A stretch of 64,000 nucleotides of DNA from Haliotis rubra (lineage: Eukaryota), in the NCBI RefSeq assembly GCF_003918875.1, contig NW_025765203.1, positions 1,302,001 through 1,366,000 of the forward strand, written 5' to 3'. Below the pieces are notes generated by a model. The model was not told the DNA's origin. It did no database searches and saw nothing but the letters and a program-made list of their open reading frames with translations. Shown here in pieces: positions 1 to 64,000 of the stretch. Position 1 is the stretch's first letter; each line of letters opens with the position of its first letter. The position numbers and the translations under genes are program-made.

Positions 1-1385
1 ACGGCTCTATCCGCAACACGCAGTGAGCGAGTGAGTATGGGTATAAAAGGCTCTATCAGCAACACGCAGTGAGCGAGTGAGTATGGGTATAAAAGGCTCT
101 ATCAGCAACACGCAGTGAGCGAGTGAGTATGGGTATAAAAAGCTCTACCATAACAAAGTATAAAGTATGGTATAAAAGGCTCTATCAGCAACACGCAGTG
201 AGCGAGTGAGTATGGGTATAAAAGGCTCTATCCGCAACACGCAGTGAGCGAGTGAGTATGGGTATAAAAGGCTCTATCCGCAACACGCAGTGAGCGAGTG
301 AGTATGGGTATAAAAGGCTCTATCAGCAACACGCAGTGAGCGAGTGAGTATGGGTATAAAAGGCTCTATCAGCAACACGCAGTGAGCGAGCAACACGCAG
401 TGAGCGAGTGAGTATGGGTATAAAAAGGCTCTATCAGCAACACGCAGTGAGCGAGTGAGTATGGGTATAAAAGGCTCTATCAGCAACACGCAGTGAGCGA
501 GTGCAGGCTCTATCAGCAACACGCAGTGAGCGAGTGAGTATGGGTATAAAAGGCTCTATCAGTGAGTATGTGAGTATGGGTATAAAAGGCTCTATCAGCA
601 ACACGCAACACGCAGTGAGCGAGTGAGTATGGGTATAAAGGCTCTATCAGCAACACGCAGTGAGCGAGTGAGTATGGGTATAAAAGGCTCTATCCGCAAC
701 GCAGTGAGTAGTGGGTATAAAGGCTCTATCAGCAACACGCAGTGAGCGTAGTCTATCCGAACACGTATGGGTATAAAAGGCTCTATCCGCAACACGCAGT
801 GAGCGAGGCTGAGTATGGGTATAAAAAGGCTCTATCCGCAACACGCAGTGCAGTGACACGCATAAAGTGCAACACGCAGAGCGAGTGAGTATGGGTATAA
901 AAGGCTCTATCAACAACACGCAGTGAAGCAGAGTGAGTATGGGTATAAAGGCTCTATCAGCAACGCAGTGGCACGCAGTATGAGTATAAAGATCCGCAAC
1001 ACGCAGTGAGAGTGAGTATGGGTATAAAAGGCTCTATCAACACCGCAGCAACACGCAGTGAGCGAGTGAGTATGGGTATAAAAGGCTCTATCAGCAACAC
1101 GCAGTGAGCGAGTGAGTATGGGTATAAAAGGCTCTATCAGCAACACGCAGTGAGCGAGGGTATAAAGGCTCTATCAGCAGTATGGGTATAAAAGGCTCTA
1201 TCAGCAACACGCAGTGAGCGAGTGAGTATGGGTATAAAAGGCTCTATCAGCAACACGCAGTGAGCGAGTGAGTATGGGTATAAAAGGCTCTATCAGCAAC
1301 ACGCAGTGAGCGAGTGATGGGTATGGGTATAAAAGGGCTATAAAAGGCTCTATCAGCAACAGGCAGTGAGCGAGTGAGTATGGGT
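1..1385. repeat. Tandem minisatellite, 46-bp unit (AACACGCAGTGAGCGAGTGAGTATGGGTATAAAAGGCTCTATCAGC), roughly 30 imperfect copies, continuing beyond window start
   Basis: Head-to-tail repeats with no unique spacers. The ORFs at 274-1146 are translations of the repeat. It lies in the inferred first intron of the sulfotransferase gene. Confidence 0.97.
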
Positions 1386-2448
1386 TTTACGCAGCTCTTA
1401 GCAATAGAAATGGTCTCTTGTACTCTTGTACATTGTACTTCCCTCGACTTAGAAAAGCAATGGAAACGTGCAGTCTTCGCTTTCGTCGTCTTATAGGAAA
1501 CAGAAACATGCAGTCTTTACTTTCGTCGTCTTATAGGCAATAGAAACATGCAGTATGTTGTCACCTGAAGAGACTGTTATTCTCAGTGAACCAAGAATGT
1601 CGCTGTCGGGCCTTATTCAATGTTAACGGCTATAATTACTTGGGAAAAAGAAAGTGAACACGTGAAACTTGGATCCGACCAAAACATTAGAAGCGTTATC
1701 AAAACATTACGATGCTGAAAACATTCGCGGAAACACTGCAAGCTTGAGGACCAAAGCTCAACTACATCCACTCCACATCAAGTACATCAACATCGAATAA
1801 TCATTTCATGTTGTTTTACTTTTCGAAACCAACAATCACGTTGGGCGTTTGCCCGGGAGCTCATACGATGATGCGTTCATGTCAAAAGATCGTATCACCG
1901 TGTCTTCATTCCATGAAGATACAGTCAGTGGATTCCGCATTTTCCATCATCAGTTGTGAAATCAGAGAGTGAAATCATCTCTTGTGATTAATTATTAGAA
2001 ACAGCTACGTCGCTCTGTTAATATAGACTAGAATGAGTTGTTGAGTTCAGTTGGGCTTTCCGTCACATAATGATATTCAAAAAATATTTAAGAAATCTTC
2101 ACTTCTGCATGTCATTTATTCACAAAGACGTCATCTCATCAATATTTCATATCGACCCAGTCCGCTCCTCGTTTCGGACTAATTGCTTCAACAAAGTACA
2201 TGTATTTATATTTTGAGAAAACATAACCAACCCGTCCAGCTTTTCACTTGTCTCGGACTAACGGACTAGTTGTCTATAACTGCCGTCCTGTGGCTAGTAT
2301 GGCAAAGTAATTGGTTCAGCTATATCAAACACTAATCTCAGTAATATCTCAGTTATTGCATGCAAACGATAACATCGATTCCAGAAATCAAGTGCCACAG
2401 CGTTAATGTCACTTGAGTCCTATTAACAAATGCCGTTAGTGCCATTAC

Positions 2449-2599
2449 CTGCTTTCGGGTAGGTAACGATGAACACATCGTCATCTCGCACCTCAAAATC
2501 CTTCACGGCGTCCAGAATATCCGGGGGAGTATATCCGAAAAACAAAATGCCGTCATAGACATGTTCTCCTGGTAACTTGTGACTGATTTCAGTCGTCAT
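2449..2599 (-). CDS. Cytosolic sulfotransferase (SULT1-like), first coding exon; remaining exons lie left of the window
   Basis: MTTEISHKLPGEHVYDGILFFGYTPPDILDAVKDFEVRDDDVFIVTYPKAG matches the SULT N-terminus (F..R.DD..I.TYPK.G, the 5'-PSB PAPS-binding loop). A phase-1 GT donor follows at 2448 (GCAG|GTAATG). An upstream in-frame ATG at 2749 is an alternative start. Confidence 0.88.
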
Positions 2600-3493
2600 A
2601 TTTCTAATTCTTCCAACGCGCTGGAAGTCTCCCGAGAACGTAAACCCAGCGCTGCCGTAACGTTTTCTATATGTGGGACATGTTGACAGTTCGGCCGCTT
2701 GTGACTCGGGCGAGTTAATATTATCGAAGGGGTGACAGGTCTGTTCCATGCTATCGATTGTCACGTTAATAAAACTGTTGTTGTGAATATTTAACTCAGA
2801 AGTGAAGTTAATAACCTTTTAGTTAATATATTAGTATTGTTGTATGATTAATTATGGAATAGACAATTATTCAAAGTCACCCAAGAGCGTCCACATACCC
2901 CAGTTGTGAATAGGACGACCCTGTATCGCACGGACCAGTGAGCATGTAGCAGACGATAAATCGTAAACCGTGATTGTTTTTATAGCAAATTGATTGCGGA
3001 GCTATGCTTGGCCGTATCTCTTCACTTAGATTGGTAGTAATGGCGACTGAATGAAACAATCAAGACTAACTCATAACTGTTCGAGTGTGTTCAAATGGTT
3101 GTTATAAGACGTGAGAGAGACAAAAATATGGCACTGTCAAATACAGATTGCAATTAATTAAAGGCTTGGTGAATCCTGGATTCGAACAATCAGTCTCCTC
3201 TTTGTTTACTGAATAGTATGTACAAATATCTTCATGGATAAAAGCCAAGAGGTTCGTATCACTATATTCTATTCTCTCTCCGTGTGAGGTATTTATGTTT
3301 TAGCCTCAAACTTCAGAGGGTTTTATCATACCATTCGGAAGTGTGCGCTTTTAAATACCTGTTTGCATAAACCTTCTTCATATGTTCTGGTCACCTACAG
3401 AAATATAGTCAGCTAACAACAACTCTGATTTCTCACACACTTATTCATCCATATTAAATATCATACACGACGACACGATTCGTCGGACTCTTT

Positions 3494-3678
3494 CAGCGGC
3501 GGATACAGCTTTTTGAGAAAGGGGGGTGCACACTATTGATAAAAGGAGGGGTGCACACTTCATTTTCACCCGAGTTTCAATGGTCATTTAACAAACTTTC
3601 AGCACAAAAAAGGGGGGGGGGGCGCACCCATGCACACGCACGCACGCACGCACACACACACCTCTGGCTCCGCCTATG
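3494..3678. mobile_element. Short MITE with imperfect TIRs and 6-bp TSD (probably hAT-related)
   Basis: Ends CAGCGGCGGATACAG / CTGGCTCCGCCTATG are imperfect inverted repeats. CTCTTT is duplicated at 3488-3493 and 3679-3684. Confidence 0.6.
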
Positions 3679-4298
3679 CTCTTTCGTCAGATATTGTCTT
3701 GGGTTGTACGAATACGAGGCCGAATGCGACGACAACAACTTCATATAGAAACCGAAGTCCTAACTCTCTACCAAAATATGACACCTTCAGTCCCGCGATA
3801 ACTATGTCAATACACACAGGTCGGGCCATGAGATCGATTGGAGTCTATTTAGCTTTCTATCGTAATTGCAAAACGGATTGCAGATCGTGTGGATGAATAC
3901 ATTGCCACATCCGGTTTCTGTCGAAATCTTTGACCGAATAAGCCGGCCACTTATCTCGGGTTGCCCTTCCTCGGAGTTCACTTCCTGTTCCTCTTCAGTT
4001 GTCTATCGAATGAAATTGGGCGTAATGTATTCCACAATTACAAATGCCGATCAAACAATTACACATGGACTATTTCCAAGTATTGTTGATGAGTTTTTTC
4101 TTCACGGACATTTGCACCGGAATCCGTAACGCTATCAACGAGCGGGGTGCATTCATGCGTATTTATGTTGGAAGCTAAGGGGTATTTTCAAACTCTGGTA
4201 TGGTATATTAGAATGACATCGGGACGGAACACTGGAGGATTGATTATTTTAGATCTGCCGGTACTCCGTGACTGAAGATGGTGGGGGGTCTGGTGTAA

Positions 4299-4546
4299 GG
4301 TTGGTTGGTTTGTTGTTTAACGCCGCACTCGGCAGCAATATTCCAGCTACATGGCGGCGGTCTGTAAATAATCGAGTCTGGACCAGACAATTCAGTGATC
4401 ATATGAGCATCGATCTACGCAATTGGGATGCGATATTAGGATTATTGTCAACCAAGTCAGCGAGGTTGTCCACCCGATCCCGTCAGTCGCCTCTTACGAC
4501 AAGCATGGGTTGCTGAAGACCAATTCTTACCCGGATCTTCACGGGA
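4299..4546 (-). mobile_element. SINE-like family A, full-length copy (~245 bp)
   Basis: Near-identical to copies at 6312, 29591, 39412, 44782/45973 and 60692. Its 3' tail is GCTGGAATATTGCTG..GCGGCGTTAAACAACAAACCAACC. Confidence 0.9.
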
Positions 4547-5454
4547 TCTCAAACCAAGTAACCTTTTACATCAACAAAACAAATACTTGATAGAGATATA
4601 CTATAATTGACGTTAAGTGATTATTTCAAGTGAGGTCAGATATGTGGTTTAAGGCCGTGATTGTTGTCATTCACAGACCGACGTTTATGCAGGTGGTGCC
4701 TGGCTTCTTGCTCTAGATAGTCCGCTCTTACCGCATGTCTGTTTCATAGTTGATGGCCACTGAACTCCCATTCCACAGCCATAACATAGATAGTACCCAC
4801 CCCAGAGATAATATGTCGACTCCGAAACAGCCAGTGATTAAACTGTTTATCGCCATATAAAGTGTGGGCTAGGGGCATGTGATGTACCGTTGTCCATTCA
4901 GATTGTCTGATTGTCACAAGATGAAGTGTACAGTCACGGCAGATGCAGACCCACAGTATCAATGAAAACCCGCCAAACGGTGTTTACTCCAAGATATTTC
5001 GTAGTGCATATGCAGCGCCAAAAAAACGAATTCGGTCATCAGACGTGACCAAAAAGAAATCGACTTTCGTCCGACCAGTGAACCCGTGACGTCAAATTCC
5101 AGTGACACCGAGTCTGACACCAATAGGGCTGGTCATATAGGCTTTGTGCTCTGCATGGGCATAACAATGGACGTCTGCTAGGGCTGCTCTATACCCGGCT
5201 GGTGTGTGGGGTTTTTTTTGTTATGTTTTTTGTTTGTTTGGTGTTGGTGTTTGTTTGTCGTTTTTGGTGTGTTTGTTTTTTTGATTGTTGGGGTTTTTTT
5301 TGTTTTTGTTCTGTTTTTTGGGGGGGAGGGGCGATTTCGGACCGCTTTTAACACACACAGTGACGAATGCATACAAATATTTGTAAAGCGGTTTTTTTAC
5401 CAATGTAATTGCTCAAAAGCGCTATCTGAGTCCACTTTATCCATGTGCAGAGGT

Positions 5455-5770
5455 GAATAGGTGCGTCTTGAGACCACTTTTAAACTTGACCCTTCGATTT
5501 TCTAACGAAGGACGGCTGGTAGATTGTTCCAGAGGAAGGGTCCTGTTCTAGAGAATGACCTGTTCCCATATGACTTAGTTCTAGTTTGTGGTATTTCAAG
5601 GAGAGAATGCACGAACGGAGTGATTTTGTTGGGTGATATGGTGTCAGGAGATCCGAGAGGTATTTTGCAGCTGGAACGTCTCAAAACTTGAAAACAAGGA
5701 GCAGGGCTTTGTACTCGATTCTGAATCAAGTGTAGAGTTTTCAAGGCTGGGGAGATGTCACTTCACGTGA
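5455..5770 (-). mobile_element. CR1/L2-type LINE, degenerate 3' end of ORF2
   Basis: Minus-strand translation includes ISPALKTLH..., RTKSYGNRSFSRTGPFLWNNLP and FKSGLKTHLF, the typical L2/CR1 ORF2 C-terminus. Confidence 0.8.
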
Positions 5771-6311
5771 ACGTTTAGAGTCTTGTGGTTCTAAGAAGGG
5801 CTGTTTCCTCTCTTGGAGTTATCACTCGTGGTACACCTGGACGCTAACGGTCCTTAACGTCATAGTCAATGGATGACAACCAGCATCTGTTGCAGTAGCC
5901 CCCAACGACATGCCAGTATTACGCATACCTATAACTTGCCATCATTGAGCAGTTGTCAGTTGTGTGGGCCAATTATATGCTTCTCAACAACGAAATCAAT
6001 TGATTTTCTAACTTATCGAGCTGTAAGAACAGTTTACTGACACTTGATATTTGCGCATATATGACGGACATATTGCACGTGATGCTCGGCCTTTGATCGT
6101 AGCACGTGCGTATGTAAAATCAATGTATGGGGAGCCCGAAGGTTCAATATGCATAATATTAAACAAAGAAACATAATTATGATATGAATATATATGGCTA
6201 TGTGTGGTTTAGAAATCAGAGGTGTTGCAATACTTTTGCCCATGTGTATATAAGAACTTAGATACGAATGCTCTGTGAATATTCCCTATAGGAATCCGGG
6301 ATATTAATCCG

Positions 6312-6554
6312 ACCCGTGAAGATCCAGGTTAGAATTGGTCTTCAGCAACCCATGCTTGTCGTAAGAGGCGACTAACGGGATCGGGTGGTCAGGCTCGCTG
6401 ACTTAGTTGACACGTCATCATATCCCAATTGCGTAGATCGATGCTCATGATGTTGATCACTGGATTGTCTGGTCAAGACTCGATTATTTACACACCGCCG
6501 CCATATCTATAGATGTTATATATATTGCCGAATGCGTTAAACAACAAACCTACC
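6312..6554 (+). mobile_element. SINE-like family A, full-length copy
   Basis: ACCCGTGAAGATCCAGGTTAGAATTGGTCTTCAGCAACCCATGCTTGTCGTAAGAGGCGACTAACGGG head followed by the shared body and tail. Confidence 0.9.
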
Positions 6555-6849
6555 ATCAACTCTATAGGAGTCGTGGATCTGGATCGATACCTTTATTATT
6601 TTAGCATGTTTGGTACATTTACACGCAAATAATTACCTCTGAAAAATGCATTTAGATTACTGTCCGTGTGTACTGTAGATAGGCATAACCTAAGTTTGGC
6701 TAGAAAAGACTTTATCCGACACCACAACCAACGCTTCTTACAAGTGGTTTCGGCGAACATTTGCATAATGTGCCAATATTTCGATTCTGTGGAAGCAACT
6801 GGTGTTAAAACAAAAGTCCGGGACTTTCCCCTATATATCATTATTGCGT

Positions 6850-7199
6850 AATGTATGACCGTCACCGAAATGGTCTTGCGGATGGACCTAAAGCTTCCGC
6901 CGCACCAGACAATGCATGCACAGGTAAGCTATTTTTAGCAACCGGGCACCTGAGGTCACCCACGCCATCTATCGGGCCCTCTTTGTTTACAAAGTTATGC
7001 AGATGGTGTTACATTTAAAGCCGCGGATTTGTATCCAACTAAATTGCGTTATTTACGAAACTGTGTTAATGTTTTATACATGAAGCTGGATTTCGACATT
7101 TAAATGACAAAACAATTTTTTCAGTCAATTATTTTAGGAATCACGGCTGGTTATCTCCCAGACATTTGATAGCTTTCATTGTTCATTAGCATAATCAAG
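6850..7199 (+). promoter_or_regulatory. Probable RSF1 promoter/5'UTR region with a candidate non-coding first exon
   Basis: Locally CpG-rich. Strong donor CAG|GTAAGC at 6923/6924 and acceptor TCTCCCAG at 7161 upstream of the ATG at 7200, which sits in AAGATGGCG (YY1-like/Kozak context). Confidence 0.45.
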
Positions 7200-10100
7200 A
7201 TGGCGACCGCTGTAGATAGCGTTTGCCACAATGACCCCAACTTTGCTGTGATTTGCTCGTTTCTGGACAAGCATAGCGAAGCTTTGGGGTTGCCAGAAAT
7301 TTCTTTTACAGATCTTCAAAATTTTATCGAAGACAACAAAACTGGTAAGAAACTTCATTTGCATATCGCACAGCAAACTTTATTTATGAGCATCCCAAAT
7401 TGTAATCAGACATCTCAGGACCAAAGACGCTTTCCAGAATCACCAACAAATATTGAATGTTTTCACTCAGGAGAATGTGACGTTATAGTGCATTAAAGAA
7501 AGACTGCAGCATAGTATACGAATCATGTCTGATGGTGCGAATGTCTGGTTCTAGTTCTGTTGTTTAACTAGCACTGTCATAATTTGAGTCATACTCAAGA
7601 CAACATGTGATGGGATTTGTGAGAAGCAAAGGTGCATTCGATGAGTTCAGTTATAAGACGTATGTATTCTGAGCTCATATATCAGTATTATGTTAAAAGT
7701 ATGCATTCAATGCAATTTACTTATAGTCTTATACTATTGATGTGGCTTGTTTGACACAGAGACATTGGAGTCCTAGGTCTTGTGTTTTGTTTAAATTCCA
7801 GGTATGGTTCTCCACTCTGCAGTCAACGTTGGGCCTACAGGCTAAATACTTTGTGTTAGGTTCTGGATGTTTGGTGTATGTACAAGGTGCATTTCAGACA
7901 TTACAACCTCACATTAAATTGTGTCCTTGCAACATTCTGACAAATCCATATGCAGAGTTGTTTAATCCAGGGGCATGTAACTCTGTATATAGATGGATTT
8001 TGATTGCTTGAGATGAGATCAGATGTTAGTTTCTGAGGATGAGGGTGTTCAGAAGAGATAAGGGTTTGAGATAAGCAAAGATTCAGTGATGGCAATCTCT
8101 ATTGTCTTGTAGCATTTGACGATTATAATTCTGAACCAGTACTCAGTGCTTCAATTTTACCACAAATTGTAATTGAACAGTGGATATTATTTGCTTCATT
8201 CAAGCAGTGCTAGCAATTGACTCTGAGGACTAGTTAAATAAGGTTTCTGTAGATCCTCTGGACTACTATTTAAATTATACTATACTATAGTGAGTATCAA
8301 TCTACAGTGAAATAGATGCGATACATGTTGATTTATCACACATTTAGCTTCCACAATAAACATTACTCAAAAGAGCTCATACTTAAGTTAATGACAGTTG
8401 ACTTGACACCTCAGACTTCTGTACAAGCTAAATTACGGAGGACAAGCCAAACTAATCCTATCTTGTTTATCAGCAGTTACTCTGTATTGTAAGATAATTT
8501 TACTGTCAATTTGATACATTGTTGAAAGCTGTTTGTAATAATTTGTAATATTTACGTAGGGTTAGAAGTTTTAATTTAATCAGTCCTCAATAATTATATG
8601 CTACAATGTTGTCATATACCTATTGATATCAATGGTTGTAGAGGAAATTCTATTTATCCTCCCCTAAATTAAGACTTCTCAGGTTTGCAAACTTACTTTT
8701 TATACAGTGTTTTGTAGACTGAAGCTTTTTAAAATGCAATACAGCATGCTACAAGATAGTCTAATATCTTAGACATAAGAACATAAACATTTATCAACTT
8801 GTGTTAGTGTTTTACATCAAGAATGAGTTTTACATTAAACAAATGTTAGACACCTTCATTACTATGATGCTAACTGCTGTACAAATCACCAGAAATGTGT
8901 TGCTTCACCTTGTTTACTGCCTCTTTTATTAATAAAATATTTCACATATAGACAATGTTACAAATGTCCTTATATTACTCATCAGTAGAGGACGTAACGT
9001 GTACGCAAGATGGTCCCCCGTTACACGTACAAGTGACTACCTGAGAGGGGGGGTTACTCATTCACGTGACTGCCTGATCACAGACAGGGAAATTCTGCAT
9101 GTCACACAAAAACGCGTCTACAAGTGTTATTTCTGAAAATAATTAAACAAACTTTGCTACAGTCATTGATAGATGTTCAAGTTATTGAATGACATGAATG
9201 AAAATGTAAAATGTGCAAAATTTAAGCAAATTGTGATGATATTTAACAGCAAATTTCACCTATGTGCATATTTTTCAGAAACTTACATTTAGTATTTCTG
9301 AAAGCTCATTCATCGTCAAATCAAAATATATATGCAGATTTCGAGGCACACGAAACTCACACCTGTTCGTTATTGTGTTGACACGTTTACTTTCTTCAAA
9401 ACTGCGCAAACCGTCTCGCGTAGAAGTGACTGGGGAAGAAAGTCATTAATGGGAGGTAACTGATACCTGACTAAATTGTTCAGTCAAAACATCCGTCGTG
9501 TGACTTGGACTGTCGGAAGCATACATAAGATATATGGGAATATTTTTCTTGCGTTTCAAAACATGTTTTTGTTGCAACAAAGAGGATGTAATAGATTGAT
9601 ACAAAATTATGAATAACATTTATATACGGACATTATTATTTGGTGAAAGTATAATCATTGGAAAAGATGACTAAGAGAGGGGGTCACTTCTACCAATGTA
9701 AAAACAATGCACCTATGTGCCAATTTCACAGAAACATGATTTTAATATTTTCTGAAGCTTATTCAATGAAGATTTACCTTGTGTAAGTAGTGTTTCATGT
9801 ATACGAACGCACATAGGTGTGCCATTGGGTTGAAACAGATCTACTTTTCTCCCAATGCTTTTCACAGTGATCAAACTAATGTTAGACAGAAATAAATAAT
9901 CAACTTTACAACTTGCAGAATATATGGTTCATCCATGGTAATCTCTTAAGAGCAAATGATGAACACGTGAAATCCGAGATCGGGAAACCTGTTTATTCAC
10001 AACTGTCAAGTAATTGCCACGCTTGGTGATTTTACGGGACGCTTTAATCACCCCGTGCCATGTTGGCACCCAGTCGAGTTGGTTCCACTGTGTTTGAATT

Positions 10101-13100
10101 AATTAGGGTGAAGCGCTTCAGTTAGTACCGCCTAACGCACCCATCTCGCGTACAAGATAGGACGTCTCGTGTACACTAGGGCTGTAACGAATACACTATG
10201 TTGCGAATATGATACGTATCACGAATATTGGGTACCGAATACGAATAATTATTCACGAATACAATATTGTAGTTAAGTGACTGATGCACAATATTGAATG
10301 CCCATGTTGAAAGTGTTAATTTGTCACAGCAATAACCAGTCATCTCATGACACTCAAATTTGGTATGTAATAGTTATAGATGACAGTACCAAGTGCGGCT
10401 TTGGCAAACTAACATGACTTGCGCTACTACAAGGCTAGTACATAATGCATTCTTGCATATCTCATTTTGAAAAAGGACATAAGGGTTCAAGTAAAACACA
10501 CTCCCTTAAAAATTGTAAATATTCATGAATATTCGGTTCTGATGACCACGAATAACGAATTGAATTCACGAAGGGCTACGGTTCGATTCACTGAATATGC
10601 GAGTGAATCTTTACAGCCTTAGTGTACACGATAGGACGTCTCGTGTACACGTTATGTCTCTGACTGTTTATAGTACTGCTAGCTTTCAGTATGGATCATA
10701 GAGATTGATAATTGTTAGCTAGATATGAATTGATTATTGATAAATATCAGAGATGAAATTTGAGTAAAAATGAAATAGACAACTTCAATGTATTGCATGT
10801 CATCGGTGAGTGGTGACCCATTTATGCATGGATTACTGACAAAAACAGCATTCTGAACTAAATCAAGAAGCAGCTCATGAATAGAGGACAACTTCAAAAT
10901 TCAAACAATATTTCATCACAATATATATACAAGATATTATAGAAGACACAATTTTGACATTGATAAATTCTTCAAATCTGCAGTATTTGCAATTATCAGT
11001 TATTTTAGCCAGGCTTAATTTGTTATACTGCTTGTGATAAATGAAGCACAGCCTCACACATTCCTGGTTAGAAGATGTTATCTGTATTTTGAGTAAGTTC
11101 TGTGTTTCTGTTAGTGTTATGTTGTAATGAGTACAGATGTATGTCTATTTATTTCAGTTGATAAGGTATTAACTGATCTACATATATTCCTGCTGAGGAG
11201 AATTGGCAAGACAAGTGTGACTGCTGAGAGATTAGAAAGGCAACTTGTCAAGGTATGGTAGTACTATCATGTCATTGTACAGATTGTTTCCATCAGTCAA
11301 GGAATCTTTGTCATAACCCTCATGTTTAGAGTGGAAGTTCTAGGTAGTCCCTAAATCTAAACACAATGGCATAAAATTTCTATTATCCATGGACAATTCT
11401 ATTTTGATGACTGATGTGTTTCATGATACTTATTGGTTTTGTTTTTACGTGGAATATTTGAATCCATCATATTTCATGTAGCTGAGAAGACATCGTTGTC
11501 ATTTGTTTAATCCAAACTTGTTCTACAGTGTGTGTCATAATAGGCAGCGATTGTTATTAGTATGTGTTTAAAGTCATGTATTATCAGTATGTGAAATAGA
11601 CATCGGCACGTAGGCCTGAGGCCAACAGATTTGTTCTCGGGCTAATACATGTAGTTCTAAATTTCAACAGGTCCTTATGACCTGCAGTTTATTTTAATCT
11701 GTGAACAGGGCAAATGAATCTTAACCTGTTGATTTGATTGCTTGATTTTGACTGGATTCTGCACAGACTTGGCTGTCCTGTTAAAATATAGTTCCATAAT
11801 TCCAGTTATTGTTTTTGTGTTTCCATGTAAACAATTTGGACTAATGTATCCCAAAATGGAGAGGGAGACATATGTTTTTATGAGGAAGAACACCTGGGCC
11901 TCTCTTGCAGTACTCTGTATCTATCAGGGGTGCTCGGGTAGCCTAATGGTTAAAGAGTGAGCTCGTCACACTGAAGACCTGGGTTCGATTCCCAACATGG
12001 ATACAGTGTTTGAAGCCCATTTCTGGTGTCCCCTGCTGTGATATTGCTGGATTATTACTGAAAGCGGTGTAGAACTAAAAACACTCACTCACTGTATCTA
12101 TCATGTCTATTTTCCTAGTTTTGTCACAACTTCTCTGATGTGGACGCATGGGAAATTGAGAGAATCGGTTACCGATTGGCCAAAGTTTCTACAAAACTAA
12201 GGATTTTAAAGGTGAGAACTAGTACAGCATTCTTTGTAATCTTGCTTTTTCAAAACTTAAAGTAATGCGCCTATTGAAATTGTGTCTGAGGGTTTGTGAA
12301 TGTTGTAGATAAACATGACAAGGGATGATGAACATGTTGAAATTGGTTTGTGAACTTGGAATCACTATCCAATAAGTTTGTGTATGAAGTCACCTAGAAA
12401 TGACTTTTTGGGGGCCTCAGTACATCAAGGTTACGCCTTCTTTCTTAAAAACAACTACCAATATTGACTCACATTCCCAAAATGCTTAGAAGAGATACCA
12501 TATTGTCTCCTTTACTAACGATAAGGAAATTCATTATAAGATAAAGATAATTTACCCTCTCCAAAGGCAAGCAGAATGAAATTTACGTTCATATCAGGAC
12601 ATTTGTGATACTGAAACACACTTAATAGCCAATAATATGCATATTGTTTTATGTTTTTGTCTCAGAATCTGCTTGAGGGCCAGTTCGATTATAATACGAA
12701 ATTCAAAGAAAAGGTCAATGAGCGGAAAGCTGAGGAAATGCGTTTCCAGCCAGTGGGGCGGGACAAGAACGGCTTGGCTTACTGGTACCTTCTGGTAAGT
12801 AGACCATGTCATTTTCCAAACTGTAGTCAAGCCAAGATCCATACAGGTTGTGTTTATGTTGAATCTACATCATGTCTATGTTCTAAATATGATTGTCGTA
12901 AGAGGCGACTAAAGGGACAGGGTGGTCAGTCTCACTGAGTTGGTCGATGCATGTCATGGTGTCCCAATAGTGTAGACCGATGCTATGACGTCAATCACTG
13001 GATTGTCTGTCCCAGACTCGATTATGACAGGGTGGTCAGTCTCACTGAGTTGGTTGATGCATGTCATGGTATCCCAATAGTGTAGACCAATGCTCATGAC

Positions 13101-16100
13101 GTCAATCACTGGATTGTCTGTCCCAGACTCGATTATGACAGGGTGGTCAGTCTCACTGAGTTGGTTGATGCATGTCATGGTGTCCCAATAGTGTAGACCG
13201 ATGCTTATGATGTCAATCACTTGATTGTCTGACCCAGACTTGATTATTTACAGACCGCAATCATATTGCACTACATGTATTTTTCCTTATCTTGACTCAT
13301 GATCTTTTGCTTATCTCCCTTTCCTCTTCGAATGGTAGTGGAACACTTGAATCCCTTGAAGTTCCTGAAGCGGATGTATAAATACACCCACCCACGAGTT
13401 ACCCCCCTTTGCCCTTTCCCGCGCAAACCAGTCATGTGACATGCCTTACTTGTCACTCTCTCCCTTTTCGCCAAGCGGATGGTTGGGCGAGCACTGGAGT
13501 CCCGTATACGGCATTATATCCTTTTATATTTAGATTCTATTCTTCAAAATTACGATGTAGATGGATTTGACTATAACTACTTATGTAGTATTTGGAAAAA
13601 TTAATTACATTTGAGTTGTGTTTTCATTGTTATGTAACTTTGTTTACATTTTATGAAATCTTGCAGTGATTGCAGGCATAGGTTATCCGTGGCTGATCCT
13701 CACCCCCAATGTCCTTCATGCATAAATCCATGTTCCTCCAGCTTGCGCTGTACTTATTATATTGATTTATCAATTTAATCAATATTGTCTTATAATTATA
13801 GACGTGCCATGGATCGGGTGAGAAAGTCATCTCAAGTCACGATTTATAAAACTGCAGATCAGCCTTCAAACCATTTGTTGCTTGCAACGGCCGATGTTCA
13901 TAATACTGGTGTTATGTTTAGTACGTTACAGGGGCAGTCTGCTGGTAAGGGGGCCAGGAAGAGATCGTCTACATCTCAGTCGACTCCGTCTCAGACTAAG
14001 AAAAAGACGTCATCCTCTTCTACAACGCAGAAGAAGTCAGCTGTTACCAGATCGGAGGGCAAATCTTCGCGTGCTAGGTCATCTACGCACCAGAAATCCT
14101 TCAACGAAGAGATTGTACCTCCTCACGAACTAGACGTTTTTGACGAACCCCCATTACTTCTACCTGAAGTATCTATGAGATCAGCGACTCTGTAGACCTC
14201 TACTACTAGGAGATCGTCCCCTACTACAGTCACAGCAGGACAGCTGTTGATGTACTACCTCTTACTTCTTGGAGTGAAGTTGAGGCACATTACTCATCAG
14301 CGTTCGCGAACGCTTCATTTACACCGCAGCAGCGTCAACCTATGCAGAACTTCGACCCAGGGGAATTTATGACAGAATTCACCAACCAGATGATGGCCAT
14401 GAGGGAACGTAGATTCCAGGAGGAATCGAAGGCTAGGAAAAGCCTCTCATCTACCGACACCGTGCGCAAACCCCCAGGCCTGCGCGAATCTACTCCTTTC
14501 AGATCTACACCTGAAGGCTATGTTCGCGAAGGTCTCCACAGTCGCCCAACTCTGTCATCTTGGAGGATAGAAGAGATGACACACAATCTACGTTCGCGAA
14601 CCCTCAGCATTCGCGAACATCGAAGGATCCTGCTCCTACACCTAGCCGCTCTAGGTCGAGATCTCTTATCTCGCACAGACGTTCGCGAAGCTACTCACCT
14701 CAAGCCAGACGTTCGCGAAGGGATAGCTCACCTCACAGAGGTTCGCGAAGAGATGTATCCACAGATAGAGGTTCACGGACAGAACACTCTCAAGATAGAC
14801 GTTCGCATAGGAGGAATCCTCAGATACAGGTTCGCGAAGGCAGGATGAGGGTTCGCGAAGGGAAACAGGTTCGCAGATGGATGAATCGTCAAGACATAGC
14901 TCTCATAATCAGGTAACTTCGGACTTGCAAACGGATTTCGTCTTCCCAGACTCAGAAGTTACAGCATGGATTGCTAACGGGTTGAACTTGGAGTCTCCTT
15001 CTACGGATAAAGATGAAGTCTACACTTATATGATGCGCAACAATGACTTCGATTCCGTCACAATCCCTCCGATTGAACCTATATCCAAGGTACCTTCTAA
15101 CTTATGCACAGCTTTGAGAAAGCTACAGACATCTACAAGGTTCGAGAACTCTCAGATCTACAGGCAGATAACAGCAACATAGACATCTACAGGGTTAACA
15201 AACCCTTACATCAACAGACAGGATGTTGACGTCGACTCTATTACCATACGGCTGAATAAACGAAGCAATGATGGAAACGGATGAGGTCTTATACCGGGTA
15301 GCAGATGGCCTGCGGATATTGTCGTTCACTCACTCCAACCCAACAGAGACGTACTGCATATACGCTGATGACTTCGACTCCAATATGATATCACTTATGA
15401 AGCTGACTATCCAATATGATATCGACTTATGAAGCTGATATCTTGAGCGGACGTGCAGATGATATTAACACTTTCGTCACTCAGCGTGGGGATTAGGAAC
15501 CTATCAACTAGATCCAAGAGGCGACCTTTGGAAAGGGCTTAAGGTTAACATCGCCTTCAAGTATACTTGAACGGACGTACAGATGATTGTATTAACACTC
15601 GTCACTCAGCGTGGGGATTAGGAATTATATCCTATCAACTAGATCCATACAGACATACGTCTCGACAGCCTCCTTTGTCATGCTCGGAATAAGTGATTCA
15701 TATCACTAAACAAGATTTACACTTGGAGCAACCCTTAGTCAGGAGACTTATATGAGCGGCGTAGGATTACGCGCGCTTTTACTCACAGATTTTATGGAGG
15801 CCAACTGGCTACAACACTGGTGACGTCATGCTTGAAGCTGATTGGTCCACGTCAGACAATGCCTCCCAATGACAGAGCAGGCTCCAGCATGTTTTCTCAT
15901 TGTAAACAAACCCGTTGTACGGGGGAATACTTCATCGGCAGCCTTGGAAACAGTATACAACTACGGCCTGTTATCATCATTGAAATCTAATAGATGTCTA
16001 GCCTTGACAGCAGGATAAACAATGTTTATTTTGGAAGTTGTCGCTGATAGAAGTCGGTATGAGTACATGTCCCCTGTGATGCTACATTGGAGCCAGCCTT

Positions 16101-19100
16101 GCTATAAATAGACAACGCTTCAATGTCAACACAGATCACCTGCGTATATAAGGGGAAGAATGATGTATCATCACTGCAATCAGAGGTTAGCACTTCCAAT
16201 GGAACGTCCTATCGATTGGAATATCGTAGGCTCTATGATTATTCATACGAATAACCAAGCCTATCGGCACCTATTTACAACATCGAGATCTACGCAGTGC
16301 CGGTTATCCGGAGGACGGCATACAGGTTCTTCAAAGTGCCAATCAACTCAGAGAGCAGATGAACTTCTCAATTAAGTTGCTCACGCAACTAGGATGGCTA
16401 GTGAACCTGATGGAAATTGGAGTTAGAATCAATCAAGATCTTCAATTGCTGGGAATAAGAATGATCACAATACAGGATTGAATTGTGATCCCAGAAGATC
16501 ATTGGGTCAAGATATAAGCCATGATTCAACAAACAGTCATCTCTCCGTTAACACTACGAACATGGCAAGTGCTACTCGGTCTGCTAACCTCGGCGCAGGA
16601 CTTGACGCGCATAGGAAGGTTACAACTAAGACCGCTGCAACGGTTCCTGATAAAACATCTAGACAGCGTCAACCCTATCTTGCTGCCGGAAAACCTCAAG
16701 AGGTATCTACTGTGGTGGACACACAGGTCGAACGTTTGCGAAGGGACCTATTTACAATAGCCAGCCTTCGACACACACCTCTACGCAGATGCCTCGATGC
16801 AAGGATGGGGTGCGCATCTCAACGATCAAGTGGCTTTGGGAAAGTGGTCCAAAACGGAACAACAGCTTCACATCAATCTGCTAGAGATGAAAGCAGTGAT
16901 CAACGCCTTACAACTATGGTCGAGTTTGCTGAACAACAAGATGCTGATGATCCACACGGACAACTCCACAGTGGCATTCTCCATAAACCAGCAAGGATCC
17001 ACAAGGTCTCCAAGCCTGTTGCAGCTCACATTCCAGTTGTTCCAGATCACGCAGGAAGCAAACGTCTGGATAAAGGCGTGTCACATACCCGGAGCCAAGA
17101 ACGTACTGGCAGACGCTCTCAAGACCACAACACCCGTCACCTACGGAATGGATGCTCCATCCAGAAGCGTTTCGGAACATAAGGGAGATAGGATCCCCTT
17201 GCATAGACCTGTTTGCCACGAGGTTCAACAAACAACTACAGACGTTTGTCTCGCCAGTTCCAGATCCTCAAGCCTGGGCAACAGATGCACTGAGCATGTA
17301 ATGTGGGGAAGGATTAAGCGGCTACGGCTTTTCCACCCCCGATACTACTGCCAAAAGTACTGTTCAAGATCAAACAGACTCAGACGCTACAACTGACTTT
17401 GGTCACGCCCTATTGGCCAGTGAGAGCATGGTTCCCAGACCTAATAGAAGATCTCGGAAACCCAGTAAGCAAGTTACCAGATTGGCCGAACCTGCTAATA
17501 CATCCGCGGACCAAGCAAGTCCACGGAAACCCAACAGTGTTCCAGTTACACGTGTGGACCGTATAAAAACGTGCTTGAAGAAAAGAGGATACTCCGCCAG
17601 GGCAGCCAAAGCAGTAACGCTAGCGTTACGCAGATCGACTTGCAACCTATCACGACGACAAATGGCTGAAGTTTGAGACTTATGCAAGGCGGAAAGGCTT
17701 CACAGCGATGATAGCCATTCATCCTCAAGTGGCGGAATATCTGTGTCATCTTAGACAGACCAGACATCTGAAGGGTTCGACACTATCTACACACCTCGCT
17801 GCAATCAGTACAGTGATTACCATGAAAACAGGCATCAAGTTGATGAAAGTACCAGAATTACTTGCTCTGCTGAGATCTTTTAAGCTGGAGGACCAGCAAA
17901 AGAAATTCAGAGCTCCAGCCTGGGATCTAAATGTAATTCTGCGTCATCTTACCAGTGATGTCTGCGAACCACTAGATCAGATTACGATCGAGCTGCAAAC
18001 ACAGAAGATTCTGTTCCTGCTAGCGTTAGCCACTGCAGCTCGCATATTGGAAATACATGCGCTGGACTATGGTCGAACCACATTCGACAGAGGGCAACAT
18101 AATGCAGTTCATCTAGGACTTAGATGGGACTTTATTGCCAAGAACCAGCTACCTGGTCAACCAGACAGACAGTTCCACGTACCAGCGCTGTCTACAGTCC
18201 TCGGTCCACAGGATATAGAGGACTTATCCTTGTGCCCAGTCAGAGCCCTGAAGATATATCTTCAAAAGACTGAGACGAGGAGACGAAAATTCAAACGCCT
18301 ATTCATCCCATTATCAACAGAGACTTCAGCAGAAGTCTCAAGAACGACCATATCGTTCTGGATGAGAGCCGTTATATTGAGAGCCTATAAAGCAGCAGTA
18401 CTAGAACCTCCTAGAGCTTCCAACCCACACGAAGTCAAAGCACTGGCGTCAACACTAGCTCTGCACAGAAATTGCTCTATACCGACAGCTATGGAGGGCT
18501 GCTTTTGGGAAGTCGGACACAGTGTTTGCCAACCACTACCTCCGAGACATAGCCACTGAAGACGTCTCAGGCATTCACCAATTTGGGCCTCTTGTTGTAG
18601 CACAGCAACTAACGATTCCTCAAAGGCGCTGAGTTGGAAAATCTCACCCTTTATCACGCTGACTTGTTGATAACTTTTACTAAGGAAAAGTACTAGATTG
18701 AAAGTCCATGTGCACAGTCTAAGACAGGCTAGCATGAGTGATTAAAGATCCTGTACGGGTAAAGATCTTACCTGTACGTGAAGGGATCGCAACTCATTTA
18801 TGATAAAGATCTTATCATAATCTATGGGTTGTTATAAGATATCTAGTAATAGGAGAATACTAGTTTATCTGTAGCCACATGAATCAACATGATTCAACTT
18901 GTCTGAGATTGAAGTAAGGTAAGCAGTGGTCCCCCCGAGTTAAAACAGAAGTTGGAAAAATAGGACCACGGAAATGCCGTTTCGCAGTTCCCATGGGGGG
19001 GGGGGGGGGGGATACAGGACGTATCTAAGGACAGCTGTTGAATCCAGTGGCTTGACCCACCACCTATCCGTCGGATTCTATAAGCAAAAGATCATGAGTC

Positions 19101-22100
19101 AGGATAAGGAAAAATATGTAATTTTTTAGTAAAATTGATATTTTATACTTATCCTGACTCATGACGAAGAAGCCCTCCCAACCTCCCCGTTGAAGACACT
19201 TGAGATTTCACAGCAGATCCAAGTGCATGGGCAGAAAATCAGGAGAGAGTGACAAGTAAGGCACGTCACATGACTGGTTTGCGCGGGAAAGGGCAAATCG
19301 AGGTAACTCGTGGGTGAGTGTATTTATACGTCCACTTCGGGAACTTCAAGGGATTCAAGTGTTCCACTACCATTCGAAGAGGAAAGGGAGATAAGCAAAA
19401 GGTCATGAGTCAGGATAAGTATAAAATATCAATTTTACTTAAAAAATTACATATTTAAATAAACTCTTACATCTTCTTTGTAGGATCAGGACCAGAATCT
19501 TCTGGTGTACCGAGAGGAACAAGATGATGCAGACAGTGAAACATGGCAGTTGGTCTGCTGGTGAGTTCTTCGTAAATTCATCTCTTTTATCCCTTGATAG
19601 TGTCTTTTCACCCTGAAGTATAGACCAATGGTTTATTGCTCATCAAAAGAAGCAACTGTACTAAGATCCTTTGTTTTCATTTGTTGGTTCATGTGTTTGG
19701 GGTGGGCTGTGGGGTAGCCTAGTGGTTAAAGCTTTGGCTCGTCACGCTGAAGACCCGGGTTCGAATCACCACATAGGTACATTGTGTGAAGCCCATTTCT
19801 GGTGTCCCCTGCCGTGATGTTGCTGGAATATTGCTAAAAGCGGCGTAAAACCAAACTCAGTCAGTCAGTCAGTCATGTGTTTGGGGGTTCTAGTGGTTAA
19901 AGCATTCGCTCGTCACGCTGAAGACCCGGGTTCGATTCCCCACATGGGTACAATGTGTGAAGTCCATTTCTGGTATCCCTCTGCCATGATATTACTGGAA
20001 TACTCCCAAAATTGGCATAAAAATAAACTCCCTCACTCCGCTCACCTTTATATATATTTGTGTGTGTGTGTGTGTGTCTGTTTGTGAAAATGTGATTGGT
20101 TGACATTATAAAACAAATAGTATTAAAATCCAATCGCCTGAACAATTATTTCAATATGATGTCACAGTTAGTTTAATGTCTTTTACCGGGACATGCATGA
20201 AAACAAAGAGAGATTGTTGATCATTACATCCAAGACTCATCTTAGTTTGGTTATGATTCAACTTATGTATTTAAAAAAGCTGAATCTTCTTGAATAGTTG
20301 ATTAGTTAGTATTTTGTTTGACATAAATTAGCAACTTAAAAGATATTTCAGGAGTTTGAATGAAGGTATTTTGTTCATAACATATTTGTTTCAGGTAGGT
20401 AACTGAAAATGACTGGTCCTGATGATATGAATTCTTTGTTTTGTGCTGTTCTTGTAATTCTTGCTTCCTTTTCAAAGAAGGTGTCATCTATGTTTCAGCA
20501 ACCGGGATGACTTGGCCAAGTTGATATCAAAGCTGAAGGAAGATGGGGACTTAAAGTTTGATGATATTAGTTGTGAGTGTTTTCTTATTATTGTTAATCC
20601 TCTGTCTCATCTGTATGATTGGCTCTGGGGTAGTAGGTTTAGGAGGAGGGAAGGTGAGGTGGCCTAGTTAAAGTGTTTGCTTGTCACACTGAATTCCCTA
20701 CATGGGTTCAATGTGTGAAGCCCATTTCTGGTGTCCCCTGCCGTGATATTCCTGGAATGCTTGCTTGCTCGCTCCTCCCACTCCTCCTCCTCCCACTCAC
20801 TCCTCACTCACTCCTCACTCACTCTCCTCACTCACTCACTCACTCACTCACTCACTCCCTCGCACTCTGTCTTGTCTGGAATATTGCTAAAGCGATGTAA
20901 ACCCAAACTTACTTGCTCACTCCTTTTTATATTAACCTGATTATGTACTTGATGGCATCGTTGTTGGTTCTAATTACAAGATTCTGCAAAACACTCTTAA
21001 TAATGATCACTGAGAGAGAGAATGGGGGGACTTCCACGAGGGAAATAGTCTTAAGAGTCTGGCCTGTCACAACTCAAGACATCTATGATAGATATGCACA
21101 CTTCAGACCATCTGATCATGCAGGTTGCAGAGATGAAAGATTGCTGACTGAGGTTACCCCCAAAATTCTCCCAACCATACTGTGTTACAATAATTCTACA
21201 TTTTATATGTTTGTGATACAACATCAACTTTTACAATGATTTTAATTTTTCTCGAGGCATTCTGGAGAATTCTTTAGTGTGATAAAAAATATTTGATGTT
21301 GTTTCCTTGGACACTTATCCTTATTCGTCTGTCAAGTAATCTCACATTTTCTTTCTTATGTTTTTTAAATCATATGCATACTATACTGGTAATTGTAATG
21401 ATTTATGGTCACAATCATATCCTATATTTGATCACATACACTTCCTCAAAACATATCCACCATGGTCAGTTGTTTAATTTTGTCATGTTTGTTGACAGCA
21501 TCTTCTACAAAGAGCAGCAAAGAAGGCAGTCCTGAGGCAGAAGTTAAGGAAGAGCTGAAACAGGAAGATGAGGATGGGTCAGAGGTCACGGTCAAATTGG
21601 AGAAGAGTGAGATCAAGGTCGAAGATGTCCAGATCAAACAGGAAGTAAAAGAAGAGCCAGAAAACAAGGAGGAGTCTGCTAAGGAAAGCAAGTCTGTGAA
21701 GGAGGAACAAGAAGTGTCAGAATCTCGGAAGATGTCAGTATCAAGCAAAGAAGATGAGAGTAAAAGCTCTGAAAAAGCTAAGAAAGAACAAGAAGATGAT
21801 GATTCCAAATCAAAGGATCCTGAAGAATCCAAGATAGAGAGAGAGAGCAGGAGTTAAAGAAGGAGAAAGAGGGAAAGAAGGAGGAACTAAAGAAGGATGA
21901 GAAATCTGAAAAGGAGCCTGAAGAGAAAGCCCAGGAGAAACATGGACCAGATAGGCTAGAGAGGAAGGTAGATGACACAGGTGGAACAGGACCGTCAGCT
22001 TCACCAGACACAAAGAAGGATTGCAAGGAGTCAAAAGAGCAGAAGAAAATGCCTTTAGATAAACATGACCAAGATTCTGTAAATAAGAGTCAGAAAAAAG

Positions 22101-25100
22101 AGTCAGAAAAATCTGATGACAAATCAGAAGAAAGTAAAACAAAACAATCCAAAGACAAAGGTGACAAGTCTGAAGAAAAGTCGAGTAGTGTTGTGTTAGA
22201 TGAAGAAAAGGGTAAACCTTCAAGTGATGGACAGAACAATGATATTGAATCTCCAGGTGGAAAACTCTCTGAAGCCAAAACTGTTGAGAAAACCACCTCA
22301 GAAGCGTCAAAGAGATGGTTACATCCAATGAGAAGGGAAAAGATAAGGTTTCTAATGTTGAACGAGAATCTGAATCAGAAAGCAGTAGTTCACAAAAGAA
22401 GTCAGGAGAGGTGAAAGAAAAAGAAAAATGTGAGAAAGACTGTCATCAGAAATCCGAGAAATCAGGTAATCAGGTAGAAACAGCCAAAGGTAACAGTAAA
22501 ACACAAGAACCTGTTGGAGAAAAGGATGCAAATGACGGCGCTTTGGTGAGAGTAAAGTGAATAAAGATTCAAGTTCAAAGTCTAGCGAGTCCAACTCTAC
22601 GAAAGTTCATGACACCAAATGTATGAAACAAAAAGAAAAGTTAGCTAATCCATCTATACCTGAAGCCAAAACAGAAACAGAGGATAGTACCAAGATATCT
22701 TGCAAGGGAATAACAGTGGAAGTAATAGAAAATATCGAAAGTACAGGAAAGAAAGAGGAAAAAAGTAAAGAAGAGGAGAAAACAGAACAAAAGAAAGGGA
22801 AGGAGGAAACAAAAGATGTGAAAGAGGAAACAAATGGAAAGAAAGACAAAGGAAATAAAGAGGAAACTGAAAGAGGGGAGGAGGTTAAAGTAGAAGACAA
22901 AGAAAAATGTAAAGAAAAGAAAGAGGAAGCAAAGGAAAAGATAGAACAAACGAAAGAGAAGGTAGAAGATGCGAAAGAAAAGACCTGTCAAGAGGAAGAG
23001 GATTCTTCAGATAAGCATAAAGACGTAGCCAGCTCAAGAGAAGCAGAAGAAGAACCAGAACCAGTCAAAGGAAAATTACCGACTAACAATGACAAAGAAA
23101 ACAAGACCAAAGAAGAAAGTGTAGAACAAAAGGAAACAGGTAGTGAAAAAAAAGGATGGTGAAAGTGATATTTCAAAAGACTGTGACAAATCTTCCAAAG
23201 ACAGTAAGGCACAAAAAGAGGAATCAAACATACAGACTAAAAACTCCGGCAGTTTAGCTTCAGAAGTAAAAGAACAGCATAAAGATTCTAGTGTTGATAG
23301 TGACAAAAAGTCTGACTCAAAGAAGTCGGTGAAATGTGCTAAAACAGACTCCAGTAGTGTAAGCTCAAAAGCACAGGACAATATAGAAAAAGATGGTCAT
23401 AAGAAGGCTAAGAAAAAGAAAGCTAAGTCAAAGAAAGGTAAACATGATTCTCCCAAAGAGGACAAGGATAATAAGGATGGTTCTGTAAGTGATAAGGAAG
23501 GTAATGGAAGTGATACCGTTGATGGTTGTCCAGATGTGAAAGAAACTGTTAAGGGGAAGAGTAAAAAGGCTGTCAAACAAAGTAGAAAGTCAGATAAGCC
23601 TTCCAAAGACAAAGATGTGGAGGAAAGCTGTGATGAAGATGAGGAAGAACTGTCACATCCAAAGATAATGTTTCTAGAGCCAAACGTGGGTCCAGGAAAG
23701 CCAAGAATACAAAGGGTTCTGATGAAGATGAGAAGGATGAAGATTCAGAAAAGGATGAAGACACTAAGGAAGATAAAAAGGAAGAGTCTAAGAAAAAAAG
23801 TGTACCTGAACTAAAACCACGACCAACGCCAACCAGAAGTTCTCGACGAGCCAGGAAGATGCCAGATAAATATGAAGACTTGGAGAACTTACCTTCACGG
23901 CGATCAGCTAGAAAAAGAACAGTGCCAAAAGAATCTGAGACAGCAGAAAATGGTTCATTGGATAGTGAAAATTCTAAGGATACCCCTGGTAAAACTAAAA
24001 CAGCTCGGAAACTGAAGGGCGCTAATGATGATTCTGATACTGAAGAGTATGATCATAATAAGGAGAATTCAGTGAAGCAAAAAGGAGGAAGGGGTGTGAA
24101 AAGAACAGCTGATCGTGGCACAAGGGAACCAACTGGAAAGAAAGCAAAACGAGGTGCTTCCAGAAGTCATGGTACTGCAAGGTCAAGAACAAAGCGAAAA
24201 GGAAATGTGTCTTCGTCAGAGAGTGATAGTGAAGATGTTCCTCTTAGTAAGGTGAAAGGAGGTAGAGGTCGAGGAGGAAGAGCAGCCAGAGGGGGTAGTG
24301 CTAGGGGGCGGGGCAGAGGTGGAAGAGGGGCAGCAGCAGATCCTGTTGTCACAAATGGAGACAAATCTCAAGTAAGGGTTAGACCCAAAGTTTTCTTCTT
24401 CTTATATATTTGTGTTCAGTATAGACTGAATTCCCTGTCCATGTCACCACTGTGACTTTAGTTGATGTTTGACCATGTTGGCAGTCAGATCCATTGACAG
24501 CCTTTTGCATGCTTTCAACATGTTCAAAGGTGCAATGCCTATCCTTTTATTACACCATGTAGTGCAGTGAACTCTTCTGTCACTTTATTGTATGTCAGTG
24601 CACAAAGCGTACATGCGTTTGTTAGTTGTATCATTTGGGAGTTAATTACATTAGGCATTACAAAATAGCTTTTGTTGTTTAACGTTTCTGAGTAATACAT
24701 TTTTCATGCATTTTGAGCTTGCATGCTTGAGATAACATGTACTTCTATACATTTGGCTTTTGTGAGAAAAATGAGTACTCTTATGCATATTTAAAATATG
24801 TCATGAATATATCAGTTTAGAGATGGCACATGTTTATACAAACCTTCTAACTGTATAATTGGTAACATGGTCTGAGGCATCACAGTTAGAAAAAGGTTAT
24901 CTTTGGTTCCAGCATCAAAGTCATGCATTAAGAAATAACCAGGCGTACAGCACCCCAAAACTTTCACCCTGATTTTGAACATTGTGAAATTATTTCCATA
25001 TAATCTATCACCAGAAAAAGAAACAAGTGTCAGAAACCAGCAGTGATGATTCTGACTACTGCCCAGGAAAGAAGAAGGGCAAAGGCAAGGGCCGAGGTCG

Positions 25101-28100
25101 AGCAAGAAAAAGGAAGGCTTCTGATGCTGAGGATTCTAGTGAAAATGGGCCCAAGAGGGGCGGGCGGCGCCGAAAGCGCCCCCCATCTTCTGATTCATTT
25201 AGTGATGACCTGTCAGAGTCTTCTGAAGACCTGGTGTTCGGGCCATCAGGTGAAGATGAGTTTCAGCAGGAGGAGCTTAACACTGATGACGAAGACTTCC
25301 TAACTCCCAAGGGCAGGAACTATCAGAGACAGATTGCCCGAGCAGGTATGCGAAGTAAAATAGTTTATGTTTAGACAGTGACACTTTTATAGATACCACA
25401 AACAGCCCTGAAGTTGAAGAAGGTCATCATGATATAGATGATTCTAATGTTGAAGGCTTTGGTAATAATGAGGGGGATTCAGTGAACCGGAAAGGAGGAA
25501 GAGGCATGAAAAGAACAGCTATCAAGGCACAAAGGAGCCTACTTAAAAAATAAAGTGTATTTACACACTGATAACACTTGTGTTGTGTGACGATCATTAA
25601 GATATATGTTTTTCTCTATTATCATGATTATTGTTCTGATAAGGTGTTTTATGATATGATGATTGGTCAGTTCAGAGTCTGTATGAAGACGAAGAGCTGT
25701 GAATATGTTAATCACAGTTCAGTGAAACTCCTGAGCAGTCTTGATAAAGACAAGGTCTCTCATGTGAAGATGGAGTGTTAAGCAAACTTAAGTCAGTGTC
25801 ATGGTTTCTAAATTCTTGCTATATGAAGCAGTATCAGATTCCTGTAACTCGAAAATGGACATGAATGAGCAGTTTTGCATGTAACATCCTTTTTTGTGAT
25901 TGGTTTCATTACTAAAGGGGCCTACAAATTTACTCCCAGTTAATAGAATATTTCCTTCTTTAACTTGATTAGATGATCACCAAACATATGTCTGAAGTCA
26001 CATTCTTCTTCACCTAGAGATATTGCCCTTGTGAAGTAAAATATTCACTTACACACACACTCATCTTAAGAGTTTTATAGTCACATCGGCAGTATTTTGT
26101 CATTGGGACCACATTCTATTTGAAAGAAGAACTGCCATGTTTATTCTGATAAAGCTAGAGTGAGGTGAGAATGCCACCCACTTACAGCATGTATTGATTG
26201 TTTCCAGAGAAAGACAACTTCCAGCCCGGTGCAGATGATACTCCATGCACAAAGTGCAAAAGATATGACCATCCTGAATGGGTAAGTGGAATTTCGGATG
26301 CATTGGTTAATCCATGCTTTGTGGTATTGTTTTATGGACTTCTGGCAGATTCCCTGTCCTGATTTGCAGGCCCAATATTTTGCAGATATTTGTGATTAGA
26401 ACTATATAGAGGCTCTTGTCCCTTTTTTCCAGATTCTGCTCTGTGATAAGTGTGACAGTGGGTACCACACTGCCTGTCTCCGACCACCGATCATGATCAT
26501 TCCGGATGGAGACTGGTACTGTCCACCTTGTCAACATGTAAGTCACTCCAACAACTGCTTCTTGTTTTTGAAAGAGTCTACAAAACAGTTTGGATTCAGA
26601 AAGTTTGATTTTCATCTTAATATTGCAATAAGATTAATGCATGTTGGAAAGGGCATCAACATTTTAAGACTCTTTCAGTTTGACCAACAAAATCCTCAAA
26701 CAAAATTGCCGCCCAAAATGACGTTAAATGGTTTTGTCCATTTTTTCATTTGGAAATATTTGTTTGGAGTATTTCTGTTTGAGATCCACCCATCCCTATC
26801 CGTATCCATATCCCCATCCCCATCCCTTCCCCATCCACATCCCCACCCTACCCCCACCTACATCCCCACCCCATCCACATCCTCATGCAGATCCCGATCC
26901 CCATCCTCATCCTCATCCACATCCCCACCCATCCATTTCCACATTCACATCCACATCTTCATCATCCACATCCCCACCCATCCATTTCCACATTCACATC
27001 CTCATCCACATCATCATCCCCAACCACATCCACATCCTCATCCCCAACCACCATCCTCATCCACATCCACATCCCAAACCACATCCACCTCCACATCCCC
27101 AACCACATCCCCATCCCATCAACATCTCCACCCCCATCCAGGGGCGGTGGGGTAGCCTAGTGGTTAAAGCGTTGTCTCGTCACGCCGAAGACCCGGGTTC
27201 GATTCCCCACATGGGCACAATGTGTTAAGCCCATTTCTGGTGTCCCCAGCCGTGATATTGCTGGAATATTGCTAAAAGCGGCGTAAAACTAAACTCAGTC
27301 AGTCAGTCAGTCCACCCCCATCCCACTCTGTTCTAAACTTGATGCCAGTAGCCTGAACCTCTCTGCCACAATCTCTTTACTCAATCCCTACATATGGACA
27401 TTTAATAATATGAATGCAGGAGGCATGAAATGTACTGTAATAATGTATATCCCTGTTCCTTGTCAACATGTGTTTTTATGTGATCATGCTAAATTATGAA
27501 ATGTTTTTGTAACAGGTCATGCTGGTGCAGGTTCTACAAGAAAATCTTCTCAACCTAGATGTCTCTTTAAAAAAGAGGGAGCGGTTAGTCAGGAGGTAGG
27601 ATGTTTGGATTTTAAGCATCCAGTTTCATATAATCCTTGAACTTAGAGGTGTCCATAGTACCACCAAACCAATCCAAATGGTCTTGTGTTTGAATCCTAA
27701 GCTCGCATTTATTAAGATTTCCCGGTGCCATACATACCCATGCACCATGATAAGGATTCTGGGATATGACTCAAATACTTCATAAAACAATGTTAAACAG
27801 AATTTAATTGAAGGTTTTCAGAGAGCAATAATCAACATTGAATAAATTCCTGTGACATGCAAATACCTGTCATTATTTACACTGTGCAGTGTATATATAG
27901 TGTTACGTGCTGTTTACTTTTCAGAAAAGAACGTCTAGCCTTTGTAGGTATCAGCCTGGATAACATTCTAAAAGAGGTATGTATTCATTCAATGTGATTA
28001 TGTTTTGAATCTTGTGTATGCTTTTTGAGGATCTACTGGCTGATCACAGAAGAAAGTGCAGAGTTGCTTCCCTTTAGTGATCTTTTCTTGTAATAAGTGT

Positions 28101-31100
28101 TAAAAATCAGGTGAAGTGTTTAATTCAGACAAAGTAAGGTCTTTGCACAAATTGAGGATCTTCATCATGTTATGTGATGTGTAATTAATTCCAATCACCT
28201 GGACAGGACAAGAAGAGCAACATCCAGCTGCACAAGGAACGAGAGGAGAGGATGATAGCGATAATGACGAAGCGAATCATGAAGGAGGAGAGGGAAGTCC
28301 CTGATGAAGTGTACTCCAAGAGGTCCTGCCGATCTCGCCAGTCCATGAGCTACAGGTTCACCGAGTATGACAATCTCATCAACAGTGCTATTGGGGATGA
28401 CATCAAGGAGGAATCGTATGAAGATGACAGTTACTCAGGTAATGTACCCAGTTATCCTTCCATCAAAAACAAACAGTAAAACATCTGAAACTATTCTAGC
28501 TATACTTGTCACAGCCAATTGCAAGAGACTGTTATAGTTGCTGAAGCTTTGAATTTTTCATTTTTTACCTTGGTAAGGACAAGCAACTTTATCATTGCTA
28601 GAAATTCAGTCTCTTGTGGCAAAATTTGAAGATTCAGCAGCAGAATTTATGTATATTGGCCTCAGAGGTTGCTCATACTTTGAAGAACTGGTTACTCTTC
28701 AAGCCTCAATTCTTTCCAGCTGTGAGATGTAACATTGAATGCACATATTGTACTTAAGGCTTGCAGAATGTTAGTGACAATATTGATGATTTCTTTACTT
28801 ACACACAACACTGCTCTGATATGTACTGTGTGAAGACTGGTGAATGTAGGGATTTAGATTTTGGAGATGAATATGATGTTGATAGTATTGAAACGTGAAG
28901 ACTGTCATTAACTAAGCCTTTACCTGTACAGATGAAAGTGTCGGAGGGGGAGGCCGAGGTGGCAAGGACATGTCCAACATCACCGGTCGTCCTCCGCCTG
29001 TTGTCAACCGGGAAAAGAAAAGCCAGAAGGCCCGTCGGAGGCGCCGTCTCACTCAGCTGGACAGCGATGAAGAAGGGGATGAGAGTGATGAATACCAGGC
29101 TTCCAAGTTAGTAGCCTATGAGTTGTTAACAGTGATTTAACTGAAGGAATTGGAAGGTGGAATTGTGCTTCCAGTATTACTTGTATGAACCTGTACCGAT
29201 TTCAGGTTAGACCCATACTTATGCTGGTTGACACAGAAGATTTAATGGTCAAAAATTAGTTATGGTACTTTGATAATGTAGATCAATGCTCATATTAGGA
29301 GTATCATGTATATTTCTGTTCAAAATTAAATTAGATTCCTTCATGCAGCAGATTGTTCTATAAATTAGTTGCTTATTTCTTTATAAATTTGCAATAAAAC
29401 ACTTTGAAAAGCTGTGCCAAAGTCAGGCCAGATACTGTCATTAAACACAATCAGTGCAACAAATGGATTAGGTCAAGACATGGTTGAATATATATTGCAA
29501 GGAAAGGTTTTTACCCTTTCTGAGGGAAAGGTAACTTGACTTAGGATAACTCAAGCTTGTTTAGGTTAATTCAAGATTGTTAGCTTGAGAACCTGTGACG
29601 ATACAGGTTAGAATTGATCTTCACTAACCCATGCTTGTCGTAAGAGGCGACTAACGGGATCGGTTGGTTAGACTCGCTGGCTTGGTTGACACATGCCATC
29701 GGTTCCCAATTGCGTAGATCAGTGCTCATGCTGTTGATCACTGGATTGTCTGGTCCAGACTGGATTATTTACAGACCGCTTCCATGTAGCTGGAATGTTG
29801 CTGAGTGCGGCATAAAACTAAACTCTCACTCACTCGAGAACACACCTTAAAGAGAATCCACCTTTTGGAGTAAATGAAAAGTGGGCAATAATAAGACTTT
29901 GTTCATTGTTTTAATCCCAATATATATCCTACATCTCCATAAGAAGATTCTCTCTGGTTATACAGCCTGTATATATAGCCCGACCATATTTGTATTTCAG
30001 AGACTCTGCATCAGAAATGAGTTATGAGGAACCAGTAAGTGAGGTTGATTCCGAGGCGTCAGACTGGCAGCCACGCACAGGCCGTTTTGGTGTCAGGCAT
30101 ACCAGAGTACGCACCTCACGTGGAATCAGGAGGAAGTGGTCACGCTTTGATGATGATTTTGGTAAGAAGTTTCTATGTTTGTTTGGGACACCAAATCAAT
30201 GATCACAGGTAGGGATAACTCTTTCAGAATACAAGTGATAGTTTGTCATTGAGAAGGAAAGTTATTTTCAGTGTTTACTTCAGTTGTAAGAAGTGATCCC
30301 AAACAAATTGAGAATAGTATGGTCTGACTCATAATGGCAGTCACTGATCTGTCTAGCAGGTGTTCACTTATTTACAGGCTACTTTCATGGAATGTTTATC
30401 ACTCGGGTTGTGCAGAGTTATGTCCCTTCGGCATGATCTAAACCTACGATCATGGGTTCAAATCCTGGTTCACCCTGATTGTGTCTCATGATTTGTTAAC
30501 CCCATATGGATGCTGCTAGGTTTGACCAGTGAATGTCTAAGGACTGTCACTAGAGACTTTCCTCCTACATCAATCTGAGATGCTGCAGTTTAACTATATA
30601 CCATTCAAAGCAGCATTAAACAAACAGACTTTTGATAATACAAAAACTGAAATTAATCAAAATATTTCAGAGTAATAATCTTATGTAATTTAACTTTCAG
30701 TGGTTGATGATGACTACGATAGTGATGACAGTGCCAGTAACCGGAGGTCAACACGAGCCTCTTCAAAACGACGGGTCAACTATCAGGAATTCAATTCTGA
30801 TGAATCGGAAGCGGTAGAATCTCCAAACTCAGAATCTGATGACGATGTATCTGACAGAGATTTGTGTTCAGATGATTCTGATAGGAAGTCTAGAAAACCT
30901 GTGCGTCGTCGTGATCAGATCAGATGATAGCGCGAAGAAGAAGAAGAAAAGCAAAGAAAGAAAAAACACAGACAGTTGAGAAGAAGAAAATGAAGAAGAA
31001 GCGCCCAAAAATCAAAGACCGAAGTTCTGAATCAGAGAAAGATGTTTCAGATAGTGGAAAGAGCCAAGAGAGCGAGGAGGAAGAAGAAGAGGAGACAGAG

Positions 31101-32861
31101 AATGAAAAGAGTGAGGAAGAGTCATCAGAGGAAGAGAAAAAGAAGTCACAGCGACGACCACAAAGAAAGGCGTCGAACGTTGATTTCAAAAGTTTCCTCG
31201 CATCAGAGTCTGAAAGTGATGCAGAAAAAGAAAAAACAGTTGTTGTGAATACTAAGCGAAAGGTTCGTGGAGGGAAGAATATGGAGAATATTCTGAAAGC
31301 AGGTAGAGAGGATAGCTGTGATTTCTCCTCTTACTCTAAACCAGATGGTGAGTCTGATGATAGAACTGATGATGGTGAAAGGACTAATGATGGGGAAAGT
31401 AGTGGTAGAAAGTCCGACCAGGAAAAGATTGACACAGTGTCGGAAGCCTCCAAAGATTCTCAAAGTGCACTGGAGGTGAATGGACATGACCACCCTGCTG
31501 GGGATGGTAAACCAAATAAAGATGTACCCCCACCAGGATTCTCAAATGAAGGGGAAAAGTTTAGGTCTCATGGTAGTGAACCGTTTCCTCACCAGGGTCC
31601 CCGAAACTTTCAGTATCCGTATGGTGCTCATCAGAAACAGTATATGCATCCTCAGTATGGTCCAATGTCTCAAGGTCTTCCTCCCCACTCACAAATGAGT
31701 TCCCCACCCCATGGGTCCCCTCATCACCCGCAGGGGACGCCGCCCCACCCCCAGGGCACCCCTCCACACGGGACGTCCCCTCATCATCCTTCCAGTGCAT
31801 CTCCCCACCATCCACCCTCTTTATCTCCACACCATGCTCCTATTGCTTCTCCTCATCAACCTCATGGCACCCCACCTCATCCTCATGGAATGCCTCAGCA
31901 CAAGATGGGACCACCACCTGTTCCACAAGGTCAGCCATACCCCCAGGGGCCACCCCTTCCCCACCACATGGGACCCCCAGTTCCTGGCATGCCATTTCGG
32001 CCACCTCACCCAGGGTACCAACAAGGCCCACCCCATCATGGTGGACCACCTCCCCACTCTCATCCACCTGGAGGACCACCTCCCCATTCCCATCCACCTG
32101 GAGGACCACCTTCCCACTCTCATCCACCGGGAGGACCACCTCCCCACTCTCACCCAGCAGGAGGACCACCTCCCCACTCTCATCCAGCAGGAGGACCACC
32201 TCCCCACTCCCACCCAGCAGGAGGACCACCTCCCCACCCTCATCCCACAGGGGGGCCACAGTCCCACCCTCATCCTGCAGGAGGACCATCACCCCACCCC
32301 CATCCTGGGGGAGGACCACCACGTCCACACCAGTCAGGGGGACCAATTCCATCCCATCCAGGGCCACCACACCCCAGAGGTATGCACCCTCATCCAGGAC
32401 CACCAATTCCACATGGCCCACAAAAAACATCACGGCCCACCTCACCCTCATGGTCCACCCCCAAGAGGTATTCCTACTTATGGCCCTTACCCCCATTATG
32501 GAGGCCCCCCTGGGTCCTTCCCACCAAATCAACCCCCTCCAGTGAGACAACACCTTCCACCCACCTCCCAGAGTAACGCCGGTCCACAGGTACCCCATCC
32601 ACCACCTTCATCAACTTCGTCTAGTGGCAGTAGTGGTTTCATGATGGACAATCTGCTACGAGACAATCGCCAGTACCCTGAAGAGAGACAGTACCCAGAG
32701 GAACAGCCTGCTCGCTTTCCTGAGGAACGCGATACGAAGAGGAACGTCATTTCTCAGAAGAGGAAGAACAACAGCAAGGAGGCGAGGAAGATGATCTTGA
32801 AGATGTGTCCGATATTGTGCACTACGTTATGAATGATGAATACTTCAAACAACATACATAG
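7200..32861 (+). CDS. RSF1: Remodeling and spacing factor 1 (ISWI partner; N-terminal DDT/WHIM region, acidic region, PHD finger, Pro/His-rich C-terminus), 16 coding exons
   Basis: Phase-consistent GT-AG exons: 7200-7344, 11158-11252, 12119-12211, 12666-12794, 19484-19560, 20499-20572, 21499-24371, 25015-25345, 26208-26281, 26433-26537, 27516-27595, 27925-27976, 28207-28438, 28932-29106, 30001-30161, 30701-32861. RSF1-like motifs: [105 protein letters not shown], and C-terminal [15 protein letters not shown]. About 8 frameshifts occur in the two large low-complexity exons. Confidence 0.95.
8983..10666. mobile_element. Unclassified non-autonomous TIR DNA element in RSF1 intron 1 (host of a nested hAT MITE)
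   Basis: Left CAGTAGAGGACGTAACGTGTACGCAAGATG vs reverse complement of right end CAGTCAGAGACATAACGTGTACACGAGACG. The interior is richer in CpG than the flanking intron. No clear TSD. Confidence 0.6.
10177..10621. mobile_element. hAT-type MITE with 8-bp TSD
   Basis: Ends TAGGGCTGTAA / TTACAGCCTTA. Perfect 8-bp TSD GTGTACAC at 10169-10176 and 10622-10629, with subterminal CGAATA repeats. Confidence 0.85.
11927..12093 (+). mobile_element. tRNA-derived SINE family B
   Basis: A box TAGCCTAATGG, B box GGTTCGATTCC, body GAAGCCCATTTCTGGTGTCCCC, (ACTC)n tail. Confidence 0.88.
12893..13263 (+). mobile_element. SINE-like family A copy with internal ~111-bp triplication
   Basis: Unit GACAGGGTGGTCAGTCTCACTGAG...CAGACTCGATTAT begins at 12916, 13026 and 13137. 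Confidence 0.85.
13653..15182 (+). pseudogene. DIRS gag-like ORF1 (fragmented)
   Basis: Begins [33 protein letters not shown] (DIRS gag-type Cys/His finger), followed by Ser/Arg-rich low-complexity ORF pieces broken by stops and frameshifts. Confidence 0.65.
16370..17450 (+). pseudogene. DIRS RT C-terminus / RNase H / N6-adenine methyltransferase region (frameshifted)
   Basis: [13 protein letters not shown] (RT end). [31 protein letters not shown] and [13 protein letters not shown] (RNase H). [23 protein letters not shown] and AWFPDL (MT domain). Confidence 0.88.
17546..18600 (+). pseudogene. DIRS tyrosine recombinase (frameshifted at both ends)
   Basis: [55 protein letters not shown], and shifted-frame VFANHYLRD containing the catalytic Tyr. 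Confidence 0.9.
19081..19165. repeat. DIRS internal complementary region (ICR)
   Basis: The first half (TAAGCAAAAGATCATGAGTCAGGATAAGGAAAAATA) complements the start of the left ITR. The second half (TGTAATTTTTTAGTAAAATTGATATTTTATACTTATCCTGACTCATGAC) complements the right-end extension. Confidence 0.92.
19703..20045 (+). mobile_element. Two adjacent tRNA-derived SINE family B copies (19703-19874, 19881-20045)
   Basis: Both carry TAGTGGTTAAAGC..CGTCACGCTGAAGACCCGGGTTCGA heads and the shared tail. Confidence 0.88.
20657..20920 (+). mobile_element. Degenerate SINE family B copy interrupted by (CTCA)n microsatellite
   Basis: Head and body at 20657-20758, microsatellite, then CTGGAATATTGCTAAAGCGATGTAAACCC tail. 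Confidence 0.75.
26785..27140. repeat. (CCACAT/CCCCAT/CCTCAT)n hexanucleotide microsatellite in RSF1 intron 10
   Basis: Degenerate 6-bp periodicity. It explains the Pro/His ORFs at 26493-27228. Confidence 0.9.
27141..27312 (+). mobile_element. tRNA(Asp-like)-derived SINE family B, near-consensus copy
   Basis: GGGGCGGTGGGGTAGCCTAGTGGTTAAAGCG..CGTCACGCCGAAGACCCGGGTTCGATTCCCC head resembles tRNA-Asp anticodon/T arms. Tail is (CAGT)n. Confidence 0.9.
29591..29834 (+). mobile_element. SINE-like family A, full-length copy
   Basis: Same head and body as the other family A copies; here the tail is the ACTC type, as in family B. Confidence 0.88.
32040..32330 (+). repeat. Coding 30-bp tandem repeat ([12 protein letters not shown] x ~9) in RSF1 last exon
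   Basis: GGAGGACCACCTCCCCACTCTCATCCACCT-like units translated in the RSF1 frame. Confidence 0.9.
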
Positions 32862-33943
32862 CCATATAAGAAAGGACATGCTAGATTCTAATGACTAGAC
32901 TGTGGAGTGTTGGAACAAGTACAATCATTCTGTGAACTGGCTTTGTATCTGGTTCATATCCACTTTTAACAGGAAGCCACTGTACTCAAGACTGTGTTGA
33001 GAAGTCAATCAGCTTGAGTTGAATGTGTATTGAAATTTAATTTGAGACTGTCAAGTATATCTGGTCATGTTTTCAGTAGTCATTTAACAGGGTATCGGTC
33101 AACTTAGAAAACATTGTCAGTGGTCCAAAATGCATTGCTTGGTGACATATGTTTTTGCTTGATTTAGTTACCAAAACCCAGATGTAGAATAATGAAACCG
33201 TCTTTCTGTTACATCCAAAGCAATTAGTAGATCTCATTGTGAATATAGTGATATACCTCAGCTTCATCAAAGTAATGCACATGTACTACGGTATTCCTTC
33301 CTGTGTCATTACTGTCATTTTAACTTTCAGCCTGATATTCATGGAATTCCACCGGAACCGCTTAGTCCACGTTTTTGTCAAAGCACACTGACCCATGATT
33401 AAATATTCTTCTCAGATGTGAAATCTGTAACTATGGAAACAAGAAAACACTGCATACTCTTTTTCCTCAAAACTTAGTTATTTTACAGAACCCTGACTGT
33501 TATAATGAACACGCCTCGTGTTATATTGTTTATCTATTTATTGTTGTTTTAATGCAAAATATACATCAATGCTGTTGTTTATGCATCAGTTTGGTTTTGC
33601 AAATCCCATGGTATCCCATGGTATGATGATTCTTCAACAGTATGCAGTTGCTGCAACCAATTTTTATGTTTTATTGATTTTTTAGAACAAACTGTTTGTG
33701 TTTTTAGCCTTAAAATCTCTACTGGTTCTAATGCCAACAGTGGTTTTGTACAATATGTGTGCTCTTTTCCAAACTGTTTGGGTTTATTTTGTTCTGAATA
33801 ATATCATCATGCCAAAATAATTTTGAATCTACTTATGTGAAACCGCATGAAATTGTTTTGTTTCATTATGTAGTTTGGACCACAACTAGGCACATATCTG
33901 TGTTATCCATTGATGTATAGCTGAAACAGCAGGATCAATAATA

Positions 33944-34099
33944 TACTGAGGGAAAAAATAAGGGAACACCACTTCATGGCAGTGTTTATTTTTTCTCAGA
34001 TTTCTTCCCACAGCGCTATTCAAAGCTGGTGATGAAATCTGGAAAATATTAGAGGAGCGCTTGAATTTTCCTGTGTTCCTTTATTTGTTTCTCTCAGTA
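33944..34099. mobile_element. Tc1/mariner-type MITE
   Basis: TIRs TACTGAGGGAAAAAATAAGGGAACAC / GTGTTCCTTTATTTGTTTCTCTCAGTA with TA on the left. The terminal TACTGAG is shared with the Tc1 at 50840. Confidence 0.7.
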
Positions 34100-36489
34100 T
34101 TGACTCACTGCAGTTTATTTCCATTGAAATGATTTTTAGTGCACTTTTAAATTTACAGCATTTAGTGGGAGCACACATCACATCCGTGGACATTTCTAGT
34201 ACAAGCTGTAAAATCTGTCAAGTTAGGGATGCCACAGCCTATCTTGTCCATGTGACATTGTCACTTATCTGACACACGTCCTTGCCAAAATATACAAAAT
34301 CTGTCCTCTGTAGGACAGCATTTCATTCAGGATACCCTTCAACGCAACAGATTTTATCTTGCCAAGCCCTTTGACTTAAAGACCTGTTGTACCCAAAGAA
34401 AGAAATTTTGTACTTGTGCACTGAGTGAAAACAGAAGTGTTACAGTATTGGTCACCTGTCACCATGGGGAACACAAATGTGAGTTCATCTTGATACTAGC
34501 ATTTCCAGTTGCAGGAATAAAACTGTTAGGAGGTTATGTCTTGACCCTTGAATGTATTGTAATAACTGAAAGCAGAACCTGTGTTACAACACTAGTCATG
34601 AAGAGTTTCCATGCATTACCATATGGTCCTTCAAGGACTGTTCCACGTGTTCAGTGTCTCCACATGTCCAGTGTGTCACTGTTGCTTTAATCATCACGTT
34701 ACACAACCATTATCTGTAATACTGGCATGTTTAGCAAGCCTGATGCTGGAGAAGGAGAATAGCAGCAGTTCACCTCCGTGTATTATTGCTGATGTGAATT
34801 GTGTTACTTCTACTTTATTGGAGATGGCAGTAGGTGATTACATGGCTGCAGACTGCTGGGGTCAGTTTACTATGACCGAACTAAATGTGCATCTTCCAGA
34901 GTGATATCGATCCCTTCATGACTACACCATTGGTCCTTATCCCCATGTTTGTATAGTGACCCATTAGTTGGATTTGACCCAGACATATTCCAGTCATTCT
35001 GAAGCTATATGCTTGATTTGTGATTGAAATGACTAGGAAAAGGAGCCAATGTTCAGGTGGTGAAAAGTAATAAGTTATGAATTTTACTGAAATGGTCATG
35101 ATGACAATTTAACACTGCAAGAGGCAAGATTTCAAAGGGCATTTTCATTTTGGCTTCCATGTATCATATTCTTGTTTATTATACATTGGAGTATTTTTGT
35201 CTTGAATGTGTACAAAGCGGCATAATATTACTGGAAACTATTTTACAGTAAGATAGAACCATGAAGTATCATTTGTTTGACTGAGAACCTTTGTAAGTAC
35301 AGATCTGTTTGTCCAATGTGAAGAGGCCAGCTGCAATACATGTCAACCCTGTCCCACAAACCAATCTTAGCATTACGTCAGTCATGGCCTCTATACATTA
35401 ACATGGACAGATGGATGTCTAAGATGGTTTGTGTAATGGTGTGGTTGGGTAGGATGTTGACAGATTTGACTGCTGACTTCGCTCAGTCTGGATGTTCTTC
35501 ATCTTCGTCCATATTATTTCATCCACTGCTGATTGTTGATGTTTTGTACAAGGCTTTATCCACACTGTATCATGTACGTATTTGACACAAGAATGCTTCA
35601 AGTCTGTGTTAAATTTTAGTACTTACAATTCCTGTAAATGTAACTAGACCATGAAACGTTCCATCAACCATTCATCCAGAAATCACTTTGAAGTTTGAAT
35701 TCCTGTGGGGCTTTTTAAGACTGTGCAAGACGTGAGCAGAATTGTATTTCAAGCGTATTATAAAGTGGGCACTTCTTTTGTATGCTTACAATGACTGGTA
35801 TAATGATTTCCTTTGGGCTGGCAATGGTTACTGGCATTACTGTGACGAAATGGCTGAAGCTGGGCATTACATCGCAGCTGAGTTACTCCTATCAGTGTGA
35901 CTGTAGAGATATGTGTATAACCTGTCACTGTGGCTCATACACCTTTGATAATAAGTTGTTAAGTAAACTGGATGTTCCTAGTGTTAGGAGTGTAAGCATG
36001 TTTGCCACCAATTCCTGTGTAATACCTTGGAACCTGTCAGTTCCCAAGCACTCCAGAGCCAGGTGACCAGTTGGATCCTGTGGTCAAACTTGGTGATTCA
36101 GTTGATTGGGTCCATCATAACCAGTGGCCATAGATGTTGCTCAAAATAACAATCACAGGTTTGTATGGCCCACATTTAAGTACTCACAGGCTCTGATCTA
36201 CAATATCTTGGGAACTGAATTCAAAATTAAGCAAACTTGGTGTGGAAATTATTCTACCATGCGGAGTTGCCTCCCTCATTCATGCCAGGATCTGCTGTTT
36301 GTGATTTGATTATGATCCTGGATATGCCAGCACCATACCAACACTAAAGTTGTAAATGTCTATGACTGGTGTCACTATGGGCTGCTTTCTTCACAAATTA
36401 CCATGGCATACTGTGAATCCCTGCAGTGGAACTGAAATACTGTGAAAGATCCATGGATCCCAGCTACTTACCTCCAGACTATCTCCCAG

Positions 36490-36595
36490 GATCCACTTGC
36501 GCAAAGTACTCTTAGCTCTAAGGTAATAGTAACTGCCATACTTGAACGTAGGCTTATGATTGTCATAGAGCTAAGATCACATTCTTCAAGTGATC
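36490..36595. mobile_element. Degenerate palindromic Harbinger-type MITE (same family as 53307-53413)
   Basis: Aligns along its length to the 53307 element (..TAGCTCTA..GTAAC..CCATACTT.AAC.TAG.CTTA.GA.TGTC.TAGAGCTA.GATC..) and is flanked by CAG/CTG. Confidence 0.7.
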
Positions 36596-39411
36596 CTGAG
36601 CTTTATAAATAGCAACACTTACATAGCATACCATTTTCTGACAAAAATGTTCTGAGCATTGATGGTACAGAAGGATTGTCATATTTAGGAGGGTCCTGAG
36701 AATAATTCCCATTTGGATTCTCTTGCCACCTTTATAGTCTTACTCAGAACTTGTGCTTTGATGGCTAGAGTAAACAAATAATTAAATGCATATTTAATGT
36801 TATTGGGCATGGACTTTGAGCTCTGATGTTCAGGCAATACTAAGTTTGATATTAACGCTGCTGAACATTTTAGGTCACATTAAATGGCAATATGATTACA
36901 AAGGTTGTGTCTGTTAACTGAAAATACCATGCTCTGGTACACACCATGATTGCCACAGCTCTGTGATGTTGTATACATTTAACTGAATGAAAGCACAACA
37001 AAACTTCTGATGGTTTAGGACGGGATGACCTAGTTTGCTTTCTTTGTATGTCAAGTTACCTGTTACCCACCTTGTACAGTGACTGGGTCACAATTATATT
37101 TGAAAATTATGTTTTACATGTTTTATGTGTGTTGTGTTTTGTTTGTAAGATAGCAAAGTTTATCAATAATTGAAACTTTGTAGAAAGGGTTTTAGCAATT
37201 TTACTGTGTGTGGTTTGTGTTGATGAGAAGAGAGACAAGTAATGAAGTTTAGCTTGAAATGTACTTTAACATATATTTGGCTGGAAGTGTTTTTCATTTC
37301 AATCTTCATTATGGTCGGAGGTCTCAAGTCTGTGACTTTGGTAGACAATATTTTTATAAAATATTTGGCAGAATGTACTGATCGATGCAATAGATCTGAT
37401 TTATATGTGAAAGTTAATTTCTAAGAAAGATTCTTCAAGACTGTATCAAATCAAATCAGCTCTTTGTGTAGTAACAACACATGTTCATTGCTGCAGCTGT
37501 ACATAGTTGCCTCCCTTGTTGAACGTGGTCATGGTGAAGCAATGGTCTTAAGGGACAAAATTAGCTTGCAAAAATCACATTATCAAACCTAATATTCTCT
37601 GTTTTTGATACTAGGTTAACAAACATGGTCAGCATCTACATCCAGAGTCACTTTATCTGTCCTCACACATTGCAGGAAAGTGATATACTGGTTGTAGTAC
37701 TGTGTACAACGTTTAACATCTGTTAATCATTTCTATGAAAGTCTGAAATTATGAGTTCAAATTACATGTTTATTGTGTAAAGGTTAATTTCATCTGTTAG
37801 GTAGACACTGTCAGGTTAATGTGAAACATTATGTATAGACTATTCCTTCTTATGCTGCCATATTTTCTCACCAGTCAATTTATAAATGTTCTCCAGGATG
37901 ATACTGATTGCATATCGATCAATTTGTTCATCAATCGAATTAAATGAAACTTTATGACATATTTTCAAATGAGAACTTTGTATCTAAAATTTATACTTTA
38001 TCTTCCATGCCTGTTAAGTTTTGTGTTAAACAAACCCAGTGAAATAAATTTATACAAAATACATTGATCACATACCTCATATATTTTGAAATGTAAAATG
38101 CTGATGGTATTGCTCCAGTTGTTTAAAACATTTGAATTCCAGTTTTAGGTTTTCATACCACTATACACTGTAACTATTGTGTCTTCATTGTTTATAACGT
38201 TGCGAATACTGAGTAGTTTTCTCATGTTCACTTGAATGTGTTGAGCATTATTTTAGTTGTGGAGTGCAAACATTATTGTTTTCTTTTAGCTACCCAATAC
38301 CTAATTTATTTTGTATTTACATGTAATAACTTGCTTCATACACACATATGTAATTACTACATATATCATATCACATCAACTGCAAGGCAGCAATTAGCAG
38401 GGCTCAGCCAATTTATTTGCCAACTCTGTACAAAACCAGGCTTTTAAATGCCATTTCATTTGACGCCTAGCTGGATAAATATGCGCTTTGATATTTATTC
38501 CTGTTCTGTGAGATGAATGATATGTAAATAGAACTGCCATCAAGTGTACATATTTGAGGATTGGAGCCGCCATGATCATCATTGTGTCAAGTGTTCACTA
38601 TCATTTACATCATTTATACTTAATGTCATCAAAAGTAGAAAATAAACAATATGAATAAAATAGATTGAAAATATTCCCTTCTCTGTTTTGTATTGATTGT
38701 ATCAACCAATGTAATGAGAGCTTACAGTTGTCATAGCAGCTTTATGTGTCAGGACTCAGGACTGGACCAGTGAGCTGCAGCCTTGAAGATGACCTTGACA
38801 AATAGCAATGCTTTAACCTATGGCTAATCTGCCACAGACCATGTGGTAATGCTGTGTGATACATTGACTGTATGGGGTTTTTTAATGTTGCTGATAGACA
38901 TTATTTCGCAGAGGCTGCATGGGTTCAGGGTATAAAACGTGGACACAAGATAGGGCTGTTTTGAACAATATTATGAAGATGAGCAGTTCCATGAAATGTT
39001 CAGTTTTGTATTACATGCATCCATGCCGCATTGTATTAACTTTATGTGACAAAATCGTCTCAAATATGTATTGTAACAGAGTTAGTACAGTGCCGTTCGT
39101 ACCAGATATTTAAAAACAATTAGGTGTTTGTCATTGCTGGTGTATGATGCACTATTAATTACACGTTGATACTTCCATTAAATCCCAACTAATATACTGC
39201 AAATTGTATTCCCAGTGTGACAGCTGTGGTGACTGTGTGATATCTGGCTGGGGTGCTATCTTCCTATCACCTGGACTAAGACTCAAACATTCAACAGACA
39301 GACAAGTTTATTCAGTAATGTCAGAATTTGGAATGCCAGAACACTGATCGCGGATCAGAACCATGATTTCGCCCCGATTTTGTTGCTGTGTTCGTCAACA
39401 CCAAAGTGGTG

Positions 39412-39666
39412 ACCTGTGAAGATTTGTCTTGTGATGACATCTGTTAGGATCCGGGTTAGAATTGGTCTTCATCAACCCATGCACGTAAGAGGCGACTAAC
39501 GGGATCGGGTGGTCAGTCTCGCTGACTTTGTTGACACATGTCATCGTATCCCAGTTGCGTAGATCGATGCTCATGGTGTTAATCACTGGATTATCTGGTC
39601 CAGACTCGATTTTTTACAGACCGCCGCAATTGCTGAGTGTTAAACAACAAACCACACAACCAACCA
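39412..39666 (+). mobile_element. SINE-like family A copy (small insertion in head)
   Basis: Shared head, body and AAACAACAAACC tail. Confidence 0.85.
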
Positions 39667-41937
39667 AAGTGATAAGGGACCGTTCAAACGCTTAAACCAC
39701 TAGGCTAGCCCACCGCCCTCATATAACAAGAATACTGTGAAAGGGGAGGCTAAAACAAATCACTCTCACTCACTCACTTACAAGATTATGCTCTGTCCAA
39801 CCCGATAGCTCGCTATATCGGTTAATGCAAACTTGTCATTACTCGCATTTGCTGCATTTAAATGGCTGTGGTCATGTTTTGCTTAAATATTGTATATATG
39901 TCCGTAGTATTCGTGGCTGAATATCACCTGACAGACAAACGATTTGTTTGCGACGTTCATCGCCGTCGATGTACATGGCCGTGCAATCAGTCTAGTCACA
40001 GAGTAGGTAGTAACACGGGGTACAAGGGCGACTACACTGAACGTTTTCGCGCCAGCATAGTGTAGATGAGTAGAGTTACTTCCCTTTGTTTTCCTGCGGT
40101 ACACAATCGGGCGTTTTTCAGCTAGTCGCATATGGAGAGATACAGTTGCCGAAAAATCTTTTTTCACAAAACGTAATAAAACGTTCTTAATGCAGTAGAT
40201 GTTGTTTGGTATGAGAATTACTTTTCAAGTGTAAAATTGAGGTATTACGACATATTTTGAAGTAGAAATATTTGGGAAGCCGAATAGGGGTTAACATGTT
40301 ACGTGGCATAAAATATGGCTACTACCATCGGGTGTACACTGTGTTGCAATTAATCAAAGTTGAAATTCTCCATTTTGAATATAGATTTATACTGTTTTTC
40401 ATATAGAATTTGGGATAGCCAAAATAAGACTTTCCTGTTTATGAAATTGACAATCAAATGATGACGCGAGGTTTAATGTTAGTTCTTTACTAGTTTTATC
40501 AAAGTTGGAACATTTCCAATGTCACAGTTTGGCAATAATTATCCCTCGGGTGAAAGATTTTGGTGTTAGTCTTTTGTTATATTTTGGGTATACCAAAACA
40601 AGAATTTTACACCGATAACATTCTAAAGGTCGTTGCTGACAACGGTTTAATGTTAATCTATTTCCACCTCAATTGATCAAGATGACATCTTTCCACATTA
40701 TATTTTGATTGTACATGTATTTGGAAAATAAACAGATTGTTACATTTGAACCTTCATTGTTACAATTGCCCCATCCACCTGTTATAGGGGTCAATTGTAA
40801 CACGTGCAGTCATTGCATTTGATACGTAATAACTTTGTAACGACATGATAGTGAACCACAAATGACACTGAGGTTTAAAGCCAAGATGCCAATGTAGTAA
40901 TTAGTACCGATTAACTTTGTGATAGGTCGACTAGTATCTAATTACATTAAGTTAAGTAAAAAGTGTTACAATTTCGACGATCTCCCCGTGCTTTACTGAT
41001 TTAGAGTCTATCATTAGTCAGTAACATTGTTGATATGGCGTATAAAATCTAGCACTCTCAATAATACACGTTCTTTCGTTAGCAAGCCCCCCGTTATTAG
41101 GAATTGTCGTTAGATCACATTCTTCATGTTAAAAAATCTCCCAGATGTGAACTATCTCAATATCTGAAAAAAATCTCCCAGATATGAACTATTCCAATAT
41201 CTGTTTCACACACAATTTGCACTCGTGCACTATATGTGTAAATCGGTCGCTGGTATTGAGGTCAGTCGTGGTATATACGTAGAAGGCACTCCCAAGACAC
41301 GTGAGTATATATACATCCTTCAGTGTCTTTGAGATATTCGTTGTAGCAGCATCGAGCACTATTTCACATCGTGTTTTGGTGCATATGTTGGATGTTCCGC
41401 TGTGTACGCTCGGGCGTATGTAGACATTCCCCATCAGCAGTTGCGGAGTTGACGATCATACTGTCATACCCAGTCGACAACGTGCTTCAAAATGTTGTGC
41501 GACTAATAACTGTGATGTTTACAATCCTGTGGTCATTTAGTGTTGTCATTGCGACACCTGCATGCAGGTTGACACCACGCATAATGTAAAATATGTGTAG
41601 CTACCCTGTACTTGCGTTGATATGCATTTGATATATAGGTCAAACACCTGTATATATATATCAGTGGCACACTCGAAGTGCCAAGTTCAACCTGAAGGTG
41701 ATCAACTTATTTGTTGTGTAACTAATTGTTTGATGGGCATTCTAGAAGTTGGTGAGTCAAAAATGAAACACAACTTTATGGATGACAACTTCTTGTTATT
41801 GCTTTAAGCAACGTTTCGATGTAGATGTTTACATCGTTATGAAACTAAATAACGAGTCCGTAACGTTGCTTAATGCAATAACAAGAAGTTGTCATCCATG
41901 AAGCTGTATGCCATGATTCATTCTTTATTGTGCAATA

Positions 41938-41975
41938 GCGACGTTTCGGTACAGATACTTATACCGTTTTCAAGC
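41938..41975 (-). ncRNA. Minimal type-I hammerhead ribozyme variant (Penelope-associated)
   Basis: Minus strand GC-UUGAAAA-C-GGU(AUAAGUAUCUGU)ACC-GAAA-CGUC^GC. This is a U3-A8 variant of the CUGANGA core, with stem II, GAAA, a palindromic ACGU stem III and a GUC site. Confidence 0.6.
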
Positions 41976-41993
41976 ATGAAGTGGTGATGAGTA

Positions 41994-42400
41994 CAGTGAA
42001 GCCTCGTTAATCCGGACGGTTGCGTTTCTCAGTAAATTCGTCAGGATTCCGAATAGTCCGGACTACTGAATCAAGACCCAAGTTGTTTCCCTAAGAATTA
42101 CAAAAACGACACGAATCTGGATAAAACAAATAAGCATTTAATGTAAAGCTTAATTCATCACATCAATAATTTTACCGAGTGACATCCGCATGTTGATCCG
42201 ACGTGTCTGATCACGTCCTTCCTCAGCACAGGTGAGGTAATGTCTAACAAGCGATCTATTGTAGTATGCCTTGAATGTCCGAATTATTCCTGCATCCATC
42301 GGTTGAATATGAGACGTGGTATTTACATCTTTCTTTTCCAGTCGGTTGAGGGTGTTGATGGTGCGGATTGCCACGTCACCATGTAGACGGCGAGTGAACT
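41994..42400 (-). mobile_element. Tigger/pogo DNA transposon fragment
   Basis: TA|CAGTGAAGCCTCGTTAATCCGG terminus and minus-strand DDE_1 remnant NTTSHIQPMDAGIIRTFKAYY. Confidence 0.8.
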
Positions 42401-43479
42401 GTTAGAAATTGTGAACAATGGGAATGACAAGTGTTTATGGATGATCAACTTCTTATTGCTGTATACTAATTCACCACTTCATGCCTAAAAACGGTATAAG
42501 TATCTACACCGAAACGTCGCTATTGCACAATAAAGAAGCTGATCATCCATACAGACTTGTCATTCCTATGTGTACACCTATCGTTATGTATATAGAAGAA
42601 CAGCGTCAGTGTGACTGAGCACATGACATGTCACGCACGCAGAGCATGAACATGCGTGTGTTCTGTTTCTACTGTAAAATACCGATTTCACGAGATCGTT
42701 TCAAACATTTGGGGTTTTTCAAATCTAGAATGGTTTTAGTTGAATATCGATTCTTCACATTGCAGTCTGGTAGTAAAATCTCAATATGAATAACTAATAA
42801 CTAAATTTGCGCGATTGGTAAATATTAATTCCACACTCTATTACTTACATCATATGATATCAGCTGAAATCACACATTCGATTTTGTATAACCCAAAACA
42901 AAGAAATATAAAACCATTACTAGTATATCGATTTGGCATATCTTTGGCAAAGTGATGGCAAGTTTTTCACTAATTTTAATACATTATTTCAGTGTAGATA
43001 TTTCTAAATATTAACGAATTATTTTCAATTGTCATATTTTAAAAACTAAATGATAAACAAACTTAATCATGTAATTGTATAAAAAAGCATGTTTAACATC
43101 ACAAATTCAAATAATTAGGGGAATTGTTCCTCACACGTATACCATATACACAGTGTCCATTAAAAACAATAATAAATTTCATTATAGATAAGTTACATTT
43201 TCATCATGATTCCATAAACATACTGCACACAGAATACAGGTCTTGGTCGTTGAAAAGTTGGTATGCTCCAAGGGAGGTAACCGCGGTGTGCTGAACACAT
43301 CGCTGCGCGAGTCGCGCTCAAAATAAGGCTGTCGAGATGGTATTTGACAAAATCGTAAACATGTTCCCCTTTCAACAATCACAAGGCATCACATGTCCAA
43401 ATTATGTAACTTTTGAAGACGATTTTTGAACACATTCTCAAATATTCGTGATGCATATATCTTCGTGACACAGACCTGG

Positions 43480-43544
43480 CCCACTTACCCGGTCACGTGG
43501 TACGTGCAACGAAAGGACGCCATTTTCCAGCAGAAACTGTGAAT
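43480..43544 (+). promoter_or_regulatory. Candidate promoter/5'UTR of the pogo-derived gene
   Basis: CpG-rich patch with E-box GTCACGTGG (43492-43500) and YY1-like CGCCATTTT immediately upstream of ATGAGAAAGAAAAAG|GTAAAG. Confidence 0.45.
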
Positions 43545-46500
43545 ATGAGAAAGAAAAAGGTAAAGTATGATCCAGCTTTGGTTATCTACTGCATGAAGCA
43601 ATGCCCATACTGTATTTTGTTATCAACCTTACCCATCGCCCTACTTGCAGCAGCATTCTAAATACTATCTCTCCTAGAGCATACATCCGTTACGTTTTGT
43701 TAATATTGATTGGAGTGGGTAGAGTTATGTCAAGACAGTAATCATAACAGTATATCGTTTCCTTTTGAACCATGATCTTTAAACGCCAAGCTCTTAATTG
43801 TAAGCACTCTCAAGTAGCGTTACCAAGAACTTGAAAACATTCGAGGACCAATTAAATTAGAAAATCAAAAGTGCCAGTAAAATTGATTTGCTATTTGAAT
43901 AGTCTCTGTATTGAAACATGCCTATTTCTCTTTTCAAAATATATGTTACATTTCTTAGCCTGATAGGGGCGGGGGTAGCCTTGTGGTTAAAGTGTTCGCT
44001 CGTCACGCCGAAGACTCGGGTTCGATTCCCCACATGGGTACAATGTAGAATAGAATAGAATAATACTTTAATGCCTTTCAGGAATTTGTGTTACATCAGC
44101 AGAGTTACTGACACATCAGAGAGATACCAATATATTTACATAAATTCATTGATTTAGGTATCTTCACATTTGTTTAAGAGAGATATGGTACTTGGAATAA
44201 AGGATGTACGGGCTCTCTTAGTTTTCACAATTGGAACTTTGTAGCGGCGGCCTGAAGGGAGGAGGTTGTATTCCGAATTTAAGTAGTGAGTACGGTCAGA
44301 TATAATTTTGACAGCTTGATTCACGATTTGCCGCTCATATATTGATGATAAACATTCAAATCTGACTCCAGCGATTTTTCTTGCAGTGTTAACAATTTTG
44401 TGTATTTTAGATTTGAGATGAACTGAGAGAGACCCGTACCAACAATGGAAGGAAAATGTTAAAATAGTCTCAAATGAAGCCCATTTCTGGTGTCCCCCGC
44501 CGTGCTATTGCTTGAATATTGCTAAAAGCGGCGTATAACCATACTCACTCAGTCTTATTATAATTAGCTTGATAAAATACAAACGTTGTATATTCCACGT
44601 TTTGTATATGCATATCCTAAACAAATCTGATTTACTACCACTACATTTCTGTCTGCTCACCCACAAACTATGCATCTTCTTTCACGCTTGTTTATGACAC
44701 AAGTGACGCTTGGAAGTGGGATCGCACCCAAAACTTGGGTTTCGTCGGCAGTAAATCTTAAAGAATCTTTAAAGTTAAGGAGAGTGAGTGAGTGAGTTAA
44801 GATTTACGCCGCACTCAGCAATATTCCAGTTATATGGCGGCGGTCTGTAAATAATCGAGCCTGGACCAGACAATCCAGTGATCAACAGCATGAGCATCGA
44901 TCTGCGCAATTGGGAACCGATGATATGTGCCAACGAGCCTGACCACCCGATCCCGTTAGTCGCCTAAAACGAATAGGTGGCACCTCTGGTCACTGTCAAG
45001 GTCATTAATGGAGTAAACAAGGTGTGTATCCTTCGAAGTTTTACATTCTAATTTCCCATCATGTTTGAATACGGAAAGTATACATATGCTGAAAGCATAA
45101 CGCATTAAATATGGACGTTTTGGGCTATAGTAGTTAGTTTCTAAGTAGTGTCACGTACCTTAGTTCTGCGTCACAGACAGCTTGAACGTTTAGGGCATGG
45201 AAACCCTTTCTGCACACGTAAACAGCTTCTTCGTCATCGCTGGGTCGCATGATAGGGATAAGAGTTCCATCGATACACCCAAGCACCTTTGGAAATCTAG
45301 CAATGTTATAGAAGGATTCCTTGGTGGCTCGTTGGTCGGATGCTGCCTTTGGGAATGATATTTGTTTCATAGTTGACAATAGCATCGTTTGTGCGGGTAA
45401 ATACCCGTGACACAGTGGACTGGGATACCCCATGCAAGTCCGCTAACTCAGAGAAAAACGATCCCTTACCATAATATCTGAGGGCAATTAAAACCTGTGT
45501 TTCCGGCGACAATGCATGAGAACGCTCGGTTTGGAAAGCAAGATGTGGTGATAGTGGGTTTACAAGCTCAAAAATGGCATGACGTGGTAGACGATATCGC
45601 CGGACTATGCTGTCATCATCCAGCGTATCGAGAACCCGAGTTCGGTCCCGAAATACCCTTGGTCGTGATGGTTTTGACTCGTTTTCAACTACGCCGAGGA
45701 GAAAATATGCAGCCATCTTAATTCTCAAGTTACGACAGAAATGTTTGATTTACGATAGGCGCTGGCCGTTCTTAAATTTTCTCTTAACTTTACGAGATGT
45801 TTTCACTAAGATAGCTTTGTGGATCGCTTAAGATTTCTGTCTTAAAGTTACGATAGGTTTACGATGTTCTTAGCGCTACGAACGCTTTGTGGATCGGGCC
45901 CCTGACCCGTTAGTCGCCCCTTATGACAAGCATGGGTTACTGAAGGTTCATTCTAACCCGGACCTTCACGGGTAACGAAAGAAGCGAGTAATACCGAGGT
46001 GATGGGAGTCTTCCACGTCTACTGCCCTGCTGCAGCCGGCAAGCACGGGTATGGTGCTGGCAAACAGTGAAACATAATCAGGGGCGCTTGGGACGAACCG
46101 GGATTCGAACCTACAATTGTAGAATTCTGGCGTAATCTACGGACTTAACTCTGCATACACGACTGGGCTACCCGCCGTTTAATGTCATTGAAGCGCATTT
46201 AACTGTCCAAACCATGCGCTGTCTCTTTTACTAGCTCAGATAAGTGAATGAGTATGGTTTTTCGCCGCTTTTAGAACTATACGACACTTCCTCAGATAAT
46301 AAGATGCAACGAGATTATAGAATCCCTTTAACACAAAACATTCATAAGAATTATGTCTAAAATGTCATCCATTCGCAATTCCAATATTCACGAAAATACA
46401 GATCATTTTCTTGCGTTCTTGACAATTTTTTCAGTTATGAATATTTCACTGAAAATTAACATATTTTAGCTGATGACCCGCCGTCTTATACACTGCTGCC

Positions 46501-49261
46501 TTATGTTTCTGTGAAAATGTTTTTGATCGAAAATTGAAAGAACTGTTGTTCAATCCGATATATAACTCACTCATTCCTTCCACGGTTTGTGAATGTTTCA
46601 GTAAAATTTATTCGTGCAATGAAGAATGGGTTAAGACATACATTTGCAACCACATGACCTCTACCATAGTTAAATGTTGTAAATTTGAAACAGAAGAAAA
46701 GGAAAATGTATTGGTTTTCAAATATAAAATGTATGTCATACCACCATTATTATTCGAATATATTTTTCATTTTAAAAGTTTAAATTCAAGTTCTATTTTT
46801 AAAAACAGAACCACGTAGAAGAATTATTTCAGAGCCAACTAAGAGTCAGTACATTTCATTTGTGTTATAGATATTTTCAATTAGAACTCACAAAAATGAT
46901 GAAGTCAGCTGAGAGTTGATCGTATAGTTTCTTGTCCCCTCTGTTTCTATTCTTGTTATACCTCTGGAACCAGAGGTACAGATAAGCTGCGTATCTGCGT
47001 AAATTACGCAAATATTTATATGAAAACTCAATTCCTTTTAAGTCTATTACGTACTGGTACGCTTGAAGTTTTGTAAATACTCAATAAGTTTGATCTTACA
47101 TGCGTACACACATAAATGTCACATTTTAGCTTGCGTACCGGTGGTTAGATAAAATAACTGAGGTATATTGAGAGGTTCTATTTCAACTTGGCAACTAGCA
47201 GTCTTTCTTATCGTTTCTCATATTACAGATCAAATATGAATAATAAACACGTATACCAACATTTAAACTTTATTATATTTTCACAATTAATGGAAAATGA
47301 CAAAATACCAAATTGAGTTGGAAGGAGGTGGGTACAATATATTTGGTTACTCAAGGGAAACTTAGGATACCCAATTAAGATGAACACAAGCGAGTACATA
47401 ACTCAATGACTCAAAAAGTTATCTGTAGCTCTGTCTGGAACCACAATAGCGTGATTGCAAATATGTATTTTATGTACTTTTATATGTTAAGAAAGTCACA
47501 TATATGTATATTTTTTGTTAATCACAGAAGCCCACCAGATCCAAGTCCAAGGGGTATCTACAATACTCCAACTTGTCACTACGAGAAGCATACAACGCCG
47601 TAGTCGGGAAGAAGATGTCCATGTACCAGGCGTCGAAACAGTTCCACGTGCCCTACATGACCCTGCACGACCGGGTGAAGGGCAAGATAGCCATGGACAC
47701 GCCCATGGGACGCCGAGCCATGCTGACGGTTGACCAAGAGGAGAAGCTCGTGGAATACTTCAAACATCTCTTTAACATCGGGTATGGCTACAGCAAAAAC
47801 GAATTCCTGCAGATTGTCACAGACCATGCAGTGCATTGTGGGAGCAGGAAGAAGAAAGGGAAAGTGAAGGTCGGAAAGATTTGGTACTATAGCTTCTTGA
47901 AGCGTCACCCGGATGTAATATCTGTAAGGCCTCATCAGCGGCCGTCATGTGCTTCAAAAAGTGCAATAAGTAAATATTACGATGAACTGGAACATTTCCT
48001 GAAGAAACATGGTCTTGTGAACAAGCAGCATGCCACTTTCTGCATGGACAAAGTTGCCATAGCTTGTGAGGAAATTCGTGACAAGCAAAAGGGAGAAAAC
48101 TCTGAGGAGGAGTCGGAATCTGCTACTTCTATGGTGAACTCGATGGTTGTTGTTATAGCGGCAGGCAACGCTGCAGGGGATCAGTTACCTCCCTTTTTTG
48201 TATTCCCTGGGGAGACGAAGCTTCCTAAGGTAACAGACACGACACCGGGGACGTCAGGGTGCGTCTCATCAGTCAACTGGGTTGATGGTGACGTTTTAAA
48301 GAAATACCTGTTCGAACACTTTTTGCCTTTGGCTCGGAACAGCAGTACTGATGATTCTCTGGTGTTGCTGTACGATGGCCACAAGTTCCCCTTGTTCCCA
48401 GGACTAATTGACTGGGCCCAGGATAAGAAGCTATATCTGTTCCCGCTGCCACCTCACTGCAGCTGTGTCCAGAAAAACCCGTTGTCCATTTTGTCTGATT
48501 TCGATGACATTTACACACAGGAACTTCAGTCTTACCTTAGAAGAGACAGAGTCCAAGACATTGACATCTCAAAGAACACTACCTGTCAAATTTCATGCCA
48601 GACTTATTTGAAAATTGTATTACCGGAAGAGTTAAAAACACTTTTCCTCAAAGCTGGCGTCATCCCACTCGACCCTCTATCCATGCCCTGGCCCGTCCAT
48701 AAACCTCTGAAGCTGGATAGGACAAACGTGAAATCCCGAGTTCTGACAGACCAGTCCAGTGATGATTCTGACTCCAGTGAAGACGAAGATGATTCCACAC
48801 CTGACATTAAATCTAAACCAAAGAGGAAGATTCTGGCAAGAAACAGATCAAAGAAACGCCAAAGTGATGAAAATTACAGCAACACAGACACAAAGCCCAA
48901 GAGGGTGAAGACGACCCAGATGTATGCCTCAGACTCGTCCGCGGGCTGTGTTGAGAAGGAGGAGGAGCAGGCCCAGGATGGAAGAGGAAGCTCAGGCTCA
49001 GACTATGCGTATGATAGTGAGGCCAGCAGTGGGGCAGGGCTGCTGGTGTTTGACGAGGATGACCAGAAGTGTTGTGTGTGTGGCAAGCTGGAGCCTCCCG
49101 GGCTTGCAGGGGAGGTCAGTATCGTGATCGTGGAGTGGGTCCAGTGTGATACCTGCTCACACTGGACGCATCTCCGGTTCTGCACCAAGGTCGGGGTAGT
49201 GGACAGTGAAGAGGAGTTTAAATGTCCACATTGTGCTCCGCCAAGGAGGGGAGTTGTGTAG
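43545..49261 (+). CDS. pogo/CENP-B-family transposase-derived protein (HTH_psq, CENP-B HTH, degenerate DDE_1, C-terminal PHD finger), about 582 aa, 2 exons
   Basis: Uninterrupted exon 47528-49261 follows acceptor TTTTTTGTTAATCACAG. It encodes ASKQFHVPYMTLHDRVKG (psq), WYYSFLKRHP (CENP-B), GNAAGDQLPPFFVFPG / LLYDGH / LPPH (DDE_1) and CCVC..WVQCDTCSHWTHLRFC..FKCPHC (PHD). Inferred first exon is 43545-43559 (MRKKK, phase 0). The main exon is certain; exon 1 is less so. Confidence 0.85.
43966..44552 (+). mobile_element. SINE family B split into 43966-44045 and 44475-44552 by a LINE insertion
   Basis: The 5' half ends GGGTACAATG and the 3' half resumes TGAAGCCCATTTCTGG; these are contiguous in intact copies. 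Confidence 0.88.
44046..44474 (-). mobile_element. 5'-truncated Rex1/Babar-type LINE 3' end
   Basis: Minus-strand ILTFSFHCWYGSL..KIVNTARKIAG..YNLLPSGRRYK..TKRARTSFIPSTISLLNK is the Rex-Babar ORF C-terminus, followed by a (TTCTA)n tail. Confidence 0.82.
44782..45973 (-). mobile_element. SINE-like family A split into 45906-45973 (head) and 44782-44964 (body/tail) by a Harbinger-containing insertion
   Basis: The two halves are collinear with intact copies. CCCGTTAGTCGCC is duplicated at 44952-44964 and 45906-45918. Confidence 0.85.
44965..45901 (-). mobile_element. Harbinger (PIF/HARBI1-like) transposon, 5' fragment with first transposase exon (45716-45159, one frameshift)
   Basis: TIR GGGCCCGATCCACAAAGCGTTCGTAGCGCTAAGA. 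Translation RPRVFRDR..RRYRLPR..ALSPETQVLIALRYYGKG..GVSQSTVSR / FPKVLGCIDGTLIPI..YVCRKGFHALNVQAVCDA is followed by a GT donor; the 3' part is missing. Confidence 0.9.
46000..46157 (-). mobile_element. Degenerate tRNA-derived SINE (third family)
   Basis: Minus strand TAGCCCAGTCG (A-box-like) and GGTTCGAATCCC (B box). GCCAGCACCATACC is shared with an old repeat at ~36325. Confidence 0.45.
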
Positions 49262-49736
49262 CCGAGGAAGGCAAATATCTGTGCTTCACTCACCAATGAC
49301 TGATAGGGACTGCAACATTTTCGTTCCGGTAGAGCTGTTTTTAAATTAAAAAAAGGGAAAGAAGTTTCTTTCTGTTACCAATGCGAAAGTTTGTTTTGCC
49401 TGAAAAGGGGTTGCATCGTCTTTCATTTTCATGAGGTCAAAGCTCTTCCAGTGTGGATCTGTTGGAATTGTTTACGAATGGGGAACATTTCCCATGGACT
49501 TAATGTGCTCTTTCCTGGGATAATTCTTCTTTTGTTCTTAATTATTGGTTCACGAAGCAAACGTACGAATTAGTACAAACCCTTGCATACACATTGAGAA
49601 GATATGTGCTGAATTCTTGAAATTTATACATCTGTCTGTGTTATTGCAACTGCATCAGTACTACCAAGCTATACACCTCTGCGGGAAGATCCGATCACAC
49701 CTCCACGTATGTTGTGGCTTTGGGTTAACTTTCTAA

Positions 49737-50048
49737 GGGACCGTTCATAATTTATGGCTAGGGGTGGTGGTGATGATTTTTATGGAGAAGCATGTTCAAT
49801 GTGAATGAACCCGCTAAAATTTATGTACAAAATAAGTGACTCCCCCTTGCATGTCATGTACAAAATCAATTACCACCCCTCCCCTTCCCATAATTTCTAA
49901 GCATAATTTTAAACATATTTTGATGTACAAAATTGCTGACCCCCTAGTTCGTGTGTACAAAATTGCTTAACCCCCGCTCCCCAGAACAAAATGGATGGCC
50001 CCTTAAAAATCATCATCACCCCCCTAACCATAAATTATGAACGGTCCC
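49737..50048. mobile_element. PIF/Harbinger-type MITE with TAA TSD
   Basis: TIRs GGGACCGTTCATAATTTATGG / CCATAAATTATGAACGGTCCC with TAA on both sides. Internal TGTACAAAAT repeats. Confidence 0.88.
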
Positions 50049-50839
50049 TAATACGCATGCATGTATGGAGCATTAAAACAACTTCCAAAAGTAGATAACA
50101 TAAAGTTTATAATGTTGTGGAAATTTCATTCGCCCTGTCGTTTAAATTGCCTATGAGGTTCACATTAGGATGAAGGTGCACGTCAAGATGAAGATACACA
50201 CTGAGATAAAGGTACACATTAGGAGGATTGTACACATTGTGGACTCCTGTTTGTGAGATCTTGCAATAAACCACTGAACAGCAACATACGTCTTGCTCAT
50301 ATGTAACGGACAGTTGATACATTGCCTAGTATTGAAACTAGTTCCTGCCAGTCTAAGTAAACTTAATACTGAGTCTAAGTTTATTTAGACCGGAGTTCCT
50401 CTGTGACAAATAAAAATCATTTCCGTTTCCGGAGATTGTGTCTAATGGCCCGGATGTACATGTATCCCAATACTAGTCGCAGTATTACAGCTGTGTAATG
50501 ATATTCTGTAATTAATCGAGCCAGCACCAGACAATCCAGTGATCGATACAATGAGCAACATCCGGATGACCCGCAACCATCCTGACACCCGGTGTCTTTG
50601 GTTGCCCACCCCTTTACGATAGCTGTGGTAATTCCACATGGATTAGGGTCAGGTCCAGCGAATTGGTCGGTAACGTTTTTGGTCGCTGAAGGTTTCAATC
50701 AGTTACATGCAGCAGAGATACAGCTTGACCACTGCTGACTGCAATATACAGCCCTTGGCGTGTACCGTGCACGTTCATCATCTCCGGATAAGTCCGATAT
50801 GGTCACTCGCCTTTGAGAAGTTGCAAAGCCATGCATATA

Positions 50840-52351
50840 TACTGAGTCAAAAAAGAAACTTCACATTCTTTCTTCAGGGCACTATAAAAGAACATGAGAT
50901 GGTAAGATGGTTAAATTGTTATTATTTCATTGCTGAGATCTGTGTGATGTACTCGATACACTGCCAGTGCCATAATCAGTTCCTTTAGGCTACACCGCCG
51001 TTCCAAAACATGGGTATACAGAATGTCAAGTCACAAGAATAAAAATGCGAAATTTCCCAGTTCACTGTCGTGTATGGCCGCCCCGCGCATTCACCACTGC
51101 CAAACACCGTCTCCTCATCGACTGCTTGATGCTTGTGAACACGTGGTTGGGGATTCTGCGCCATTGCTCTTGCAAGGCAGCGCCAAGTTCCTGCAAATTC
51201 TGAGGTTGGTTCCTAAGACCACGAAGCCTTCTCCCAAGTGCATCCCAAACGTGCTCTATTGGATTAAAGTCAGGGGACCTCGATGGCCAGTCCATGACAT
51301 TGATTCCAGCGTTTTGAAGGACATTTCGTGTCAACATCGCGGTATGCGGCCGAGCATTATCATGCTGGAACTGTAGACCTGGGCCATGAGCCGCCATGAA
51401 AGGAACGAGTTCAGGGGTGAGCACCTGGTCGCGGTAAGCAGCAGCTGTGAGGTTTCCACGGATGACCAGAAGTCGGGAACGGTTGTTCCCACACCATGCA
51501 ATGCAACTTCCGCCCCCGAATCTGTCGACTTCCTGTACACAACATTGGGCATACCGTTCACGACGTCGTCTCCAGACTCTATGCCTGCCGTCCGCGAATC
51601 TGAGGGTAAACCTGGATTCATCGCTAAAGACGACTCGATTCCTGTCTCTCTGGGTCCATCGTTGGGCCCACAGCAGAGGTTGACGTTGATGAAACGGCGT
51701 CAATATTGGCCCACGATATGGACGTCGAGAATGGAGATTGGCAGCCCGCAGCCGATTACGAATGGTCTGTGAGGTCAGTCGACCTCTAAACATCTCAGCC
51801 CTGGTTCGTGTAGAACAGAAATCTGTCACGTAGGTGACGTAAGACGATTTGACGGTCTTCTGCTCGTGACGTCACACGTGGACGACCCGACCTTGGGCGA
51901 TCAGAAGTAGTGCCAGTTTGTTGTAGACGACCTCGCAAGTCATACACAGTACGACGGCTGCATCCCATTGCTCTTGCGACGTCAATAACTGATCTTCCCG
52001 CTTGCAGCATGCCAACGGCACGTTCACGTTGCACATTTGACAATCGTGGCACTTTAAGTACCGTTGGAACTGTGGTTTAAAAGTGTTTTTTCAATTCTTG
52101 AGGCCAATGCAAACACGTGCATATGAAGAAAACTTCGATGCGAAGATCACGTGATCGACTGCACGTGCAAAACCTGATTTGGCACTAACGTCATTTGCAC
52201 GACGAATGGATGGGTTTGAGTGGGTTTTGCTAACGATTTTCTTGAGTCGAAAGATAGGGATCCCATTTCGGATACATAGATGTATCATCAGAGAAAAATT
52301 ATTCATTATTTTTCAAATTACATTTTGTGAAGGTTTTATTTTGACTCAGTA
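50840..52351 (-). mobile_element. Tc1-family DNA transposon, full length (1512 bp)
   Basis: TIRs TACTGAGTCAAAAAAGAAACTTCACA / TGTGAAGGTTTTATTTTGACTCAGTA with a TA TSD on both sides. Confidence 0.95.
51062..52052 (-). pseudogene. Tc1 transposase (DD34E), start codon GTG and frameshift at ~51815
   Basis: Paired-like HTH, DRPRSGRPRVT, FSDESRF, QHDNARPH, SPDFNPIEHVW; 34 residues between the second D and the E. Confidence 0.93.
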
Positions 52352-52710
52352 TAGTAACATATTTTGTATATTTATAGTAGAAATCATGTTTCATTTCACA
52401 CATTAAATATCCAATACAATACTAAAATTTACCTCAGAAAACAATCCAAAGCTATACCCAAAGAATATCAAAAGAGAAATTCCCTTTTTAAAACAATCAA
52501 TCAGATGTGTTTTTCTTCTGATGAACGAATGTGTAGTGTCCAGTATTCAGGCTAGCGAAGTGCCCAGGCTGGCTATAGAGACAAAACGGCTTGAGTGGGG
52601 AAGAGTTTAGACTTTTGTGTTAAGCAGTGCACATGTTGTGAGCATGTAGTGAGTATGCTTACCTTAGCTGAGCAATATGATAAAATAAAATAAGATGAGC
52701 AAAACTGAAA

Positions 52711-52797
52711 TGAGTGAGTGAATCAGTATGGTTTTACGCCGCTTTTTGCAATATCACGGAATATCACCGCGGATGACACCAGAAATGAGCTTCACGT
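52711..52797 (-). mobile_element. SINE family B 3' fragment
   Basis: Reverse complement of GAAGCTCATTTCTGGTGTC..GATATTGCAAAAAGCGGCGTAAAACCATAC..ACTCACTCA. Confidence 0.7.
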
Positions 52798-53022
52798 CTG
52801 TAGAGTGAAATTTCAGTTATGTATGTACATGGATTCTACTTAATATACAACATACTATACATACATGTATATACATGATCTGGTACTAGCAAAACATCTG
52901 ATGTTCTGCCGAGGGAGGAATCGTCCCATCCTTCCCACACAAACACCCCCCACTGTCGGAACCTAAGATGTTAAGTTTAGTAAATCTTCTTATTTTGTTT
53001 TTGTAGATTTATATTATTCAAC

Positions 53023-56000
53023 ATGGCCAAAGTGGGTGTTGCAGTGTTCGGCCTTGGCAAAATGGGTATGTATTTTCAATGCCTCACTGATAACTTTGAA
53101 GTACGTTCCCGTATATCAAACACAACAACTTACGGAGCTCGTGCATTTTGTTTTATAAATGTATTGCTGCAACATGAACAGATTACTGATACGATTAAAC
53201 CTAACCACGTGACCTGTTGAGCAAGCCGCAAACAATTTCTTTATCGAAAGACCCCATGGATCGTCGTGTACAAATATTGGTCAAAGGAGTTTCTGCCCCA
53301 GACCTGGGCCCCGTTCTTCAAAGCGATCGTAGCTCTACGACAGTCGTAACACCCATACTTTAACATAGACTTACGACTGTCGTAGAGCTACGATCGGTTT
53401 GAGGAACGGGGCACTGATTGTATACAGGTTGCCGTCATATCCGGAATCCATTGCTGAGTCGGGCGTTAAATCAAATGAGAGTTTGGAGACATTTGTTAAT
53501 AGCGGTTGTCCAAAGCGGCTTGATTTGCACAACAGAGTTATGTACCCTGGCATGCCGGATCCTGCGACATTGGGTTCGTAGCCTATTGGGTTCTGTTGGA
53601 TTATGACGCTTGGTTTGTCAGTACCGCGTGGTAAACGTTATACGTCTGTATCTGGTCTTTTCCCCCACGTTGATACAGCTGAAACTGAAATAATTCTTAA
53701 CATGGTGTTTACCCGACTGAGTAACGTACGTGGTAGTTACGTTAAGGGCAATGTTCATTTGAAGGTATGGTCCATCTCAAGAACGTGATGCAGTCCCCAC
53801 GTGCAACGCTAAAATGGATCGTCAGAAACGATGTAAAGGAAGCACAGAGATTCGTAGACGCCTTTTCACTTCCATCGAGAGTTACTTCCCCTGATTGCCT
53901 CGACCCTGTGTTGGAAGACCCGAGGTAAAATCTTGATGTTTGTTAAAGGTCACATGCAACCAAAAAATCAAACTTAATTAAAACACAATTATCACTTATT
54001 CATGACATATAATATACATTGCTGGTTACGCAAAAATATATAAACAAAATTATAAGCGTACAATCGCAAATCGAAAGTGCAAAATTGTGTACTTCGGTTT
54101 ACTTCCCAAGAAACGAAGCAGCCGGGATACCGAACCCAGTCAGAGCGGGTGGGTGTGCACTCAAGTGTAACGGCTGGTTCATTTGCAGATGCCTTCACGG
54201 CTAATTGTGTGTATATAGAGAGAGAGATGTTGGGTTTTGTAAATACATGCTCATTTTTTGTGTAGAACATTTTGCAATCAACAGACATCATAACATGTCA
54301 TGTGTTCAAGTATCACACCTGCCTGTCTGTGTAATTACATAATGTGACAGAGACCGAACTCGGGCCATAAATCAATGCGTTTTGTTTATGGTGTATAGCC
54401 TGATTGGTGTTAAGTTCAAATTGCATGTGGTCAGTGATAGCAGCTGTGTATTGAATATTGTCATTAGCAGACAGGCAGGCAGACACACAGGTGTCAATAA
54501 AACGAGTTTTGTCTGTGACAACGACATATCTATATCACAGTTAGAAATTGTGTCAACTCTAAATAATGACATTGCTTTTAAGTATCGAACTGAGAAAGTG
54601 TCTCGGTAAGAAGAACGTGTGGTGAAATAGACAAATGAAATTATATAAACAGTTAATTTACTGTCATAACATATAAAAAGCTCGCGCCTGTGAGATATCA
54701 ACAAAACATTAGAAAAATAGCTCACACCAAAGCTTTCACCGAGTATTCACCGGATAACCCGCTTCCAAGCTGCGTGAACCTATTTACTTGCGCACGTGCT
54801 ATGAGCGCAGCCCAGCTGTTGAAACCCGTTTTCCCAAGAAAAGTCTGGGGAAAATTAGTGAAACGTTTGAACTCCGATTTCAAACGTTTTTTTTCATCGC
54901 GTTATTTTTCAACTTTATAAGTTGAATTTGCATTTTTGACGATTTGCTTCGGTATGTCCATACCGAAAGGTATCAGTATCTGCAAAGTTGTGTTTTACGT
55001 TGCATGTGACCTTTAAGTTGTTGTATCCTCTTTGGCCCTTTGAACGAGTGTAAACCCATGGAGAGCCGGGTTGGAATAGGCCCCAAACAACTTATGCTCA
55101 AGACTCTAAACAGAATGTCACTCTCAAGTGCGGCTGGCCCATACTTGAATTTTGGGGCGGTTGGGTAGCCAAGTGGTTAAAGCGTTCGCTCGTCACCTCG
55201 AAGACCGGGTTCAATTACCCAAACGGGTAAACTGAGTGAAGCCCATTTCAGGTATCCCCCACCGTGATTTTGCTGGAAAATTACTAAAAGTGGCGTAAAA
55301 CCAAATTTATTCACGGTCACAAAGTAAATATAAATTATATTTAAAAAGTACTCAGTGGGCCCAGGGTGATCAAAATTGAATCGAGAAATTATGCACTGCA
55401 TTACCGAGGATGAAGTGTGTGAAGGTTTGACGATGCAGATGAGTGGGAAGGGAGTTGGGGTTTTCAAATGCTTCTTGTGTGCCACAGCGATCTGTTTGAG
55501 GAACCGTTGAACTCCCTCACTCTCATTCCAGTGTAGGAGCGGTCATTATCGCGTCCCCATCTACTGAGCATGCGCAGCAGATTCAGGCTTGTCTAACAGC
55601 CAGTGAGTGAACCGTTCAATGTCAATAAAATTAGATATTTTACTCCCAACATATCATGAAACCTGAGCGCATTTTCATCACTCAAAAATTTTAATTCTCA
55701 ATGACGCATATATATTCTTCAGATGGTGCTATAGGCGCTATGTCGCCCAAAACACTTTATGATCGAGAGTAATATAATGGCGACTGTATTTCCGGCAGTC
55801 GGAACACCCCAGGGTTTTCTCGTTTCCGAGTTACAGAAATCAGACATGCTGGTTCGAATGTTTGGCTCAGTCGCACCGAGAATTCAGAAAGTGAAATTAA
55901 AGTGAAATATTTTAATGACATTGGTGACGTGTTGAGGACAAAATAACTGTATATTGACCAATAGAGATCTCCAGTACCCCATGTCTGTCGTCTGGGCGGT

Positions 56001-58869
56001 TGGGTAGTCTAGTGGTTGACGTTGACTCATCACGCCGAAGACCCGGGTTCGATTCCCCACATAGGTACAATGTGGAAAACTCATTTCTGGTATCCCCTTC
56101 CGTGATATTGCTGGAATATTGCTAAAAGCGGTGTAAAACCATACTCACTCACGCCTGTCCTACGCCTGTCATGGGTAGCAAGCTACATACTGACACAGAT
56201 CCGCATATACTCGTAAACAGGTAGCAGTGGTAGAGCTTGAAAATTGCTGACTGCGGCGTTACACAACATTCAGTCTCCTGCCCGACACACGTCATACTTA
56301 TTATCTCTAGAATATATATTCTGTTCCTCAGCCACGATACCCGTGAAGATCCGGGTTAGAATGTGATGAATTACTATCGCTATATTGTAACTCCCATTTC
56401 CACTCACGACATCGAGATAAGATGCGCACATCTGTGTTAACCTAGTGGTTTGCTTGTCACGCCAAGACCCGGGTTCGATTCCCCACATGGGTACAATGCG
56501 TGAAGCTCATTTCTAGTGTCCCCTGCCGTGATATTGTTGAAATATTGCTAAAAGCGGCGTAAAACTAAACTGACTCACTCACTCACTCATAATGATAAAT
56601 GTGAAAAACATGCATTAAGTCGACATTTGCTGCCATACCTAACGGAAACACCGTGATATAGATCACTTAATCACCCAATTCACTCACTCGCTTACTCATA
56701 AGCCGACCTCTGCTTGTTTTTGTTCTGTTTGGTTTCGACGTGAAGATAAGGCGGTGCTTTGTGAGAAGCCGGTGACGCCTGACGTAGAGTCTACAGAGAC
56801 TTACTACGATTTGGCCGAGAAGAATAACGTCCCACTCTTTTGTGCCTTCCAAAGGTAAGTGATACAAACGTCTTCTTTCAGTTGCTATATACCGCTGAAG
56901 AATTACCGATATGAAGTTAAAATTTAACTGCATTACTCTTTTAAATATAATTATTTGCTTGATATTTTTTTAAATAACACACGAGCAAAATGTTTTCTCG
57001 AAGTGATCCATCCTAAGTTATGTCTCCTGTGGGTGATAAAGACGTGACAAATAAACAGTGAGGGTAACTGGATGCCTTCAGTTTCATTTCCAAAATTCGA
57101 TTGAACTGGATTGTATGTTTTCCTATTCTATTTCACAATTATAGAAATTGAAAACACGCCTCAACAATGTACCAAAGCGAAAATATTGAGACATTGATGA
57201 AATATATATATATATTCCAGCATCATTCAAAGTGGTCACCCATATTCATGGCCCGACTCTGTAGTGTAGTGGGTACAGCGTCTGCCCGGGGAGTGGAAGG
57301 TCGTGGTTCGAGCCCCGGCCGCGTCGTGCCAAAAGACGTTTAAACATGGGATTTGTGGTTGCCCTGCCTGACACACGACACAAAGGGGAGTCATTATACT
57401 GTGTTGGCAGTCGGTATTACTGTAGGGTATACTTGTAAAAACTGCAGCATGGGAACTCAGTGGACAACACTGGCATTTGTCCGGACTAATGTGCACAGTA
57501 CCCCTCTCCTTGTTCATTCACGTGTATTGTTGGTGCATATTGTTCATGATTTGTTAATATCACGTTTTTAAAATGATCATGAAAAAGTTATACAGTTCAT
57601 ATCGGTTGTGCAGGAGATACGACCCGAGCTTCCGACAAATGCATGACCACATCCGGTCAGAAACATTCGGCCAACTCCGCCTACTGAAGGGTTCAAGCCA
57701 CGATGTCAGTGCTCCCTCTCCTGACTACATCCGGACGTCAGGTAATCCGCCATTTGTCAACTAACGGCAACTTTCGTTTCCGGTTTTATTCTGTATGCGT
57801 ATTTTTTCGAGTATTTTTTTTTTGGTACATTTTACATAGATTCTAGTTCATGCATTTCACTATATGGCTGAAAAAATGTGATGCAATGCAACGTTAAATC
57901 TTAACTCGTTCACTTTTCTAGGAGGAATTTTCTTCGACTCCACAATCCACGACCTTGACCTTTCTTTATGGATGGTAGGCTCAAAGCCAAGAAGTGTCTA
58001 CGCATGTGGAAATGCATTTGACCCAGAAGTCGGAAAGCTTGGTGACCTTGACCTGGTGAACGTCACCATCAAGTATGAAAATGGCGTAGTGTCCATGATT
58101 GACAACGGCCGCGTTTCGAGTGCGGGCTACGATCAGAGATTGGAGGTGACTTTTATTTTTGACCTTGGGGTTTGAAAATTCTCTTTCTGACACATATTTT
58201 AATGAACATGTGGTCATTTCTTGCCTCAGCTTAGAGTCACGTGATGTTACAGGCGAAATTTGACAACGGGAACTTGACAGTGACAAACACCAGCGTCAAC
58301 CAGCTCCACTCCGCGACATCAGCGCCACCTCTTTCACCAGGGTTTGTTGGACGTTATGATGAAGCGTACCATCTAGAGCTCAAACATTTTTTGGATGTCT
58401 TGGAAGGTAATGTGCTATAATGAACAGGCAGCTAGCTTTTATAAATAGTGTTTTCATAGCAAACTGACATGAAGTGACCGCTCGATATCTCACAGCATGA
58501 CCTTTGTTTTTGGAGAAAAAAACCCGTCGCCACTCCACTTATTTTCAATCTGGAATCCTTATTTATGAAAATACTTGTTTGGAGGTAATGTTTATCGAAA
58601 ATATGATAAACGATGTACAACGCATGTCTATACAATCTGCCTTTGTAAGTCAAAGGGTTGGGGGGGTTTTCAGCACATTTTTTAAAGCTAAAACACCATC
58701 CCTCACACCTCGACCTTGTGGATCGTTAAGCGTGATTCAGACAGATGATGTGTATGTTCCAGGTAAAACAGATCTGGAAGTGACCAAACACGACACATTG
58801 TCAGCCATGAAACTTGCCCAAGCGTGCGGGGAATCGCTGGAGAAAGGAGCGCCTGTTCTGCTCCAATGA
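53023..58869 (+). CDS. Gfo/Idh/MocA oxidoreductase, myo-inositol 2-dehydrogenase (IolG/YrbE)-like, 331 aa, 8 exons
   Basis: Phase-consistent exons 53023-53065, 53765-53924, 55532-55602, 56746-56854, 57614-57741, 57922-58145, 58253-58406, 58763-58869 total 996 nt. Motifs: VAVFGLGKMG (Rossmann), AVIIASPSTEH, VLCEKP, CAFQRRYDPSF, SGGIFFDSTIHDLD, GYDQRLE. Confidence 0.93.
53307..53413. mobile_element. Palindromic Harbinger-type MITE with CTG TSD
   Basis: ~43-bp TIRs GGCCCCGTTCTTCAAAGCGATCGTAGCTCTACGACAGTCGTAA, with CTG at 53304-53306 and 53414-53416. The TIR resembles that of the Harbinger at 45901. Confidence 0.85.
53947..55012. mobile_element. Kolobok-like non-autonomous DNA transposon (TTAA TSD)
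   Basis: TTAA|AGGTCACATGCAAC ... GTTGCATGTGACCT|TTAA, a perfect 14-bp TIR with a purine-purine start. No coding capacity seen. Confidence 0.82.
55154..55320 (+). mobile_element. SINE family B
   Basis: Head, body and tail align to the 27141 copy. Confidence 0.82.
55994..56151 (+). mobile_element. SINE family B
   Basis: Head, body and tail align to the 27141 copy. Confidence 0.85.
56441..56588 (+). mobile_element. SINE family B
   Basis: Slightly 5'-truncated; B box, body and (ACTC)n tail present. Confidence 0.85.
57250..57480 (+). mobile_element. tRNA-derived SINE of a different family (central part recalls the Meta/MESC domain)
   Basis: A box TAGTGTAGTGG and B box GGTTCGAGCCC, then GGCCGCGTCGTGCCAAAAGACGTTTAAACATGG..TGCCCTGCCTGACAC. 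The domain assignment is from memory only. Confidence 0.6.
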
Positions 58870-60104
58870 CCTTGACCTCAACTGATTGAGATGACCTTGA
58901 CCTCAGCTATTTGAGATTGCGGGTATAATCGGAAGAAATCTCACTAAGCGAAACTGATATTAGTTTACTGTCCTTTTCATACAAATTATACAAAAATCCT
59001 GATTTTTTTAGTGGAGTCTACTGTTTTTGAATTTTTGAAAATACAGACGTTTGACTTAAATGTGGAAAAATCCCCTTTCATGAATGATCCATACCCAGAA
59101 ATATTATTTTCAGTTTTGTTAGTTAGTTTTGTGACGTGCACGGCATTGTCGACAAATAGAAATATTGCCCACTGTTCCCAAGCACTAGAGTGTCTCGGAT
59201 TCTTGAATAGAACGTATTGCTGTTAATAACTTTGTTTATATAATTTGTAATTACTCTTGAATTATGATGTAGGAGTGATGCGTTTCTTTGAACACCGTTT
59301 TTCACTGTAGTCCATGTTGATCACTTGATTAGAAAAATACCCAGAAATATCCTTGATAATGTTTATACATATTTCTCTGTCACTTTCTTATAGTAGACAT
59401 ATATTTATACTATACGTTTCAAAAAGTATTTTGAGTCTGTTTTATCATATTGAATACATACAATAATCACTTGCATCCAGTCGTTATGTGAAACACGTAC
59501 ATGTATTTGCAAAATGTGCTCTCCATTGATATAAAGAAAACCCTTGCTCTTTTGGATAAACCTATACGTCAGCAAATCTGTTGCATTTTAATATATGTAT
59601 TAATCAATTCCCAAAGATTCAGGTCGACAATGTTGTCTCAACAGATAGTTGTACAGAGGAATTTGTTTCCACTGTTTCGTTGTTGTTTGTATTGATCAAT
59701 AAACGACTTGTGAGGTTTTGACATGGCCCCTTTCATTTCCACCACGTGTTGCCTCTTATTGAACCCAGTCTGCTGAGGGAAGGAGATGGTGATGACTTTG
59801 TTGCGTTTCGGCGTCTGTTCTCAATTTTGAAAAGTTCAATAACTGCTACACACTGCTATGAAATGCAAATGTTCTTTTCACGGAGAAACAATCACATTCT
59901 GGAACGATTTCTGTGCAATCGATATCTAAGTAGTCGACGTTTTAACTGTTTCTGGTCATACTAGAACAGCGAACACTACGCCAAAATTCACCCAAGGAAT
60001 GTGAATTGATTCTTTTCAATAAGCGTGGAATAAACACGTCACTTCTGGAAGTGTGGCAGTTGATGCAATATGTATTTCCATGAATAGTTAGCTGACAACA
60101 AAGC

Positions 60105-60116
60105 AGTATATATACA
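60105..60116 (+). promoter_or_regulatory. Candidate TATA box of the secreted-protein gene
   Basis: GTATATATAC about 210 bp upstream of the ATG at 60318. Confidence 0.3.
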
Positions 60117-60317
60117 TCACGGAGACCCAATCCACTTGATTTCCTGGAGAAAACGCATTGTGTTGGGGTTGAACTGGACTAAACCTTCTACTTGTGGATC
60201 TTGAAAACGACATTTCTAAACAACAGTTGTGAACAACAAACTTACAAAGCGACCTGTTGTTGTCGACCACTTGAAACACGACTGGTGATACATACCATTG
60301 ATACTGACGCTGACACC

Positions 60318-63300
60318 ATGATGACGTCATGGACCTACCTGTTCGTTGTGCTGATTAGTTTTACCTGTGTCGCAGCGCTACCCACACGTGCAGGTGAGAT
60401 ATGTACACGTATAGACAGGTCATCACGTGAGTGTGTTTTGGGTTGGTAAATATCCTGTATCGAGAGAGCGAACAAAACACAGGTTTTTTTTCCTGATCCA
60501 GAATATTTGTCAGCGCAAAACATTCGCGCATCTTTACCAATTTAACATATTTTCAGTAATCGTAAATTATACTCAACTGTCACAAACATTACCCGAGCAC
60601 GTTTCCCTGAAAGTGCTCATTCATGTATTACGTCACAATTTAGTCATACGTCAGTCGAACAATGAGATCAGGCGGTATAGCTCGAAATCAAACAACCCAT
60701 GCTTGTCGTAAGAGGCGACTAACGGGATCGGGTGGTCAGGCTCGCTGACTTGGTTGACACATGTCATCGTATCCCAATTGTGTAAATCGATGCTCATGCT
60801 GTTGATCACTGAGTTGTGTGGTCCAGACTCGATTATTTACAGACCCCCGCCATATAGCTGGAATATTGCTGCGTGCGGCGTTAAGCAACAACCCAACCCA
60901 AATCATACACATATTAGACGATGATATCAAAGAATATTATTATCACAATGAGAACAGAGACATCGTATAATTCTGATTCAATCATCGACCGACAAGCGAG
61001 GTGACTGGTTTCATTGTATAACCAAACACTCAAAGTAGTAGAACGTACCAGACCTCATAGTTGCATACTTATTCATAAATCTTAGTAATGTCATGGCTTA
61101 TTAATCATATCATATCGATATTCATCCTCGACTATCATGTAGAGTAGAGTCTATTGTTTTATGAGATTCCATACATGGCCATAATATGTGACGCCCGTTT
61201 CTGATGTTCCATGCCGTGATAATGCTGGAATAAAAGCGGCATAAAACCATACTCACTCACTGTTATGATTTGACACCTTGGATATTCGAAGGTTTGCATT
61301 CTTGGAATAGTCAGCTGACTTCTTCGGAAAAGTACTAAGCTATTATCAACTGCTTAATTAACTCCATTAACAGTTTTAACATTAACAGGTTTTTGAGATA
61401 TGTCATTGGCCAGCTGCTGTTTCCACATCTATTTTGTTTTTTATCGACATCAATACAAAACGCCAAGCACCATCTGTGGGCTGAAATTGTGTAAACAGTA
61501 TACTTACCGTTAGTTTGGTCTTTGTACATAAACTACACTGCAATAGTCAAGAGGTTAGTGTGTTTGTCTGTGATATACCCAGTCCTGGTTGGAGTCCTTT
61601 GCGGGTATATGTCCAGTCTTAAACAACTATACTGCAATAGTCAAGTGGTTAGTGTGTTTGTCTGTGATACACCCAGTCCTGGTTCGAGTCCTTTGCGGGT
61701 ATATGTCAGTCTTAAACTACTACACTGCAATAGTCAAGTGGTTAGTGTTTTTGTCTGTGATACACTCAGTCCTGGTTCGAGTCCTTTGCGGGTATATGTC
61801 CAGTCTTTGTCTCACTACAATATTGTTAAAAACAGGTTGTTCATTATCAAACATTGTGATAATTGTTTGTAAGTAGGTACTGTAGCTCATCTAAAGACAT
61901 GACAATAGGGGTAAATTGGGTTTATCGTTATGATCAAGATTATTTCACCTCGGTAGTGTTTGTTTTATTGCTGTTTAACGCCCCACTCGGCAGTACTCTG
62001 GCTATATGTGGGTTGTCAGTAAGTGCTCAGTGTCCAATGCTTTTTAACCAGCCCGTATTTTGTGGGACAATGGTTGCCATGTGGCTTCTTAGACGTCGTC
62101 CTACCCCTGCGACAGCGACGTTCGAGCTACGCTCAGTCGTTCTTGCATTCAGTTGTTAACTAAAACAGTCATGTTTGTAATCCGTAGCTAATTCTTAAGG
62201 CAGAGTGGTTTGGCAAGCATGAGCCTTGGTCAGGATACGATGCTACCCCACAAGCATTGTGTTTCCCTCAACCACAGTTGTGAGAGCAGAGCAAAACCAT
62301 ACTTTCCGTCCGATCAAATACATGTATGTCGTTCTTTTGTCCGCAGGCGAATCTGAAGACGAAGAAGAGAAGAAAGAAGACCGTCTGCTATTCGAACCCA
62401 AGAAAGGAGGGGAAGACAAACAGGGAAAAGTTGCGCCACCTGGCAAACATCAGCAGGAAGAGGCGATAATTGAGAACACAGCCGCATGGAAGAAAGCAGT
62501 CGAGGAAAAGATTGGCCGAGAAACTCCCAAAGATCACGGCGAGATCGGGTCCCTCGGTGGAGAGGCTCTAGCACACGGTGCCCACGAGGGTGACCTTCAC
62601 GGCAAGGTCCCAGAGGAGAAGGCGATCAAACATGTCGACACTGGCGCTCTGGGGGAGGACTTCCTCCACAACGTGATGCATGATGGGGAAGAAAACCACG
62701 AGGAGGCGGATAAACAATTGCTGAAGGAGAGACCAGCTGAAATAGGGGATGTGGCCAAAATGAACTTCGATAAAGAGAGCTTGAAGCAGTTTAAGGAGGA
62801 TGCTTTCAAAGATCCTGATCCCACTGATAAGAAGTTCGACAACCAAGACCACGGTCCTAAACGACCTGACAAGGCGCTGCACGGAGTTCTGATGCACGGG
62901 GACCAGGAAGCGGGGAAGGATCACAGCCATGAGGACCAAGTCAAGAAGGAGGACAAGCCGAGAGGGGAGGACACAGTCCGGATTGGACGGGTGAGTGCGG
63001 TCGGGGGGACATGGCGGTATACCATTATGTACATCCATATATAAATCAGGGGCAGTATAAGTATTGATGCAATAAATAACACGATAATAGAGCGGTGAAT
63101 AAACCAAATCTCAGGTCACTGTAAAACTATCAAGGGAAAGAGACACCGTAACGCGTAGGATGGTATACGGAGCCTTAATGCATTCATTCTGATGGCAAAT
63201 AGATCTTGTGATACATAAGAATGCATGCATTGCATTTCTAGACATAGTATATTTGGCCTTTGGTGTCTTCATTTACACCTAGCGGAAATAACAACAGAGT

Positions 63301-63873
63301 AAAATGCAGATTTGGTAATTACTACAATCAATACTCTCCGCTAAAGAGCACTGAACATGTAAACCATCGTTTTCACAGTACAGGCGCGTGATGCGTTTCA
63401 TGAAATTTTACGATCAAGCAATCAAGGAATCAACACCGTCACGTGTCTTTGAAATAAACAGACAATGGTACATAACGTATTTATTCATAAATGGTAATTC
63501 TCGACTTTGATCTTCTCTACAGGTAGACAAAACCGCCTTTCTGAAAGAAGAAGAGAAAGTCGCCAGAGCCACGCCAAACACGGTCGACACGGAACAGCTG
63601 CTGCACGGGGCTGGCAAGGGGCACGTGCATGATCATGCGGCACCGAAGGGATCGCGTGACGACGGGGTTGAGGATGGCGTCCTGGACGAAAACTTCATGC
63701 ACAACCTGATGCACGGAGGTCTCGAGAAACACGAGCACGATGACTCACGGTTGAAGAAAGAGAAAGCGATTCGTCCTCGGGATCTGGAAAACTTGGGCCT
63801 GGACAAAAGCTTGTTGAAAGGTCTTGACCTGAAGAAGATGATCCAAGATGATATGGAGGAATATAATAAGTAA
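60318..63873 (+). CDS. Uncharacterised secreted acidic, His-rich repeat protein (at least 3 exons; may continue past window end)
   Basis: Exon 60318-60393 encodes signal peptide MMTSWTYLFVVLISFTCVAA-LP (phase 1). Exon 62347-62990 and the exon from 63523 are phase-consistent and open. The last exon ends at TAA 63873 or at a donor AA|GTAAAT at 63870. Confidence 0.82.
60692..60900 (+). mobile_element. SINE-like family A, 5'-truncated copy
   Basis: Starts at CAACCCATGCTTGTCGTAAGAGGCGACTAACGGG; body and tail intact. Confidence 0.88.
61530..61806 (+). repeat. Tandem repeat, ~93-bp unit x3, each containing a tRNA-like A box/B box
   Basis: Units start at ~61531, 61625 and 61718. TAGTCAAGTGGTTAG and GGTTCGAGTCC occur in each (B box mutated in unit 1). 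Confidence 0.88.
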
Positions 63874-63934
63874 ATAATGTTCTTACTTGGTGTGAGTGAG
63901 TGAGTGGACAATCTGCCAACTTCCAACAACTTGA

Positions 63935-64000
63935 TTTGTTTGTTTATCACCGCACCTAGCAATATTCCAGCTATATGGTGGCGGTCTGTAAATAATCGAA
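63935..64000 (-). mobile_element. SINE-like family A 3' end (continues beyond window)
   Basis: GCAATATTCCAGCTATATGGTGGCGGTCTGTAAATAATCG is the reverse complement of the family A tail. Confidence 0.8.

Follow-up and report, generated by a model that had tools for sequence, protein, structure and literature searches.

The question raised by this locus, which lies in a window of 64,000 nucleotides of abalone DNA (Haliotis rubra; the whole stretch analyzed), is whether a long open reading frame of the pogo transposase type belongs to a mobile element or to a gene of the host and, in the latter case, where its promoter and first exon come from. An earlier note on this DNA had taken it for a domesticated pogo transposase with a PHD finger, lineage-specific and spliced to a host-like promoter exon. 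The domestication itself is upheld by the analyses described below, given a single-copy and syntenic gene with a dN/dS of 0.07 and a lost third catalytic Asp. It is very probable that, in an ancestor of Vetigastropoda and Neomphaliones, a whole PHD-bearing DD35D pogo transposon located upstream of a GFO_IDH_MocA dehydrogenase gene was turned into a host gene. The gene is listed in RefSeq as uncharacterised only.

Table 1. Features of the gene and of its promoter, in positions of the window.
Feature	Position	Strand	Remarks
Tandem pair TTCGTGA-N10-TTCGTGA, 17-nt period	43445..43468	+	Promoter
E-box CACGTG	43494..43499	+	51 nt before the ATG; identical in four Haliotis species
GCCATTTT (YY1-like)	43519..43526	+	Within the putatively transcribed 5' leader; invariant in four Haliotis species
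Exon 1, coding part (5-codon micro-exon MRKKK)	43545..43559	+	Donor GT at 43560
Intron, 3,968 nt	43560..47527	+	Grown by repeat insertions
Broken PIF/Harbinger transposase fragments inside the intron	45134..45728	-	HTH_Tnp_4 and DDE_Tnp_4, in two different frames
Exon 2, 577 codons and stop	47528..49261	+	Almost the entire coding sequence
psq-type helix-turn-helix, first DNA-binding domain	47579..47689	+	Pfam PF05225, E=6.4e-7
Second helical DNA-binding domain, Tc5/CENP-B type	47729..47905	+	AF2 helices 68-126
RNase-H-like transposase core, catalytically degenerate	48035..48655	+	Foldseek, alignments
Core residues D174, D283 and S320	48047-48049; 48374-48376; 48485-48487	+	S320 replaces the third Asp
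Disordered acidic/basic linker, KPKRK and KPKRVK (NLS-like)	48695..49060	+	pLDDT below 35
C-terminal PHD finger (C4HC3)	49061..49246	+	Two conserved Trp at putative aromatic-cage positions

The features of the gene are collected in Table 1. The open frame of exon 2 extends from 47522 to 49261 on the forward strand, with an acceptor (...aatcacAG/AAG) whose AG occupies 47526-27. As described earlier, this is one uninterrupted exon without an ATG of its own at the start, the first in-frame one being codon 30, inside the psq helix-turn-helix. The residues AYNAVV, upstream of codon 30, are invariant even in the comparison with Gigantopelta, and an upstream start is needed because these conserved residues precede the first in-frame ATG. 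The micro-exon reads ATG AGA AAG AAA AAG, followed by GTAAAG, and it is in phase 0, in frame with exon 2.

The spliced model joining the micro-exon to exon 2 is supported by contig arithmetic and by the RefSeq models of H. cracherodii, H. rufescens and H. asinina, which begin with the same MRKKK. Four contig sets of transcriptome size, whose RNA nature is a guess, span from 47526 to beyond 49400 and lack unique intron sequence. Two contigs cease matching at the acceptor, and their unmatched remainders, 51 nt and 25 nt long, explain precisely the depths of 0.84 and 0.40 seen in the exon-1 bin, from which we infer that the contigs carry the joint between both exons. The contig pieces extend around 51 nt back from 43559, past the YY1-like octamer. 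A Logan contig of 2,256 nt (DRR299178) was also considered as a spliced transcript and rejected, since intron sequence runs in it up to the acceptor, in such a way that it is genomic or unspliced and silent on splicing.

The copy number agreed with that of a host gene, a check that had been proposed earlier. In the 1.38-Gb genome, exon 2 gave one match of 100% and no near-identical dispersed copies, and the next best match, drawn from at least 89 pogo-PHD relatives, was 34% identical. Orthologues with 92-95% identity were found in H. cracherodii, H. rufescens and H. asinina, in all three upstream of the same GFO_IDH_MocA gene that is the downstream neighbour in the window; the synteny expected on the dehydrogenase side thus holds in four Haliotis species.

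By contrast, the description of the gene as lineage-specific is contradicted by syntenic orthologues outside the abalones. One is LOC121370490 of Gigantopelta aegis (34% identity), located upstream of a GFO_IDH_MocA gene, and the other lies on an ENA snail contig that is collinear with the dehydrogenase exons of the window. Their micro-exons encode MRKRK and MKKKK, respectively, and both share the derived active-site states DKV and HKF and the loss of QPLD. The Gigantopelta synteny rests on the gene call for GFO_IDH_MocA; a tblastx comparison of the region downstream in the window with the short Gigantopelta flank gave no match, since the locus includes only around 2 kb of the dehydrogenase gene. 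In a tree in which no vertebrate sequences were placed, the Haliotis, Gigantopelta and ENA proteins formed one clade with an SH-aLRT of 100. In an exhaustive profile search the score fell from 941 to 304 bits after the orthologues, and the combination of DKV, HKF and lost QPLD was found only in them, with no farther orthologue showing DKV, HKF and VPYMTL together among the 150 best matches. Decayed active sites were also detected among these 150 in four other proteins (P0037, P0097, P0130 and P0166) and in a flatworm group. Beyond the orthologues, the nearest proteins are transposon-like proteins of molluscs and other invertebrates. Sequence comparison thus indicates that the gene has been kept since before the split between abalones and vent snails.

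Selection on the coding sequence was measured next to this conservation, and the earlier note had named dN/dS as a check. A dN/dS of around 0.07 was found in all Haliotis pairs, at dS of 0.27-0.61 (NG86; Fisher p=2e-58), denoting strong purifying selection, and omega was 0.10 between the two neomphaline-type orthologues. By regions, the values were 0.05-0.07 for the helix-turn-helix domains, 0.03-0.05 for the core, 0.13-0.39 for the linker and 0.02-0.06 for the PHD finger, which bears out that the DNA-binding domains and the finger are kept. The promoter is 90% identical, with invariant blocks.

Regarding the protein, searches and fold models were made with exon 2 and with database proteins. 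The psq helix-turn-helix was modeled by AF2 as helices at residues 15-50 with a pLDDT of 77-93. The second helix-turn-helix was matched in Pfam by HTH_Tnp_Tc5 with an E of 0.083 only, and its relatives carry PF03221. The core gave DDE_1 with E=0.005 and 16.8 bits, under the curated cut-off of 22 bits, and the last 76 residues gave PHD with E=0.0019, also below the curated cut-off; because both matches are under their cut-offs, Pfam alone is insufficient to identify the core or the finger. PF03184 is found in the relatives with matches at an E-value of 1e-70 or lower, and a Foldseek search with the helix-turn-helix domains plus core retrieved Mos1 (E=4e-6), followed by the catalytic domains of Sleeping Beauty and Metnase (probability 1.0). 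The locus therefore shows the paired N-terminal helix-turn-helix domains and the DDE_1 RNase-H-like core of the pogo superfamily, without its flanking terminal inverted repeats. In the linker, the alignment columns of KPKRK and KPKRVK show no variation within Haliotis.

The alignments also showed the eroded catalytic motifs as they had been described, with DE(K/T)G changed to DKV, DGH(K/R)SH to DGHKF and QPLD to QKNPLS. In place of an intact DDD triad the protein has D174, D283 and S320 (D-D-S), with a Lys next to the first Asp; QPLD is gone in every orthologue, replaced by QKN(P/T/S/A)LS. Because the triad is broken, we regard the protein as a derivative and not as an active pogo member. It could still be an enzyme, a nuclease or recombinase in which a shifted acidic residue in the conserved F-D/E-D-x-Y, immediately following the lost Asp, substitutes for the canonical third Asp. 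Such an activity would fit a core with the lowest omega of the protein, under more constraint than would evidently be required of a passive scaffold, the invariance of D174 and D283, and that of F325, D327 and Y329 across Haliotis, Gigantopelta and the ENA protein. However, the motif that replaces QPLD in all orthologues tolerates P, T, S or A at one position, Lys stands for Glu beside the first Asp, the histidine of DGHxSH is lost and the locus has no inverted repeats to serve as substrate, in such a way that we consider a retained enzyme improbable.

The PHD finger keeps the zinc-ligand pattern at C515, C518, C540, C543, H548, C552, C566 and C569. In a profile search of solved structures the best match was the third PHD finger of KDM5B (E=5e-5), followed by PHF23, PHF13, BYE1, KDM5A PHD3 and TAF3. 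Its AF2 model had a pLDDT of 82, and the best 50 Foldseek matches were all PHD fingers, with E-values that are weak (0.02 or higher) for this 73-residue model. Both Trp are conserved without exception across 40 members of the family and align with those of WVQCD and W.H in KDM5B PHD3, positions that we take to be cage residues in KDM5A PHD3. The core V(D/E)WVQCD..C..W.H of KDM5A/KDM5B PHD3, PHF23, PHF13, TAF3, BPTF and BYE1 aligns with the abalone finger, which differs from these H3K4me3 readers by a His-x3-Cys instead of a His-x2-Cys and by an extra Cys (CCxC) before the first zinc knuckle. Its resemblance to them suggests that the finger most likely reads the histone H3 tail, with H3K4me3 favoured. 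The cysteine-rich domain of piggyBac binds transposon-end DNA rather than histones, and by analogy a binding of this kind may be an alternative role for the abalone finger. Of the 179 proteins retrieved, 64 had a PHD finger, which occurs throughout the pogo lineage concerned, and this distribution indicates that it was already in the transposon lineage and is not a host addition.

The intron varies widely among the orthologues, being of 390 nt in Gigantopelta, 1,851 in H. asinina, 3,332 in H. cracherodii and 3,399 in H. rufescens. In the window, the segment from 43820 to 45019 consists of high-copy repeats with depths in the thousands. The Harbinger insertion that had been noticed in the intron was confirmed on the minus strand (HTH_Tnp_4, E=1.9e-7; DDE_Tnp_4, E=1.8e-6), within an intron part that has no counterpart in H. 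asinina. In the comparison with this species the intron is 75-79% identical over its alignable parts, versus 93.6% for exon 2. As also anticipated, no terminal inverted repeats surround the gene, since the scan for inverted repeats bracketing the reading frame found no convincing pair, only short ones at chance level. A 29-nt inverted pair at 49736-50049 was set aside, being a separate MITE-like insert. A putative relic of the right end, TCACGAA after the stop, was seen only in the window and in H. asinina, and is not conserved.

Upstream of the micro-exon, the CACGTG and YY1-like motifs reported earlier were found at 43494 and 43519. The block TTCGTGATGCA-N6-TTCGTGA.AC is invariant in the window, H. 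asinina, H. cracherodii, Gigantopelta and the ENA snail contig, and the E-box lies 50 nt from the ATG in Gigantopelta and 51 nt in a Dreissena relative; the octamer GCCATTTT is absent from the promoter of the Gigantopelta orthologue.

The same layout was found in transposons. Three mobile-looking relatives of the same genome (L003, L004 and L006), 98.5-99.2% identical over 2.7 kb, begin with an ATG micro-exon (MLRVKFSK/GT) and an intron of around 295 nt placed within one codon of the equivalent position, and they also have the octamer, CACGTG, a tandem motif pair at the same 17-nt period and a PHD finger. In them a distance of around 20 nt separates this pair from the left end, an inverted copy of it occurs at the right end, and L003 has in addition a subterminal inverted pair of 16 nt. 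This 5' arrangement recurs in two further relatives (L002 and L009). A tandem pair at the 17-nt period precedes the own micro-exon of L002, L003 and L009, and the octamer follows the tandem repeats in L002 and L003. Moreover, relatives in Gigantopelta and Dreissena open with a micro-exon MRKKQ/GT. From this common 5' layout of the mobile-looking relatives we conclude that the transposon itself was most likely the source of the promoter, of exon 1 and of the intron, on the basis of a shared architecture and short motifs and not of alignable sequence. The idea of a host-like promoter exon is thereby not supported.

That idea would imply that a promoterless transposase reading frame landed behind a promoter and first exon of the host and was spliced on to them. 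The long intron of around 4 kb, the generic nature of the E-box and YY1-like motifs and the lack of any remaining terminal inverted repeat would suit it. Nevertheless, elements that look mobile possess their own ATG micro-exon, intron, octamer, CACGTG and 17-nt pair, the relatives in two other molluscs start with MRKKQ, and the orthologous intron of Gigantopelta (390 nt) is near in size to the 295 nt of the transposons, so we regard such a capture as very unlikely. That the frame is an old immobile copy, open by chance and without function, is scarcely credible: the bare uncharacterised entry in RefSeq and the weak Pfam scores would agree with it, but 577 codons are open at dS of up to 0.61 with an omega of 0.07, the syntenic orthologue at 34% identity has an omega of 0.10 within its own lineage, the promoter is conserved and transcriptome-sized contigs cover exon 2.

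We thus favor the domestication of a whole element. In this model the transposon would have become immobile upstream of GFO_IDH_MocA in an ancestor of abalones and peltospirid vent snails, and its protein would have ceased to cut or move DNA. The product would be a nuclear, sequence-specific DNA binder that contacts DNA through its two helix-turn-helix domains, with the dead RNase-H core as a scaffold, the basic NLS-like linker directing nuclear import and the C-terminal finger reading the H3 tail, most likely H3K4me3. The promoter with its TTCGTGA pair, E-box and octamer, the micro-exon and the intron would correspond to the 5' end of the transposon, and the tandem pair would be a candidate relic of its subterminal transposase-binding repeats and also a candidate target of the domesticated protein. 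More tentatively, and with clear doubts on our part, the pair could be an ancestral transposase site still bound by the domesticated protein, which would then act as an autoregulated DNA-binding factor guided by H3K4me3. If so, the protein may also occupy the 17-nt-spaced repeats at the ends of mobile pogo-PHD elements, restraining these transposons, and protein and cis site would have been co-opted together in the domestication of a whole element. Genome-wide, TTCGTGA-N10-TTCGTGA gave 17 matches compared with 38 for a reversed control, and the loci with multiple matches were 17-bp minisatellites or had no nearby pogo reading frame. As the motif is not enriched, nothing points to a large regulon that uses the exact tandem site.

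New DNA-binding regulators are known to arise from domesticated transposases, and to our knowledge the well-documented pogo domestications are nearly all from vertebrates, yeast or fly. The RAG1/RAG2 recombinase is likewise transposon-derived, and its DDE-fold protein is brought to active chromatin by the PHD finger of RAG2, a reader of H3K4me3. The abalone gene shares with RAG (compare PMC11844651) a transposon origin and the association of a PHD finger with a DDE-fold protein, whereas RAG derives from Transib/ProtoRAG, is catalytic and has the finger on a separate subunit, and the abalone protein has it in cis with a degenerate active site. The vertebrate pogo genes (CENP-B, TIGD1-7, JRK/JRKL, POGZ and POGK; Gao et al. 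2020, PMC7386202) are similarly whole single-copy transposases under purifying selection that retain their helix-turn-helix domains. POGZ and POGK come from the Passer family, characterised as DD35D (PMC7386202), and the mobile abalone relative L003 also shows a D-D spacing of 35 residues. In contrast to the vertebrate genes, the abalone gene is presumably an independent event in gastropods, its extra domain is the PHD finger of the transposon and not a KRAB, ZNF or dimerisation module of the host, and its promoter, first exon and intron appear transposon-derived. No PHD finger in pogo is mentioned in PMC7386202 or in PMC7325037, where the word occurs zero times.

The closest solved folds, SETMAR/Metnase, Mos1 and Sleeping Beauty, have around 10% sequence identity and are mariner/Tc1 and not pogo proteins. 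SETMAR also combines a domesticated transposase of the IS630-Tc1-mariner type with a chromatin domain, its SET domain having been gained by fusion to a host exon. In piggyBac and PiggyMac (PMC8086355), a PHD-like C-terminal zinc domain of a cut-and-paste transposase was kept after domestication, in a different superfamily.

The gastropod gene thus provides a pogo domestication that is datable and syntenic, with a living relative of the source element in the same genome that exposes both what was inherited (promoter motifs, micro-exon, intron position, NLS-like linker and PHD finger) and what changed (catalytic motifs and intron size). A pogo lineage whose finger is similar to those that read H3K4me3 suggests a targeting guided by chromatin within a cut-and-paste family, and the conserved tandem site allows asking if a transposase and its binding site can be co-opted together. 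Finally, the upstream neighbour contains a PHD half-exon and is presumably RSF1.

The pogo-PHD locus is a spliced, conserved, single-copy gene encoding a pogo-type protein whose active site is degenerate, its exon joint being deduced from contig arithmetic. RefSeq already lists the product as uncharacterised. The mollusc assembly searched comprises 1.378 Gb, with the window on contig C313, and the closest proteins to the gene product were abalone proteins. Searches and folds of the protein used exon 2 alone, or database proteins, as the query. The first in-frame ATG of exon 2 is codon 30, and an upstream start is needed because the residues ahead of it include the AYNAVV motif, invariant even in the Gigantopelta orthologue, and make up the helix that opens the psq HTH in the AlphaFold model. 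The micro-exon (table) is in phase with the exon 2 acceptor, bearing out the earlier note on an exon lacking its own ATG and in frame with a micro-exon upstream. MRKKK followed by KPTRSK was found at the N-terminus of the RefSeq models of H. cracherodii (XP_071085812), H. rufescens (XP_046365308, LOC124141359) and H. asinina (XP_067670254). P0029, a 548-aa protein listed for the same genome, starts at an internal Met and is without the first HTH helix.

Features of the pogo-PHD gene, its product and related transposon copies (window positions unless stated)
Feature	Position	Strand	Remarks
TTCGTGA pair	43445 and 43462		17 nt apart; promoter
CACGTG E-box	51 nt ahead of the ATG		
GCCATTTT	43519		
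Micro-exon ATG AGA AAG AAA AAG/GTAAAG	43545-43559	+	phase 0 with exon 2 acceptor
Open frame	47522-49261	+	polypyrimidine tract and AG (47526-27) on 5' side
Exon 2	47528-49261	+	577 codons plus stop
Two helical DNA-binding domains	residues 15-50, 68-126		AlphaFold, confident
Alpha/beta core	residues 170-376		AlphaFold, confident
Disordered stretch	residues 390-511		AlphaFold
Small C-terminal zinc domain	after disordered stretch		AlphaFold
Transposon copy L003	L003:999-3703 (C435)		own genome
Transposon copy L004	L004:1003-3701 (C2839)		own genome
Transposon copy L006	(C2114)		own genome

Four transcriptome-sized contig sets (about 50 Mb each, with the species label of the DNA runs, and presumed to be RNA) were aligned to positions 43420-49400 (5,981 letters). 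The depth was around 3 from 47526 to past 49400 and zero at the unique intron stretches 45020-45619 and 46420-46619, with depths in the thousands confined to repeats. In a 160-nt contig of one set (X3) the match from 47526 begins at the 52nd letter, and a 238-nt contig of another (X4) has 25 letters left over beside its exon 2 match. Because these 51 and 25 letters account exactly for the depths of 0.84 and 0.40 in the bin 43420-43619 (51 x 3.3/200 and 25 x 3.2/200), they are read as the joint between exons 1 and 2, with a leader reaching back to at least 43509. For the proposed 43559-47528 splice, the MRKKK start is present in three RefSeq Haliotis models, and the joint is deduced by this arithmetic from presumed-RNA runs. 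In two contigs (X3, X4) a T>G change at 47573, probably a polymorphism, alters a Leu codon; other abalones have Ser at that position.

Searched in six frames, the whole genome yielded one copy of the gene; there are at least 89 related pieces, the best of them 34% identical. An inverted-repeat scan around the gene found no bracketing pair. The three other Haliotis genomes all have the gene, like the window, upstream of a same-strand GFO_IDH_MocA (dehydrogenase) gene. Nei-Gojobori dN/dS ranged from 0.069 to 0.097 in the ten pairs compared, with dS of 0.27 against H. asinina and 0.46-0.61 against North Pacific species (Fisher's test for one pair, p=2e-58). By region, omega was 0.05-0.07 in the HTH part, 0.03-0.05 in the RNase-H core, 0.13-0.39 in the disordered linker and 0.02-0.06 in the PHD. 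In nucleotides, exon 2 is 93.6% identical to that of H. asinina, versus 75-79% for the alignable intron, and 89.5% identical to the North Pacific species, with an intron that is barely alignable. The locus is thus a gene and not a resting transposon, given its single copy, the lack of a bracketing inverted repeat, the dehydrogenase synteny (extending to Gigantopelta) and a dN/dS far from 1.

In the exon 2 product, Pfam detected HTH_psq (E=6e-7), with DDE_1, HTH_Tnp_Tc5 and PHD below cut-offs only. The AlphaFold model, built from a 12-sequence alignment, had a mean pLDDT of 66, and Foldseek matched its N-terminal two-thirds to the Mos1 transpososome (E=4e-6) and also to the catalytic domains of Sleeping Beauty and Metnase. 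When aligned with relatives, the first two catalytic Asp (D174 and D283) are retained and the third is replaced by Ser (S320). The mobile-looking relative L003 has D-D-35-D. DE(K/T)G has become DKVA, DGH(K/R)SH has become DGHKFP, and LQPLD has become QKNxLS, where x varies among abalones. The erosion of the catalytic motifs, with HTHs and PHD ligands kept, was as described before.

The gene predates Haliotis, judging from its orthologues, and the earlier term "lineage-specific" is not sustained. The Gigantopelta aegis LOC121370490 product (P0002, 633 aa) is 34% identical, and shares with the abalone gene and with a protein on a snail-like ENA contig (P0003) the derived states DKV, H(K/R)F, QPLD loss and VPYMTL in the HTH; this combination was absent from the other 150 best profile matches. 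The Gigantopelta gene starts with MRKRK/GT, a 390-nt intron and KPRK, and the ENA micro-exon is MKKKK/GT. Downstream, Gigantopelta has a GFO_IDH_MocA gene on the same strand, and the ENA contig is collinear with the dehydrogenase exons of the window. A quick IQ-TREE of 34 proteins joined the four abalone proteins, P0002 and P0003 in one clade (SH-aLRT 100). Profile scores, from an exhaustive search of 1.84 billion representatives, were 1167 and 941 bits for the two orthologue clusters and at most 304 for everything else. Identity between the two neomphaline-type orthologues is 73% (dN 0.158, omega around 0.10), at a dS of about 1.65 that is near saturation. The split between Vetigastropoda and Neomphaliones was probably Palaeozoic.

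The 5' part of the gene had been taken for a host-like promoter exon, captured by splicing. This reading is rejected, because transposon relatives share its architecture and short motifs. Three of them (L003, L004 and L006) have 2.7 kb in common at 98.5-99.2% identity, with sharp ends, and look like a recently mobile family, being near-identical copies with intact 595-codon frames; each has its own micro-exon and 295-nt intron, and a long exon with no ATG ahead of the HTH, as in the pogo-PHD gene. In L003, a tandem pair TTCGTTC/TTCGGTC, 17 nt apart, starts around 20 nt inside the left end and is directly followed by GCCATTTT and, about 100 nt further, by the micro-exon ATG CTT CGT GTC AAG TTC AGC AAG/GTAAAT; CACGTG lies inside the intron, the acceptor is one codon off the equivalent position, and an inverted copy of the 16-nt motif lies near the right end. 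In L002, from another subfamily, the period is again 17 nt, with a 13-nt repeat followed by GCCATTTT, the micro-exon MLRVKLTN/GT and an intronic CACGTG, and L009 has a 10-nt repeat at the same period and the micro-exon MLRVSSIC/GT. Relatives in Gigantopelta (LOC121373701) and Dreissena (LOC127877322) start with MRKKQ/GT followed by an intron, the latter with CACGTG 51 nt ahead of its ATG. Among orthologues, TTCGTGATGCA-N6-TTCGTGA.AC does not vary between the three Haliotis sequences that were aligned, Gigantopelta and the ENA contig. Haliotis and Gigantopelta have the E-box at the same distance, and in the ENA contig it is absent. Promoter, exon 1 and intron thus look transposon-derived, by shared layout and short motifs in regions too diverged to align.

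The PHD finger was found in 64 of the 179 proteins retrieved, which places it in the transposon lineage. An alignment of 40 members shows little or no variation at its eight ligands and two Trp, and the Trp presumably correspond to the KDM5A PHD3 cage. Against PDB sequences its profile matched KDM5B PHD3 (E=5e-5), PHF23, PHF13, BYE1, KDM5A PHD3 and TAF3, and more weakly EBS, BPTF, PHF2, DIDO1 and MLL5, with VEWVQCDTCSHWTH opposite VDWVQCDGSCNQWFH; we take the matched proteins to be H3K4me3 readers. The domain model had a pLDDT of 82, and its 50 best Foldseek matches were all PHD fingers, at E-values that are weak for so small a domain. These data suggest that the finger would read histone H3 tails; by analogy with the piggyBac cysteine-rich domain, it could possibly bind DNA instead.

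With KPKRK and KPKRVK invariant in the Haliotis proteins, the product would be nuclear, its two HTH domains would bind specific DNA, and the dead core would persist as a structural element or because it binds nucleic acid or protein. Some room is left for residual enzymology through a conserved F-(D/E)-D-x-Y just past the lost Asp, in line with the very low omega of the core. The protein may still bind the tandem pair in its own promoter, a candidate site, and perhaps similar sites at the ends of mobile relatives; a genome-wide motif search found no enrichment of the exact tandem motif. That search also returned 17-bp minisatellites (TTCGTGATATCCGTCAG and variants; G000:C2156:1706226-1706266 and C2356:1451244-1451284), unrelated to pogo.

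The gene belongs among the domesticated pogo transposases CENP-B, TIGD, JRK, POGZ and POGK (PMC7386202), the gastropod event being independent; unlike them, its PHD finger came with the transposon and the 5' gene structure of the element is kept. The word PHD is absent from two pogo surveys, and a survey of TE-derived transcription factors in molluscs makes no mention of Haliotis or PHD. Flatworm proteins (P0017-P0023 and P0059, mostly 750-809 aa) from cestodes and trematodes (Echinococcus, Hymenolepis, Schistocephalus, Anoplocephala, Calicophoron) retain the first-Asp DE but not QPLD, and their PHD is degenerate in part; they group tightly, on long branches, as the sister clade of the gastropod gene (SH-aLRT 95), and may represent a separate domestication in parasitic flatworms. 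Further pogo-PHD relatives, annotated as single loci and with partly decayed catalytic motifs, in Gigantopelta (LOC121373701) and Dreissena (LOC127877322), both with MRKKQ micro-exons and 2-3 kb introns, and in Mercenaria (LOC123547372, P0130) could be old copies or further domestications.

In the window, the intron repeats (43820-45019, 45820-46019 and 46820-47419) had summed depths from about 60 to about 53,000 in the presumed-RNA contigs, and are read from this as highly repeated, transcribed elements; many contigs jump around 430 nt between 44046 and 44475, and therefore one repeat is nested in another. A MITE-like insert with 29-nt arms, 97% complementary, lies at 49736-50049, about 480 nt 3' of the stop codon, and a minus-strand Tc1/mariner remnant at 51062-52052 (DDE_3, E=1.4e-11, and HTH_Tnp_Tc3_2, split over two frames) separates the gene from the dehydrogenase gene. 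Upstream, a plus-strand PHD half-exon at 26440-26540, presumably a match to RSF1, is followed about 4 kb downstream by a 550-codon ORF (30924-32576, plus strand) with an acidic, Ser-rich start and a His/Pro-rich second half.
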